Source: Takakia lepidozioides (Eukaryota; Plantae; Bryophyta). From it: 64,000 nt of DNA. Position 1 is the stretch's first letter. Every line of letters begins with the position of its first letter. Shown piece by piece: positions 1 through 64,000 of the stretch. The notes beneath the pieces are model-generated. The model searched no databases. It saw only the letters and a program-made list of their open reading frames with translations, and was not told where the DNA came from. Made by a program: the position numbers and the translations under genes. The stretch lies in NCBI GenBank assembly GCA_030704615.1, contig CM060731.1, forward strand, positions 7,006,001 to 7,070,000, read 5' to 3'.

Positions 1-590
1 CTAAGGTACTTCATGTTCTCTGGTTTGCTTGGGCTGCCACAACAAACTGACCTTGTGGTTTGCTTTTGCTTGCATTGCATTTTGTGGGTGCTAATGCCAA
101 GTGTGTTTTGTGCTTCTATGTAGGTTTTGCATAGTTCTTCAACACTGTGAAGAGCAACCTCATTGCCCATGGTTTGCTGGGACTGAACTCACTAACCCCC
201 ATTTCCTGCTTCAGTATATTGTTTTTTGGCTTGCATGTTGGCTGTACTGTATAAAAGGGTAGTTTGGGACACCATCTTCATCTTCCTTTCATGTGTCTTC
301 TTCTTTTGCTCTTGATTTTCTGTTGTGGGTAAGTGGGTGCTCGGGTACCTTGTATTTTTGGTTTTTCCAGGGTTTTCTAGTTTCCTGTTGGTGTGGTGTG
401 CAATCACATGCCTTCATTGCGCATCAGAGCTGTGCCTCCAAAGGTTCCTCCTGCTTTGTACAACGTAGGCATATATTTTGATGGGTTGGCTGTAGGATTG
501 GGTGCAAGTGAGAGTGACATGGATTTCATTAGAGGATGCTTAGGCCATGAGTTCTTGGTGTCTCTCTAGCCTCCACCTGGTGTAAGTCCT

Positions 591-984
591 TTGAGTTTCA
601 GTCCCACACCTAGTGAGCTTAGGTATCACTTCAGGCGTCAAGTTGCAAGGAGACTTGGTTGGAAAGCTCGGAGAGATGAGGGGTCTAGCACAGGGTTTAG
701 TGATCTGGTCAACTGCCTCTTGCGCACAATTGTTTACCCGGATCACCCACACTATGTCTGGACAGTGGAACCTGAAGAGAATAGCCAGGTAAGCGGCCAA
801 ACAGAGGCGCTTATAACGCTTGTCACAACTTCCCTTGGACCAAATGCAAATGATGTGGAATCAGGACCTGAGGCAACCAACAGTACTTCAGCCCCTAGTG
901 CACCCATCATCGACTTTTCACTGCCAGTCCTCCCCACTGTTGATGGAATCAGCAATGTGCTATGGCCAGAACTTGACCTTGAAA
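591..984 (+). pseudogene. 5' part of an unknown ORF interrupted by CACTA and Gypsy insertions (continues at 14173-14449)
   Basis: Removing both insertions and one TSD copy of each rejoins ...WPELDLE to IAPTGLIHSEP... in frame (ctt gaa a|ta gcc cca). No recognisable domain. Confidence 0.55.
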
Positions 985-2163
985 CACTACAAGAAAAAGG
1001 GGGGGGGGGGGGGGGGGGGGGTTTTCGACGCCGCGGTGTCGTAAAACAACCCTTTTCGGGCCGGGGAAAAAACCAAATTTGCGACGCCCGGGCGTCGCAA
1101 AGGCGTCGCCAAAAAAACGTCACAAATTTGCGACCAATGGGGATCGCAAATATGCGAAACCGTGATTTGCGACGCCCGGATGTCAGGGGGAAAAAAAAAA
1201 AAAAAAAAAAAAAAAAAACTACTCTACAATGCAGAATTAGCACCATCCGGGGGTCGCAAAGTGCAACGCCCGGACGTCACAATTTAAGGGGGTACATTTG
1301 AATTTAGGCGGGAAAATTTGAATTTGAAATTTGAAAAACTTGTTGACCATTGACCCTGGCGCTGACCATTGAATCCGGTTCTGTCTAATGGCGATATGTT
1401 CATTGTTCTACATATATCATGCAACGCATACTTGAACCTAAGACCTCCACGTTACAACATTTATAAGACACTACAAACTAACCAACACACCAACGTTACC
1501 TCTATATATCACAAAAGCAATTTAAATATATATATATATATAAAGATTTCCTTCAAGTTCCTTCAAGTTCCTTCTAAGGAGGTCTCTCTTGTGACGCCGG
1601 GGAGTTGCAACCTCCACAGCCTTAGTGCCCAGCCCCAGCCCCAGTCCCAGCATTGTCGCCGTTGTTGTATCCCCCCACCACCAGACATCCTTGTGTGGAC
1701 CTAAGCTGACCACAACACCATTGCGACCCCCTGACGTCGCAACGTTGGGCGTCCCAGCGCGGGATGCTCCCAGCGACGCTTTTGTGAAGTTGAGGGCCGC
1801 AAAGCCCAAAAAAAAAAAAAAAAAAAACTCCCACTGTGGTGATGTTGTTGCAACGCCGTGGCATCGCAGAGGCGTTGGGGCGCCCTTAGTGACGCTTTTG
1901 CGACGCCGAGGCGTCACAACGTCCAATTTTTTTTATTTTTTTTATTTTTTTCCTTGGATTTCCGACGCCGGGGCGTCGCAAGAAAAAAAATCCGTCGCAG
2001 CGAGGGCCCTCTTTCCCCCTTCATGCCACCTTACGACGGCTGGGCATCGTAATGGTGTCACAGCGGGGGATTGCGACGCCGGGGCGCCGCAAAAAACGCC
2101 GCGCGGGGCGTGGGGGCGTAGGGGCGCGGCTGGCGTCGCAAACCCCCCACATTTGCTGTAGTG
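985..2163. mobile_element. Non-autonomous CACTA (EnSpm) DNA transposon
   Basis: Ends CACTACAAGAAAA...TTTGCTGTAGTG; 3-bp TSD AAA (982-984 and 2164-2166); many subterminal GCGACGCC/GGCGTCGC repeats; no transposase. Confidence 0.9.
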
Positions 2164-2170
2164 AAATAGC

Positions 2171-2524
2171 TGTGAAGTTAAATAAGCACAGTGTGAAACT
2201 AACTAGAATAAAGCTAGTTATTTATATTTAACACTTGGATTTAGGTCAAGTGTTAAATCAGGTGTCAAGTTTAGTTTGATACCTGAACCGTCTTATCTTC
2301 ACGAGAGCGTCAGTCGCGCAACTCATCTCTCTCGAGTTGAGCCTGTGCGACCGAGCTCCTTCACGCTTTAGAATCTGAGTGTGCTTATGTATGGAGTATA
2401 GGTTGTTGTGGGGTGGAGTCCCCATAGCTTGGGGTGCCCCTGGCTCGACTATTATCTTAAAGAGTGATAGCGATAGATTTCATGTTTCTTGTGTTAAGAG
2501 TGTGTGTCCTTTAGCTTTCTATCA
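2171..2524 (+). repeat. Repeat A1 (5' LTR-like, about 354 bp, TG...CA)
   Basis: About 97% identical to 13732-14086 by eye; homologous to 42717-43066 and 34523-34872. Confidence 0.93.
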
Positions 2525-2538
2525 CTCGAGAGAGATGA
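2524..2538 (+). promoter_or_regulatory. Primer-binding-site position, complementary to the LTR itself (putative self-priming)
   Basis: ACTCGAGAGAGATGA at the A1 3' end is the exact reverse complement of TCATCTCTCTCGAGT (2323-2337). No TGG-starting tRNA PBS. Same arrangement in copy 2. Confidence 0.7.
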
Positions 2539-3462
2539 CTCTATCTAGTTTTCCAGTGCTAAGCTAGATATGATGTTTTTGTTTTTTTAAGCATTATTAT
2601 AATATAGCTTGGTCACGGGGAGCAGAACAGGAAGGCGGAAACCATTCGAAGTGTTGCTGCAGCAGTTCAAAGCCAACAATAATCGGCCCCGGGGATGCCC
2701 GTTTGTTTGAGGCTGGTGGAAGCATTCGCAGGGGTCGCCTACACATTCTCATTTGGAGTGTGCGCTGCAGGTAATCCTGTTGCGGTGGGGTCCCTGGTGT
2801 CAAACCAGGCTGTTACGGTGGTAGGAGGGTCAGCGTGGCCGCGGCGGATGGTTTTGCTGCAGAGCTCGCAATTCCCAAGCGCGGTGGAGCAATATGTTGA
2901 AATTCCAGTAGTGCAAGCGTCATGAATGTGTGTTGCAGGTTGATTGGGTGGTTGATGGACTTGCGCCTCCGTGCAAGAATCTGAGAGAGACACAGATTAC
3001 TTGCCATGGCAGCTACATAAGGGAGAAAGTGACCTCGAGGATGAATATAAGAAGGGATATGCTCTGGAAGTCGCTTTCGCTCCTCAATAATTTCGAACGC
3101 AGAGAGTAGAAACAGCGTGTCATTTTGGTACCCGGCATGAAGACGACAGAGGTCGTGGCTCTGGCCTGACTCCCTACAGTAAGCAGGAAATATATCCTAC
3201 TTACAATCCCGGCAACAAATGGGTAAGAGCTTCGAAGGCTGGCCCAGATCGTTTGAACTTTGGACGGTCTGCAGACATATTTCTTGTTTTCGAGCAATGT
3301 GGCAGACAGCTGCTGTCATTCCAGCTGAGAAGGTGGATGTGATGTCCATGTAAGCATTAGCTATTCACAACCTACAACGTCTTCGTAGTCCACAGTCGAC
3401 TATTTGCCGTTCTCTTTCTGCCGCGGTTGCCAAATTGACCCGGCGATTAGGAGGCTGAAGCT

Positions 3463-3558
3463 ATGGCAGGAGTTGAGACAGGCCATGACGCACCAGCCAT
3501 GGTAGTGTCTGAAGGGAAGACTGTTGCAGTTATCATGGTCGGCGGTCCAACAAAAGGT
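3463..3558 (+). pseudogene. Captured fragment of GDP-mannose pyrophosphorylase alpha/KONJAC-type gene (N-terminus)
   Basis: Translates MAGVETGHDAPAMVVSEGKTVAVIMVGGPTKG; AVIMVGGPTKG is the GMPPA/KJC N-terminal signature. Confidence 0.7.
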
Positions 3559-4214
3559 GATCCAAAATCTCTTTGGTAGGTGGTGTGGAGCCATTCAGGC
3601 TATGAACGTGCGGCTCGAACTTTACGAGCCGATCAATGACCGGGCATGGGGGCTTATTGCACCATTGGGTGTAGATGCTCGGATTCTTGCAAGGACAGGT
3701 AATCGGGGGAGGCGAGAAGGTCGTATGCTTTCTCCACTTTCCCTTGCATCTGGACCCCGGAGGCCATCTCCATAACAAACGCCCTGTCACCTTTTAGGAG
3801 TGCAACTCCATCTTGCGCTGGGTGTAGTAGTTCGATTTTGAGAACTCCAGAGCAAAGCTTGCTGCCATGCTTCGTGACGCCGTGAGTGGGGAGTATAAGA
3901 CCTTGCCTAGAGGGATATTCATTTCCTCAAGTCGCTTCCTGGCATGACACAAGGCTTGCTCTTTGGGCATATCGGTGTCACCATCGAACCTGGTGAGAAT
4001 GTGACAGGGAGTAGCAGACAGGCCTGAGTTCGGGACAATTGGGGTCGAAGTTAGCACCTCACCGAGCGATTTATTGCACCCATGAGCAGGTTGTGTATGG
4101 CTCCTCTTTCGCTCCATCTAGGATGGGTTCCACGCCGAATGCCACTGGTTCAATGCCCTCTGCCCTATCGACCTGACAGGAGGCCAGAGCCTCGTACCTT
4201 CTAATCTCGCTCCT

Positions 4215-4403
4215 ATGAACTTCGTTCCTGCACCTGCGGAAAAGGGTGTCACAGGGTTTATGATCAACTCTCTTATGGGTGGAGTCTTTGCAGCTGTGTC
4301 TCAGACTGCTGCGGCTCCCATCGAGCGAGTGAAGCTTCTCACCCAGAACCAAGATGAAATGCTGAAATCAGGTCGCCTTGCAGAGCAGTTCACCAGTGTT
4401 TGA
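4215..4403 (+). pseudogene. AAC: Captured fragment of mitochondrial ADP/ATP carrier
   Basis: [49 protein letters not shown] matches the first transmembrane repeat of plant AAC; truncated. Confidence 0.9.
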
Positions 4404-4887
4404 AACACCTGTAGGTAAAATCCAGGGAATCTGTGAAAACTACATGGACGTGTTGGGAACTCGTAGGTGACTTGGGAACAGTTTTTGATGGCGAGAACGT
4501 TTTGGGTGTGAAAAATTAAAAGAAATTCGTTCTTTGATCTAATTTAAATTAGATAGAGCCTGTTTGGCCATAACTTTGGCCTACCAAGGCCGTTTGACCC
4601 AAAACTTGCACAGGGACCTACAGAAAGGGGAAATCTACCTATCTAGACCTGGTTTTAGTTTTTTGGACTCTGCTAAAAATCTATGGAATTTTTTGGGTGT
4701 GAGTGTGCTATGAAAGATCCACAATTCTGTTTCTAGAACCTGTTGTGGTCTACATGAGAGACAAATCTGTGGATGTCCTCCTTGTATGGGTGGGGGAAAT
4801 TAGGACGTAATTGAAGGGCGGGTCTCTTCTCTTAGCCTGTGCACCCAAGGGGACAAGATTTATGTTTCCCAAGGAACTCAGATTGAT

Positions 4888-5535
4888 TTGAGTAGAGAAC
4901 AGTTGGACGAGTTGATTGCATTCTGGGATTCAGGCATTAGCAGTAGACAACAAACTGCTGTAGTTGGCGTTGAGGGCCTCAATATTGCTTTGGACAGTCA
5001 AAACTCTGTTGGAGCCAGCAGTTCTGCAGCTGTAGGTGAAATACCAAAGTGGGTGAAAGCTAGGCTTGGAACACAGCCAAAGACAGCCCCGGGGACCAAG
5101 GTGTTCAGCCACAAGGCCGTGGTGTACTGGAGGAGAGGAGCAGGAGCTACACAAGTTTGTGCAATCAGACATGGTTGCAGCCGGAGACGCTCTGCACAAA
5201 GCAACCACGAGCGGGGGTTCATTAGCAATGACAAGTTTGTTCTGCGTGAAGGAGATGCAGTCATTCGCAATGAGGACACCCGCAACCGTCTCAAAGCTTT
5301 CGAGTTGAGAGACTATCAGACCCTACCTTTGTTTTCTTAAGTGTTCAATGAACGGGAGATAGGGGAGTATTGCTTTGTCTCTACCTGGCAGAAAGAGGAG
5401 GAGGGTTGGTTAGAGCGAGCTACTATAGCTTGGGATAAGGTTAGTGGCAGGTTTCTGGACATAGATATACCTCCTACACCTTACCATCATGCAGAGCGAG
5501 GCACTTTGAGAGAAGTCTGGCAGTTGATAGCATAG
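4888..5535 (+). pseudogene. Accessory ORF0 of the Gypsy element (unknown function), internal stop at 5338-5340
   Basis: The homologous ORF is uninterrupted in copy 2 (39857-40504). Confidence 0.65.
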
Positions 5536-6055
5536 ATCAGGATTAGATCTTGCTTGGTCGGGCTTCTATTCTTCCCCTCCCTCTCTTTAATATTTCCATT
5601 ACTTTGTACTTGTAGTTGCCAAAGCCTCTCTTGGTGGAGGCCAGTCAGTCCGGGGTTTTGGGCTGGGATATTCTGCAGGATCAGCATTGCAGATGGATTT
5701 TGGTGTGGGGGTGTTGATGTTTTGATTTCTTGTGTTTGGATCCCCCCCAACACCTACATGCTTGACTGTGCGCCATGTTGGTTTTGTGTGGGCGCTTGCT
5801 TTCATAGGGATTAGGCCGGATTTGATCACCGGTCAATCCTAGGGTATGCTGTCGGTGATGAGGCTGGAGTGATGACCAGCAAGACCACCAGTGTTTCTTC
5901 TATGGTGAGACTAGGTTGATGACCAGCCAACCATAGGAGTTCTTGCGGTGGGTGCAGGTGCAGGTGCCCTGAGCCATTGGGATATGACCCTTAAACTGCA
6001 ACAGGTGCCCACCCGTGTCACTATTAGAATTAGTACTAGAGCCTTATAGTGTCAC

Positions 6056-7700
6056 GTGGGGGAGGTGCACATTGTGAGTGTCATCACGGAGTTACCCAGG
6101 GGTTCTGAGGGGAGTACGGCTACAGGCAGTAGCAGTGAGAGTGGGTTCACCAGACGAGGTGTTCGTTTCAGACCACCTTCACCTCCACCCTCAACTAGTG
6201 CAGAGTCAGACACAGACTCGGAGGCTTCATCAACAGGGTGCAGTTTCATTCGCCATTGTTGTGGGACGACATGGAGGAGATGTATGGAGCTACCAAGGGG
6301 CCTCGTAGGTACTCTAGAGCTATGGGCACAATTGAGCTGGATGACTTTATCTAGGAGTTCGACAGTTGGTGTGATTTGCAGCAGATGCGCAATCCACAAC
6401 TGTTCACCCCATTCATGGCGTGGAAGGGACTGTTCCAGCATTTGGAAGGCCCGCCTATGGATGATTACCACGAGTTCAGGCGAGGACATGAAGCAAAGAT
6501 TGAGGAGTGGAGGATGTATTGGTCACCTGACTATGTCTCCATTACTCGAGGCACGACGCGACCAGTAGCTGCATCAGTACCAATATCTCCCACTGCCAGC
6601 ACTAGTACTGGAACAAGTAGTGCTGGTACTTCGGCAGGTGGTACCACTTCAAAAGGTGCTACTACTCCTCCTGCCACGACTACAACACATGTGCCTAGAT
6701 TCAACCCGGTGGTGGAGTTCTTCCAGGAGTTGCGGAGGAACTACCAAGGTGTACGGACAGAGAAGCTGCGAAGTTTGCAAGACTTCCAGCGCAAACCCAG
6801 TGAGAGCTTGCGAGAGGCCTACACTCGTATGAGGCGCTTGATAAGTGTGACCCAAGGGGTTACTGAAGCTCAGGCAATCCAGTTCTGGTATGGAATTTTG
6901 GACAAGGAGCTCAGGAGAAGGGTGCGGGATGCAACCCTGTTACAAGCAGCCCAACCCACATTAGCAGATGTGTTTCTGCTGGCTGAGCGGATTGAGCTCA
7001 ACATGGTGGAGGAGCGAGTTGTTACCATTGGATTTGGCAAAGACATGCCTGCACGAGGCGCAGCTGCCAGCCCACAGGCACAAGGGACTGCCCAACAGCG
7101 TGGTCAGGGGGGCAAGGTTTCCCAACCCAAGTTCCATGGAGCTTACAGGGGACCTCAGGTGCAGAGGCCCGTGGCATCTTTTGCAGGCCAACAACAACCA
7201 GGGGTGATATGTTGGACATGTGGAGGACCCCATGTCAAGAGAGATTGCCCAGAGAGTGGCAGAAGGCCGACACAAGCACAGCCTGCACAGTTGCAGTGTG
7301 GGCATTGTGGCAAGTATGGGCATGGAGATGCCCAGTGTTATGACTTGCATCTTGAGTTGCGCCCAGGCCAGTTCCAAGGGAACAATGGTGGCCGGGGGCG
7401 AGGTGGACCAGCCCAGAGAGGACGAGGTGGCCGGGCACGAGGTGCAGGCCAAGGGCAAGCTCAACATGGCCAAGGACGCGGAGGTCAGGGTGTTGACCAA
7501 GGCATGGCCAACCGGCTTCAGCAGCTAGAGCAGATGCTCACTGCCATGGCTACAGCTCAGGCGGTACGGCTCCCAGGCGGGATAGTCCACCTCCTGCGCC
7601 TGAGGGAGGAGATATGGGAGGCATGGGATTCATGTGCGGAGCAGCACTACCACTAGTGCAGGTGGAGTCTGCTGCAGCCGTGACTCGAGGAGCAGCACGA
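6056..7700 (+). pseudogene. gag: gag region (retrotransposon gag domain, two CCHC knuckles, RG-rich tail)
   Basis: LQDFQRKPSESLREAYTRMRRL gag motif; CWTCGGPHVKRDC and CGHCGKYGHGDAQC knuckles; frameshifted. Confidence 0.85.
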
Positions 7701-8213
7701 GTTTGAGCCACGAGGTGCAGAGGTGGAATTGAATCCACAGCGTGGGGAGGCAATCCGTTAGGCGAGGCTTCCTCAGTCATTCACATTGGCGGAGACAATG
7801 TCGACGCCATCCATGGCACCTAGTTCTCGCCCGACTGTTACCGAGGCGGAGGTTACTATGCCATTGGGGAGAGCTACACGTGCAGCACTGACACCTGCTA
7901 CCAAGGCTAGTGCAGCCGGTGTGTTGTTGGGGGCAGCCACCTCTGTGTGTCAAGCCCCATTGTTCTCGGCAACCATGATTGCGACGCCGGGGGTAAGACC
8001 AGCTGCAGTGTTCAGACTAGCAGCAACACTCTGTGAGAGTGGGGAGGTCACTTCATCTTCTGCAAGTTACTGGAAGGTGTAGTGGCAAGGGATCCTCGGA
8101 TTTGAGGGTCAAGACTGCCACGGCTGCGCCATGGCAAGCTGCAGCTGCCAGGTTGACGGAGCTGCCAACTAGGCCAACCTTTGAGCGCGCCATGGTGACA
8201 CCCTAGAGTTGTC

Positions 8214-10184
8214 TTGTTAGACAACCAGGATGACATTTACTCTTTGAGTGGACCGGCAGGCAAGAAGTACCGGCCACTGCGGGTCTTGTTGGACTCAGGA
8301 GCTCAGCCACTGATGTTGGGCAGAGCTGCTATTGCAGGTTTGGGCCTCATGGAGGCGGATATGGAGCCTTGTCCTTTCCAGATACAGACATCTCTGGGAG
8401 GATCAGAGCAGGCTCGGGGCATGACACGGCGTGAGTTGGCCATTAGACTGCAGCCGGATCATCCTATAGATGGCTCAGTGATGCGAGCCAAGGCCATTGT
8501 GACAGACGCAATCTCTTACGATGTCCTCGTTGGTGGGGCAGTGTTATATCCCATGGGCTTCACCCTGGACTTTTGGGAAGAGTCAGCATCCTACAGGCCT
8601 GGATGGCAGTTAGGGGATGGTCGTCGTGCACAGCTCCCTGTGACATTCATTGGGGGTATTGCGGCTGCCCAGCGGGGCAAGATGCCAACACTAGCCGCCT
8701 TTACAGGTGTAGTTAGTTGGCCTGGAGAGTTGCTGGTAGGCAATGCCCATGCAAAGGATGTGCCACCTCCAGCAGAGCAGGATGACATGCATGGTACGGC
8801 GGAATTGCCTGCCATGGTTGCTCACACTCCATTGTGGGGTACGGGCAAAGATTTGCAGCAGGCTGCTGATGGACGGGTGCAACAAGCCTGGGTGGACGCT
8901 TTCGTACCGTCAGGAGAGGAGGAGAGTGCGGTGATTGCACCAGGACCACCTCAGTTGTTGCCATTGGACACTACACTTCTTGTGTGGCAGTGCCCGGATG
9001 AAGGCATATGCCTTCTGGACTTGTTTGGCGGGATCAGCATTGGATTGGCTGCAGTACTGCAGGCAGGTGTAAGAGTTCGACGTTACCTATATGTGGAGAG
9101 GGATGAGACTGCAAGACACGTCTCACTGTGCCATGTTGCTCAGTTGGTACAGCAGTACCCTGATTTGTTGCTAGTGTCTGCAGTTCGTGGATACCAACAA
9201 GCCTTGCCAGCAGACATTTCGTTGCTGGGGGCGCAGGATTTGGAGCAGGTTGGCTCCATTGATCTGGTAGTGGCAGGTTGGCCCTGCCAAGGGCATTCAT
9301 CAGCCGGGCATGGCAATGGATTGCGAGACTCAATGACGGGTCTGTTTTGGGAGATGGTGCGGGTTTTGCACCACTTGCAGCTTCATCGAGCTGTATCTCC
9401 AGCATACATCTTGGAGAATGTGCCACTGATGGGTGATTCTCGAGCCAGGGTGATGGCTAGTGTGCATCAAGTCCGGTCGTGGCTTGGGTCAACAATGTTG
9501 CTGGATGCAGCTGCAGTGGGGTCACGGGCTCATCGTCCACGGCTATGGTGGACTAATTTGATGCCACCCGCACTGCTCAAGCGTGCATTTGATGGGGTGC
9601 AGCGGCCAGCACACCTCACAGTGGATAGCATTTTGGACACATGGAGGCAGTCTCAACGTGTGAGACACGATGACCGTTCGCCTTTGGCAGTGGTCAACAG
9701 GGTGGGTCAACCACGAGCAGCATTACCTACACTGCTCAGCTTCCCAGGATCCCATGCTTTTCGGGATGGTGGACCTGGCCTCTTGTGGGATAGCCAGTTG
9801 CAACAATTAGTGGAGCCCAATGCTAACGAGCGCAAGCGGGCAATGGGTTTTACCACTGGTACCACGGCGGTGCCATCTCTTTCTGAGGCATCACGTCGTC
9901 AGGTGTTGGGGCAAGCAATGGATCTCAATTGCTTGACCTGGATTATCAGCTTGGCTATGGCTGAGCAGCGCAGAGTACAAAGTACACTTCCCTTCATGGT
10001 CTCCCTGCCTACCGAGACGGTACAGGCAGCGAGTGGGGGCGAGCAGGTGAGGACCATGAGGTGCAGGCCGCATCCATGGCACACGTGGGGTGCTCGAGGT
10101 TCAGAAGGAGTCGGCAGCCAAGGCGGCGGTGATGGATCAGGTTGGGATTTTCTCGGGTTGAGGAGGTCCTCAAGGATGGGATGA
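8214..10184 (+). CDS. Aspartic protease plus C5 DNA cytosine methyltransferase (DNMT3-like) part of the polyprotein
   Basis: VLLDSGAQ protease motif. DNMT domain about 9004-9960 with motifs I LLDLFGGIS, II YVERD, IV GWPCQGHS (Cys 9285-9287), VI ILENV, VIII AHRPRLWWTN, IX ERKRAMGF, X RRQVLGQAMD, all in one open frame. Confidence 0.93.
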   Translation: MLDNQDDIYSLSGPAGKKYRPLRVLLDSGAQPLMLGRAAIAGLGLMEADMEPCPFQIQTSLGGSEQARGMTRRELAIRLQPDHPIDGSVMRAKAIVTDAISYDVLVGGAVLYPMGFTLDFWEESASYRPGWQLGDGRRAQLPVTFIGGIAAAQRGKMPTLAAFTGVVSWPGELLVGNAHAKDVPPPAEQDDMHGTAELPAMVAHTPLWGTGKDLQQAADGRVQQAWVDAFVPSGEEESAVIAPGPPQLLPLDTTLLVWQCPDEGICLLDLFGGISIGLAAVLQAGVRVRRYLYVERDETARHVSLCHVAQLVQQYPDLLLVSAVRGYQQALPADISLLGAQDLEQVGSIDLVVAGWPCQGHSSAGHGNGLRDSMTGLFWEMVRVLHHLQLHRAVSPAYILENVPLMGDSRARVMASVHQVRSWLGSTMLLDAAAVGSRAHRPRLWWTNLMPPALLKRAFDGVQRPAHLTVDSILDTWRQSQRVRHDDRSPLAVVNRVGQPRAALPTLLSFPGSHAFRDGGPGLLWDSQLQQLVEPNANERKRAMGFTTGTTAVPSLSEASRRQVLGQAMDLNCLTWIISLAMAEQRRVQSTLPFMVSLPTETVQAASGGEQVRTMRCRPHPWHTWGARGSEGVGSQGGGDGSGWDFLGLRRSSRMG

Positions 10185-10379
10185 TGGGGCAGGGTGAGAC
10201 ATTGTCACTGACAGAGGAGGCAGTGGTCACTGCTCAAGAGGTTGCCGCATAGCAACCACGGGACGCGTCTTCTACCTCTAAGCCTGCTGGACTCAAGGTT
10301 GCAGTCACGGAGGACAACTGGGAGCCTGATGTTGGACCTATAGTCACCGGAGGAGAGAGACGACGTATACGGCGGTTCT

Positions 10380-13065
10380 TGAGGGCTTACAGGAACTGCT
10401 TTGCCTTCAGTTTGAAGGACTTAGGAGCACTGAAGGGTCAAGAGATTCGCATTGAATTGGCTACTGACACGCCAATCTTTCGGAGACCCTATAGATACAG
10501 TGACATGGAGAGGTCCTTGATTCAGATGAGAACTCACGACCTTTAGGAGGCTGGTTTGGTGGAGCTATCTGGGGAGAGTATGCTTCAGCCACAGTGATGC
10601 CAGCCAAGAAGGATGTCTATGGCAATTGGACGGAGAGACGTATGTGCGGTGATTACCGGCCTGTAAATCGTCAGACCAAGTCCGATAGGTATGCCATGCC
10701 GACACCAGAGGAGATCTTTGATGCCATTGGGCATGCCAAGGTCTTTAGCACGTTGGATTTACGATCCGGATATCACTAGTTGCCGATCAAGGAGGCGGAT
10801 AAGCAGAAGACGACATTCTGGGGGATCAATGAGCACGGGAAGGATGGCCTATACCAGTGGCGGTTCTTACCATTTGGGCTTAAGAACGCTCCTGCTGAGT
10901 TTCAAAGAGTCATGGACAGGATTCTAGCAGGGGTGGAGTTTGCTCGGTGCTACATAGATGACATCATCATCTTTAGTGCTACGGTGGAAGAGCATGAGAG
11001 ACACCTTCAGGGGGTATTTGAGCGCTTGAGGGCGCACGGATTGAAGTTACATCCGGGGAAGTGCAAGTTTTTCCACAACCAGATTGAGTATCTGGGTCAC
11101 ATGATATATCCTGGAGGATTAGGGGTACAGCAGACTAAGGTAGAGTCCATTGCACAGGTTCCACGCCCCACAGATGTGAGCCGAGTTCGAGCTTTCATGG
11201 GGTTAGCAAACTATTATAGACGGTTTGTTAAGGGATTTAGTGCCATTGCAAAGGCTCTAACCAAGCTGACCAAGGTGGACCAGGAGTGGCAGTGGGAAGA
11301 TGAGCAAGAACAAGCTTTTCAAGAGCTCAAGGCGAGGTTGACCTCGGCGCCCATCTTGAGACGACCTATCAGGGGGCGTCGTTTTCAGCTGCATACAGAT
11401 TGGAGCATGCTGGGGCTTGGAGCGGTGCTCACACAGGTGGATGATGAGGGAAGAGAGTTCGTAGTGGCTTATGCTAGCCGCTCGAACAACGCTGCAGAGT
11501 CTAAGTATAGCTCATATGAAGGAGAATGCTTAGCTGCAGTGTGGGCCGTGGCACACTTCAGGTGCTATCTATACGGCAATCTCTTCACCCTTGTCACGGA
11601 TCACCAACCACTCAAGTGGTTGATGGAGTCAGACAAGCTTACGGGGAAGCTTGCACGGTGGGCACTCATCCTTCAAGAGTATGACTTTCAGGTTGTGCAT
11701 CGACCGGGTTTGGTCAATCGCAATGCAGATGGGTTGAGTCGCAATCCATGCACGAGCCAGCAGGATGACACTGGAGCTCGGTGGCATGGTGAGACGGATG
11801 AGGAGATGGTGCCCGGATGGCATGCATCTGCATTTCTGTGTATCTTGGCAGCGGAAGGCCAGGTTGGACCTGCAACAGGGATGACTGTAGATCAAGTGTC
11901 TGAGGACCCTGAGGCCAGCAATGAGCAAGGTGGCGCCAAATATATACATGAGGATTCAGTTGTGTTGGACTATCTTCGCACTGGAGACACGGCAGCCACT
12001 GTGACTGCCAAGGAGAGGGATCGGATCCTACAACAAGCCAAGAGGTTCAAGTGGGAGGGGACACACCTGCTCCGAGTGTGGGAGGATGGTCGAGTGAGGA
12101 TTGTGCCTCACCCAACACAGCGGGCACGGTTAGTGCGGCATGCCCATGAGGAGTTGGGGCATTTTGGGGTGCGACGCACTCATAGTCTACTGCAGGGGCA
12201 GTATTGGTGGCGTGGTATGCACACAGAGGTGCAACAATTTGTGGCTAGGTGCATGGTGTGTGACAGGGTGCGTGCTTCATTCAACGCCCCTACTCCACAA
12301 TTGCACCCTCTTCCGATCATGGGATTGGGCTACAGGTGGAGTCTTGACTTCCTAGGGCCGTTGCCACTGACCATGCGCCACAACAAGTACGTGTTGGTGA
12401 TGGTGGAGCACTTCTCCAAGTGGATTGAGTTGGTTCCATTGCCTGATAAGGCTAGTGAGGGAGCTGCGTATGCATTCTTGGATTGTGTGCTTAGCCGATT
12501 CGGTGCTCCAGCTGAGGTACTCACGGACCAAGGGAGAAAGTTCTTGGGGGAGTTTCAGGCTTTGTGTGACAAGGCCTTGATAGACCACCGCACCACTTCT
12601 CGGGATCATCCTGAGGCCGATGGCTTGGCAGAGAGAGTTGTTCAAACAGTAAAGAGGGGTTTGCGCAAGTATGGCTTGCAGAAGGGACACCTAGGAGATT
12701 GGGACCTTCAGTTACCCTGGTTAGCCATGGGCTACAGGTTCAGCAAGCAAGCATCACTTGCCTCCTTCTCACCATACTTTCTTCTCTTTGGCCGAGAGCC
12801 GGATTTGCCTACATCCATTTGCAGAGAAGCTGCTACAGTTCTTAACCTTGACGATCCGGACGTGTGGGCACGTGCATGTGAGCAGCGTGCAGAGTTGTTC
12901 AAGAAAGTCATGCCCATGGCTTTCGAGAACCTTGCCATTGCACAACACCGTGATACGTTGAGGTATGCTACCATACGTGGTGGGGGCTATCGTCCTGGGG
13001 TTCGGAGATTCAACCCTGGTGACTATGTCTATCTGCAGCAACTGCTCCTACGACCTTGGATGTGA
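10380..13065 (+). pseudogene. pol: pol: reverse transcriptase, RNase H, integrase (HHCC + DDE)
   Basis: RMCGDYRPVN, LDLRSGYH, LPFGLKNAP, YIDD (10951), LHTDWS and VTDHQPL (RNase H), HEELGH...CMVC, WSLDF, LTDQG, GLAERVVQ. Stops near 10546 and 10777. Confidence 0.95.
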
Positions 13066-13385
13066 CTGCAGGACGTGTTATTTTGAGGGTTCGAGAGGTC
13101 TTGCCCTCAGGCGTCTTGGTCTTGGAGGGTCGGGATGGCATAACTTGGAAGGACCATGTGCGTAATTGTGTGCCATGTCACCTTCCGAATGTCGATGGCA
13201 GGATTGACCCAAACCTGGCAGTGGTATCTGCAAGTTTGAGGTGCATGTTGTGTGGGTCTGCTAGAGGGGCAGCCACCATGCTGGTGTGTGATCGATGCTC
13301 TAGAGGTTGGCATATGGGATGCTTGACTCCACCTCTTGAGATGGTTCCGGATGGGGATTGGTTATGTCCACATTGCATTGGATAG
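13056..13385 (+). CDS. Integrase C-terminal extension with PHD finger (frameshifted from pol near 13040)
   Basis: CMLC...LVCDRCSRGWHMGCLTPPLEMVPDGDWLCPHC is a canonical C4HC3 PHD. Copy 2 reads through this junction (QQTAPTTLDVT). Confidence 0.9.
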   Translation: MDVTAGRVILRVREVLPSGVLVLEGRDGITWKDHVRNCVPCHLPNVDGRIDPNLAVVSASLRCMLCGSARGAATMLVCDRCSRGWHMGCLTPPLEMVPDGDWLCPHCIG

Positions 13386-13633
13386 TGGGAGTGGATACAA
13401 CCATGGAAGGCTAACAAGCAACGCAAGGCCCAGCTATAGGAGACCTTGAATACACGAGGTCCTGGCTCAAGTTCACAGATTGCAAGACGGCGACTAACGA
13501 TGGGGCTACTCTTGTACCCGGCCTCTTGGTCAATAGAGTTTGAGTACAATAGGGACAGTGATAGAGGACTTAGTACGGCTGTGGCTATTACATCTTGTAG
13601 CTATCTGGAGTTAGAGGGACCTATCCACCAGCT

Positions 13634-13644
13634 AGGGGGGCGAT
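13634..13644 (+). promoter_or_regulatory. Polypurine tract abutting repeat B1
   Basis: AGGGGGGCGAT directly before TGTGGCAGAC; same in copy 2 (34960-34970, -). Confidence 0.7.
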
Positions 13645-14172
13645 TGTGGCAGACTACTTTATTGTGCATATATGTGTGGTGTGGTTTGGACATCGATGTA
13701 GTTGTGTAGCGATACGTATGCGCACGACAGCTGTCAAGTTAAATAAGCACAGTGTGAAACTAACTAGAATAAAGCTAGTTATTTGTATTTAACACTTGGA
13801 TTTAGGTCAAGTGTTAAATCAGGTGTCAAGTTTAGTTTGACACCTGAACCGTCTTATCTTCACGAGAGCGTCAGTCACGCAGCTCATCTCTCTCGAGTTG
13901 AGCCTGCGTGACCGAGCTCCTTCACGCTTTAGAATCTGAGTGTGCTTATGTAGGGAGTATAGGTTGTTGTGGGGTGGAGTCCCCATAGCTTGGGGTGCCC
14001 CTGGCTCGACTATTATCTTAAAGAGTGATAGCGATGGATTTCATGTTTCTTGTGTTAAGAGTGTGTGTCCTTTAGCTTTCTATCTATTGTGGCAGACTAC
14101 TTTATTGTGCATATATGTGTGGTGTGGTTTGGACAGCGATGTAGTTGTGTAGCGATACGTATGCGCACAACA
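13645..14172 (+). repeat. 3' terminal block B1 (13645-13729) - GC - A2 (13732-14086) - T - B2 (14088-14172)
   Basis: 85-bp B repeats (TG...CA) flank A2; the B1/A2 junction is the palindrome GACAGCTGTC. Confidence 0.93.
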
Positions 14173-14449
14173 TAGCCCCAACTGGTTTGATTCATTCTGA
14201 GCCTGCATGTTTGAATGACAAGCTGCCTCTTGAATCTGAAGGTACTGGTGCCTTGACATCCCCTCTTACCAGTAACTTGCAGTTGAGAGAGAGAGATGTT
14301 CCTTGTAGTCCTAGTCTTGAGAAGGGAAAGTGTGTTGTTGTGGAGGACTCTGAACCTGGTTTGAGGCCTTCATTGAATTTCCAAAATGTTGGGCTCTCTC
14401 ATGTGCCTGTAAAGAGAGTACATGCAGCTAGCTTATCTACTGGAAGGTC

Positions 14450-14821
14450 TATCGAGCGGCTTTTACTCACCCATCCCTTTGCTATCCGAGGTGGGAACTC
14501 CAAGATAGAAGAGTTGGAAATCTCTAAGCACTTAGCCGGCTCAGAACAATCAGTCATGACCTACAGCTAGTGTATCATGTGGGTGTTTCCTATTTGTACT
14601 CCTTCCCACATTCATGTTAGCGAGTTACCTTACTATCTGCAATTAAGTACCAGTTTGCTTCAGAATTCTATCAAGTTCCATCCATTCATTCCACAATTTC
14701 ACTCAGGTCTCTCTACACAGTGTGAGTATGAAGTATGTATCAGATTAATATCTATCAAGTATCAAGCTGAAGCCATGGTGTCTCTAATCTACTCTACATT
14801 ACAATTCTACAGCTTGCATTC
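14450..14821 (-). mobile_element. Partial, diverged LTR of the Tat/Ogre-like family, interrupted by the MULE-like element end
   Basis: Homologous to 60419-60790 and to the reverse complement of 28550-28924. Confidence 0.8.
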
Positions 14822-15286
14822 ATGGGGGCTGCTATTTCATGAGCCATGAGCCATGAGCGGCATGAGCCATGAGCATAGTCGTAAGTGTGGAAAAAAACAT
14901 GAGCAGCACTATTTTCCGGAAATGAGTGTCCGCGGGAATAGGGTTTAGGGTGCAACGGTCATAGGGGGAGAAGGACCTCCCGATGAAGGAGGTTCGGCAA
15001 TGTTATTTAGAATTATATATTGAAAGGCAATGTTTCGCGAATGGTAGGGTGGTACTGCTCTGTACAATGGGGGCCCATTTCAGCCTACCAGCCACTTGCA
15101 AAATCCACCCACACTCCCAATCCCAAACGACATGAGCAATGACGCATTCTGGGAACGATGGACACAGAATAGAATAAAAAGAGGGCACAATGAGGTTTTT
15201 ATTGATCCACATGAATTGCATTTGAAGCACGTCTACTGTGCTGATTGTGCAATCAAATCTTTAGCCCTGTGCCTACTGAATACAAG

Positions 15287-15850
15287 TCACGTTGTCAATG
15301 GGACTTCGACTGCTCTCAGAACTAGCTCATGAGTCATGGGGCTCCTCCAGGTAAAGTCGATTGCAGCCGTTGTACCGCCCCTAGTGATGTTCACCACAAT
15401 GTCCTGCCCTTCAATCATACCACCATCGAATATGGAAATCTTCACGTTTTCGTCATCCACACCAATGCGAATGTCCCCATACAATGGAGAAGAGGAGCGC
15501 ACTCCTTGAGGAGAATAGGTCTCTCCGATGGAGTCCACCCACGTCCAGTGGCAGCAGTTCCACCGCAACAGCATAGCAGTGCGCCTTCTTCTGCATGGGT
15601 GACCGTCGTAGCTGGGAAAATCGGAATCGAGGATGCGCAGGAGCCACGGACTCCTCAAACCAAGATCGTCACCCCGCTCGAAGGCGTAGTGGCCTAGGAT
15701 ATACTCAAAAGCCACCAATGTTTCCACAATCGAACCAGTATCTTCTCTGTAATCTGTGTACCAGATAACAATGTCTCCCGATGTGGCCGAATACATTGCA
15801 TAATCGATGCCTCCAAATGGGCAGTCGTCCCGGTTCCGGAAGCACGGCAT
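15287..15850 (-). CDS. Unknown protein of about 187 aa, paralog 1 (MPCxRNxxDCP...YGDIR...DGGxIxGxDIVV...ELVLR)
   Basis: Open frame; aligns along its full length with the divergently oriented paralog at 16405-16982. Confidence 0.7.
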   Translation of the reverse strand: MPCFRNRDDCPFGGIDYAMYSATSGDIVIWYTDYREDTGSIVETLVAFEYILGHYAFERGDDLGLRSPWLLRILDSDFPSYDGHPCRRRRTAMLLRWNCCHWTWVDSIGETYSPQGVRSSSPLYGDIRIGVDDENVKISIFDGGMIEGQDIVVNITRGGTTAAIDFTWRSPMTHELVLRAVEVPLTT

Positions 15851-16404
15851 CCTTGCAAAGGAGGACCTGAGGACGACTTGGATGCAGATGACAATGACCT
15901 TGCGGATAGCTACGAAGCCCTTAGATTTTGGAAATGATGCGAAGCGGAAGAGCAGTCCGGCCTCCAATAATGGAGCATCTGGGTCCCACGTACCCACCGA
16001 CGGAGGTGGAACGTGTTCATCACGCCGGCGGTGGATGAACCCATACATCTTTCTCATCAACAAGTTATAGTTTGAGATCTGCCACCAAAGTCCATCCCCC
16101 GGATGGAAATTCGGCGCCGCATTTACATCGAAGAGGGGATGGACTTCGTCGTGTCCAGTGGCTATCGGCCCACCTGGCAGTGAGTGCCCATAGTTTGCAT
16201 GGCAGGGTAGGAAACTGATACGGCTACATTCATGAAGCAGCCAATCTTCATCGGTCCAGGATCCTGTAGGGGGAAATTTAAATGTGCCCTGGAGTGTTTG
16301 TGAGGAATTGCAGCGTTAGCTTGAACTTTTTCCAGCCACCGCGCTGCTCCTCCTCCATCCGGGAGCTGCTGTCATTGAGCGTACTCCGCTACTCTTTTTC
16401 AAGG

Positions 16405-16982
16405 ATGCCGTGCCGCCGAAATCCAGCCGACTGCCCTTATCATGGCCACGATTATGCTATGTTCAAACCAGAATCAGGAGACATCATTGTCTGGCTCTCT
16501 GTTTTCACAGACGCTTCTGGAATCAAGCAAGAGTCTTTGCGCGCAATGGAGTATCTGGAGGGCTATTACCGCTTTGAGCGAGGTGAGGGCGAGGGTCAAT
16601 GCGGTCCGTGGGTCCTGAAAATTGTTGACCTCGATATACCAAGCTGGAAAGGGATGCCGGACAGATCACGCACGGCCTCGCTTTGGCGCTGGAACTACTG
16701 CCAGTGGACCAGGGAGGACGGCACCAGGGAAAACTATATACGTGCAGATCACTCCGCTCTTCCAGTGTATGGAGACATTCGGCTGAGTTGCGAAGACGAA
16801 TCGCACGGGCACATGAGGCCCACAGTGACCTTGCAATGTATGATGGTGGTATCATTGATGGACATGACATTGTCGTCGGCTCCAGCAAGGGTAGCAGAAC
16901 GACCGAATTGCAATTTACCTCGAGGTGCCGCAGCAGTGATGAGCTTGTTTTGAGGGGTATCGAAGTTCCGTCGACTTGGTGA
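16405..16982 (+). pseudogene. Unknown protein paralog 2 (one frameshift near 16800)
   Basis: MPCRRNPADCPYHGHDYAMF...RTASLWRWNYCQWT...YGDIR, then in another frame YDGGIIDGHDIVV...ELVLRGIEVPSTW. Confidence 0.7.
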
Positions 16983-17237
16983 AGCCCATGTAGAAGGAGG
17001 AAGGGCTTAGTTTTGTCTGCAGTTGGTAAATGTGAGACATCGTGTCCGATCAATAAACCCATCGTACCTCAATTCTGTATGATTGTGTTTCATTCTGTTG
17101 AATAACTGTCAGAATTGGCCCACTGTTTACAATTTGATGTCTCATTTCTACAATGTGTCTGTCCGGATGAATATAGCAGAGTAACCGGTATGTGAGTCAT
17201 GTGTCAAGAATATACCAGAGTAACGCCATGTCGGACA

Positions 17238-18010
17238 TTGAAATGCGGCACCGCATTTCCATGTGGGACAAGGAAATGCGGTGCCGAATTTCCATGCCGA
17301 CATGGAAATGTATGAACCGCATTTCAGTGTCGGACAATGAAATGCGGTGCATCATTTCCGTCCAGGTACACGAAATACCAACACGGGTCTATAAATTGGA
17401 CAGACAACGAGGTTGGCATTGCAAATGCGGCGACGCATTTCCAGCTTGGCAATGGAAACTTCTTTTTGGACAAGGGAATGCGGTGCCGCATTTCCGTCCA
17501 ACAATTCGAAAAGTGTGACATTTCCGACCAGCGCGATGGAATGCGTTACCGCATTTCCGTGAGAGGGTCTGCAAATGGACAAATTGCGATGTCCGTTCTG
17601 GAAATGCGGCGCCGCATTTCCATGTCCGTCATCGACTTTTTTTTTACAATGGAATGCGGTGCCAATTTTTGCTGATGGGCCTGCAATTCGAACAACGACC
17701 ATCCCCAATATGGAAATGCGGCACCGCATTTTCAATTCCGCCATCTCGACCTCCTTGTTCGACCTCCTTGTTCGACCTCTGTAAGCGTGGAGGCATCCAT
17801 GCAATGAGCGGGAGAGGCCAAACTGGCGTGTGGACAAAGGAAATTTTGGAAATGGGGCACCGCATTTCCAATCGGCCGATTACTTTTTACTATGCCAACA
17901 TTGAAATGGAAAATTTAGTCCCTCCCCTGTTTTGGAAATGCGGTGCCGCATTTCCAAAAGAGGTTCTTAGAGTTGCCAAAATTTTGGAAATGCGATGCCC
18001 CATTTCTGAT
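17238..18010. repeat. Dispersed array of about 13 copies of palindrome GGAAATGCGGYRCCGCATTTCC
   Basis: Visible directly; spacers are non-identical. Confidence 0.9.
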
Positions 18011-18143
18011 TTTGGGAGCGTCGTGGTTTGGGCGATTGTGTGGCTGGAATGCACACTGGAGAGGGGTCACGAATGTCGGACAGAATTTCCTTTATATACT
18101 CTGGAAGAGAATTTACATTTACAGAGACTTCATTAAAATTCTA

Positions 18144-21100
18144 TTAATCTTGAAAATCATCCGAATCCTCATCCTGTTCTAGACTGTCCTGCTCCGCCTC
18201 CACCCCCTCAGTGTCTTTCTCATCTCCAGCGGACTGCTCGTTGGCCAGGCTTTCGAAAATCCCATCTTCCCCTTGCGGAACTGTCCATCTCACCTCCGTT
18301 GGGTCGTCTTCCTCCCTGTCTGCGTCGCTCTCATCCGTTGAATCACATATGTACTTTCGTACCCGTCTACCTGTCTGAGCTGCTGCCAACTCTTTCCTTA
18401 TCCTTCTGTCCTCCCTAGCCCTCTCCAAAATCTGCTCTACTTTACTGGGATTCTCACTTCTTCTAATCGCTGTATTTGCGAGTTTAGCTGCATAACTAGG
18501 AAGGGAGTAGTCCCTCACCGGGCTCGTCATGAATCGGCCCTCGCAAAGAATGGGACATTCTTCCTGGCAGGAAGTGTAGGCCCTACATGTTTCGACCCGG
18601 ACCCTGCAATCCTGCACATGACAATCATCAACGAGACTAATGAGAACCACAGTCGGGAAATTCGTTTGACAAAAATGACCCAGAATGCTTTGCAAACTTA
18701 CAATGTTTGCACTCACTCGTATTCCGGGTTCTCCTCCGCATCAATGTCCACTGTGTCTTCCTCGGACTCCGACGAATCCGAGGAGACTTCCGCTCTGTCG
18801 GGAGCCTTAACATTCCGTTGCAGCCCTTCCAGATGGGATCCCCACACGGATGAATCCTCCTCGTAGGCAAAGAGGTGCCGGTCGGAAAACCGCCCAGCCC
18901 ACATTGAGGCACCTGTTACAATGCCATCCACACATTACCACATGGCGCTTCAGATGTTGCGAACTACATCCTAACGAGAATTTGCAGAACAGCATAGATC
19001 AAGATTCTGCATACCTGTCCCACAGATGAGGTCGAGCACTGTGCCCTCCACGTCTGTGCATGTCTCCATAATTGTCTGAATGAAGGCAGGGCTCCGAGTC
19101 CGTGAGTACCGCAGGGGTTCCGTTGAAGTGAGGCTATGAGGGAGAAGTTCCTTGGGAACGTTGTTGAACAGAACGTCGTAATCGAGGGGGTCGCAGTTCG
19201 GGTCAACCTTTCCTCCCTCCTTCCGGAAAGCAAAGGTGGAGTTCTCCTTCACAAAGCAGTATGCATCGAACTGCTTCGTCTGCATACACAGGGGGAACGA
19301 TTAGAAACCGAATGCGGCACCGCATTTGAAAACACCCAAGCAAATGAATGGACGAGTGCCAGTGTCGTAATCACCTTCTTCCCTTCCGACCGAAGGCCCA
19401 GTGTGTTGATGCACGTCCACTTCTTTTTTCAGAATCGGGACGGCGCTCTTGCGGGTCCACTTCGCAATTCCTGTCTGAGTGTTTTTTCCTCTGCTCGCCA
19501 GGACAACCACACAGCCTCTGTCGTCCAACACCATGCGGGCAAGCCTGAATCCTTTCTTCCAAAAGTCCTCCGAGTACCTGTTCCAAGATGGCAAAGCTTG
19601 CAGTCCTTCCACAGGCTCTCCGTCCGGAATATCCAAGATGATCATATCGCAAGACCACTCGGTGGCATTTCCGCCCCTCCTACAATCTTTTTCTGCACAC
19701 ACCCTCTCAAAGAACGAGACCATATTCTGAAATCCTGGGGTGTCGGAAGGCTCTTCGGCAGTCGCCTTCTTCAGTGCTCTGCCCTTCAGACCCTCCATGG
19801 TCTTCATGTATGCCAACTTGGCTGCCCGTCCATCCAAAGCCGCCAAGAAACTCTCATTTACACACTGGACTACTGTTTCGGGAGCCACTTTCGGCCTCTC
19901 TTCATTTCCACCGGCTCGAAAGGGTGCCCCCCTGGGGGGTTAAGAGTGCCTTCTTTGCCGAGCCAGTTCTCGTGCCTCTCGTGACAACGGTGGGCACAGG
20001 GGAGGCAGCCTGCGTTTGGGGGGGGTGGGCTGGTTGCAAAGTCTCCATCGGAGTCCTCTTCCTCACCCTCTTCCTGAACAGGCTGTTTCTGCTTCTTCGT
20101 TTTGGCGGGTGTCACAACAGCTGCTCCTTGCTGGCGAGTCCTCTTCTTCGACCCTTCTGTTGGGCCTGCACAGCTGCATCCACCGTCTTTTGTGCCATCT
20201 CAGCTGCCTTTCTGGATTCTTCCAGAGCAGCAGATTCCTTTGCCGACTTTGGCCAGCAGGGACACGTCTTTCCTTTCTCTTCTCTTCTGCCAAGGCGTGC
20301 AGATCTTTCTCAGACTCGTCAACAATACCGCCAGACATGTCCAGGTACCACGGGCATCCAACGAGATGCGCGGGATGCCATTGTTTCTGCATCTCGGGTG
20401 TGTAGACACAGCTTGGGCCCGCCACGGTCCAAGCCATGAAGAACGGGGGCTCTTGAGCCAGGGCCCCTGTCTGAAGGAGCACGTATTTCATATACCTGCA
20501 AGGCAGTCAGCATGCGTGAGCAAAAGTGAGACCAACCTACTCGCAGAGTGCCACCGAAAACATAAAATGCGAATGCGGTGCCGCATTTCCGAGACAAACC
20601 TCGTAACCAGGCTTCGCATACAAGGGCAGCTGTGCTTCACCTGTAAACAATTCGCATTGCAGCTTTCCCCCTCCCTCCTGATGTGTAAACTCCACGCTCC
20701 TTCTTGCTGTCTGTAGCTCTCTGGCGAAAAGGTTGTCCTTGTACGCACATCTGAAACGTGTCACGTAGTCTTCCAATGTCTGTGTTCCATCCCATTTGAC
20801 GTACAAGCCGAACGAATTTGTGTGCATTACGACTTGCTCCTTCGCATTCGACATTACCTGCGATTCCCAAATGCATTGTCACGTAGCAGTTCAGGGAATT
20901 CATTTCAGAAAAGCAAATCTGGGGAAGTACCTTGAATTACCTGGAACCACCAAGTCATACGGTTGAGCCACACATCCACTGCAGGGTCGGAAACTTCCAG
21001 TGGAAAAGACCACATTGTCCTTATGCTCTCGGATGCATTCCAGATCGACAGCCACCGTGTCTGCCATTTCCGATCCAATGTCAGGAGCTGGAAGAGAGTG

Positions 21101-23271
21101 GCTATTGCTAGGAAGGAACTTCAGTGCATTGAAACCTCACCTTCTCTTTCGCCTCCACACATGCCGTTGAGAGGTGATGCAGTTTCTCCAATTGCATGGT
21201 CGGCTGCATGGCCCGAGAATAGTGTTTTGCAATCTCGGGGATGAAGTCCTTTCCAAGTGCCGGATCTGCAATTGCCACCAGCTTCACAAGCTTTGACTTG
21301 TATTTGGTTCTGGACTTGACACCGGCTTCCTTCAAGTGCTCAGTCAATGACTGCAACGTTTTGACCTGCCCTCACTTTCCATGAAGAAGCGTTTGGCATG
21401 GGCCAAATCCAGCTTGATGTTTGACTGCCAACAAAAACATGCAGAAGCGTTACATTCGATTCATGTGGAAGATTACTGAAATTGGGGAAGGATGAGCAGA
21501 GGGAAATTGGAGGACGACTTACTTCGTATATCACCTCCACCATTCCATCCATAGTGAGACGATACCATGTCCGGTCTGTTTTTGCAACGGCTTTCTGAAT
21601 GAGCTCGGGCTCCAGCATTTCCGCAAACATCTGCGGATCAGTGAGACCAGTTTTCCTCACCCTGTACAGCATATGTGCCATGTGGGTATGCACGTACGCA
21701 TTCTCAGTGACCCTGCAAGGCACACTCTCCAGTTCAGTACACGGAAGCACGGAAACAAACCAGAATGGAAACCGAAATGCGGCACCGCATTTCGAACGTG
21801 CTAGGGAGGGTATGAGTATCTTACGAGTTGAGGTCCGCCATGGCATTCTTGAGCAGGGAGGAGTCTGCCGCCTTCACCTTCAGGATGACACACTCCACCA
21901 TGTAATGCCAGCCAATGTGCTTGGCATGGTTCTGCTTGATGTACTCCCACCAGGCGAGAAGTCGGTGATTCCCGTCCCACACAAAGAACATTTTACCCGA
22001 CATATGGCCGAAGTCTGGATCACCCTTCAGCGTCGCCTCGAATTCGTCGTTGCGAGTGTGCCAGTGGGTATCCCACGTTGACAATTCATCGGCAGTGGGT
22101 CCACGAGTTTCGCCGTCCTCATTCTCAATGGAAACGTAAAACGCTGCCGATCCCAGACGGTACCCTTCTCGAAATGCGAACTTGAGCTTATCCACATCTC
22201 CGGGAAGGGCCTGCCTGACGATGGGAAGGGAGACCATGCGACAGAGTGGGATTCGAAGAGTCCGCTGGAATACCCTGCTGCCCAGAACTCTGCCAATGCT
22301 ACTGTGTGTCTCCTCCAACATTTTATCCGCTGCACTTTTGAAATCCTCCGGAGACATGTCTGTAGGTGCCGGTAGTGGCTGAGCAGCTGGAGCATCCTCA
22401 ACTGGAGCTGCACTCTGGGGCCTGTGTGCGGGCAATTCTGCCATTGCAGAGGCCTCCTCCGGGCCTGCTTGCTCATCGGTGGTGAGGTCTGCTGCGAACG
22501 TTCAGCGGCAGCACCCTCCTCCGGTACCAAATCGAGATCAAAAACGGTCGATCCCATTGCCTTCGCTGCAGCAGAGTCGGCCCCAACATCTGCAGGCGGG
22601 AAATCCTCCAGGAACTGAGCTTCAGCTCGTGGAAGCGGTTTTGCGGGAGATTGTTCGGCCGTCCCGTCGCCCTGATTGCCTTCTGCTTCCTCATCCTTGC
22701 AGGTGAAGGTGTCTGCTGCAATTGAATCTGTCTTTTACCCTGCTGCTTCATTCGCGTTGGGGGGGGTGAATCGGCCTGAGCCGGTTCAGAAGCCAGTAGA
22801 GGGACGGGCTGCTTCTTCTTCTTCGACTTTGCTGGAGAAGGGCCCGACCCCTGCTGGCGATTCTCCATGACCGAAGAACGCGAGTCGATCTCTGGGGCTT
22901 GAACTTGCCCTTCGAAGCCGCGTCTTTGAATCGCACAGGGCTAGGCCCGGCAGGAATACCCGCGCTCGGGGATCGGGTGGGTGTACGTGCTGCAGCTAGC
23001 TCCTCGGACTCTTCCTGCGGCTCTTCGGATTCCTGCGATCCCTCCAGCACGTCCACCTTTCCTGTTAGGCATGCAAACATGTTCTGCATTCAAGTCTCCT
23101 AGCATTCAGTCTAAGAATTACAGAAGCAAAATGGGGGGTTCGGTGCTCGATCAGCTGCGCGCAGCCCGATCGCATGGAGCTCTCACTGGTGGCTGGGTTG
23201 CCTGAGTGGCCTGCTGCTCGGAGATGGCAATCTCCTCCTGTAGACGCATCTGCTTCCTCCTCCTTCGGCAT
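18144..23271 (-). pseudogene. Spliced ParB-domain + beta-class N6A/N4C DNA methyltransferase-like gene (element A)
   Basis: ParB/Srx motif FVWDGNHRLLAW (about 21955-21985); motif IV-like MIILDIPDG (about 19620-19645); motif X/I RSPAFIQTIMETCTDVEGTVLDLICGTG (about 19015-19100); RHLFAYEED; GT-AG introns; some frameshifts. Confidence 0.8.
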
Positions 23272-23703
23272 TGGCCTACGTCCGAAGTATAATTTCCGGA
23301 GCTTGCGACGAGGTCTCCTGTCTGGTGCACGAACTCCCCCCTCTCAGGTTCGAGCATAAGAAGAACAGAGAGAGGGAAAAGGGGCAAAGAGTGCAGATGG
23401 AAAGGGCGCGAGAGGGGTGACTGAGGAGACACGACAAAAGTAGATGAAACGGCGGTGATGCACCACTTGGGTTCGAAAGGGTTGGACGAAAGTGTCTCCT
23501 CGTGGAGTTTGCGTCATTACGAAATTCGAATCGTTCAGGGTACGCCTGCCGTCCGAAAAACAAACATCATTATCCAACGGTCAGGCCGCGCCGCCTCATG
23601 CCCCTTCAGTCAGATAGAGTGCCGACATGTGCAGCAATTCCGTTGCTCCACGTGTTCACATTTCAAGGCATTTCCGTCCCAGCGTCTGATGAGTTGGAGT
23701 GAA

Positions 23704-25050
23704 AATGCGAATGCGGCGCCGCATTTCCGTTAAGTACCATCACGAAGCTACACATCCGTACTTGTTGGAAGAAAATGCGGCACCGCATTTCCGTTCCACC
23801 TTCACATACCTTAGTTGTTGAACGGAAATACGGTGCCGCATTTCCGTCCCACAACTCCATGTATGAGATACAAAAGGGAAATGCGGCGCCGCATTTCGTT
23901 CTGGAATGTCGAAAGGTACGATTCGGACGGAATGAGGCACAACATTTCAGTTCCCGTGGTTCATGATTTCAATGTGAACGGAAATGCGGTACCGCATTTC
24001 CGTTCCCCCTTCACATACGTTAGTTGATGAACGGAAATGCCGTGCCACATTTCCGTTCGGGAAAGTATAGAGGTCTCACCTGGATAGAAATGCGGTGCCG
24101 CATTTCCGGTCTCGAAAGTTTGAAGGTCTCACATGGATGGAAATGCGGCACCACATTTCCGTAGCACAGCTCCAGGCCCCATATACAAACGGAAATGCGG
24201 CGCCGCATTTCCGTTCTAGAATGTCGGAAGGTGCGACTCGGATGAAATGCGGTGCCGCATTTCTGTTCCCGTTGCGCACGATTTTCAGTCAGACGGAAAT
24301 GCGGTACCGCATTTCCGTTCTGTAGAGTATTAACGTCTGACGCTGGCAGAAATGTTGTGCCGCATTTTCGTTCCACAGCTCCATGCCTCACATACAAACG
24401 GAAATGCGGCGCCGCATTTCCGTTTTGGAATGTCGGAAGGTGCGACTCCGACGGAAATGCGGTGCCCGCATTTCCGTTCTGGAAATGTTGGTAGGGTGCG
24501 ACTCGGATGGAAATGCGCTGGCCGCATTTCAGTTCCGATGGTTTTCACGATTTCGTCAGAACGGAAATGCGGTACCCGCATTTCCGTTCTGGATAGTATG
24601 ATGTCTCAGCGGTCGGAATTGCGCTGTCTTCAAGCTCGGAATCGCACTCGGCTCCATGCATCAGATACAAATGGAAATGCGGTGCCGCATTTCCGTTCTG
24701 GAATGTTGGGAAGTGCGACTCCGACAGAAATGCAGTGCCGCATTTCTGTTCCCGTTGTTCATAATTCTCAATCAGAACGGAATGCGGGTACCGCATTTCT
24801 CGTTCCCTTCACATACCGTGCTTGTTGGATGGAAATGCGGTACCACATTTCCTTATTGGAGAGTATGAATGTCTTTTAAGGACGGAAATTGTTGCAGCAT
24901 TTCTATCCCTCACTCATGCATCAGATACAAATGGAAATGCGGCGCCCGCATTTCCCGTCTGAATGTCGGAAAGTGCAACTCGGACGGAATGTTGTCCGGC
25001 ATTTCTGTTCCCTTGTTCATAATCTCATAGAAACGGAAATGCGTACCCGC
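23704..25050. repeat. Array of about 26 palindromes (AAC)GGAAATGCGGCGCCGCATTTCC(GTT), period mostly 52-53 bp, running into the gap
   Basis: Palindrome starts at 23824, 23877, 23929, 23980, 24033, 24086, 24139, 24191, 24243, 24295, 24348, 24400, 24453 and onward; spacers fall into a few recurring types. Confidence 0.93.
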
Positions 25051-25956
25051 NNNNNNNNNNNNNNNNNNNNNNNNNNNNNNNNNNNNNNNNNNNNNNNNNN
25101 NNNNNNNNNNNNNNNNNNNNNNNNNNNNNNNNNNNNNNNNNNNNNNNNNNNNNNNNNNNNNNNNNNNNNNNNNNNNNNNNNNNNNNNNNNNNNNNNNNNN
25201 NNNNNNNNNNNNNNNNNNNNNNNNNNNNNNNNNNNNNNNNNNNNNNNNNNNNNNNNNNNNNNNNNNNNNNNNNNNNNNNNNNNNNNNNNNNNNNNNNNNN
25301 NNNNNNNNNNNNNNNNNNNNNNNNNNNNNNNNNNNNNNNNNNNNNNNNNNNNNNNNNNNNNNNNNNNNNNNNNNNNNNNNNNNNNNNNNNNNNNNNNNNN
25401 NNNNNNNNNNNNNNNNNNNNNNNNNNNNNNNNNNNNNNNNNNNNNNNNNNNNNNNNNNNNNNNNNNNNNNNNNNNNNNNNNNNNNNNNNNNNNNNNNNNN
25501 NNNNNNNNNNNNNNNNNNNNNNNNNNNNNNNNNNNNNNNNNNNNNNNNNNATCCATCCTCCGGGGGAACAACCTTAGGCCTAGTCTTCGCCATCCGCAAC
25601 GAGCACACGACGCCGAAATACACAAAAGAAAAAGCAAGGAACAGAAGCCAAAGAAAACAAGGAAGAGCACACGGATTGCAACGAACAAAAGGAAACACAA
25701 GGCATAGACATCAAAGAGGATATGAGAAGAGCAGCTGAAAAACAACAACGAAGAGCCGCCACCGAAGAGTCGCTTCACGAGGAAGACATTCCAAACGTGC
25801 AATGTACCTAGGGGACCGGGCACGTGGGGGAGCAGGGGATCAGTCGATGGACATGTGGCGATAGCACCAGACTGGGGATCACTGATGCTGAGATCTGGGC
25901 GGTCATGAGGGGGAGCAGGCATGGGAGATGTGAAGGGGGAGCGAACCCCTAGGCAG

Positions 25957-26510
25957 TGTTACAACATGGGCATCATAGCAGGGGGACCAGACACGTGGGA
26001 GGATGTTAGTAGAGGGGAGCAGACATGTGCGGAGAGTACTGGTGTAACATGCATGGCGATTCTATGGTCAGGGAGGTGACACGTGGGCAGTGAATACAGG
26101 GGGAGCGGCGGGGGGGGACCAGACAGTGGGGGAGCAAAAACTGTTTGGGGACTTTGCAAGTGAGGGATTGATGGAGGGAGGCAACTCATGAGAGGAAGGG
26201 GACCAAAACTGCAGGGGCAGGGAACATGAGGAGAGACCGTTGTGTAGGACGAGTAAAACACCATGCTAGGTCGAAAAAGAAATCCCTATAAGTGCATGCA
26301 TTATGAGCTGGCCGGTATACAACCATCTTGGACTCTGCAACCTCCATCAATCCTATTCAGCTGCCCGATATGCAACCATGTTCAATTCTGCAACACACAA
26401 ATGTTTACATGTCAATCTAGCAAGGTAAGTAGTATGAAAAAAAAAACATGAAGTTGAGGCTGAAGTTTAATATGCGAAAGCTACTATAGTTACAGATCCT
26501 CCTCCCCCTG
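25957..26510 (-). mobile_element. Possible 3' LTR (25957-26494) with adjacent PPT of an unclassified LTR element
   Basis: TGTTAC...GTTACA ends; minus-strand AGGGGGAGGAGGATC abuts the TG. No partner LTR found. Confidence 0.35.
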
Positions 26511-26849
26511 CACATGGATTTGGTGTAGCCTACGCCAATCCTGTACTTCAGTTTTCAAACAAACAAAAAACAAACAAGAAAGAGGAAAAAAAGAAAGAAC
26601 AACAAAAGAAGAACAACAACAAGAAGAAGAGAAGAGAAAAAAACCCCATGTACGCATTGTATACAAGACGTTCGTCGCAAGAGAATCACAAACGCCGTAG
26701 AGCGCACACGATTCAGGCCATGTCAGGTCATCCCAAACCCGTCGAAGCGGGAGCACGAACAAGCACGACACATGGAAACCCTCAACCACGGAGATGTAGT
26801 ACCCTACCTCCACGACGAAGTGAACAGTACATGCAGGTCCACGTGGTGC

Positions 26850-29800
26850 GATATCCACCGTTGGAAATGGAAGGGATTGGGGGATCAAAGCAGGAGATCG
26901 GCGGCAAGACCAGGGAGGGGGATGGACGACCGGGGGAGCGCCATGCAGTGGACCATCGCGCAAAACAATCGGACGGCGGGGGGACGGCCACATGATGTTG
27001 AAGAGGGCCAAGGGGATCAGTCCTCGGGGGGAGCAGGGAATCGGGAACGGATCGACATTGGGGGTGCCACCACGTGGTCGAGGGGGATCGACAGGGCGGC
27101 GACCCGGGGGGGGGGGTGGTGTCGGGGTCGACGACGAGGGGACCGCGACGTGGCCCACGGGTCATGGAGGGCACCGTGGAGCACCACGTGACGGAAAATG
27201 CGGGGATGGGGATCAGTCCCCGAATTGGAGGAGGGGATCAACCGAGGCGGGGGGAGCGACAGTGCGGGGATTGCGCGCCTCTGACCGTTGGAGGGATTGA
27301 CGGTGGAGGGGATTGCGTCGTGGCGTGTCACTGTGAACGGCAATTGTCGCGGCCCTTTGCCTTGAGGGCAGGGGGTCAGGACACATGAGGGGCTGCCCCT
27401 GTGGTGGGGGCAGCGGCAGCGATAGGTATGGGGGGGGCTGAAGCACCCTTGAGTGCCCAAGGCACTCAAGGAGGCGGAGGCGCTCACTAGGTGGAGCCCC
27501 GCACACCGGGTTGCGGTGGGGGTGGCTCCACAAGGGGTGGTGGTAGCTTAGCGGGACTTAGTGGGGGTGGCATAGGACTCACCATGGGGGCGGAGACCTC
27601 GTGGTGGGAGTCGTGGGGAGTCTTGGGACTCATCACGGTCCATAGGGGCCGTGGTGAGTGGGCCAAGACTCACCGCGACTCATCACCGGGAGTCAAGGGT
27701 TTTCGTGGTGGTTCGCCATAAAATGGCATGGCTGGTTGTGAAACCCCCGCGGACAGCTACAGAAGTATATATAGGGAGTAGTAACCCCGAGAACGGTGCA
27801 AGCCCGTTGGTGACCAAAAACTAGTGAGTAAGCGAGCGAGCCGGAAAGCGACCAAAGAGTGGGGAGCTGTTCCGGACTGCCAACTACCAAAGGGAATTCC
27901 CGCTAGTTCCAAATCGGTGGAGGGTTATTTGGGAGCACAAAGGGGGACCGTTATGCCCCGGTGAGCAGCCGAAGCTCCAAGTTGGCCCGGCGGCCTGTTA
28001 GAGGACTGTCGGGGACTTAGACACTTATACGGGATCTGTAGGGTACCCTTAATTTTTGCACAGACTGAGACCAACAGGAGCCTTAGGGGTGACAGCAGCG
28101 CACTGTAGAGGGGGGTTACACAGCCCAACACAGCCCGTCACAGTCGTCACAGCCGACACAGCCATCCCAGCCGACACAGCCCGGCACAGCCGACACAGCC
28201 ACACAGCCAGTCACAGCCCGACACAGCCAAACACAGTCGCAGAGCCAGTCACAACCCGTCACAGTTTCACACAGCCAGTCACAGCTTGACACAGCTGTCA
28301 CGATCATAGGGAACGGAGAGCAGGACAGGGAACGACTGTGGGAAACAACACCTGCGAAGGGAACATGTTAGTTCACAGACGACGGTTAGTGAGGGAAACG
28401 GTTAGAACCACGGGTAGGAAGATAAAGGGAGAAGCGGGGAATTTTGGGGAGAATTCGGAGGAGGACTTCTTGGTCATGGAGGAGAGGGGATCGGGCAGAG
28501 ATGAAGAACGGAAGTGAAGATAGAGAGATGATGAGTAGATGCTTGATATATGCAAGGCTGTAATGATATTGTAGAGCAGATTAGAGACACAATGGCTTCG
28601 ACCTGATACCTGATAAATCATAATCGGATACTTTTACGATACAATCACACTGTGTAGAGAGATCTGAGTGAAGCTGTGGAATGAATGGATGAGTTGATGG
28701 AATCCAATAGATTGATAAAGCAAACTGATACTTAATTATCAATGGTAAGATAGCTAACATGAATGCCAAAAGGGAAACAAATAGGAAACACCCCCATGAT
28801 ACACTAGCTGTAGGTCATGACTGATTGTTCTGCGCGGGCTGAGTACTTAGAGATTTCCAACTCTTCTATCTTGGAGTTTCCGCCTCGAATAGCGAAGGGA
28901 TGGGTGAGTAAAAGCCGTGCGACACGGCCAGGTTGGGAGTCAGGCGCGCGCATCATACCGAGTAACTATGACTTGAGGGGGAGCTTACCGAAGTGAGGGG
29001 GAGTGGGGGATCACTCCCGCCGTGGACGGGGGATCAACCCAGTTGCGGGGGAACGGCTCCGATGGGATGAGGGCATCGATGGCGGGGGGAGCACATGTGG
29101 CGGTGGACGTGTCATCGGGCTTTCATCCGGCCGTCGTCCATCCACTGCGCGGGAGGATGGCGGGGGATGAGGGGCGGATGACACAGAAAATCCATTATTT
29201 TTAAGGTTGGATGGATGCGCAGGGGATCGACGACTCGGGGGAGCAGCACATGGCGGGCGACCTGGGTTGGGGGATCATTCCCGGTCTGGATGGGGGATCA
29301 ACCCAGGTCGGGGGGAGCGGCGACGTCTCGAGGGATCGCGCCGTGGATGGGAGGAGGGGATCACGGCGGGGGGAGCGCGCCACGTGCCGGCCGATGGGTG
29401 GAGGGGGATCAATCAACCGCATTGGACGGGGGATCAACCAAGGGGGGGGGGGGGGGGGGGGGGGGATCGGCGACGTCTCGGGGGATTGGGCGTCGATGGG
29501 AAGAGGGGATCGACGACGGGGGGGGAGCGGCACGTGGCTTGTCAGTGTCATCGGCCCTTCATCCGGCCGTCGTCGATATCCTCCTGCGTGGGAGGATGGC
29601 GGGGGGATGAGGGCCCCACGACCCACATCATCCATTGTTTGTGAGGTTGGATGGATGCGCAGGGGATCGACGGTTCAGGGGAGAGGCACGTGGCGCGATT
29701 AGGGGTGGGGGATCACTCCGGTCCGGAGGGGGGGTCAAGCCAGGTCGGGGGAGTGGCGACGTCTCGGGGGAGCGCGCCGTGGATGGGACGAGGGGACCGA

Positions 29801-30000
29801 CGGCGGGGGGAGCGCCATGTGGCGATGGATGCGTCATGGGGCCTTCATCCGGCCATCATCCATCCCCTGCCCGGGAGGATGGCGGGGGGGGCGGGTCAGC
29901 GGTCACGGGCGGGGACGGGGCAGCGGGCGGAGGGGTCGGAGGGGGGTGGGGGTGATTTGGTCCAGTTCGCCGACAAGGCTGCCGGAGCGGGAATTCCCCT
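26850..30000. repeat. GC-rich degenerate repetitive non-coding region (probably retroelement UTR), interrupted by a solo LTR
   Basis: Recurring GGGGATC motifs and duplicated blocks (e.g. 29203-29400 vs 29643-29830); ORFs are low-complexity. Confidence 0.5.
27996..28924 (+). mobile_element. Solo LTR of the Tat/Ogre-like Gypsy family
   Basis: TGTTA...CGACA ends; 5-bp TSD CGGCC on both sides; internal ACAGCC array; homologous to 60419-61296. Confidence 0.92.
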
Positions 30001-31138
30001 GGTGTACCTCGTGGGCCGCACCTATCTGCTCACACGCTTGCAATAAAATCAAGCCACATCCATATTGGGACCGCTCGTCTTCAAGGTGGAGGGATGGTGA
30101 AGTAGGGCTGGGGGCACTGGGATCATCATTGTGCTTCTCAACGGGACTCAATTTTATACGGGTTCAATACCTACAATCCGAAACTTGCAGTTTAGATATG
30201 TATTTCACTTTGCAACTGTATTTTTACAATCATTGTAGTATGTTGTAGGGTAATTCAGATATCTGCTTCACTGCTCTGCACTACTTGCACTGCACTATGT
30301 TGCAAGGTTTGTAACTCTTTTTGTTTTGTTTTGTTTTTTATTAAATTTTTAAGAAACAGGGGACGTGGTAACTCTTTCAACTCTTTATATTTGTCCGCAT
30401 GACCATCCACTATTTAATATATAAAGGTCCGCTGATTACAGTTACTATTATTGGGAAGTAATAGTAATGTGTTCTTCGAACTTCATACCGTCTTTTGATG
30501 GATATCATATACTCTCAATTGAATGGCAGAGAGTTGCAAGATTGAATTTATTTGTAATATTTTTCTGATCATCAAACCCACACAGAGCCAAGGAAGATAT
30601 GCTACTATCACTGCAGGTTACACCCCATTTCTACCTACTAAAAGTAGACCTCTCAAAATTCCTTCTTAAAGTTGCCTTTAGATTGGATGCAAGACAAGAG
30701 GCCAAAAACACAAAGACAACAATGAAGTGCCGTGGCTTCAGAGGCATAGGTGACTTTGTCTAGCATCGAGCAATGCCTCGTAATCGTTACAGATGTGAGA
30801 GTAGAAGTAATAGTTTCATAGAAGTACAGGAATAAACATTATAAATGTGACAGTAGAAGTACCAGTTTCTTATAAAGTACAGGATTATTTCACGAGACCA
30901 TAATCGATGCCCTGTACAGGACCAGACTTGAATCTGTGTCCTCTGGAAAGTCTTGTCTGTGCATAGTTTTGCATCTTGCTGCTCCTCATTTAGATTCCAA
31001 TTAGCAAATTGGGTGTTGCTAAAGTTGAAAAACCCTCCAGAAAGTTGCAAGAACAGGTAACTTCGAGAGCAGGCATGAGACAAAGTGCTAGAGCCATGGA
31101 GACCACATGACGCAAGATCACAAATCTTCCTTCAAATT

Positions 31139-32713
31139 TCATTGCCTCTCTCGTATCCTTGCAGTTAGAGGAGTCTTCATCACTGTTGTGAACTCTACCT
31201 TTTCCGTGAGATCGATGACCTCACCTGGCTTGGAGGGGCTCCATTCAAACGTCTGCACAAGACTGGCCAGAAGGAGCTGAGAATGTAGCAAACCCAGGTT
31301 TATGCCAGGGCAGATACGTCGGCCTGCCCCAAATGGAATCATCTTGATTTCTCTTGACCCAGTGATGTCAACCTCCATGTCCAAGAATCTCTCAGGCTTG
31401 AATTGCAAAGGATTTTCCCAAACTTGGGGATCTCTAGAGATGCTGGATATGTGTACCAAGATGGCTGCATGCGTGGGTATATCGTAACCAGCCAGCTTGG
31501 TTGGTTGTGTGACAGCATGAGGAAGGGTGAAATGACCCGGGGGATGCCTGCGTAATGCTTCTTTCACCACAGCTTGTAAGTAGGGCATGCTCTCGATGTC
31601 TGTCTCTCTGACAGCCCTTGACCCCGCAACAGTTGCAATTTCTTCATAGAGTTTTGTTTGCATCTCTGGATTGCTGATGAGATTGGCCATAGCCCACTCC
31701 ACTACATTTGCAGTGGTGTCGGTGCCTCCAATGACGAGCTCCGTGCATAAGGGCACAATGTCAGTGTTTGCCAGCTCGAACTCTTTCCCTGCAGCTGATT
31801 GTAAAGCCAGCAAGGAGTCTACATAGGAGTTTGCATCCGTGATCTTCCCGCTTTTCATCGTCTGTCTCCTCTCTTCGACCAAAGGCTGAAGCAGGCGGGC
31901 ACGCTCCTCCATAAACTTCTTCAATTTAGCCTCGAACAGCCACCGACGTCCTGGAATAAGGCGAAGAAGAGGGATGTGATCCTCGATCCGAATCCTCGCT
32001 TGCTGCAACCTCGGGCGCATCAGAGCATCAAACTTTTCCCTCAACGACTCGCTCGCTGCATCGCCAAAACAGATTCGCAGAAGGAGAAGCATGATTACCT
32101 TCCGACAAGTCGAGAGGACAGGGACTCCGGCCTGGTCATCCTTAGCAGCCTGGGATCGAAAATCACTAAGAAGACGCTCGACTGCCAGTTCTCTCCATTG
32201 TTTGTACGTAGAAACTCTTCCAGGACTCAAAACCTCCGTCACCATAGTCTTTCGAAGAGATCTCCAAAGGGGGCCATACAGCGCACTGTTCACCGTTCTG
32301 AAGTTATTTGTTAGCAGGCGTTGTGTCCGCCACATGGGACGAGATGCAAACACTGCGCCATGGTCAATCAAAGCAGCATGAGCCTCTTTACCTGCCGTTA
32401 TCACAATGAGGGGAGTCGACCCAACCCACACCTTCACCACTGGCCCATACTGCTTTCCCAGCTCCGCTGTCGCAGCTACGAAATTCTTGGACAGCTGCAG
32501 CATATTACCCACAATTGGCCATCCTCGGGGGCCTGGGGGTAACTTCAAGGAGGAGAAGCTCCATAATCTGTGACCCAACAGAGCTATGACTGCAACTGCC
32601 AGGAACGACCACAGCAGCCTCGTCGTTGCTGCATCACTAGTGCTCCCCGCCACACTGCTAGCGTTTGATGCTCCTGTACACAACCACACTCCTGTTCCTT
32701 CCCCGCTCTTCAT
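31139..32713 (-). CDS. Cytochrome P450, CYP71 clan, CYP77/CYP89-like; intronless, 524 aa
   Basis: Membrane anchor and LPPGP hinge; GGTDTT I-helix; EALRRHPPGHFTLPH; PERF; DITGSREIKMIPFGAGRRICPG heme motif. Confidence 0.95.
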   Translation of the reverse strand: MKSGEGTGVWLCTGASNASSVAGSTSDAATTRLLWSFLAVAVIALLGHRLWSFSSLKLPPGPRGWPIVGNMLQLSKNFVAATAELGKQYGPVVKVWVGSTPLIVITAGKEAHAALIDHGAVFASRPMWRTQRLLTNNFRTVNSALYGPLWRSLRKTMVTEVLSPGRVSTYKQWRELAVERLLSDFRSQAAKDDQAGVPVLSTCRKVIMLLLLRICFGDAASESLREKFDALMRPRLQQARIRIEDHIPLLRLIPGRRWLFEAKLKKFMEERARLLQPLVEERRQTMKSGKITDANSYVDSLLALQSAAGKEFELANTDIVPLCTELVIGGTDTTANVVEWAMANLISNPEMQTKLYEEIATVAGSRAVRETDIESMPYLQAVVKEALRRHPPGHFTLPHAVTQPTKLAGYDIPTHAAILVHISSISRDPQVWENPLQFKPERFLDMEVDITGSREIKMIPFGAGRRICPGINLGLLHSQLLLASLVQTFEWSPSKPGEVIDLTEKVEFTTVMKTPLTARIRERQ

Positions 32714-35217
32714 GCTCGCTCTGCCCTTTCCTCCTCTATCTTCTCTCCCCTTTTGTACAAGAAGGATAGCGTGGTTGGGTCAGCACGGGTACCAGTGTTG
32801 TGTGGGTTCTGCCTTTTTAAGGAACCGGGGTGAGCTGCAAGGGAAAGGTGGGTGGGGTCGTGGGGTCATGGCTGATGACACTTATCTGGGTAGTTGCATA
32901 ATCGGCCATCCCAGCCGATTCAGCATGCCGGCCTGAGAATTAGTCTAAAAAAGCACGCCACACCTGATTTTAACGTACCCTGCCCCTTTGACTATTATTA
33001 CCGCTAGTGTCATAGGGGAGCACATTGCCACAATACTCAAATTCTCAAAGAAAACCTCAAACTTTCGTTAAAATACACCACCCCACTCCTACACACCCTA
33101 CACTTCGCAACAATTACGTCACTTACACCCTTAATCCTCAACAAAAGAAATATTGAAAGTGGCCAGCTTGCCACTACGTAACTGGTTCTCGTTCTGATAG
33201 AGCCCACCCCCGGGGGATTGGTATCCCGTGAGCATGCTCACGTGAGCACAACCCGCGGTCAAAGGGGTTAAATGTTTTCAAACCGCGATCATAGGAATTA
33301 CACGTTAACAGGCACGGTGCATATGAGTACCTTCAAATTTATTTCCTCAATGCGAAAATAACTTTTTTAGGGCTTAAACTGCCGATACCCGGACTGAAAA
33401 CCACAATTTTTGTTTTTCTGGGGTATCCAATTCGCATAACGTGAGGAACCCCATGCCTATAGGGTAACATGACTATCTTGTATAGGTGTTACTTGTTTCT
33501 TAAGTGATGCTATGAGGGCTATGTGAGAAGTTAAAAATAGTTTCGCAAAGTTTTTAGTTTCTCAATTTAGTTTTGCTGGAGAATATTCGAAAGGCATCTA
33601 GGGAATATCCTGAATATTCGCTTGTGCTCACCTCAGCATGCTCACATGCTACCCAACCTCCCCACCCGAAAGGAGGTTGGGTAGCGTGAGCACTAGTGTT
33701 ATTATTTCTGGCGAAATTTCGCACTTTTTCGACCTCAAAAATCAAAATCGAATATTCTGTCATAAATTCCCTGTTTTCTCATGGATGAAATCGCCAAAAT
33801 TCTCAAAATAAAATAAAAATCTTGGATGAATTCGCCTAATATGGATGAAAGTACAGAGGAGGATGATTCTGTCCAAATTTCAGTGGATGAGCAGAAAATA
33901 TGGCTATTTCCTGCAAAACTCAGTAGCAAGTCCTGTTCTTTTCAAAATTTGAAAAAAAACACACTGGTGAGCACGCTCACGCTGCTGTGCGCGTGCTCAC
34001 GTGACCTCAAGAAAAAATGCCCGAAAATTCGCGACTATTACCGAAAAGATGTTGCGGCGAAACTAAAATTGGAAATTTGTGCTCACGGGACCAAATTGTG
34101 CGCATGTGAGCAGACTTGTGCTCACATGAGCACAAACCTCACGTAGATGGGTTAGTCACCCTATCAAATCAATTCGTTAGGTTTAGGTTATGTTAGGTTA
34201 GATTAACCCTTAAGTGCCCAGACTCATTTTCACCCTCTCGTGGAAAAATCTACCCCACCTTCTACCACAAAAAGTTTCATAAAAATCCAACCGCCAGATT
34301 CAAAGATTATAAATGTAGAGTGGGGACCAAAAATTTGCTTCCGTAAATAATGGAAGCCAAAAAAACCAATTTTTAGCTTGCATCTGGGCAGTTTTGATTT
34401 TTTTTTTTTTTAAGAGTCTCGGGAATTCAGTTCCCTTGTCGTGCGCATACATATCGCTACACAACTACATCGCTGTCCAAACCACACCACGCATATATGC
34501 ACAATAAAGTAGTCTGCCACAATGATAGAAAACTAAAGGACATTGTTCACACAAGAAACATGAAATCCAACACCATCACTCTTTAAAATAGTAGTCAAGC
34601 CAGGGGCATCCCAAGCTATGGGGACTCCACCCCACAACAACCTATACTCCCTACATAAGCACACTCAGATTCTAAAGCGTGAAGGAGCTCGGTCGCGCAG
34701 GCTCAACTCGAGAGAGATGAGCTACGCGACTGACGCTCTCGTGAAGATAAGACGGTTCAGGTATCAAACTAAACTTGACACTTGATTTAACACTTGACCT
34801 AAATCCAAGTGTTAAATACAAATAACTAGCTTTATTCTAGTTAGTTTCACACTGTGCTTATTTAACTTGACAGCTGTCGTGCGCATACGTATTGCTACAC
34901 AACTACATCGCTGTCCAAACCACACCACACATATATGCACAATAAAGTAGTCTGCCACAATCGCCCCCCTAGCTGGTGGATAGGTCCCTCTAACTCCAAA
35001 TAGCTACAAGATGTAATAGCCACAGCCGTACTAAGTCCTCTATCACTGTCCCTATTGTACTCAAACTCTATTGACTAAGAGGCCGGGTACAAGAGTAGCC
35101 CCATCGTTAGTCGCCGTCTTGCAATCTGTGAACTTGAGCCAGGACCTCGTGTATTCATGGTCTCCTATAGCTGGGCCTTGCGTTTCTTGTTAGCCTTCCA
35201 TGGTTGTATCCACTCCC

Positions 35218-38200
35218 ACTATCCAATGCAATGTGGACATAACCAATCCCCATCCGGAACCATCTCAAGAGGTGGAATCAAACATCCCATATGCCAACCT
35301 ATAGAGCATCGATCACACATCAGCATGGTGGCTGCCCCTCTAGCAGACCCACACAACATGCAGATACCACTGCCAGGTTTGGGTCAATCCTGCCATCGAC
35401 ATTCGGAAGGTGACATGGCGCACAATTACGCACATGGTCCTTCCAAGTTATGCCATCCCGACCCTCCAAGATCAAGACGCCTGAGGGTAAGACCTCTCGA
35501 ACCCTCAAAATAACACGTCTTGCAGTCACATCCAAGGTTGTAGGAGCAGTCTGCTGCAGATAGACATAGTCACCAGGGTTGAGTCTCCGAACCCCAAGAC
35601 GATAGCCCCCACCACGTATGGTAGCATACCTCAATGTATCACGATGTTGGGCAATGGCAAGGTTCTCGAAAGCCATGGGCATGACTTTCTTGAACAACTC
35701 TGCACGCTGATCACATGCACGTGCCCAAACGTCCGGATCGTCAAGGTTAAGAACTGTAGCAGCTTCTCTACGAATGGATGTAGGCAAATCCGGCCCTCAG
35801 CCAAAGAGAAGAAAGTATGGTGAGAAGGAGGCAAGTGATGCTTGCTTGCTAAACCTGTAGCCCATGGCTAACCAGGGTAACTGAAGGTCCCAATCTCCTA
35901 GGTGTCCCTTCTGCAAGCCATACTGTGGCCATCACCCTGGCCCGAGAATCACCCATCAGTGACACATTCTCCAAGATGTATACTGGAGATACAGCTTGAT
36001 GAAGCTGCAAGTGGCGCAAAACCCGCACCATCTCCCAAAACAGACCCGTCCTCGAGTCTCGCAATCCATTGCCATGCCCGGCTAATGAATGCCCTTGGCA
36101 GGGCCAACCTGCCACTACCAGATCAATGGAGCCAACCCGCTCCAAATCCTGCGCCCCCAGCAACGAAATGTCTGCTGGCAAGGCTTGTTGGTATCCACGA
36201 ACTGCAGACACTAGCAACAAATCAGGGTACTGCTGTACCAACTGAGCAACATGGCGCAGTGAGATGCATCGTGCAGTCTCATCCCTCTCCACATACAGGT
36301 AATGTCAAACTCGTACAGCTGCCTGCAGTACTGCAGCCAATCCAGTGCTGATCCCGCCAAACAAGTCCAGAAGGCATATGCCTTCATCCGGGCACTGCCA
36401 CACAAGAGGTGTGGTGTCCAATGGCGACAACTGAGGTGGTCCTGGTGCAATCACCGCACTCTCCTCTTCTCCTGATGGTACGAAGGCCTCTACCCAGGCT
36501 TGTTGTACCCGTCCATTGATCAGCAGCCTGTTGCAAATCCTTGCTCGTACCCCATAATGGAGTGTGAGCAACCATGGCAGGCAACACCGCCGTACCATGC
36601 ATGTCATCCTGCTCTGCTAGAGGTGGCACATCCTCTGCATGGGCATTGCCTTCCAGCAACTCTCCAGGCCAACTAACTGCAGCTGTAAAGGCGGCTAGTG
36701 TTGGCATCTTGCCCGCTGGGCAGCCGCAATACCCCCAATGAATGTCACAGGGAGTTGTGCACGACGACCATCCCCTGACTGCCATCCAGGCCTGTAGGAC
36801 GCTGACTCCTCCCAAAAGTCCAGGGTGAAGCCCATGGGATATAACACTGCCCCACCAACGAGGACATCGTAAGAAACCGCGTCTGTCACAATGGCCTTGG
36901 CTCGCATCACTGAGCCATCTATAGGATGATCTGGCTGTAGTCTAATGGCCAACTCACGCCGTGTCATGCCCCGAGCCTGCTCTGATCCTCCCAGAGATGT
37001 CTGTATCTGGAAAGGACAAGGCTCCATATCCGCCTCCATGAGGCCCAAACCTGCAATAGCAGCTCTGCCCAACATCAGTGGCTGAGCTCCCGAGTCCAAC
37101 AAGACCCGCAGTGGCCGGTACTTCTTGCCTGCCGGTCCACTCAAAGAGAAAATGCCATCCTGGTTGTCTAACAAGACAACTCCAGGTGTCACCATGGCGC
37201 GCTCAAAGGCTGGCCTAGCTGGCAGCTCCGTCAACCTGGCAGCTGCAGCTTGCCATGGCGTAGCCGTGGCAGTCTTGACCCTCAAATCCGAGGATCCCTT
37301 TGCCACTACACCTTCCAGTAACTTTGCAGAAGATGAAGTGACCTCCCTACTCTCACAGAGTGTTGCTGCTAGTCTGAACACTGCAGCTGGTCTTACCCCC
37401 GGCGTCGTAATCATGGTTGCCGAGAACAGTGGGGCTCGACACACAGAGGTGGCTGCCCCCAATAACACACCGGCTGCACTAGCCTTGGTAGCAGGTGTCA
37501 GTGATGCACGTGTAGCTCTCCCCAATGACATAGTAACCTCCGCCTCGGTAACAGTCGGGCGAGAACTAGGTGCCATGGATGGCGTCGACACTGTCTCCGC
37601 CAATGTGAATGACTGAGGAAGCCTCGCCTGACGGCTTGCCTCCCCACGATGTGGATCCAATTCCACCTCTGCACCTCGTGGCTCAGGAACTCGTGCTGCT
37701 CCTCGAGTCACGGCTGCAGCAGACTTCACCTGCTCTAGTGGTAGTGCTGCTCCGCACATGAATCCCATGCTTCCCATATCTCCTCCCTCAGGAACAGGAG
37801 GTGGACCATCCCGCCTGGGAGCCGTTACCACCTGAGCTGTAGCCATGGCAGCGAGCCTCTGCTCTAGCTGCTGAAGCCGGTTGGCCATGCCTTGGTCAAC
37901 ACCCTGACCTCCGCGTACTTGGCCATGTTGAGCTTGCCCTTGGCCTGCACCTCGTGCCCAGCCACCTCGTCCTCTCTGGGCTGGTCCACCTCGCCCCCGG
38001 CCACCATTGTTCCCTTGGAACTGGCCTGGGCGCAACTCAGGATGCAAGTCATAACATTGGGCATCTCCATGCCCATACTTGCCACAATGCCCACACTGCA
38101 ATTATGCAGGCTGTGCTTGTGCCGACCTTTTGCCACTCTCTGGGCAATCTCTCTTGACATGGGGTCTCCACATGTCCAATATATCACCCCTGGTTGCTGT

Positions 38201-39336
38201 TGGCTTGCAAAAGATGCTACTGGCCTCTGCACCTGAGGTCCCCTGTAAGCTCCATGGAACTTGGGTTGGGAAACCTTGCCCCCCTGACCATGCTGTTGGG
38301 CAGTCCGTTGTGCCTGTGGGCTGGCAGCTGCGCCTCGTGCAGGCATGTCTTTGCCAAATCCAATGGTAACAACTCGCTCCTCCACCATGTTGAGCTCAAT
38401 CCGCTCAGCCAGCAGAAACACATCTGCTAATGTGGGTTGGGCTGCTTGTAATAGGGTTGCATCCCGCACCCTTCTCCTGAGCTCCTTGTCCAAAATTCCA
38501 TACCAGAACTGGATTGCCTGAGCTTCAGTAACCCCTTGGGTCACACTTATCAAGCGCCTCATACGAGTGTACGCCTCTCGCAGGCTCTCACTGGGTTTGC
38601 GCTGGAAGTCTTGCAAACTTTGCAGCTTCTCTGTCCGTACACCTTGGTAGTTCCTCCGCAACTCCTAGAAGAACTCCACCACCGGGTTGAATGTAGGCAC
38701 ATGTGTTGTAGTCGTGGCAGGAAGAGTAGTAGCACCTTTTGAACTGGTACCACCTGCAGAAGTACCGGCACTACTTGTTCCACTACTAGTGCTGGCAGTG
38801 GGAGATATTGGTGCTGATGCAGCTACTGGTCGCGTCGTGCCTTGAGTAATGGAGATGTAGTCAGGTGACCAATACATCCTCCACTCCTCAATTTCTGCTT
38901 CATGTCCTCGCATGAACTCGTGGTAATCGTCTATAGGCGGGCCTTCCAAATGTTGTAACAATCCCTTCCACGCCATGAATGGGGTGAACAGCTGTGGATT
39001 GCGCATCTGCTGCAAATCACACCAACGGTCGAACTCCTAGATAAAGTCATCCAGCTCGATTGTGCCCACAACTCCAGAGTACCTGCGAGGCCCTTTGGTA
39101 GCTCCATACATCTCCTCCATGTCGTCCCACAACAATGGCGAAGCAAACTGCACACTTGTTGATGAAGCCTCCGGGTCTGTGTCAGACTCTACAGTAGTTG
39201 AGGGTGGGGGTGAAGGTGGTCTGAACCAAATACCTCGTCTTGTGAACCCACTCTCACTGTTACTGCCTGTAGCCGTACTCCCCTCAAAACCCTTGGGTAA
39301 CTCCGTGATGACACTCACAATGTGCACCTCCCCCAT
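35218..39336 (-). pseudogene. gag-PR-partial DNMT fused by deletion to integrase C-terminus/PHD
   Basis: ORF 36695-38101 runs from the CCHC knuckle into protease in one frame. DNMT motifs I-VI (GWPCQ, ILENV) join integrase YGLQKGHLGDW near 35920. RT and RNase H are absent. Confidence 0.9.
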
Positions 39337-39856
39337 GTGACACTATAATGCTCTAGTACTAATTCTAATAGTGACACGGGTGGGCACCTGTTGCAGTTTA
39401 AGGGTCATATCCCAGTGGCTCAGGGCACCTGCACCTGCATCCACCGCAAGAACTCCTATGGTTGGCTGGTCATCAACCCAGTCTCACCATAGAAGAAACA
39501 CTGGTGGTCGTGCTGGTCATCACTCCAGCCTCACCACCGACAGCATACCCTAGGATTGACCGGTGATCAAATCCGGCCTAATCCCTATGAAAGCAAGCAC
39601 CCACACAAAACCAACATGGCGCACAGTCAAGCATGCAAGTGTTGGGGGGGATCCAAACACAAGAAATCAAAACATCAACACCCCCACACCAAAATCCATC
39701 TGCAATGCTGATCCTGCAGAATATCCCAGCCCAAAACCCCGGACTGACTGGCCTCCACCAAGAGAGGCTTTGGCAACTACACGTACAAAGTAATGAAAAT
39801 AGTAAAGAGAGGGAGGGGAAGAATAGAAGCCCGACCAAGCAAGATCTAATCCTGAT

Positions 39857-40504
39857 CTATGCTATCAACTGCCAGACTTCTCTCAAAGTGTCTCGCTCTG
39901 CATGATGGTAAGGTGCAGGAGGTATATCTATGTCTAGAAACCTGCCACTAACCTTGTCCCAAGCTACAGTAGCTCGCTCTAACCAAACCTCCTCCTCTTT
40001 CTGCCAGGTAGAGACAAAGCAATACTCCCCTATCTCCCGCTCACTGAACACTAAAGAAAATAAAGGTAGGGTCTGACAGTCTCTCAACTCGAAAGCCTTG
40101 AGACGGTTGCGGGTGTCCTCATTGCGAATGACTGCATCTCCTTCAAGCAGAACAAACTTGTCATTGCTAATGAACCCCCGCTCGTGGTTGCCTTGTGCAG
40201 AGCGTGTCCGGCTGCAACCATGTCTGATTGCACAAACTTGTGTCCCTCCTGGTCCTCTGCTCCAGTACACCACGGCCTTGTGGCTGAACACCTTGGTCCC
40301 CGGGGCTGTCTTTGGCTGTGTTCCAAGCCTAGCTTTCACCCACTTTGGTATTTCACCTACAGCTGCAGAACTGCTGGCTCCAACAGAGTTCTGACTGTCC
40401 AAAGCAATATTGAGGCCCTCAACGCCAACTACAGCAGTTTGTTGTCTACTGCTAATGCCTGCCTCCCAGTATGCAATCAACTCATCCAACTGTTCTCCAC
40501 TCAA
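39857..40504 (-). CDS. Accessory ORF0 of the Gypsy element (at least 215 aa, unknown function)
   Basis: Open frame that continues further upstream; conserved with copy 1. Confidence 0.65.
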   Translation of the reverse strand: MSGEQLDELIAYWEAGISSRQQTAVVGVEGLNIALDSQNSVGASSSAAVGEIPKWVKARLGTQPKTAPGTKVFSHKAVVYWSRGPGGTQVCAIRHGCSRTRSAQGNHERGFISNDKFVLLEGDAVIRNEDTRNRLKAFELRDCQTLPLFSLVFSEREIGEYCFVSTWQKEEEVWLERATVAWDKVSGRFLDIDIPPAPYHHAERDTLREVWQLIA

Positions 40505-41003
40505 ATCAGTCTGAGTTCCTTGGGAAACATAAATCTTGTCCCCTTGTGTGCACAGGCTAAGAGATGAGACCTGCCCTTCAATTACGTCCTCATTTCCCCA
40601 GCCATAGATAGGTAGATTTCCCCTTTCTACAACTATCCCCTCAAAAACTGTGTCAAACGGAGTTCATTTGCCAAAGATATGACCAATTACGCTCTAACTC
40701 ATTTAAATTAGATCAAAAAGGTTTTTTTTTTTTTTTTTTTTTGACACCAAAACGTTCTCCCCATTAAAAGTTGTTCCCAGGTTTCATTTGTGGTTACAGG
40801 CGCACCACCACAGGCTTGCTTTCTTAGTGAGCTGCTTTGCTCCAGCCAAGATCCGTGTTCTGCTCCAACAACGACTTTCGAGCTCGGGTGTATGGCTGTG
40901 GCGATGGCCTGTGCAGTGTCACGCATCTCGGCAGCACCTGCATTGGCCGTCTCGCACTCCTCCCTAGCTTCTTCTGATCCGAGAGAGAGAGCAGGCAGGA
41001 GCC

Positions 41004-41340
41004 ATGAGTTTTCGGTTTCACCAGTACCAGGTGGTGGGGCGGGCGCTGCCTACCCCCACCGATGAGCAGCCGAAGGCGTACCGCATGAAGCTGTGGGCAA
41101 CCAACGAAGTGCGGGCAAAGTCCAAGTTTTGGTACTTCCTCATGAAGTTGAAGAAGGTGAAGAGGTCACACGGGCAGATTCTTGCCATCAATGAGATCTT
41201 TGAGAAGTATCCCACCACAATCAAGAACTTTGGCATTTGGGTGAGGTACCAGAGCCGAACAGGCTACCACAATATGTACAAGGAGTACCGCGACACCACT
41301 CTGAATGGAGCAGTAGAGCAAATGTATGATGAAATGGCAG
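41004..41340 (+). pseudogene. RPL18a: Captured intronless 60S ribosomal protein L18a (eL20) 5' fragment with apparent 5' UTR
   Basis: [15 protein letters not shown]...[18 protein letters not shown]...[31 protein letters not shown]. Confidence 0.93.
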
Positions 41341-41781
41341 TGGGGTCGGAAAGGGCTACCCACCTCCATCTCTCCGTGTCTCTCTCCATCCGTCGGCTAC
41401 AGCAGAGATTTGTTGAGTGATAAGGATAGACCAAACAATGTGGACAGGAGCGATGGGGGGGGAGGGGATTATTGTTGGCTTAGAATGGTTTCTGCCTTCC
41501 TGTTACTGCCCGTGTTTGCTTCAGTGTGCAATTTACAGGTCAGGGATTGGCGACAACAGGCACCAGATTGCCCCGTCACCACCCCACAAAGCACATCTAG
41601 CTCCTCCGTTGTCAACAACTTTGGTCTTTTTCAGGTGGTGATTTGTGTCCGCCAGACTTGTGCTTCCTGGCCCCAGCCCTGCTCCATCCTCTCCTGGTCA
41701 TCCTCTCGGCGTCCTTGCCAAGCTGACCCATAAACCGCTTCTCCAAGCAGTCCTCTAGGTCCCTGTCGTAGTTGTCATTTC

Positions 41782-41870
41782 ATTTTGCTGGCGGGACATT
41801 TCAAGGGGAAGTGTGTCGTCTTTCTGAAGCAGGTGGAATCTGGCCTTCTTCTGGTTAAAGGCACTTTCCA
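41782..41870 (+). pseudogene. RPL6: Captured 60S ribosomal protein L6 (eL6) fragment
   Basis: ILLAGHFKGKCVVFLKQVESGLLLVKGTF matches the eL6 KOW region. Confidence 0.82.
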
Positions 41871-42019
41871 GGAAATCTTGGTACATGTTCACCAACGACT
41901 CACAAATGAGCAAGACCCTCTCGAGTCTTACGTCTCACACATCCATATAGTTGAGTGGGGCAGCGGCTTCAGAACCCGGCATCTTTCTTACAGTCAAAAC
42001 AGTCAGCCCGCTTTGTCAC

Positions 42020-42313
42020 CACCGCTGAAGTCAATCCCCGGAGCTCACGGTGCTTGTGCACAGGGTTGACAATCCAGTTGATGCGTGGGTCTTTACGGAT
42101 CACCGAGTGTGCAGTATCAACCCGTATCACTTCAAAGTACTTGTATGTTGAATCTTGGTTAATCCAATAAGAATTAAGAACCCTGAGACCTCCAAGTTTG
42201 CGGCCAGCACGCTCCTCAGCTACAGACCGCAGGATTTGCTGAAACTTGAGCTGGGTAATACCCTGATTCTTGGGCTTTCCATAAACGATACCCTTGCTCA
42301 CAGGCCTCTTCAA
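42020..42313 (-). pseudogene. RPL15: Captured 60S ribosomal protein L15 (eL15) fragment
   Basis: [23 protein letters not shown]...[31 protein letters not shown]...[23 protein letters not shown]. Confidence 0.93.
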
Positions 42314-42489
42314 TCCAAAAAACGGGCTGGCTTGGAGTCACCCACGGCAAGCCCTTTGTCTCCACTCCACACGGGCAGCCCTGAGACGATGACAGGATCG
42401 CTGCAGAAGAATCTAGGCACAAAAAAGAGCTAACCTCTAACCCGTCGTTACTTGATGAATCAATCAGGCAGCATTCATCTCTAGTAGCC

Positions 42490-42605
42490 TGAGCAAGCTC
42501 TCTACTAAACGCGTGACTCCAGCAAGATCCGCTAGTGGTAACTGCAAGTGAAGTATCCGCCGCAAGCTTAATAGCTTTCTGCCGCTCCGGAATGGTTAAA
42601 CACTC
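42490..42605 (-). pseudogene. Captured IBH1/AIF-like atypical bHLH N-terminal fragment
   Basis: ERQKAIKLAADTSLAVTTSGSCWSHAF resembles the ER..AIK.AAD..MA......WSRAL motif. Confidence 0.6.
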
Positions 42606-43999
42606 AGCTGAATTATTCACAGACCTATATCATACCAAGGTATATTATAATAGTGCTAAAACAAACATCATATCTAGCTTAGCACTAGAAAACTAGATAG
42701 GATCATCTCTCTCGAGTGATAGAAAACTAAAGGACATTGTTCACACAAGAAACATGAAATCCAACACCATCACTCTTTAAAATAGTAGTCAAGCCAGGGG
42801 CACCCTAAGCTATGGGGACTCCACCCCACAACAACCTATCCTCCCTTCATAAGCACACTCAGATTCTGAAGCGTGAAGGAACTCGGTCGCGCAGGCTCAA
42901 CTCGAGAGAGATGAGCCGCACGACTGACGCTCTCGTGAAGATAAGACGGTTCAGGTGTCAAACTAAACTTGACACCTGACTTAACACTTGAACTAAATCC
43001 AAGTGTTAAATACAAATAACTAGCTTTGTTCTAGTTAGTTTCACACTGTGTTTATTTAACTTGACACCCTACCTGATAACACACATTCCCAGAAATTTTC
43101 AGTTTTTCCTGGTATGTTTCCAACTGGGCTCCTTTGTAGTGAAAAAAGGGGCTTCTCATTTTAGATTAATAGCGTCTTGAATGCATCACGGGCCCACACA
43201 TGGTGGGGCCTGCAAAAAACAGAGGGTCACCCCCACCCCACCCTGCCCATGGGTCTGCAGGGCTGGTATGCAGCATGGAGGGTCTCCTCATGCCCCACTT
43301 GGTAGACCCGCAGACCTGCCGGAGGGGCTCTCCTTAGGCGCATACGCTAATCCATGTCGAAATATAGAATAAATCAATTAAAATTTGAAGGTTGGTGAGA
43401 AAGTGGTACGTATATAGTGGTTAAATGTAGTCCTTGCAAGTATGGTGGTCGTGGTTTCAAATCTTGCATGATAATATGGTATGTAGAGATACCTCCAAGC
43501 AAATTTTTTGAAGTTGGGAAAACTCATAAAATCTCTTAAAAATTCTTAAGTCCTAGATAAAGGCAGCAGACCCTATCTGGGTCTGCCCTGATAAGTAGCG
43601 GCAGACCCTAGGGCGTGGACCCGACCATGGTGGGGGTGACCGCAGCAGACCCTATCTGGGTCTGCCCTGATAAGTAGCGGCAGACTTTAGGGCGTGGACC
43701 CGGCCATGGTGGGGTGACCCCTTGTTTGGATGTCAGTGTAGCTACGGCGTGAGCCCAGCCCCGTGAGCCTGGGAGCTGAGCTCACGTTGTAGCTGCAAAG
43801 CGCGAGCGGCACAAATCTGCTGGAGAAGCAAGTCCTATAGGCGAGGATTGCAAGAAGAGGGCCTATTACCGTGGACAAAACAAAGGGGGCCACCATGCAC
43901 CATGTCTGCAATGCCTGCACAAAAAGAGGAATATGAAAATATGGCAGAATTGAGCTCAGAATGATTGACACACTTTATTTCAATTCACAGATAGACGCT

Positions 44000-46900
44000 T
44001 ACAATGAATGGCATGTGCATTTGCCCTGGTTCCGTGAACAAAATGTATGTGTTTGTCCTAAATGCAAAGTCTTCACACGGTAACCTGGAAACCAGTGTGG
44101 GAAGCGGGCATGGCTCGTATGTGTTCAAAGAGAATTTGGCGGAGCCCTACGTGAGGTGTCGCTGCAGAAGGGTGATGACTTCTCCGTAGCCTAGTGTGGC
44201 TTGGTGAATGAATTGGTCTCTCTTACCGTCGCAACACATAATTACAAGGTATATGTAATATTGATGCTTGCAGGGGACCCACTTCCCTCTCATTGCCGAG
44301 AGCGCCCTCACGCATCGTTACAAAATCCGGACAAGTGCAAGTAGGGAAATTCCCCACGGTAACCTGATATTCTTTGCCATGAAGAACTGAGCCAATAGAC
44401 AACACTGTGTAAATCTGTCCATACCCCGGGGCAGGGACTTCGGTGATACGAGCCACCCGAGCCTGCAAAATTCTAGCCGATTCCATCTTGCATTCGTGAT
44501 CTGCACCCGAAGCGACACGGCGCACTATTTTTCCATCTCTTTTTGTTGGGTGGGAGTTGGCACCGGGTGGAGGCATTGCCGGAGCATGTGGCACATCTGT
44601 GCCGACAGTGCACAAGGGCACCACTCGGGATCGTGCAAGACAAAACCCTTCCTCCTCCAGCATGCTTATCTCGGTTGTTGACAGCGACGTCCAAAGTTTC
44701 ACAGGCCAAATGCGGGGGGAGGGGGTTTCATTATCACCGAAGGACGAACTGTTCCCTTGACCCATCGTGCCATATCATCTAGGCAGAACCAGAACTTGTG
44801 GTCCTTTGACTCCCCACTATGATAAGGTCGGAACAACCCTGTGAATGTTGGAGCTGGAGTCCCCCTGGAGCCTTTGCATATTTTTGATTTGCATTTCTTG
44901 AAAGAGGGGGTCCGAATTGCCATGCAAGCAACTCTAGATCCTGGTGGGGTGCGTTCTATATGCCACTCACTATCAATGCAATCAGATTCCTGCACCATGG
45001 CCACCACCTCCTCCAATGGGATTCTGCTGCTGTGCTTGCATGTTCTTCACCTGCTCCACAGGAGGATGACCCACCTGGGAAGGGGCTGGCACACGACTTA
45101 GTTTGCACTGGAGACACCTTTGGCACAGAGAAATTGACCCTGTCTGGGCGATGGGAATCTCCATCTGACCCTGGAAGAGTGTTCAATTTCTTTTTGCATG
45201 ATCCAAATCTTCCTCGCCTTCCAAATGAGGGAGCCTGGATTGCAAAGGGGAGCCTTCAGTGCACCTGTTCAGAGCTCTGGCCATCTTCGATGGGTACCTG
45301 GTTTGTTGTGTAAGTGCCCGCACCATGTCATCAGCAGTGGCCACATACAAGCCACGACCTGCTTTGGTAGATTGCTACATCCAGGCGTTATGAACAGTCT
45401 CCGCCAAATTACAGGATGGCATGTCGGCCAAGTCCTCCAAGGACATGTCATGCAGGAGGCATTGCATGGAAATGTGAGGAAGGAAGGGAAATGGAAGAGG
45501 TTTGCAAGCGACAATCCAAGAACCCCAAATGAAGAGGCACGATGCAAAATTTGTGATTTTGGGATTCAAGAGGCTTACCGTCGTCATGAAAGCTCCCACT
45601 GTCTGTATTGAAGTGCCAGAAAAAAACAACCAGTCCTCCAACTCCTTCAGGTGGATACCAGTAGCAGCACCAGAGGAGAACCACCAAGCCGGATTGCTTG
45701 GTAAGCGCTCTCAGCTTCTCCCATTGAGTGGCATTTTTGTACTTGAGACAGAGCTTCTGTGCTCCAACTGAAGGTCAGGGCGAATGCAGCGCTTTGTATG
45801 ACGTGCCAGAGATTGACTCCAATGGAAGAGGCATGTGCACTCCCTATTTTCCATTGGGACCTTAGGATCCCCCGAACCAAACACGCGCCGCACTGCATTG
45901 AAATTTGCCTGTGCACTATCAGCCATGAAGCCCGCAAAATTTGTGTTGACTCCATTGCGCTGCATGACGGCCAGGAGCGAATTCCACATGAGCATCTGGG
46001 ATTCAGTGTCCTCCGACTGCATATCACAAATTGCTATTGAGAGCACACGCTGGTACACTGGATCATACACATGGCACGCCATGGTTGTCCAACCTTCACC
46101 CGTTTGCAGTGATCAAACATCATCCAACATTTAGCCAAATCTCCTCCAGGTTGCATTCGGCGGACAATGCTCACACCACTGCCTTCGCCCACTGCGGACA
46201 TCTTGAACAAATATACCTTGGACGAGCCCTGGCCAGGGAAGATACTGTTTTGAATGAATTCATAGCGACTTCTCCGTTTGAGGTCCATAATGTTGTCCAT
46301 GAATCCAGCAGTGCCTGTGCCGACTCTGAGTGCATTCACCTGGTTTCGAATATTGGAGAGCTCAACACGGAGAAATGGTCCATCACTGCATCAACGAATC
46401 TGCATCCAGCATTGGTTGTGTCGAATCCCCTTCACCCAGTATGTGTTTTTCTAGGAAAGCCTTGCTAGCTGCAAGCGCTATAGCAGAAGGTGTTGCACAA
46501 GGGGCATTGTGGAACTCCTGCTTCAGCAAATTCTAGCGATGTCCACGCTATCCCTGCAACTTCCTTTGGACACAGGATGCTCGTGTGCACCCATATGAAT
46601 GCAGGCACGAGTCATTGTCTTGCATCGGTGTGCCACCTGGTACATACGAGTGGCACACAGAAACACAGGACGGGGAAAGTTTGCAGAACCTGCACACAAA
46701 AGTATTGGTCTTGGGAGGGGCAAGTCCTGGGGTGAAAGGATTCAGGGGCACACCTTCCCACTCACTTTTGTTTGGTTGAGCGCTGTTTCTCAGGAGGGCA
46801 AGAAATATTCAGGCACTTGCAATGCCCAACGCAAACCGACCTTCGAAATTTCAATCCAATGTCGTTGTGGATGTTTGACGTTTTTGTCCTGCACCAAGGG

Positions 46901-47570
46901 TGTCCGTCATGTTCTTGTCCATGCCCTGCAGAAGCCCAGCCAGTCCATTGGAAGACGTGGGAGGGTTGAGCTCAAACAAGATGTCCCCATCAAACTCTGC
47001 TGGCACGTATTGAACCCGCTGCACACGAAGGGACTCCCAATCAACAAAACGCAGCTCGCTCTTGCACCCAGGCACCCCTGTGAGGGCTTTCAATTTTGGA
47101 ATGACACTCATTATCTCTTGCAATTCGGATTCATCCAAGAATGGAGTCTGCACTGGCGGAGGAATCTCAGAAACATCCTCCGAGGACGAGTCTGAAAGAG
47201 TCACGAATGTAGTGGATGTGCTCACCTCTTGTTTCACATGAACTGTGCCCTTTTGCTGCACGACCGATGCTGCAGTTCCAGGGGTAATGACTGATCTTGC
47301 TGATTGTCTTCTCTCCTTTCCAAGGACACGGTATGTGCCTGGAAGGACTCTCCACTTCCTTCCACACTCGCCAACCAATGGTTTCTCCAAATGTCCAGAA
47401 TCCAAATTCCCATCCTCGTCATACACCTCTTTTTGAACAAACAGAGAACCCGATTCCAGTGGGAACACTGTAACCAGCTCATCCTCATGAACAACTGCAA
47501 ACCCATCGTCGTCTGCAGTGGCAGTCAGTGGAAGACTACCTGCATTGGTTCTCGCTCCCTGGACATGTTT
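44000..47570 (-). pseudogene. Mutator-family DDE transposase with N-terminal GCM/WRKY-like Zn domain and C-terminal SWIM finger (frameshifted)
   Basis: CRFC...C...HMGAHEHP; WMMFDH; FMADSAQANFNAVRRVF...CLFHW (D + CxxH); NLAETVH; YQVTVGNFPTCTCPDF...CKH (SWIM). Confidence 0.82.
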
Positions 47571-48527
47571 TCCTACGCTGACCGAAAGTTTCGATTCACA
47601 ACGGAATCCCCGAACTGATAGCCCGCAATTCTCGAAAGGGGATCCACCACAAAAAAATTGAGGTCAACAAGGGTAGCACTAACCCAAAGGCTGCGGGCGA
47701 TGCATCAAAAGGATGTAGGAATGACATGCACTGAACTTCGCAGACAACCACGCTGAGAGACACCAACTAGAAAAACTGTTTTCAAATACAAGAAGCCACA
47801 AGAAGCCGTGCTGTTTTTGGATGAAAAACAAACCCTGAACATGACATGAAACCATCCTTTATGGAAAGACGGCAACAACCCTGGAGAGCAGTAAACAGGA
47901 AGACCCCGAATGTAATGAGGTTGTGCCGTGCCAGAAGAGCACAGCACAAACACTGACACTCCAAGAGTCACCTCGCACGGATGTGTGCAACACAAGATCA
48001 TTTCCGACACAACCCTTTATACCGAATGACCCCATGCGACGATGATGGCAAAATGCAAGCACAAGGCAGGCAGTACGACACACGTGGATGCATATGTGAA
48101 GCACAACATTTATGGCGAATCTGCAAGAACTGCTCCAAATTGAACTAGCATTAGATTTCTACGACACTTCCGAATTTGAAACAATGCAAGAAGGCCGCCA
48201 TGTATTGGTAGGCGTCGAAGTACATCTGACATATATCACAAGTAATGCAACGGATGTACATATTTTCTAGCACTTTATTTCTTGAATAATACAAAGACGC
48301 CGAAATGGATGAATTCCGTTCGCACACAATCACAACACCCGCATCCAAATACGGTTGACAATGTCCAATTTTGATTTTGGTTACATGCAATAGCAACCCT
48401 TGTTGCAAACGTCAAACTGGAGAACTCTAGAGGCATCGTGGGGAGCCCTTGTTTCCAGCGGAGGAGGAAGAGAAGGAAGTCATTATACTTCACGAGCTCT
48501 AGAAACAGGAATAGAGCCAGATATAGA

Positions 48528-51500
48528 ATGAGGATGGAAAGAGTGGCCGAAGAGGAAAAGGCGGAAGAAGAGGGCAAAGAGGAAAGTTTGGCGATGGAAG
48601 AGCAGGAATCCGGAGAAGAACAGCAGCCTGCCATAGTTCCAAGAACAGATGAGGAGGACACTGCATCCGAGGGAGAGGCAGACGCCGAAGATGATGTTGA
48701 CGCTGGCCTCACGAAGAACCTAATAGTGGAAGAGAGGATGGGGGAGATGCTCCAGAACATGCGAGGCGTGGAGAGCAATCCGAAGCGCAAAGGGTCCCCG
48801 ACGATTGGGGAGTCTTCTGGAGCAGCCAAAAAAGTACAATCTTTGAAACCCACCTTTGTGCTTCATTGCTGATGTGAACCCAAGTTGAGATTCTATTTTG
48901 ATATGAACATAGTCTACACACGGCATCTCTGCCAGGTTGCATCAACCGCGAACAAGAAGCTCAAACAGTGTGCGTTGACGCACACTGTTTGAGCCTTCCA
49001 TTTTGCTGGCTTGTTGATGTGCGAAACGACCAATTGGGGAACTAGGGCAGGTTCAATCCACCACGAATTGGAAGCTGAAACTGTGCGTTGACGCACACTG
49101 TTTGAGCCCCGCATTTACTTGGTTGATGGTGTGCAAAACGGCCAGATAGGGGCCACTATGCCCGGTTCAATCCTCCACTATTTGGAAGCTCAAACAGTGT
49201 GCGTTGGCGCACACTGTTTGAGCCCACCTTCTCATTGATTTTTCATCTAAAAAACGGCCACAAACGGCATGTATTTGAGGATCAATCATCAATTACATGG
49301 CAGCTCAAACAGTGTGCGTCAACGCACACTGTTTGAGCTCACCTTGTCATTGCCTTTGTCATCTGAAAATCGGCCACATAGGGTATGAATTTGAGGATCA
49401 ATCATCACTTACCTGGCAGCTCAAACAGTGTGCGTCAATGCACACTGTTTGAGCTAACCTTATCATTGTCTTTTTGGTTTGAAAATCGGCCACATAGGGC
49501 ATGTCTCTGAGGATCAATGAACACTTATCTGGCAGCTCAAACAGTGTGCGTTGGCGCACACTGTTTGAGCCCACCTTCTCATTGTTTTTTTCATCTCGAA
49601 ATGGGCCACAAAGGGCATGTATTTGATGATCAATGAACACTTACCTGGCAGCTCAAACAGTGTGCGTCAACGCACACTGTTTGAGCTCACCTTCTCATTA
49701 TTTTACAATCTGAGAAATGGCCACAAAGGGCATGTATTTGAGGATCAATCATCACATTCCTGGCAGCTCAAACAGTGTGCATCAACGCACACTGTTTGAG
49801 TTCACCTTCTCATTATTTTATCATCTGAGAAATGGCCACAAAGGGCATGTATTTGAGGATCAATCATCACATTCCTGGCAGCTCAAATAGTGTGCGTCAA
49901 CGCACTCTGTTTGAGCTCACCTTGTCATTGCCTTTGTCATCTGAAAATCGGCCACATAGGGTATGAAATTGAGGATCAATCATCACTTACCTAGCAGCTC
50001 AAACAGTGTGCGTCAACGCACACTGTTTGAGCTAACCTTATCATTGCCTTTTTGGTTTGAAAATCAGCCACATAGGGCATGTCTCTGAGGATCAATGAAC
50101 ACTTATCTGGCAGCTCAAACAGTGTGCGTGGGCGCACACTGTTTGAGCCCACCTTCTCATTGTTTTTTTCATCTCAAAATGGGCCACAAAGGGCATGTAT
50201 TTGATGATCAATGAACACTTACCTTGCAGCTCAAACAGTGTGCGTCAACGCACACTGTTTGAGCTCACCTTCTCATTATTTTATCATCTGAGAAATGGCC
50301 ACAAAGGCATGTATTTGAGGATCAATCATCACATTCCTGGCAGCTCAAACAGTGTGCGTCAACGCACACTGTTTGAGCCCACCTTGTCACTGTTTTTTCC
50401 CTGTGAAATTCGGCAATACAGGGCATGTCTCTGAGGTTCAATGAACACTACCTGGCAGCTCAAAGAGTGTGCGTCAACGCACACTGTTGACTCACATTTC
50501 TTTGTTTTTTTTCATCGAAAATCGGCCACTAAGGGCTTCTCTTTGAGGTTCAATGAACACTTACCTGGCATGTCTCTGAGGTTCAATGAACACTTACCTT
50601 GCAGCTCAAACAGTGTGCGTCAACGCACACTGTTTGAGCTCACATTTTCTTTGTTTTTTCCATCTGAAAATCGGCCACTAAGGGCTTCTCTTTGAGGTTC
50701 AATGAACACTTACCTGGCATGTCTCTGAGGTTCAATGAACACTTACCTTGCAGCTCAAACAGTGTGCGTCAACGCACACTGTTTGAGCTCACCTTTTCTT
50801 CCACACATGGCCTGTTTGCCATGCTCAAACACCATCGTCTCATGCCTCACTCTTATATCAATTTGAATGAACAACCTGCAGGAGAAGATGCAAAGTGTGG
50901 CGGAGGAGATCCCTTCGGGGCTGGGGAAGGAGATCATTGTTGATGTTGACGATGAGTTCTATGAAAGCAAAGCCGCTGAGATGCTGGGGGGTCAGAAGGT
51001 AAACTCTCAGCTTGTGGTGCAAAGTATGCTTGCCCCGGGTGGGAGGTTGAAGATTCCCATGTGTAGGATGGTTTCCATGCCCGTCGTTCGTCCACCCCTC
51101 ATCAAAAACATTCTCAAGCTAGAGGCCGAGTTTGTTCATGGGTATTTGGATGGATCCGCAGTGTTTTACGTTTGTACAAAGGATTCCAGAGGCAATGAGC
51201 TCCTTGTGGATGAGTCAATCGTGGACTCCTGGGATCCTATTTGGAGACAGGTGAACGAATCCTTCGAACTTCTTCTCTCCAGGAAACCTTCCACCCAGGC
51301 ATTCTCGGGAAGATGTTTCACGTTTGGGATGGGAACCACCGGTTGCTTGCATGGATGGCTGTCATTGGGAGGCTGCACTCACAGGAGGAAGAGTGGCATT
51401 CGTTCGATCGATGGTGCTGGATTGTGAGGGGAACATGATGGGTCTTCTGACGGCAATGAATGATGTGAACAGGTTGGTTTCTCATTCTACATGTTCCACT

Positions 51501-54500
51501 TGTAGTTCCGTGTTCTTTGATTAAGTCCTTGAATTTCATTCTGACTTTCAGATATCATTCTGCAGAGGAACGGAGACATCGCATGTCAAAACGAGTCTGG
51601 TTCACACACTGTATAGGATACAAAGGATCGGGCAGATGCCCTTGACCAACTTCAAGACCATCCTTTCAGCAGAGACGTACAAGAAGTGCGAAAGCTCCAA
51701 GACATCGGAAACGTGGTACTCGTTGACACGTGAGGCTTTCATGGAGTACATGTACACGGTGAGATACATCTTCCTTCATCTGCCCTTTCCATATTCCTGC
51801 TTCCACATGTTTGTTTCTGTTTGTTTCCCTTGCCCTTGGGTTGATGCAACTCTCGTGCATTCCCTTGCAGCAAGACATTGCAGATGCAGGGGAGCGTGGC
51901 AAACTGGAATACTACAGGTCAACCCCTGAGGAGAGAAGGACAGCAAAGGGGGTTGAGAGTCACATCCAGAAAGAGATGACCGCTACAAGAAGGACTATAA
52001 TGAGTGCTTTTGTGAAGCAGTTGAGAATTGCCGACCCATCATTCGGATCGCAGTTTCTCCTGGAGATAAAAAAACCATTATAACAAGCCAGGCAAGCCAG
52101 AGATGGCCCAGGAGAAGTGCACACACCGGTTGTCCTCAGAACAGAAGGTGAAGTGGCTACAGATATGGAACTCCGATCCCACAGTTAGGGATACCCACAT
52201 GTTCCCCAGGCCGGAGAAAGAGAAGAAGACCCAACGTGTCATTCCTGTCAGTGACAATGTGCTGGACACATGGCTTCACAAGGCCACTTACTGGAGCCAG
52301 GTGTGATGTCCTTTCCTGTGTCACTTTCTTTTCTTTTCCTGTCCTTCTCTTTCCATTGCCTCTCACATTCGCTGTGATTGTTTTGGGTTCATTCTTGCAT
52401 TTGAATTGTTTTGCAGTTGGAAGAAAGGGCACGGTCGGTTCTGCATACTCAGCTGGCTGACTATGGCATCACTATGACAGCACCAAAGGTCTCCTTCGAA
52501 GCATACATGAGGAAATGGAGAGCCACAATGTGGCACTCTTGTTTCTTTAGAGAGTTCAGCAAGGAGGGTGGCATCAGTCGAACACATGACCTTGACCAGC
52601 AAGAAAAAGGAGAGGAAGCCTGGAAACGATGCCTTTACAGGTGCACACCCTGGGCCGTTCAGGCTACTTAGTGTGCTGTGGTTGCAATGTACTGTGACGC
52701 ATACAGTTTAAGGGGTCTTCCTGGTGTGATGGAAAAGCTGAGAGACAATAATTGCATTGCATAATGAGGCTGTCTCTGTTCCTGCAGGTACATAAAGTTT
52801 GTTCTCATGGAAGAGAATTGCTTAGACAAACATCCAGATTTCGTGGACCTTTGGCTTGTCCCTGCTGGCAACCAGACCATGTTTACTACTGGGATCTTGC
52901 ATGACTGGGCCCAGACCATCTTTCTTCTTGTGGTTGGTATTTGGATTGCCCTCCTTCTGAGACCCCAGCTCCGGAGGTGTCTTTGAGGAGAGAGAATGAG
53001 CGTATTGCAGCCACTGCCGCAGCAGCCGACCTCGACATTCATGAACGAAATTTGAGGACTCTTGCAGAGAAGGAGCCTCCCGCTCAGGATACCCCGGGTA
53101 GAGGTAGAAAGGCAAAGGGAAAAGATGTTGCTGGTGTTGTGGGGAAAGAAGGGGTAGAGGGAAGGTGGCACAAGGGCAGGGAAGTGTTGCAGATATTGGC
53201 CCAGTGGTGCATGTCCAGCAGACTCCACCGCATGGTAGGGGATCCGTGAGAAAGAACAAGGGGGTGGTTGATCCCAAGGACCCGTACCATGCAGTGGAAC
53301 ATCCCACGAGGGTCATTCGCCCTACCAGGTTGGAGATGGCCAACGTCGGATTCCTTGCCATGATGGAGTCCAAGAAATCTGATTACAAGGGCGAGCCATC
53401 ACCAGTGTGGGAGAGGATTGTGGAGTTCCTCGGCACGGTGCGTGTTCTCTTTTGCTTCTTCTCTGCTGTGGGCATGGATCGTTTCAATCCTCTTGAGTAT
53501 TCCATTGTAATTTTGTTTGCAGGCTAAAATGACCAAATCCTGGGTGAACGGGAAGGAGAAGCAATATGCAGCCGAACTCATAATCTTGGACATCCCTGAT
53601 GGGTTGGCAGTCCCGGATGTCCCTCCATCGGGTGCTTGTCCGGGTTGGAATGCTTTTGATGAGCGCTACTGGCGGTGGGTTTTCTCCTTTTGCAATTTTT
53701 TCCTGTCCGATGCAGGTGTTTTGGTGCTCATACAGTCCACCGATGTTCGCTGTCGCCGTGCACTTGCCAGCTATTTGAAAGCCTCGGGCATGAGAGTCCT
53801 GAAGACATGGAATTGTGTGAACAACATGTACCTTACGAAGGGGGATCGTCCGGGAGAGATGGTAAATTTGCTTTTTCTTCCTCTTCTTGGTGGTTCTCGG
53901 ATGGAGTTGTGTAGGTCGCTCGAACTCATATGTAGGGGCCTGATTTTTTAAGCTTCTTAGTTCCTTGTGGATGTGTTGTTCGCAGACTCGTTTGTTTGAA
54001 GCTGTTTGTCTCGTCCGAGTGCATCCACCAACGACTCCGGCCGGCATTGCGGAGTTCGCCATCACTCATGGGGGCAAGTTCATAGACGACAGGACAGATC
54101 CTCCCACGGATGACATGCACCACAACTACGTCGACAGCAACGTCTGCTTGCGAAGGGGGAATGGGGTTCCTTGGAGAGGGGCGAGGGAGAGGAGCCCGGC
54201 TTTCATTCAAACGATTGTGGAGTGCTGCACCTACACAGACGCCAGAGTTCTGGATTTGTCAATGGGCACAGGTTCGTCTCTTCAACATTCACATTTCATG
54301 AGGTTTGATTGAGCTTGCACTTTCAGCACTTCCCACCGTTCCAAATGTGTCTTCAATGTCTGCTTCCTTCATTCTATTCCACTGCAGGTGCTTCGTACCA
54401 CGCTTGCAAGGCCAGTGCGCGACATCTCTTTGGGATTGAAGGGGATGCTGAGATTTACAAGAACCTCCTGATGGGTTTGGGTGGACACACTTCTCAAGTC

Positions 54501-54964
54501 CTTCCGAAGCCCCGTCCCGCTGATATTGATACAGAGGAGACTTCCGACAAGGAGCTGGACTCCGACTTTGCCTGTGAGTAAGTTCAACCTGTGGATGCTT
54601 GCATTGTTGTTTCAATATCGAGAATCACTGTTCTTGAGGCAAAGTTCACATGGCAGACATCCTCTTCGTTGGACTTGTGTATTGCATATTGTGTTCTGAA
54701 TGGGTTTTTGTCGACATGTGCAGGAGTCCGCGTGCTTCCACTTGCCCTCCAGGGCTATCACACCTATTTGGACTTCTTTCCAGTCCTCCTCGGTCTTGCG
54801 TGCTACCTGTCTATGCGGAGGCACTCGCAACAAGCATGACCGTTCATGGCACTCGGAGTCCACCCATCGACGGCCGTGGTAGAAGACATGGTGTTGGGGC
54901 CAGAATCTTTGTGGATGACATAGCACAGGAGGTCGAGACTGATTCTGATGACTGTGACACTTGA
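48528..54964 (+). pseudogene. Spliced ParB-domain + beta-class N6A/N4C DNA methyltransferase-like gene (element B)
   Basis: Acidic first exon; HVWDGNHRLLAW (about 51318-51355); ELIILDIPDG (about 53575-53603); RSPAFIQTIVECCTYTDARVLDLSMGTG|ASYHACKASARHLFGIEGD (54190-54445); intron positions shared with the element A gene; a few indels and stops. Confidence 0.82.
48959..50788. repeat. Tandem array of 16 units (114-116 bp), each with the 36-bp palindrome GCTCAAACAGTGTGCGT-CA-ACGCACACTGTTTGAGC
   Basis: Starts at 48959, 49074, 49188, 49303, 49419, 49535, 49651, 49766, 49881, 49997, 50113, 50229, 50343, 50458, 50604, 50753; lies in the predicted first intron. Confidence 0.95.
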
Positions 54965-55942
54965 TATGAAGTTTTCTTTTGGTTTTATTCGGGGCCAAAT
55001 TTGAAATGGGATGGTTGTGTGTCCTTGTTGTCCTGTTTGCAATGTGTGCGTGGAATGCACATTAATGGGAACAAACTATTGTTGGAGATGGGGGTTGCAT
55101 GGACTGCCCGGATTGTTCCTTCAATCTATTTAGTGTTTTCTTTCTGGACCTCACAGACTTGAGTGCATTGCAAAAATAAACAAACCACTTTGGTTCGTGT
55201 ACAACATTCTCGCATCATTTGGTCGTTGGTCTCCAAACCATTCCTGCTAGAAGAATGGTTGGTGAATCCATCACGGTGAAGTCCACCTCATCAAATAGCG
55301 TTCAGGCATTCTCAAATCTAATGAGCATCCATGATGCTCCCGCACATACCTGGCATGTTCGCAAGGGTGGTGAGTAAGAAAAGATTTCGCAGGGATCCAC
55401 TTTAGATCATGTCAGTGTGCACCTCCTCACGACGTACCCACATAAACTTGTGAGGGCTTGGTATGTTGATAGCGTCTGCGTGGATGCAATGGATACAATG
55501 GATGTAACATACCACTCTGCCTTCCCGGTAAATGGCTGATCAACCCGGGAAATGGCTGATCAACCCGCGGAAATAGGTGACACCCGCGGAAATAGGCCCT
55601 GTATGTATGCTGACGTGGCGTGAGCCTGTGCTGGGCTCACGGTTTCCTGGGCTCATAGGCTCACGCCTCTAGGCTCACGGAATAGCACCCCCCGCTTGGA
55701 TGTGGCAGGGCCCACAGGCCTCACTTGTGTGCATTCAAGACGCTATTAATCTAAAAGAGAGGCAAAAAAAGGGGGGGTCAAATTTATCTCTTTTCTTTGG
55801 GCAGGACAAAATATCTCCTCACAAATTCCTGCAAGACAATTGAGCCGTTCATTCCTAGTCCCTCTGGTGGAAGTGTTGTTGGCATCCATAAGAGTCCCAA
55901 AAAATTTTTGGGACCAATCAAAGTAGGACATAGGGTTATGGG

Positions 55943-56450
55943 TGTTAGAGGACTGTAGGGGACTTAGACACTTATACGGGATCTGTAGGGTACCCTTAAT
56001 TTTTGCACAGACTGAGACAAACAGGAACCTTAGGGGTGACAGCAGCGCACTGTAGAGGGGGGTTACATAGCCCACACAGCCGACACAGCAGTCACAGCCC
56101 ACACAGCCAACACAGCCCGTCACAGTCGTCACAGCCCACACAGCCGTCACAAGCCCACAGCCCACACAGCCCGTCACATCGTCACAGCCCCACACAGCCC
56201 ACACAGCCGTCACAGCCCACACAGCCCGTCACAGTCGTCACAGCACCACACAGCCCACACAGCCCGTCACAGTCGTCACAGCAGACACAGCCCACACAGC
56301 CAGTCACAGCCCGCACAGCCACACCACACAGCCAGTCACAGCCCGACACAGCCAAACACAGCCAGTCACCGCTTGACACAGCTGTCACGATAATAGGGAA
56401 CGAAGAGTAGGACATGGAACGACTGTGGGGAACAACACCTGTGAAGGGAA
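55943..56450 (+). mobile_element. 5' part of an LTR of the Tat/Ogre-like family, truncated by the gap
   Basis: Starts TGTTAGAGGACTG like the solo LTR; expanded ACAGCC array. Confidence 0.85.
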
Positions 56451-56950
56451 NNNNNNNNNNNNNNNNNNNNNNNNNNNNNNNNNNNNNNNNNNNNNNNNNN
56501 NNNNNNNNNNNNNNNNNNNNNNNNNNNNNNNNNNNNNNNNNNNNNNNNNNNNNNNNNNNNNNNNNNNNNNNNNNNNNNNNNNNNNNNNNNNNNNNNNNNN
56601 NNNNNNNNNNNNNNNNNNNNNNNNNNNNNNNNNNNNNNNNNNNNNNNNNNNNNNNNNNNNNNNNNNNNNNNNNNNNNNNNNNNNNNNNNNNNNNNNNNNN
56701 NNNNNNNNNNNNNNNNNNNNNNNNNNNNNNNNNNNNNNNNNNNNNNNNNNNNNNNNNNNNNNNNNNNNNNNNNNNNNNNNNNNNNNNNNNNNNNNNNNNN
56801 NNNNNNNNNNNNNNNNNNNNNNNNNNNNNNNNNNNNNNNNNNNNNNNNNNNNNNNNNNNNNNNNNNNNNNNNNNNNNNNNNNNNNNNNNNNNNNNNNNNN
56901 NNNNNNNNNNNNNNNNNNNNNNNNNNNNNNNNNNNNNNNNNNNNNNNNNN

Positions 56951-59900
56951 TGATCCTCGAGTCTTCCGGTAGCAGGTATCTATAGATTTCTTTTGTGGTA
57001 ATGTATCTCGTGTATCCATTATGCACGGTTAGTAACTGGAATTCCAGTCAGGAATACCTGGCCTGTTTCAGCCCACGGACGTCCCAATAATAAGGAGTAA
57101 GCCTCCATGACTTCATCCATTTTTAATACAGTTACTGTGATCATAAGATCATTTTCTGTATCTGTATCTTAACTCCTCTTATTAATCCAATGGTGCACAC
57201 TTCTTTGATCTGCCATTGTTACTGTAAATGGGGCTGGTTTCATGTTACTTAGACAAGCTTCTTCCTTAACTGGTCTGTCATGATATTTACTCCAGAACCA
57301 CCATCTATCAGTACATCAGTTAGTTCTGTGCTTCCAATTCTCATTGGATTACTGGCATAGAATCATCAAAGTCCATGACTGTTCTCGCCCTTCCGGCTTC
57401 ACATTATAACTGGTCACTTGCTGTTCAGGTCTGTGTTTCCTGTCTCTTGGGCAATTCGATTGATTGCTTGATACAGCCTGTGCCTACAATAAGGTGCCAC
57501 AGCTAATAGCTGTCCAATGGTAATTTTGCTTTGGTCTGACATATTACTTCAGCCAAAAGTCTCTTCATTACTTTGCATGTCTGCATCTTTTTTTTTCCTT
57601 TCTTCCTCACTCCCTTCTTTTCTCCATCCGAATCAGAGGAATCTGCCACAGGAATATCAGTACTCTTTTGCATTTCCCTTATAATATCTGCCACTTCCTT
57701 GTGCAGTTCCTTCTCATCTTTCCAAGTCTCTTCATCTTCAGGCATATCATTGCCACTTCCAGTCTCATCTTCTTCCTCTTCTACTGGAGGTATTAGTTGG
57801 CTTTACTTCTTGTTACTATCATTGTACTTACTTCTGGTACAACACATGGCCTAACCATGTGAGCTGCCACCACTGGGCCCTCATTCACAGGAGCTCTCAT
57901 CTCATTTGGTGTCTTATCCAGAATGAACAGGCTGCCTTGCGATGTCCTGGCTGATTACAATAGTAACATAGCTCTTCACCATTGGGTCCTCGCCCTTGGT
58001 CTGTTCTTGGATTATTTCTATAATCCTGATTCCCGGGCTGGTAATTCCCTCTTGAATTATCTCTCCCTTCCATGCCATTGCTATAACCACCAGACCTACC
58101 ATAGTGGTCCTGATCATTGTTTCTTCTTGGCTGGGGCTGCACCTGATGCACCCTTACTTGCCTAGGTTCTCTTGCAGCTGTCCTTCTGTTGTAGTAACAA
58201 TTCTCAGTAGAATGGTTATCCATTTTACAGATAGTACAATGTTTCTCCTCATGTGGCATTCTGTGGTGGTATGGCCTTCATTCTGGCACTTTGCACACCA
58301 TACACCCTTCCTCCAATGTGTTGCAGCCTCTGTGCATACTTCTTCAAGATTTCTTCCAATTTTTTTTCATAGTTATCCCTCTTCAACTTCTCCTTTCTCT
58401 TACTCTTTCTTTTTAGTTCTTGCTCTTCTTCTTCATCTGACTCATCCTCAGAGTCCTCATCTTCTTTTTTCTCTCTCCTGAGCATTCCCAATTGCTCAAT
58501 TCTGTTCGCAGTTTCAAATGCCTCCTCCACTGTATTATGGGGTAACATATCCACTTTCTTTTGCAACTCTGGTCTTAGTCCACTCACAAACCAAGTCTTC
58601 TGTAAACCGGGCGCTGGTACTGCAGCCAGCTTTTTCATCATCAATTCCATCTTCTCCATATACTCTTCAACAGTTTCATGCTTCTTCTGCTTCAGCTGTT
58701 GTAAACTTCCATACATTTCATCCTCAGTTTTACTTGTCCTGAACCTATTTCGAAATGCTGTATTCAAGCCATTCCAGGTTAGGAAATGATTATCAGGGAA
58801 TCTTGCATACCATTCACTTGCTTTCTTGATAAGTGAACAAGGAAACAATCTCATCTTGGCATCATCGCCATTCTCATTGTTCACTATACACATGTGCTCA
58901 AATTGGCTAATGTGTACATCGGGATCCCCTTTTCCTGAATATATTGGAAAGGGTGGTTTTGCCCGTGTTGGTTGTAACGCCATCTGTGGCCCTACCTTCT
59001 GCCCACTGACAGGTGCTGGCACCCTTGCTGGTGCTGGTCCTTCTGGACCTGTTGTTTTTGTGGTGGATCTTCCACCAAGTGGTGGCCCTTGAGCACTCCT
59101 TGCTTCTGGCCCCACGATATTCACAGTATTCCCAGCTTCAGTTGCACTACTTCCCACACTCCCTGTCCCCAGAGCCAGATCCAGGCAGTCCGCCTGATCC
59201 CCCTGAGCCGACACCTTCGTTGGCCTGTGATGATCAAGTGCTCCACTTGATCCAGGTCCAACGGGTTGGGATGTCCTGGTTGTAGTCTCAACCTCAGCTG
59301 TTGGGTCTACTTCTTCATATTCTTCCTCTTCTAATTTCTTCTCTCTGTTTTCATCCTCCAAGTTCTGCCCTTGGGTTTCTTCTTCACTCATGTAACTCAA
59401 CTGTAATGGTGTGGAGAGTCTGAACTCTCCGTTGGCTCTGCCACATCCTCTTCTCCTTCGTCACCTTCTGCTTCAGAAACAGGAGTTCCTGCTTTTGGTG
59501 TTCCATGCCAACTCTTATCAAAGATTTCTGTCAAGTCTTTTATCCAAGGATGTACCTCAGATCTTTCACCTCGTGATTGATCTTCTTCCTGTACCAATTC
59601 CCTTAATCTTTCTTGCAAAGAAACAGAAGGAGTGGCATCCAACTCTAGTTCTTCCGGTATAGGTGATGCACTCTTTGATCTTAATGGTGTGAGAGGTCCA
59701 GATGATTCCCCTATGTCTATTCCTCTCTCCAAAGATATGGATAATTAGCTTTCAGATAGCTTTTCTTTTTTGCTGAATATCTCTGTCGTCTAGCTTCTCT
59801 TTCATCACTCATGTCCCATGTCTTTCATTTCTTTTAATGTGGCAATAACCAAAACTCTCTTCTGTAATATCTCACGTATATGCCTGGGTTTCTTTCAAGC

Positions 59901-61296
59901 TTCAATGCACCCTTGGCTATACTTGAAGTCTCCGTTACCATATAACCATATGGCAAACAAGTCTGAAAAGTTCTTGGTGTGAGTTTGATCCATAAAATAT
60001 CCTTTGGAATCCAATTCTTTACCAGTACAAGCTCTTCATGCATATGAGTATAAACATTCATCTTTCTTTCTTCCCAGCCTTCAAACTCTACTCGTTTAAT
60101 GGATAGCAATGCTATCACATAAACCAATGTTGGTAACCAACGTGCTCTTCCTCTACAGGCTACCTGATAAATCTTTATCACTCCTTTCTCCAGACCCCAT
60201 TCTGGATCAGCATCATGCACTCGTTTAAGAATATTTTCTTTACAACCGTCTGACAATTCCAAGAACCTTTGAAAGAATTGTTTGGACAATCTTTCTTCCT
60301 TCGTTCCACAGGGAATTTGATTCACTTCAAATTCTTTAATGGTCCAACCACCATGATCCCACCAGATGCCTGTCACATCTGGTTGTTCATGTCCCAGGTC
60401 CCCAGTATGGTCGCCAAATGTCGCGCGGCTTTTACTCACCCATCCCTTCGCTATCGAGGCGGAAACTCCAAGATGAAGAGTTGGAAATCTCTAAGTACTC
60501 AGCCCGCGCAGAACAATCAGTCATGACCTACAGCTAGTGTATCATGGGGGTGTTTCCTATTTGTTTCCTTTTGGTATTCATGTTAACTATCTTACCATTG
60601 ATAATTAAGTATCAGTTTGCTTTATCAATCTATTGGATTCCATCAACTCATCCATTCATTCCACAGCTTCACTCAGATCTCTCTACACAGTGTGTTTGTA
60701 TCGTAAAAGTATCCGATTATGATTTATCAGGTATCAGGCCGAAGCCATTGTGTCTCTAATCTGCTCTACAATATCATTACAGCCTTGCATATATCAAGCA
60801 TCTACTCTTCATCTCTCTATCTCACTTCCGTTCTTCATCTCTGCCCGATCCCCTCTCCTCTATCACCAAGAAGTCCTCCTCCGAATCATGTCCCTCAATT
60901 CCCCGTTTCTCCCGTTATCTTCATATCCCGGTTCTAACCGTTTCCCTCACTAACCGTGTCTGTGAACTAACATGTTCCCTTCGCAGGTGTTGTTCCCCAC
61001 AGTCGTTCCTACTCTTCGTTCCCTATGATCGTGACAGCTGTGTCAAGCTGTGACTGGCTGTGCAACTGTGTTTGGCTGTGTCGGGCTGTGACGACTGTGA
61101 CGGGCTGTGTTGGCTGTGTCGGCTGTGACGACTGTGACGGGCTGTGTTGGCTGTGTCGGCTGTGACGACTGGGACGACTGTGACGGGCTGTGTAACCCCC
61201 CTCTACAGTGCGCTGCTGTCACCCCTAAGGCTCCTGTTGGTCTCAGTCTGTGCAAAAATTAAGGGTACCCTACAGATCCCGTCTAAGTAAGTAACA
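56951..61296 (-). mobile_element. Tat/Ogre-like Ty3/Gypsy element, 5' part: LTR 60419-61296, PBS, extra ORF, gag, protease
   Basis: PBS TGGCGACCATACTGGGGAC (60398-60416, -), similar to tRNA-Arg-type Tat/Ogre PBSs; gag 58249-59400 (YSGKGDPDVHI, KMRLFPCSL, LKQKKHETVEEY); CCHC knuckles 57897-58259; protease DVLIDGGSGVNI near 57283-57317. Confidence 0.85.
58249..59400 (-). pseudogene. gag: gag of the Tat/Ogre-like element
   Basis: Retrotransposon gag motifs; frameshifted at both ends. Confidence 0.85.
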
Positions 61297-62525
61297 AGAT
61301 GAACTCCTACCCTTCTTTGCATGAGCCATGGCCCTATTGGGGGCTGCTCCCATGTATGCCAAATGGAATAATAAATGGGGCCGAAAATTTTGCAAAGTGT
61401 ATTGGGCTTTAATTTCAAAATCAGCCAAAAGCGCTTTCCTTTGGCAGGTGGCCAACCGAGTCCTCAAAGTAGGCCAATTTCTCAACTTTGCAGAGGCTCT
61501 TCTATGCCAATGCTGCTCGATAGGTACCATCGAAACCTTGGAGCACTGCCTCATCTACTGCAAAGCTCCCACTCCCATCTGGCCGCTAGTGAGGGACTTC
61601 TACAGGAATTGGGACCTCTTGCCAGACTCCCCGGTGCAAATCCTGCTTAACTATGATCAAGCACAGAAATCCCAGGCTTCCTCATGCCTGGTCTTCGAGA
61701 CCCTAAGGGCCTCCACTCTCTGAAATTTATGGAAATGCCGGTGTGCATGGGCCCTCAACAATGAAAACTCATCTCCTACAACCCTTCTCTCTATAGTCTT
61801 CTTTGACCTTACAATAGCGGCTAAGAAGGCATGGGCTTCATTGTGTACAAAGGCTATCAAGAAGCCGCAGCGTCAGCCAGCCCTCCTCCATGCCTTCCGA
61901 ACAACATGGGGGAAGCATGGGGTCATTTGTAGTTGCGCTTATGATCTCACCTGTGTTTGGGCAGACTCCGTTCCACACTCTTGGCAGGGACTCAGATCCG
62001 AGCTCTTCAGCTTCCCCTGAGTTTGAAAGATCCGATGTCAATTGGAAGCACATCAGGCCCACATCCTCGGCCAAGCTTTGCTTTCATAGATAGAATGTCT
62101 TCAGTGCTTAGCTAGGGCCCATCGATACCTTCCACTTGTGCTCCTCTTTGGCTGTCCTTCCTCTCTCGCCACCCCCCATCGCCGGCCCTCTCATCTTCTC
62201 TCATCTACTCTCTTTCGGTCTTGATACCATGAGCATATTCTTTCTGGATTAAAACCATATAATTTTCATGATATGCCAGTTTATTGGTAGGATCCCTCTC
62301 GCTCTGAGAGAGAGGTTATTTTCAGGGGTCTGTTACGTACCTAGTAATGCGTTCACTGTTCGAGAGTTATCCAGCACGACAAATCGTGAGATCAGCCTTA
62401 TGGCACCCTTCGGGCACTTAAAGGGTTTAATTTTTTCCCTTCAATAATCTTATCAATAAAAGCACTACCGGGGCCTCGCCCCCTGTTTGCCAAAAAAAAA
62501 AGAAAAAAAAAGAAAAAGAAAAAAG
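61297..62525 (+). mobile_element. LINE (L1/Tx1-like) 3' fragment: ORF2 C-terminal zf-RVT region and probable A-rich tail
   Basis: FLWQVANRVL...CQCCSIGTIETLEHCLIYC...IW (61328-61723); AATAAA at 62456 followed by an A-rich run from 62492. Confidence 0.7.
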
Positions 62526-64000
62526 CTGGTGACCAAAAAAAGAAGTTAGAAAAGAAAAAGAAAAAATGATGACCAGGTATTGCCATTTTGGTGACCCAAA
62601 AAAAGAAAGTTAAAAAAGAAAAAGAAAAAAAGATGACCAGGTATTGCCTATTTTGTCATAGGGGAGGTGCCATTTGGAGGCCCTCCCCAAGTCTGAGGTG
62701 ACTGGTGCCTAGGGCCACGTGACCGGAGCCATGGGGAAGGCCCAGGAATGGTGACGTAAAGAAATTGCCATTATTTTCTGGAAATATGCCACGTCATCGG
62801 ATGACACCTCCCTTGGTCAGACGAACTTTCGGTTAAAGAAAACTAATGGCAAGCTCCTTACGTGTGCGAACAAAGAGAGAGTGAGTTGTAGCGAGGGTGA
62901 TACAAGGTCTTGGAAGGAAGATGGTGACTGGCTTGCACCGGACTGGATCTCTTCTCACACTGGCGACAATGCATGTGCTGATTGCCTGGGGGGAGGCAAT
63001 GATTGATTCCCAGTCGAAGGTTTTAATTTCGATTGGGAGTTAGGATCAGAGTGACACTGATGCCGAAAGTGGAGGATCACGCATAGGTGGAGCTGCTGGC
63101 TCAATTTCTTCGCTGAACAGTTTTATTCTGTTTGGGTGAGGTTTCTGTCTGTTGTGATCGTCCCCAGTTATGAGTTTAGGATTGGCTGCTTCGTTCCATG
63201 TCAGCGTATTTTATCTAAGGGATTGATCAGTTGGCACAAGATTAAGCCATCTTTGAATCTGTTGCGTTCGATCCCACTGCCATTCTACTAGCATCATGTT
63301 TTTAATTTCCATAATAAATCCCGTACTGGCTGGAGAGCTAGAGTTGGATAAAATGAGCCACGGGTGTGCACATTGAATGCATGAAAGTTCACTGAGTGGA
63401 AAGGAACAGTCAGAGTAAGAACCAACGATTTTTATGAAGTGAGTGATACTTTGTTCTAATATATTGAATCTTTACCTGCTTCCAAGTCAAATAGACATCT
63501 TCCACCCGAACATTGTGTTATCTTAAGCTCATTCTGTCAGTGTTTAAGAAATTCTATGCCAACGGAGAGATCTGTGCATTCATTGTCAGCAACGAGGAGT
63601 TTTTTTTACTTTTGGCAGGGTGGAACAGTACAGTTCTGGCCTGTTGTACTTGCTGACAAAGACACAGGCCAAATTATTGGTTGTAACTTGAAGCATTGAG
63701 TTTCCTCCATACCATCTGGACCTATTCTGTACAGTGCTGTGTTGTATGGCAGTTGGCCAGGGGGAACAAAATGGCTACATAACCACCTTATTCCTGGCCA
63801 TCTGGATAGATCATTCACACTACTGCCTGATTCAACACAGTCAGAAGTATTGGTTATAGAAAGGAATGCCACCTATAACTTTGGCTCTTGTCCATGGTTA
63901 AGAATTTCGGAAATTTAAGCATGGACATGAAAAATTTGTGGAATTCCTCAGGTCCTGCCAGGCTTGTGAACTGCAGGGCCTCAGATCAATCAATGTACAT

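Follow-up and report, generated by a model that had tools for sequence, protein, structure and literature searches.

Split direct repeats in a Takakia Gypsy family suggest integration through joined cDNA ends and cutting of an internal palindrome

Two retrotransposon copies in a 64,000-nucleotide window of the Takakia lepidozioides genome (GenBank assembly GCA_030704615.1, contig CM060731.1, positions 7,006,001 to 7,070,000, the whole stretch of DNA that was analysed) belong to a Ty3/Gypsy-type family whose integrase, on the reading that we favour with some reserve, is predicted to cut an internal palindrome (GACA-GC-TGTC) after the cDNA ends have probably been joined. Cutting of an internal palindrome after end joining is a route not established for such elements: to our knowledge, textbook accounts of LTR retrotransposons and retroviruses invariably describe integration of a linear cDNA that terminates at the LTR ends, and regard circles as dead ends. 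The repeat layout, the TG...CA ends, the target-site duplications (TSDs), the positions of the primer binding site (PBS) and polypurine tract (PPT), and the conservation of these features in divergent families were read directly from the sequence.

Both window copies carry the split direct repeats A1...B1-GC-A2-B2 claimed for them in the initial annotation, and coordinates were found for all of the repeats (Table 1). The insertions are of the TG...CA type (TGT...ACA) and the TSDs, which had been placed outside A1 and B2 as TAGC and CCCT, are both perfect over 4 bp, for which the chance is 1/256 for each of two independent copies. Within copy 1, A1 and A2 are 97% identical and B1 and B2 98%, and the palindrome GACAGCTGTC (13726-13735 in copy 1) is found in both copies. 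The T that had been described between A2 and B2 is present in copy 1 but not in copy 2, where A2 abuts B2. Chance does not explain this layout, because there are two independent perfect TSDs and other samples add 19 distinct insertions with this arrangement.

Table 1. Positions in the window of the features of the two element copies and of the coding regions and inserts that they carry.
Feature	Position	Strand	Remarks
Copy 1, whole insertion	2171-14172	+
Copy 1 left TSD, TAGC	2167-2170	+	equals 14173-14176
Copy 1 A1	2171-2523	+	starts TGTG; predicted to comprise the U3 end and R-U5; 97% identical to A2
Predicted self-primer (predicted transcript start)	2323-2337	+	15 nt, complementary to PBS; predicted fold pairs both
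PBS	2524-2538	+	Tf1-like self-priming type, directly 3' of A1
Leader insert private to copy 1	2620-4500	+	approximate bounds; with mitochondrial-carrier gene fragment
Mitochondrial-carrier gene fragment ORF	4122-4403	+	inside copy 1 leader insert
gag-like ORF with zinc knuckles	6355-7656	+	Retrotrans_gag, weak, E 0.0019
Protease-like region and C-5 cytosine DNA methyltransferase domain	8199-10184	+	PF00145, E 3.3e-11
RT, RNase H, integrase (H2C2 zinc finger and rve DDE core)	10253-13065	+	three frames, copy frameshifted
PHD finger, C-terminal end of pol	13023-13385	+	PF00628, E 1.4e-11
Polypurine tract AGGGGGG plus CG	13634-13642	+	directly before B1
Copy 1 B1	13643-13729	+	predicted start of U3; ends ACA
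Palindrome GACA-GC-TGTC	13726-13735	+	across B1/A2 junction; predicted integrase cutting site
Copy 1 GC spacer	13730-13731	+
Copy 1 A2	13732-14084	+
Copy 1 extra T, A2/B2 junction	14085	+	predicted joint of two cDNA ends; missing in copy 2
Copy 1 B2	14086-14172	+	ends ACA; right end of insertion
Copy 1 right TSD, TAGC	14173-14176	+
Copy 2, whole insertion	34437-43066	-	shorter than copy 1
Copy 2 including TSDs	34433-43070	-
Copy 2 TSDs, CCCT on + (AGGG on -)	34433-34436 and 43067-43070
Copy 2 A1	43066-42718	-
Copy 2 PBS	42717-42703	-	identical to copy 1 PBS
Leader insert of copy 2, carrying host gene fragments	40968-42337	not assigned
Ribosomal protein eL20 fragment	40968-41420	+	in copy 2 leader insert
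Ribosomal protein eL15 fragment	41969-42337	-	in copy 2 leader insert
Copy 2 B1	34961-34875	-
Copy 2 GC spacer	34874-34873	-
Copy 2 A2	34872-34524	-
Copy 2 B2	34523-34437	-	directly adjoining A2

The further insertions came from 80 related metagenome loci, the pol of which was 46–74% identical to that of the window element, and together with window copies 1 and 2 (W1 and W2) they give n = 21. Duplicates were counted once (L007 and L036 with L008; L017 with L016; L075 with L072; L014 with L006; L074 with L073; L069 with L067), and loci with B partial, at a contig end or on the other strand were left out (L021, L054, L055, L056, L064, L067 and L080). TSDs were perfect in seven of the nine elements with both ends (W1 TAGC, W2 AGGG, L006 AAGG, L018 TACA, L025 CCAC, L060 AACC and L061 AATC; chance of at least seven, approximately 5e-16), while three of four bases matched in L008 and none in L077. 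All examined copies were old, with repeat pairs 79–98% identical, and most were frameshifted.

Across the 21 insertions the 5' end consisted of A only and the 3' end of B-GC-A-B, two identical full LTRs being absent as insertion ends. The 13 5' ends included no case of the alternative permutation (A-B-GC-A), for which the initial annotation had proposed a search, none of conventional B-GC-A, the form that it had named as speaking against its reading, and none of A-B. Nine distinct 3' ends had a single B followed by flanking sequence (L018 with a perfect TSD, L077 without), which may have arisen as primary products, through B1xB2 deletion or through collapse in the metagenome assemblies, and four 3' ends were irregular (L011, L037, L040 and L063). 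An exact DNA pattern of the B/A junction had no matches in metagenome contigs, and a search of viral contigs with pol found no loci. Metagenome contigs may be chimeric, and such assemblies do collapse or mis-join repeats, as the single-B contigs may illustrate; that the layout as a whole stems from repeats mis-joined by the assembler is nevertheless scarcely credible, given that the two copies in a single genome window each have unique flanks and a matching TSD pair, that the 19 other insertions lie on separate contigs with unique flanks, and that the A/B adjacency must be in the reads to be assembled.

The signals for reverse transcription do not coincide with the insertion ends. The sequence directly 3' of A1 matches, in reverse complement, a segment located 153–184 nt into A, and predicted folds pair the PBS with its complement within A. 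The primer site that had been claimed to abut the end of A1 is thus a self-priming complement, 15 nt long in the window element, 17 nt in L006, 11 nt in L008 and 10 nt in both L060 and L061, and its letters differ between these families yet stay complementary to the primer (covariation). A G-run purine tract stands directly before B1 in 20 of the 21 insertions (decayed in L062), so that the abutment of tract and B1 claimed for the window element holds as a position conserved in 20 related loci. With the PBS directly after A1 and the purine tract directly before B1, the LTR that reverse transcription should yield is B-GC-A, as the initial annotation had predicted. The integrated form is a circular permutation of the predicted cDNA, with the presumed opening at the CA-GC-TG palindrome. 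In another organism (X8), a 5-kb contig was 96% identical along the internal region and diverged 7 nt into B1.

The same signals bear on a more conventional reading, in which a Gypsy element with an A-B LTR would have lost the 5' B and gained a stray B before the 3' LTR after insertion. A2-B2 alone does resemble a normal 443-bp TG...CA LTR, but we consider this reading very improbable and rejected it: the layout is common to 21 distinct insertions with differing flanks and TSDs across families, wherever a 5' end includes a leader the PBS adjoins A and not B, the purine tract adjoins B and not A, and a 5' A-B was present in none of the 13 copies.

Tf1 carries ordinary identical LTRs, unlike the permuted window element. 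The two are alike in that the PBS after U5 complements the element's own LTR (here the predicted transcript 5' end) and not a tRNA. Self-priming of this kind is known in Tf1/sushi and some plant lineages, according to excerpts of PMC6317226. Contigs from X7, which are only guessed to represent RNA, gave almost no cover over 1900-2320 and cover from 2321, a pattern that cannot show the transcript start.

Junctions within the 3' repeats differed sharply in their stability. At the B/A junction all 21 insertions had a spacer of exactly 2 nt separating ACA from TGT/TAT, the spacer variants being transitions only (GC, AC, AT) except for TC in L076, and in L006 the junction is a perfect 16-bp palindrome. 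At the A/B junction the predicted LTR end and LTR start were joined exactly and bluntly in nine of the 20 scorable insertions (L072, with no A1 of its family to define the A end, was omitted), and indels were present in the other 11, against 0/21 at the B/A junction (Fisher p = 5e-5; p = 0.0013 with the three 1-nt deletions excluded). These changes were additions of 1 nt (W1, L012, L076) or 19 nt (L004), deletions of 1 nt (L009, L010, L033), a 147-nt deletion in L025 that begins exactly at the junction and leaves the ends and TSD intact, and complex changes (L038, L062, L068). In L012 the added G is the same base as the one preceding B1, and in L076 the added T is the same as the first base of that family's PBS; incomplete primer removal would leave either of these. 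Because indels are found in 11/20 insertions at this junction and in 0/21 at the other, the A/B junction behaves as would one newly made by end joining.

By standard reverse-transcription rules, the RNA would span from inside A1 to inside A2, so that the double-stranded cDNA would have B-GC-A at either end, in the order (B-GC-A)-PBS-internal-PPT-(B-GC-A), and these ends would be no substrates for the integrase. The insertion ends lie inside this predicted LTR, which implies that the cDNA ends would be joined and the internal palindrome cut before or during integration. In the route that we propose, the blunt ends (the A end and the B start) would be joined to form the A/B junction, giving a 2-LTR circle or a topological equivalent; the integrase would then nick, after CA, each strand of the palindrome that lies in the PBS-proximal LTR, producing two 3'-processed ends with a 5' GC overhang on each; and strand transfer would insert A-internal-B-GC-A-B with a 4-bp duplication and loss of the GC. 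The absence of GC at the integrated ends and the CA-GC-TG palindrome are the sequence signs behind the putative nicking.

The initial annotation had proposed the circle as the productive substrate, a claim with which the PBS, PPT, palindrome and A/B indels agree, but only one permutation was found and a closed circle is a presumed substrate. A symmetric 2-LTR circle has two identical palindromes, of which only the PBS-proximal one is apparently used, and this counts against a simple circle model: the absence of alternative 5' ends (0/13) has p of about 1e-4 if the choice were 50:50, or about 0.02 if half had since collapsed by recombination between the tandem A repeats. Random opening of a symmetric circle would not predict a single permutation, and the one-sided opening is left unexplained by the simple circle model. 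The B2-GC-A1 junction, considered as a marker of circles for inverse PCR, was rejected as non-discriminating, being identical to the internal B1-GC-A2.

A single permutation would be naturally explained by a directional polymerase route, in which reverse transcription itself yields a linear cDNA, A...B-GC-A-B, and the integrase acts on its ordinary ends with no host joining. Possible ways are a read-through RNA that contains A2-B2, a primer acting at the 3' end of the RNA, or one more template switch that takes the right cDNA end over to B. The single-nucleotide additions between A2 and B2 resemble the products of end-to-end template switching by reverse transcriptases. We nonetheless regard such a route as rather unlikely. 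The conserved, covarying PBS after A1 and the purine tract are classical signals for a B-GC-A LTR; an A/B junction copied from a template should be no less stable than the B/A junction, which its indel frequency contradicts; the left end would still require a cut at the internal TG; and no 3' priming signal was found after B2, where the flanks all differ.

The coding content of the element comprises gag, protease and a cytosine methyltransferase, followed by RT, RNase H, a DDE integrase and a PHD finger. The pol order of the window element (RVT_1, RT_RNaseH, RT_RNaseH_2, Integrase_H2C2, rve) is the same in L006 and L008, and the C-5 DNA methyltransferase domain is also present in these two loci and in Marchantia and Closterium relatives. 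Elements of the DIRS order are described, in the parts of PMC8969392 that concern them, as having split direct repeats and a tyrosine recombinase and as lacking TSDs. The window element shares with PAT-like and Ngaro members of that order the arrangement A1-internal-B1-A2-B2, with an integrated form that permutes the B-A unit and implies a joined-end intermediate. A DIRS/PAT/Ngaro-like element, or a non-autonomous passenger served by a tyrosine recombinase in cis or in trans, would thus have the textbook layout of its group, but this is highly unlikely for an element that encodes an H2C2 and rve integrase and has 4-bp TSDs and TG...CA ends. No Phage_integrase match was obtained in the scanned ORFs of the window element (16 ORFs chosen from those of at least 90 aa on either strand) or of L006 and L008 (plus-strand ORFs of at least 110 aa, all except one nested L008 ORF). 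The pol order, rve DDE core, TG...CA ends, short TSD, PBS and PPT are those of Ty3/Gypsy elements, from which the window element differs in that its PBS and PPT define a B-GC-A unit permuted relative to the insertion ends.

The closest named relatives of the window pol are liverwort proteins (76–78% identity). KnitGypsy-Dnmt3 of Klebsormidium nitens (de Mendoza et al. 2018, PMC5890265), for which the Fig. 4c legend notes DIRS-type repeats and Gypsy domains, resembles the window element in having a Gypsy-type pol with a cytosine methyltransferase inside and a DIRS-like repeat structure, although the K. nitens proteins are, by identity only, just 42–48% identical to the window pol. In the main text and supplement of that paper, term searches found neither 'circular' nor 'palindrom', and nothing that analyses KnitGypsy-Dnmt3 for TSDs, primer site or mechanism. 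The literature search found no DDE-integrase element with split repeats beyond PMC5890265, and a 2026 preprint on adenine methyltransferases mentions streptophyte Gypsy-DNMT3 just in passing. Of the repeat layout there is one earlier mention in print, the 2018 legend on Klebsormidium, which gives no mechanism.

Retroviral integrase is reported to cleave the palindrome at which the two LTRs of a 2-LTR circle meet, in foamy virus (PMC1180852) and in HIV-1 (PMC1905944 and PMC4372172). For retroviruses, integration from a circle junction was proposed in the 1980s, a model that later gave way to one with linear DNA. The retroviral palindrome comes into being only on ligation of the ends, has a 4-nt spacer and is used as a side route, whereas in the window element it lies inside the U3 of every LTR, has a 2-nt spacer and would be the sole insertion route. 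Both have a CA-NN-TG palindrome of head-to-head att ends, in which nicks after CA on the two strands would give processed ends.

Our judgement is evenly balanced on the broader proposition that, in a streptophyte DDE-integrase lineage extending from Klebsormidium to liverworts, the integrase recognition ends moved to mid-LTR as a head-to-head palindrome, making end joining and internal cleavage obligatory in each transposition. If so, the lineage would represent a natural, directional version of the abandoned retroviral circle-junction model and a DDE element that arrived convergently at the repeat architecture of the DIRS order. If the route holds, cutting of a palindromic att junction by the integrase would be a normal, selectable step, and the question of integration becomes directly testable in bryophyte or algal systems; the spectrum of A/B junctions (blunt joins, 1-nt additions, deletions) would be a fossil record of end joining in the plants concerned. 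In annotation practice, a tyrosine-recombinase element cannot be diagnosed from split direct repeats, LTR finders that look for a pair of identical terminal repeats will place the ends of this abundant Gypsy family wrongly, and insertion dating should use the A1/A2 and B1/B2 pairs and not "LTR pairs".

Both window copies carry leader inserts with gene fragments (Table 1), and that of copy 1 had a summed word depth of 257–417 in sample X1, against at least 53,000 in every other bin.

Repeat finding and direct reading of the sequence established that the window holds two copies of one Gypsy element, copy 1 on the plus and copy 2 on the minus strand, and the coordinates of both bear out the initial annotation in its layout of split direct repeats (A1...B1-GC-A2-B2) and in the target-site duplications (TSDs) TAGC and CCCT. 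Its single T between A2 and B2 holds for copy 1, but in copy 2 A2 adjoins B2 without it. Both copies start with TGT and end with ACA, carry the palindrome GACAGCTGTC at the B1/A2 junction and show 96–98% within-copy identity of A1 with A2 and of B1 with B2.

Features of the two element copies, in element order
Feature	Position	Strand	Basis or remark
Copy 1 TSD, TAGC	2167-2170 and 14173-14176	+	sequence reading
Copy 1 A1	2171-2523	+	
Copy 1 leader insert	2620-4500		approximate bounds; mitochondrial-carrier gene fragment at 4122-4403
Copy 1 gag match, weak	6355-7656	+	Pfam; with zinc knuckles
Copy 1 C-5 cytosine DNA methyltransferase domain	8199-10184	+	Pfam; in ORF after gag
Copy 1 RVT_1, two RNase H models, Integrase_H2C2, rve core	10780-13065	+	Pfam
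Copy 1 PHD finger	13023-13385	+	Pfam
Copy 1 B1	13643-13729	+	
Copy 1 GC spacer	13730-13731	+	
Copy 1 A2	13732-14084	+	
Copy 1 single extra T	14085	+	between A2 and B2
Copy 1 B2	14086-14172	+	
Copy 2 TSD, AGGG	43067-43070 and 34433-34436	-	CCCT on plus strand
Copy 2 A1	43066-42718	-	
Copy 2 leader insert	40740-42625		
Copy 2 insert, eL20 ribosomal protein fragment	40968-41420		antisense to element
Copy 2 insert, eL15 ribosomal protein fragment	41969-42337		sense to element
Copy 2 B1	34961-34875	-	followed by GC
Copy 2 A2	34872-34524	-	
Copy 2 B2	34523-34437	-	

Copy 1 is not intact, because its RT region is spread over three frames. The methyltransferase-RT-RNase H-integrase order is common to the window element and to two related loci in metagenome contigs, L006 and L008; the PHD finger is kept in L006, and an ORF scan detected none in L008. 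Among named proteins, the nearest pol relatives come from liverworts (Riccia, 78% identity; Calypogeia, 76%; Marchantia, 76%, the last also with a methyltransferase domain), and Klebsormidium and Closterium proteins are 41–48% identical to the window pol. One account takes the split-repeat layout as a mark of tyrosine-recombinase elements, which lack TSDs (PMC8969392). No tyrosine recombinase was found in 16 window-element ORFs, chosen among those of at least 90 aa, or in the plus-strand ORFs of at least 110 aa of L006 and L008, minus one nested L008 ORF.

Standard reverse-transcription rules fix the U5 end at the primer site and the U3 start at the purine tract. The 15 nt directly 3' of A1 (PBS, 2524-2538) and the stretch 2323-2337, 153 nt into A, are exact reverse complements, a match with a computed chance of ~3e-7 for one fixed 15-mer in A, and copy 2 has the same A1-adjoining complementarity; a purine run, AGGGGGG, then CG, lies directly 5' of B1. 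Since the primer site adjoins A and the purine run adjoins B, U5 ends with A and U3 starts with B, and the cDNA LTR should be B-GC-A, as had been proposed from these two adjacencies. The complement of the post-A1 bases lies 164–184 nt into A in L006 (17 nt complementary), L008 (11 nt), L060 and L061 (10 nt each), in letters unlike the window's, and this complementarity with differing letters argues that the primer site, hence the U5 end, is correctly placed in every family. As in Tf1-type self-priming elements, the transcript 5' end would fold back onto the primer site, the transcript start here being predicted; the two stretches pair in predicted R-U5-PBS RNA folds of the window element and L006, a consistency check only, as the 5' end was our choice. 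Self-priming is known in Tf1/sushi and some plant lineages (PMC6317226). A 5-kb contig from X8, a sequencing run with another organism label, tracks 8695-13649 at ~96% identity and continues in unrelated letters from 7 nt into B1, a departure point that would be as expected for a fast-evolving LTR starting at B1. Close relatives of this coding part thus exist elsewhere with a different LTR.

A pol profile search of metagenome contigs yielded 80 related loci, whose 3' ends were sorted by comparing each locus with itself and by mapping the A and B sequences of each family, the two window copies (W1, W2) being counted. The sorted loci fall into four or more repeat families (B, 87–176 nt; A, ~280–355 nt), with pol identity to the window of 46–74%. 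The 3' end PPT-B-xx-A-B-flank occurs in 21 distinct insertions (W1, W2, L004, L006, L008, L009, L010, L012, L016, L025, L030, L033, L038, L052, L060, L061, L062, L065, L068, L072, L076), and all 13 distinct 5' ends scored (W1, W2, L006, L008, L018, L019, L025, L032, L058, L060, L061, L067, L077) pass from flank into A, whose first bases are TGTCATG or differ from it by transitions. Perfect 4-bp TSDs (TAGC, AGGG, AAGG, TACA, CCAC, AACC, AATC) were present in seven of the nine elements with both ends; L008 matches at 3 of 4 bases and L077, which may have recombined or be a chimeric contig, not at all. The observation is real and holds generally across a widespread lineage of streptophyte Gypsy elements. 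Nine further distinct 3' ends have a single B before the flank (L015, L018, L022, L041, L046, L059, L070, L073, L077), which could reflect a one-LTR intermediate, cuts at both palindromes, B1xB2 deletion or assembly collapse, and four are irregular (L011, L037, L040, L063). In L063 (3361-3878) A2 runs straight into an inverted copy of A's first 180 nt, beginning at the self-primer complement; a chimeric contig or an aberrant snap-back product may account for it.

Were the ends of [B-GC-A]-internal-[B-GC-A] themselves integrated, an A-internal-B-GC-A-B insertion could not result. In the integration steps that we infer, the A end and the B start would be joined, and the molecule would open at the palindrome in the LTR beside the primer site. 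There, nicks 3' of CA in each strand of GACA-GC-TGTC would leave two recessed CA-3'OH ends, the normal strand-transfer substrate, with 5' GC overhangs; such nicking would account for the missing GC as well as for the TG...CA ends. Palindromic junctions of this type can be cut by retroviral integrases (PMC1180852, PMC1905944). We consider this joined-end, palindrome-cutting mechanism the best-supported explanation, with moderate confidence.

The two junctions behave differently. At B/A, exactly 2 nt separate ACA from TGT/TAT in 21/21 insertions, the spacer being GC in ten and otherwise AC, AT or TC (L076), and the L006 palindrome is perfect across 16 bp. In L004, L010, L012, L033, L060, L061, L062, L065 and L072 the GC spacer and adjoining TG have often become AC, AT or TA, all transitions, the outcome that deamination of methylated CAG/CTG cytosines would produce. 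At A/B, the predicted LTR end and start are joined exactly and bluntly in 9/20 scorable insertions and the length is changed in the other 11: by +1 (W1, L012, L076), -1 (L009, L010, L033), +19 (L004), -147 (L025) or by complex duplications/deletions (L038, L062, L068). The difference is significant by Fisher's test (p = 5e-5; 0.0013 without the three 1-nt deletions), and since post-insertion decay should strike both junctions equally, B/A appears to be templated and A/B made anew, imprecisely, in each cycle. Circle junctions from end joining, as in retroviral 2-LTR circles, show such imprecision. The extra G of L012 is the base before B1 and the extra T of L076 the first primer-site base of its family; incomplete primer removal would give both. 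The 5-nt duplications of L038 and L068, just inside A, might be inherited. In L025 (13027-13056) the loss of 147 nt of B starts exactly at the end of A, which is intact and joined to the last ~27 nt of B, with the ACA end and TSD CCAC perfect, and looks like joining after resection of one cDNA end.

Neither B-GC-A nor A-B-GC-A was found at any of the 13 distinct 5' ends. A 2-LTR circle would contain two identical palindromes, yet the alternative permutation A-B-A-internal-B, envisaged in the initial annotation, was absent (0/13; p ~1e-4 under even choice, or ~0.02 if half such copies have since collapsed via tandem A repeats). This might be explained if integrase captures and cuts the PBS-side LTR, as the first to become double-stranded, while the other LTR is still being completed; cutting could then come before joining. 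The main rival to the joined-end mechanism is a polymerase-only route.

The split-repeat layout itself is already in print: a figure legend of de Mendoza et al. gives the Klebsormidium Gypsy-Dnmt3 element a DIRS-like repeat arrangement with Gypsy domains (PMC5890265). A term search of that paper and three of its supplement files found neither "circular" nor "palindrom", and for this element the paper reports no analysis of TSDs or of the primer site. Literature searches found no other paper naming it and nothing closer on split repeats with retrotransposons or permuted or circular LTR-element integration. What appears new is the inference of a permuted LTR with a palindromic att site inside it, together with the conservation of self-priming in these elements, the junction spectrum and the use of only one of the two permutations.

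The leaders of copies 1 and 2 are common up to ...CTTGGT, beyond which each has its own ~2 kb insert at the same place. As mitochondrial carrier, eL20 and eL15 are all highly expressed host genes, the inserts suggest that host transcripts or DNA were captured at one fixed point in the leader. The summed word depth of the copy 1 insert is far below that of all other bins compared. Elsewhere in the window, 48896-50859 is a tandem array of at least 12 copies of a ~116 bp unit (60–97% identity to the reference copy), and GC-poor 23766-24854 holds clustered short repeats, each with a palindromic motif of the type GGAAATGCGG..CCGCATTTCC. Dispersed direct and inverted repeats of 89–99% identity (14452-14621, 28518-28922, 60475-60822, 27996-28363, 55943-56450, 61178-61288) point to further repeat families.

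Follow-up and report, generated by a model that had tools for sequence, protein, structure and literature searches.

A land-plant Ty3/gypsy retrotransposon with a DNMT3-like cytosine methyltransferase and a PHD finger in its Pol region

Background

Why a transposon should carry the kind of enzyme that normally silences transposons has been a question since 2018. KnitGypsy-Dnmt3, from the alga Klebsormidium nitens, combines the Gypsy domains with a DNMT3-related domain that lies unrearranged within Pol and, according to the legend of Fig. 4c, has repeats arranged as A-coding-B-A-B (de Mendoza et al. 2018, PMC5890265). Its methyltransferase lies between the protease and the reverse transcriptase (RT), with conserved catalytic residues and a record of purifying selection. 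This alga is the sole host in print for the Gypsy form. According to PMC5890265, it has fewer copies than Symbiodinium, and its isolated methyltransferase domain gave no methylation in the one yeast assay published, in which human DNMT3B also failed. The same paper put forward self-methylation of cDNA by retrotransposon-borne DNMTs as a hypothesis (PMC5890265). SymbioDIRS-Dnmt3 of Symbiodinium likewise combines a DNMT3-type domain in Pol with A-coding-B-A-B repeats (PMC5890265) but is a tyrosine-recombinase (DIRS) element. The split direct repeats of DIRS, Ngaro and PAT elements have this same A1 ... B1 A2 B2 layout.

Chromoviruses carry a chromodomain after the C-terminal module of the integrase. 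This chromatin-reader module has been proposed to guide integration, and PHD fingers of retrotransposons are discussed together with chromodomains as targeting modules (PMC6673714).

Here we describe an element of the published Gypsy-DNMT3 kind in a land plant. The window is the whole stretch of 64,000 nucleotides that was analysed. A first-pass annotation, made from the sequence alone, had read part of it as a retrotransposon polyprotein carrying both a DNMT3-like writer and a PHD-finger reader, and the domain, sequence and fold comparisons given below agree with that reading.

Results and discussion

Organization of the element

Positions 2171-14172 of the window constitute a single copy of a Ty3/gypsy-type retrotransposon, about 12 kb long and flanked by a 4-bp target duplication (Table 1). 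This copy (copy 1) encodes, in order, Gag, protease, DNMT3-like C5 methyltransferase, RT, RNase H, integrase and PHD finger. The Ty3/gypsy Pol domain set (protease, RT, RNase H, and integrase with H2C2 and rve domains) is complete, and the Gag region gave a weak match to Pfam Retrotrans_gag. No TGG-type primer site adjoins A1, no tRNA gene was found in the window, and no Rfam family was detected in window positions 1-24000. The second copy (copy 2) lacks the stretch corresponding to 9458-12667 of copy 1. The window also contains a P450 ORF (31142-32779) with no close relative, the matches of which are all from land plants, the best being 47% identical (Diphasiastrum). The host is accordingly taken to be a land plant, and the relatives of the element suggest a bryophyte.

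Table 1. Features of the element and of the second family copy, in window coordinates
Feature	Position	Strand	Evidence or remark
Target-site duplication TAGC, left	2167..2170	+	Identical 4 bases past the right end, 14173-14176
Left terminal repeat A1 (starts TGTG/TGTC)	2171..2523	+	97.45% identity to A2 over 353 nt, K2P 0.026
Leader common to copy 2	2524..2613	+	Alignment with copy 2 reaches 2613
Low-copy variable leader with host-transcript-like pieces	2614..4469	+	Unrelated to the matching position in copy 2
ADP/ATP-carrier exon-like piece in variable leader	4122-4386	+	Pfam Mito_carr, E 2.7e-5
Family-specific conserved leader	4470..6270	+	95% identical to copy 2; high-copy
ORF in conserved leader	4804-5337	+	Within 4470..6270
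Gag	6271..7653	+	Aligns to Marchantia P0087 residues 1-563, through 8064
CCHC knuckle of Gag	7297-7338	+	Motif location
Protease region	8199..8945	+	Open frame common with methyltransferase; relatives named 'Retropepsins domain' in their source
Retropepsin-type LLDSGA motif	8286-8303	+	Motif location
DNMT3-like C5 cytosine methyltransferase domain	9000..9962	+	Motifs I-X intact; Pfam DNA_methylase E 3.3e-11
Reverse transcriptase, across two frames	10310..11106	+	tblastn frames; Pfam RVT_1 E 1.3e-24
YIDD motif of RT	10951-10962	+	Motif location
RNase H	11293..11682	+	Pfam RT_RNaseH 1.5e-35, RT_RNaseH_2 8.9e-33
DDE integrase (H2C2 zinc domain, rve core, C-terminal part)	12112..13050	+	Pfam Integrase_H2C2 2.5e-16, rve 1e-13
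HHCC motif of integrase	12145-12261	+	Motif location
PHD finger (C4HC3), integrase tail	13242..13376	+	Pfam PHD 1.4e-11
Polypurine-like tract AGCTAGGGGGGCG immediately 5' of B1	13630..13642	+	Sequence read; also before B1 in L053/L057
Repeat B1 (ends GACA)	13643..13729	+	97.7% identity to B2
Inner junction GACAGCTGTC	13726..13735	+	Perfect 10-bp palindrome = right end + GC + left end
Repeat A2	13732..14084	+	Match to A1
Repeat B2 = element right end (..GCACAACA)	14086..14172	+	Match to B1
Target-site duplication TAGC, right	14173..14176	+	Sequence read
Second family copy	34437..43066	-	Self-BLAST identity 95.8% and 95.7%; own target-site duplication AGGG

The A-coding-B-A-B layout of copy 1 recurs in copy 2 and in L053/L057, and all three independent insertions examined have target-site duplications (TAGC, AGGG and CATA, respectively). 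The palindromic inner junction is repeated in copy 2 and, with one change, in L057. Since the element ends in TGTC...GACA and is flanked by 4-bp duplications, it was inserted by a DDE integrase; no tyrosine recombinase (Pfam Phage_integrase) was matched in the element ORFs scanned. The element thus shares the repeat layout of DIRS, Ngaro and PAT elements but has TG..CA-type ends, 4-bp duplications and a DDE integrase, and it differs in the same way from SymbioDIRS-Dnmt3. Literature searches found no report of DIRS-like repeats paired with a DDE integrase and target duplications.

In DNA runs, read depth is 185-660 over the variable leader (2614-4469) versus 1e4-1e6 on either side, and A1 is high-copy. 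Contigs of run X7, a putative RNA run that we do not take as a sign of transcription, match separate pieces of the variable leader and diverge beyond each end. The ADP/ATP-carrier piece is a fragment rather than a gene, because a search of the window did not reveal the next exon of the carrier mRNA. At the leader of copy 2, pieces of ribosomal-protein mRNAs were identified (Pfam Ribosomal_L15e, 5.8e-43; Ribosomal_L18A, 7.8e-16). The ORF in the conserved leader has no Pfam match, and neither it nor its copy-2 counterpart found relatives in 80 family loci or in the first 132 proteins.

Copy 1 is dead, since it contains four frame changes (near 8064-8202, between 10088 and 10310, near 10570 and near 13040) and several stops (at 7654, 7681 and 7759 in the gag-protease linker and at 10777 in RT). 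ORF 8199-10184 (661 aa) is stop-free and holds protease and methyltransferase in one frame, whereas RT is out of frame with the methyltransferase. The methyltransferase had been described as in frame after the protease and before RT; the first half of this description stands, but the second does not apply to this decayed copy. The frame changes, of which one lies near 13040, also place the PHD finger in a different frame from the integrase. Stops, 1-12 per copy, are present in 44 of the 46 metagenome copies that match the DNMT over a long stretch.

Identity of the methyltransferase

The first-pass annotation had reported a C5 methyltransferase with intact catalytic motifs, and all of these were located within ORF 8199-10184: motifs I (LFGGIS, 9021-9038), IV (GWPCQGHS, 9276-9299), VI (ILENVP, 9408-9425), VIII (AHRPRLWWTNL, 9528-9560), IX (ERKRAMGF, 9828-9851) and X (VLGQAMD, 9903-9923). 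Their order is canonical against DNMT3A, and motif IV reads PCQ in the element enzyme versus PCN in the DNMT3A alignment. The best PDB match by phmmer was DNMT3A (8.7e-9), and the 31 distinct sequences matched at E<=0.01 consisted of 29 DNMT3A/B/C and 2 entries named 'DNA methyltransferase' (4onj and 4onq). A profile of the family, compared with solved structures, matched DNMT3A (1.5e-21), DNMT3C (2e-19), DNMT3B (8e-19) and 4onj (3e-10), with HaeIII (5e-7), DRM2 (5e-7), DNMT2 (3e-6) and HhaI (6e-6) farther away and no DNMT1 among the 53 matches listed. An AF2 model of the domain (pLDDT 85.4, pTM 0.87) gave the same picture in Foldseek, where 34 of the 34 rows listed were DNMT3A/B/C (best E 2.5e-16, target TM about 0.8).

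By both sequence and predicted fold, DNMT3A/B/C are by far the nearest among solved structures. The element enzyme is nevertheless only about 20% identical to these host enzymes in structural alignments, and it lacks their PWWP and ADD neighbours, DNA_methylase being the only Pfam match in the 661-aa ORF at E<=0.01. Its placement in the DNMT3 clade proper would follow from the 2018 tree, in which the K. nitens relatives were analysed (PMC5890265).

Conservation of the enzyme

In an alignment of 74 sequences, the residues of motifs IV, VI, VIII, IX and X were kept in 80-95% or more of the rows. The window enzyme departs from the 80% majority at two in-domain positions, with further departures only in the last 7 residues of its domain, where the model is poor. 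Compared with 27 loci giving finite dS, it showed dN of 0.22-0.49 and a dN/dS ratio of 0.05-0.20, with dS saturated (above 2.2). Between close copies the ratio was 0.55-0.85, as expected for decay after insertion, so that selection is visible only between lineages. Neutral evolution of the methyltransferase, which the first-pass annotation had named as a way for its reading to fail, is therefore contradicted at the family level by the low ratio and the conserved motifs.

Median identity to 53 near loci was 64% for the DNMT domain, 71% for the PHD finger, 71% for RT, 75% for RNase H and 75% for the integrase, versus 51% for Gag and 45% for the protease. Judged by these identities, the methyltransferase and the PHD finger are conserved to about the same degree as RT and integrase.

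PHD finger

All eight zinc ligands of the finger are kept in 50 aligned family sequences from both lineages. Many members of the other lineage carry acidic residues in the loop that separates the first ligand pair from the second; in the bryophyte clade this loop is not acidic. Among solved fingers, those of CHD4, PHF12, KDM5B and KDM5A (PHD1), ATXR5, PHF21A, DPF3, BAZ2A/B, UHRF1 and AIRE come nearest. The nearest solved PHD fingers read unmethylated H3K4 (H3K4me0). With its C4HC3 ligands and CHD4, KDM5 PHD1, PHF21A, ATXR5 and AIRE-type fingers as nearest relatives, the element finger resembles, at the sequence level, readers of the unmodified H3 tail. As the first-pass annotation had proposed, it occupies the place at which chromoviruses carry a chromodomain; no chromodomain was matched by Pfam in the element at E<=0.01.

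Family and relatives

The search among near-length sequences gave 86 relatives and that among longer ones 46. As far as the contigs reach, the order GAG-PR-DNMT-RT-RH-IN-PHD was found in 80 of 80 metagenome loci, a recurrence far beyond chance; integrase and PHD finger were both detected in 27 of these, and integrase with no PHD match in 8. Proteins of Marchantia, Calypogeia, Sphagnum and Klebsormidium have the same domain order. One of 10 representative matches was from Calypogeia and the others were metagenome proteins, and a protein atlas look-up returned Eukaryota, Streptophyta and nothing beyond.

The Klebsormidium protein KFL_009030040 is 44% (DNMT), 43% (RT), 54% (RNase H) and 54% (integrase) identical to the window element, and the main split leaves the two together in the DNMT tree as well as in the RT tree, which bears out the link to Klebsormidium elements suggested at first reading. 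The two trees, built with a quick search setting, agree in one major split and the same subclades. In the DNMT tree a clade of its own, with good support, unites the window enzyme with those of Marchantia, Calypogeia and Sphagnum.

A second green-lineage form, exemplified by a 'pol' protein of Scenedesmus sp. PABB004 and by many proteins from metagenomes, has the order RT-RNase H-DNMT-integrase-PHD, with the methyltransferase between RNase H and integrase. Its DNMT is 35-43% identical to that of the window element, and its RT, integrase and PHD finger are related. In the DNMT and the RT tree alike, a single branch (SH-aLRT 99) divides this form from the rest.

The element belongs to the Gypsy-DNMT3 kind published for K. 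nitens in 2018. It shares with KnitGypsy-Dnmt3 the domain set, the position of the methyltransferase, the repeat layout, the conserved catalytic residues and purifying selection (with dS saturated for the window element), but its host is a land plant and its family is of very high copy number. The PHD finger has no mention in the main text of PMC5890265, and the one K. nitens protein examined ends before that region. Among bryophytes the family has many members (in Marchantia, Calypogeia and Sphagnum), many of its loci in Marchantia polymorpha being annotated as hypothetical proteins, and it ranks with the most highly repeated sequences of the source organism. The earlier remark that such enzymes are not standard in land-plant LTR elements consequently needs this qualification. 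Literature searches revealed no report of a bryophyte or other land-plant Gypsy-DNMT3 element, although the supplements of the 2018 paper and of a 2025 paper might show bryophyte sequences in trees; nor did they find a paper for six Marchantia gene identifiers of the family, a conserved PHD tail, or two enzyme positions in Pol.

Possible functions of the writer and the reader

Copy 1 is a decayed Gypsy-DNMT3 copy, and we consider it somewhat probable that its active relatives methylate their own DNA and use the PHD finger to guide integration. In such relatives the methyltransferase would be made within Gag-Pol and is thus predicted to be packaged in the particle, where it would likely methylate the new double-stranded cDNA, or else the element just after integration. 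The PHD finger, following the C-terminal module of the integrase, may tether the integrase to chromatin free of H3K4 methylation; new copies would then land away from active promoters.

The methyltransferase may instead act after integration or in trans, on copies of its own family or on host DNA rather than on cDNA, either restraining copy number or making the methylation of the element resemble that of host genes. This is possible, if rather unlikely. Once translated and cut out by the protease, the enzyme would be free in the cell as well, and the copy number of the family in the source organism is very high. Moreover, the window copy has A/T where other copies have G/C at 227 places, with the reverse at 145, its private changes are mostly of the C-to-T and G-to-A type (3 CG, 7 CHG and 2 CHH among the 12 best-supported sites), and CpG observed/expected is 0.49 in the element versus 0.77 in the flank. 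These changes and the low CpG indicate that copies of the family are methylated by something. However, host enzymes alone would yield the same decay pattern, and the current data do not separate the element enzyme from them; K. nitens copies are methylated at CHG and CHH sites, as is typical of silencing by the host (PMC5890265).

The PHD finger might serve in folding, multimerisation or nuclear import of the integrase, or bind some other host factor, rather than read histones. The lack in bryophyte-clade fingers of the acidic loop is consistent with such a role, which we nevertheless regard as unlikely, given that the finger sits at the integrase tail, is on a par with the integrase in conservation (71% versus 75% median identity), has nearest solved relatives that are all chromatin-associated, and is of a type discussed as a targeting module in retrotransposons (PMC6673714).

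A role of the methyltransferase domain other than DNA methylation, whether methylating the genomic RNA at C5 or binding DNA or RT without catalysis, seems quite improbable. It would fit the failure of the Klebsormidium domain to methylate DNA in yeast, and RNA methylation was raised by the authors of that study for a LINE-borne DNMT (PMC5890265). On the other hand, the relatives that come closest in sequence and fold, DNMT3, act on DNA, DNMT2 has an E-value about 15 orders of magnitude worse than DNMT3, and a purely structural role would not require that the catalytic cysteine, ENV and arginine motifs be retained, as they are in at least 80-95% of the 74 sequences.

A nested insertion, which had been raised at first reading, a host fragment in this copy alone and an assembly chimera can be ruled out even though both window copies did take up pieces of host mRNA (in the leader, not in pol), because protease through methyltransferase is one open frame, the methyltransferase has the same position in 80 of 80 loci and in Marchantia and Klebsormidium proteins, DNA depth is high and continuous over 4466-14300, and the DNMT and RT trees have the major split and subclades in common.

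The preferred reading, self-methylation combined with PHD-guided integration, can be extended to a wider one, which as a whole we hold to be doubtful: the family may be an ancient green-lineage Ty3/gypsy clade of readers and writers that lands in H3K4-unmethylated chromatin, methylates itself, opens at GACAGCTGTC and captures mRNA in its leader. The DNMT3-type enzyme and PHD finger would then mirror, spread over Pol, the ADD-plus-catalytic logic of host DNMT3. The element would be opened for integration at the palindromic end-to-end junction, which is still internal in genomic copies, implying a DDE-integrase element with a circle-like or tandem intermediate, and pieces of abundant host mRNAs would be picked up in the leader. 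If so, such a clade would have expanded in a land plant until its copies were very numerous.

Conclusion

The PHD tail, the alternative enzyme positions and the pairing of these repeats with a DDE integrase bear on the modularity of retrotransposon Pol. The presence of the family raises the question of what share such elements have in bryophyte methylomes, and its membership in Marchantia makes the function of the element methyltransferase testable in a tractable land plant.

Organization of the element

A stop-to-stop ORF map, Pfam and tblastn of full-length relatives identified a single plus-strand retrotransposon, copy 1, whose parts are listed in the table together with those of copy 2, a minus-strand copy. 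A retrotransposon with both a methyltransferase and a PHD finger, as recognised in the first-pass annotation, is thus a genuine feature. The methyltransferase shares an open frame of 661 codons (8199–10184) with the protease, and none of its motifs I, IV (PCQ), VI (ENV), VIII (HRPR), IX and X is missing, in line with the full enzyme claimed in the first-pass annotation. The statement that it is in frame before RT fails in copy 1, where the frame shifts between 10088 and 10310. Further frame changes occur near 8064–8202, 10570 and 13040, stop codons are present at 7654, 7681, 7759 and 10777, and copy 1 is a dead element. DNA runs of the organism show that many further copies are one or two bases longer or shorter close to several of these lesions, and that nearly all have a different base at 7759; the lesions are therefore private to copy 1 or shared by a subset of copies, and are not family features.

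Features of copies 1 and 2
Feature	Position	Strand	Remarks
Copy 1	2171–14172	+	
Repeat A (353 nt)	A1 2171–2523, A2 13732–14084	+	97.45% identity, K2P 0.026
Repeat B (87 nt)	B1 13643–13729, B2 14086–14172	+	
Low-copy leader stretch, copy 1	2614–4469		1856 nt
ADP/ATP-carrier piece	4122–4386		in copy 1 leader
Leader ORF, copy 1	4804–5337		178 aa
Gag	6271–7653	+	CCHC knuckle 7297–7338
Protease	8286–8303	+	position is that of the DSG motif
C5 cytosine methyltransferase	9000–9962	+	METHYLTRANSFERASE
RT	10310–11106	+	YIDD 10951–10962
RNase H	11293–11682	+	
Integrase	12112–13050	+	H2C2 and rve domains
PHD finger	13242–13376	+	
B1/A2 inner junction	13726–13735		GACAGCTGTC
Copy 2	34437–43066	-	95.7–95.8% identical to copy 1; duplication AGGG
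Low-copy leader stretch, copy 2	40783–42633	-	1851 nt
Leader ORF, copy 2	39860–40663		268 aa

Ends and mode of insertion

The repeats and boundaries were taken from self-comparison of the window, and the positions of the A and B repeats give the layout A1 - coding - B1 A2 B2. Copy 1 starts with TGTG (TGTC in copy 2), has a GACA-type 3' end and is flanked on either side by the target duplication TAGC. Copy 2 has the same layout, although its A repeats have diverged further (K2P 0.045, against 0.026 in copy 1), and has a 3.2-kb internal deletion (matching copy 1 9458–12667) that removed the C-terminal half of the methyltransferase, RT, RNase H and most of the integrase. One related insertion, found in two metagenomes (loci L053 and L057), also has this layout, TGTC...GACA ends, the duplication CATA and, as in copy 1, a polypurine tract ahead of B1. 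Target duplications of 4 bp, present in all 3 insertions examined, fit a DDE integrase, and no tyrosine recombinase was detected in the element ORFs scanned. DIRS elements have a similar A-coding-B-A-B layout; unlike them, this element duplicates 4 bp of its target and encodes a DDE integrase, by which it is inserted. At the B1/A2 junction lies a perfect 10-bp palindrome consisting of the right end, GC and the left end; the junction recurs in copy 2 and, with one change in L057, in the L053/L057 insertion. Retroviral two-LTR circles have junctions resembling such a palindrome, and integrase can cleave these junctions in vitro.

An unrelated 370-nt repeat is present in three copies about 82% identical (14457–14819, 28550–28917 and 60421–60790), the first starting 285 nt past the right end of copy 1. 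Between the two copies lies an intact, intronless P450 ORF on the minus strand (31142–32779, 546 aa, Pfam 1e-97), which is CYP77-like by its matches and has relatives in land plants only (best 47% identical), so that the host is a land plant lacking from the protein database. The minus strand also encodes the Gag of another Ty3-type retrotransposon at 58252–59460 (Retrotrans_gag 3.8e-13, Ty3_capsid 1.1e-7). Two runs of 500 N (25051–25550 and 56451–56950) are assembly gaps or masked stretches.

Leader regions and abundance

The low-copy leader stretches of copies 1 and 2 occupy the same place but are unrelated, and both are built from pieces of abundant host mRNAs, including, in copy 2, pieces of ribosomal proteins L15e (sense) and L18A (antisense). 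Sequence on both sides of this interval is high-copy, and other copies vary there. The mRNA pieces look as if the reverse transcriptase had switched template to cellular RNAs. In X1, a DNA run of the source organism, summed contig depth was 1.5e5 to 1.3e6 over 4466–14300 versus 185–660 over 2720–4419; although depth does not equal copy number, the organism clearly contains the family in highly repeated form. The ORFs in the conserved part of the leader matched no Pfam family, and nothing related to them turned up in the fetched loci or proteins; they may represent a lineage-specific accessory ORF, or nothing.

Distribution of the family

A near-length protein search gave 86 relatives with up to 61% identity across the whole ORF, those named being from Marchantia polymorpha, Calypogeia fissa and Sphagnum species. 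A longer-length search, queried with the methyltransferase region, returned 46, including Marchantia proteins (up to 71% identity), Klebsormidium nitens KFL_009030040 (44% identity, E 1.1e-51), a 3225-aa 'pol' of Scenedesmus sp. PABB004 and many metagenome polyproteins; 23 of the 26 that bear rve also have the PHD finger. Neither search had a named match from vascular plants. When 1.84 billion representatives were searched exhaustively, 251, 816 and 3371 clusters were obtained at E≤1e-30, 1e-10 and 1e-3, respectively. At 80 metagenome loci (39–67% identity), the order GAG-PR-DNMT-RT-RH-IN-PHD is held as far as the contigs extend, with integrase and PHD in 27 and integrase without a PHD match in 8. 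Nearly all metagenome copies are decayed, stop-free long DNMT matches being found in 2 of 46. A run labelled as another species contains a 5-kb contig that matches 8695–13649 at about 96% identity.

Two positions of the methyltransferase, the protease/RT gap and the RNase H/integrase gap, occur among the first 132 proteins. The former arrangement is that of the window, Marchantia, Sphagnum, Calypogeia and Klebsormidium, while the latter was found in 26 proteins. This second form is a sister lineage (proteins P0103–P0130, P0107 being that of Scenedesmus) that shares the methyltransferase and the PHD finger. A single branch (SH-aLRT 99) sets it apart in the unrooted trees of both DNMT (74 rows) and RT-RNase H (34 rows), which have matching subclades, and a 42-row rerun reproduced the split. 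Since the trees are unrooted, a single capture followed by a later move looks the same as two captures. In the comparison with Klebsormidium elements proposed in the first-pass annotation, Klebsormidium shares the form of the window, and the trees place the window enzyme with bryophyte sequences, in a starred set of 24 where it is sister to the remaining 23. The window RT and a Marchantia protein share 81% identity.

The methyltransferase

In a sequence search of all solved structures, 29 of the 31 distinct matches at E≤0.01 were DNMT3A/B/C (best E 8.7e-9); the other two, 4onj and 4onq, are labelled merely 'DNA methyltransferase' and represent a tobacco DRM. A family profile from 24 sequences favoured DNMT3A (1.5e-21), DNMT3C (2e-19) and DNMT3B (8e-19), followed by 4onj (3e-10), HaeIII and DRM2 (5e-7), DNMT2 (3e-6) and HhaI (6e-6), with no DNMT1 among the 53 matches listed. 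With an AlphaFold model (pLDDT 85.4, pTM 0.87), all 34 rows listed by Foldseek were DNMT3A/B/C (best E 2.5e-16, target TM about 0.8, identity about 20%). Because all three comparisons favour DNMT3A/B/C, the designation 'DNMT3-like' in the first-pass annotation is supported by sequence and predicted fold.

The catalytic motifs are kept in 80–95% or more of the rows of a 74-sequence alignment, and the window enzyme differs from the 80% majority residue at two domain positions. The suggested dN/dS check gave ratios of 0.05–0.20 between the window and 27 loci (dN 0.22–0.49, dS saturated), the range resting on these loci as dS was not computable for 19 more; close-copy pairs gave 0.55–0.85, as expected for decay after insertion. 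Over 53 near loci, the methyltransferase had a median identity of 64% and the PHD region one of 71%, as against Gag (51%), protease (45%), RT (71%), RNase H (75%) and integrase (75%), indicating that both evolve like core Pol domains. A conserved methyltransferase of the DNMT3 type is encoded inside Pol. A rival reading is that its role is non-DNA or non-catalytic.

CpG observed/expected was 0.49 in the element (4471–14172) versus 0.77 in the flank (14173–24000), and 132 of the 183 substitutions between copies 1 and 2 were transitions. Changes private to copy 1 were mainly C-to-T or G-to-A, the 12 best supported falling in CG (3), CHG (7) and CHH (2) contexts. These are signs of methylation-driven decay; the private changes, with their preference for CG and CHG, show that the copies are methylated, by whichever enzyme.

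The PHD finger

The finger lies after the integrase C-terminal module, in agreement with the claim that the integrase ends in a PHD. All eight zinc ligands and the motif CD.C..G[WY]H..C..PP are kept across an alignment of 50 sequences, which covers both architectures. The closest solved fingers are those of CHD4, PHF12, KDM5B and KDM5A (PHD1), ATXR5 and PHF21A, and further those of DPF3, BAZ2A/B, UHRF1 and AIRE. These fingers recognise the H3 tail in its unmodified state or H3K4 that lacks methylation. In chromoviruses, the place behind the integrase C-terminal module is occupied by a chromodomain instead. Retrotransposon PHD fingers and chromodomains have been discussed as targeting modules (PMC6673714). 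A rival reading gives the finger of this family a role other than targeting.

Relation to published elements and possible mode of action

KnitGypsy-Dnmt3 of K. nitens combines Gypsy domains with a DNMT3-related domain in Pol, the element's repeats being described as 'the same as that of a DIRS retrotransposon', with a Ka/Ks below 0.2 (de Mendoza et al. 2018, PMC5890265). Copy 1 resembles it in both domain and repeats, so the Klebsormidium precedent cited in the first-pass annotation stands. The same authors proposed cDNA methylation; the K. nitens domain produced no methylation in yeast, an assay they call inconclusive. The main text of that paper has zero occurrences of 'PHD', 'Marchantia' or 'Physcomitrella', and a 2026 bioRxiv preprint and an MBE 2025 paper use the wording 'streptophytes (Gypsy-DNMT3)'. 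In the literature searched, the main texts contained no report of Gypsy-DNMT3 in bryophytes or any other land plants.

The likely mode of action, we infer, is that the methyltransferase would enter the particle along with Gag-Pol and methylate the cDNA or fresh insertion, and that the PHD finger would tether the integrase to chromatin without H3K4 methylation. A rival reading has the methyltransferase working in trans or after integration. The locus itself is ordinary and the family moderately interesting: copy 1 belongs to a large family of an already published kind, and this family extends the Gypsy-DNMT3 kind to land plants.
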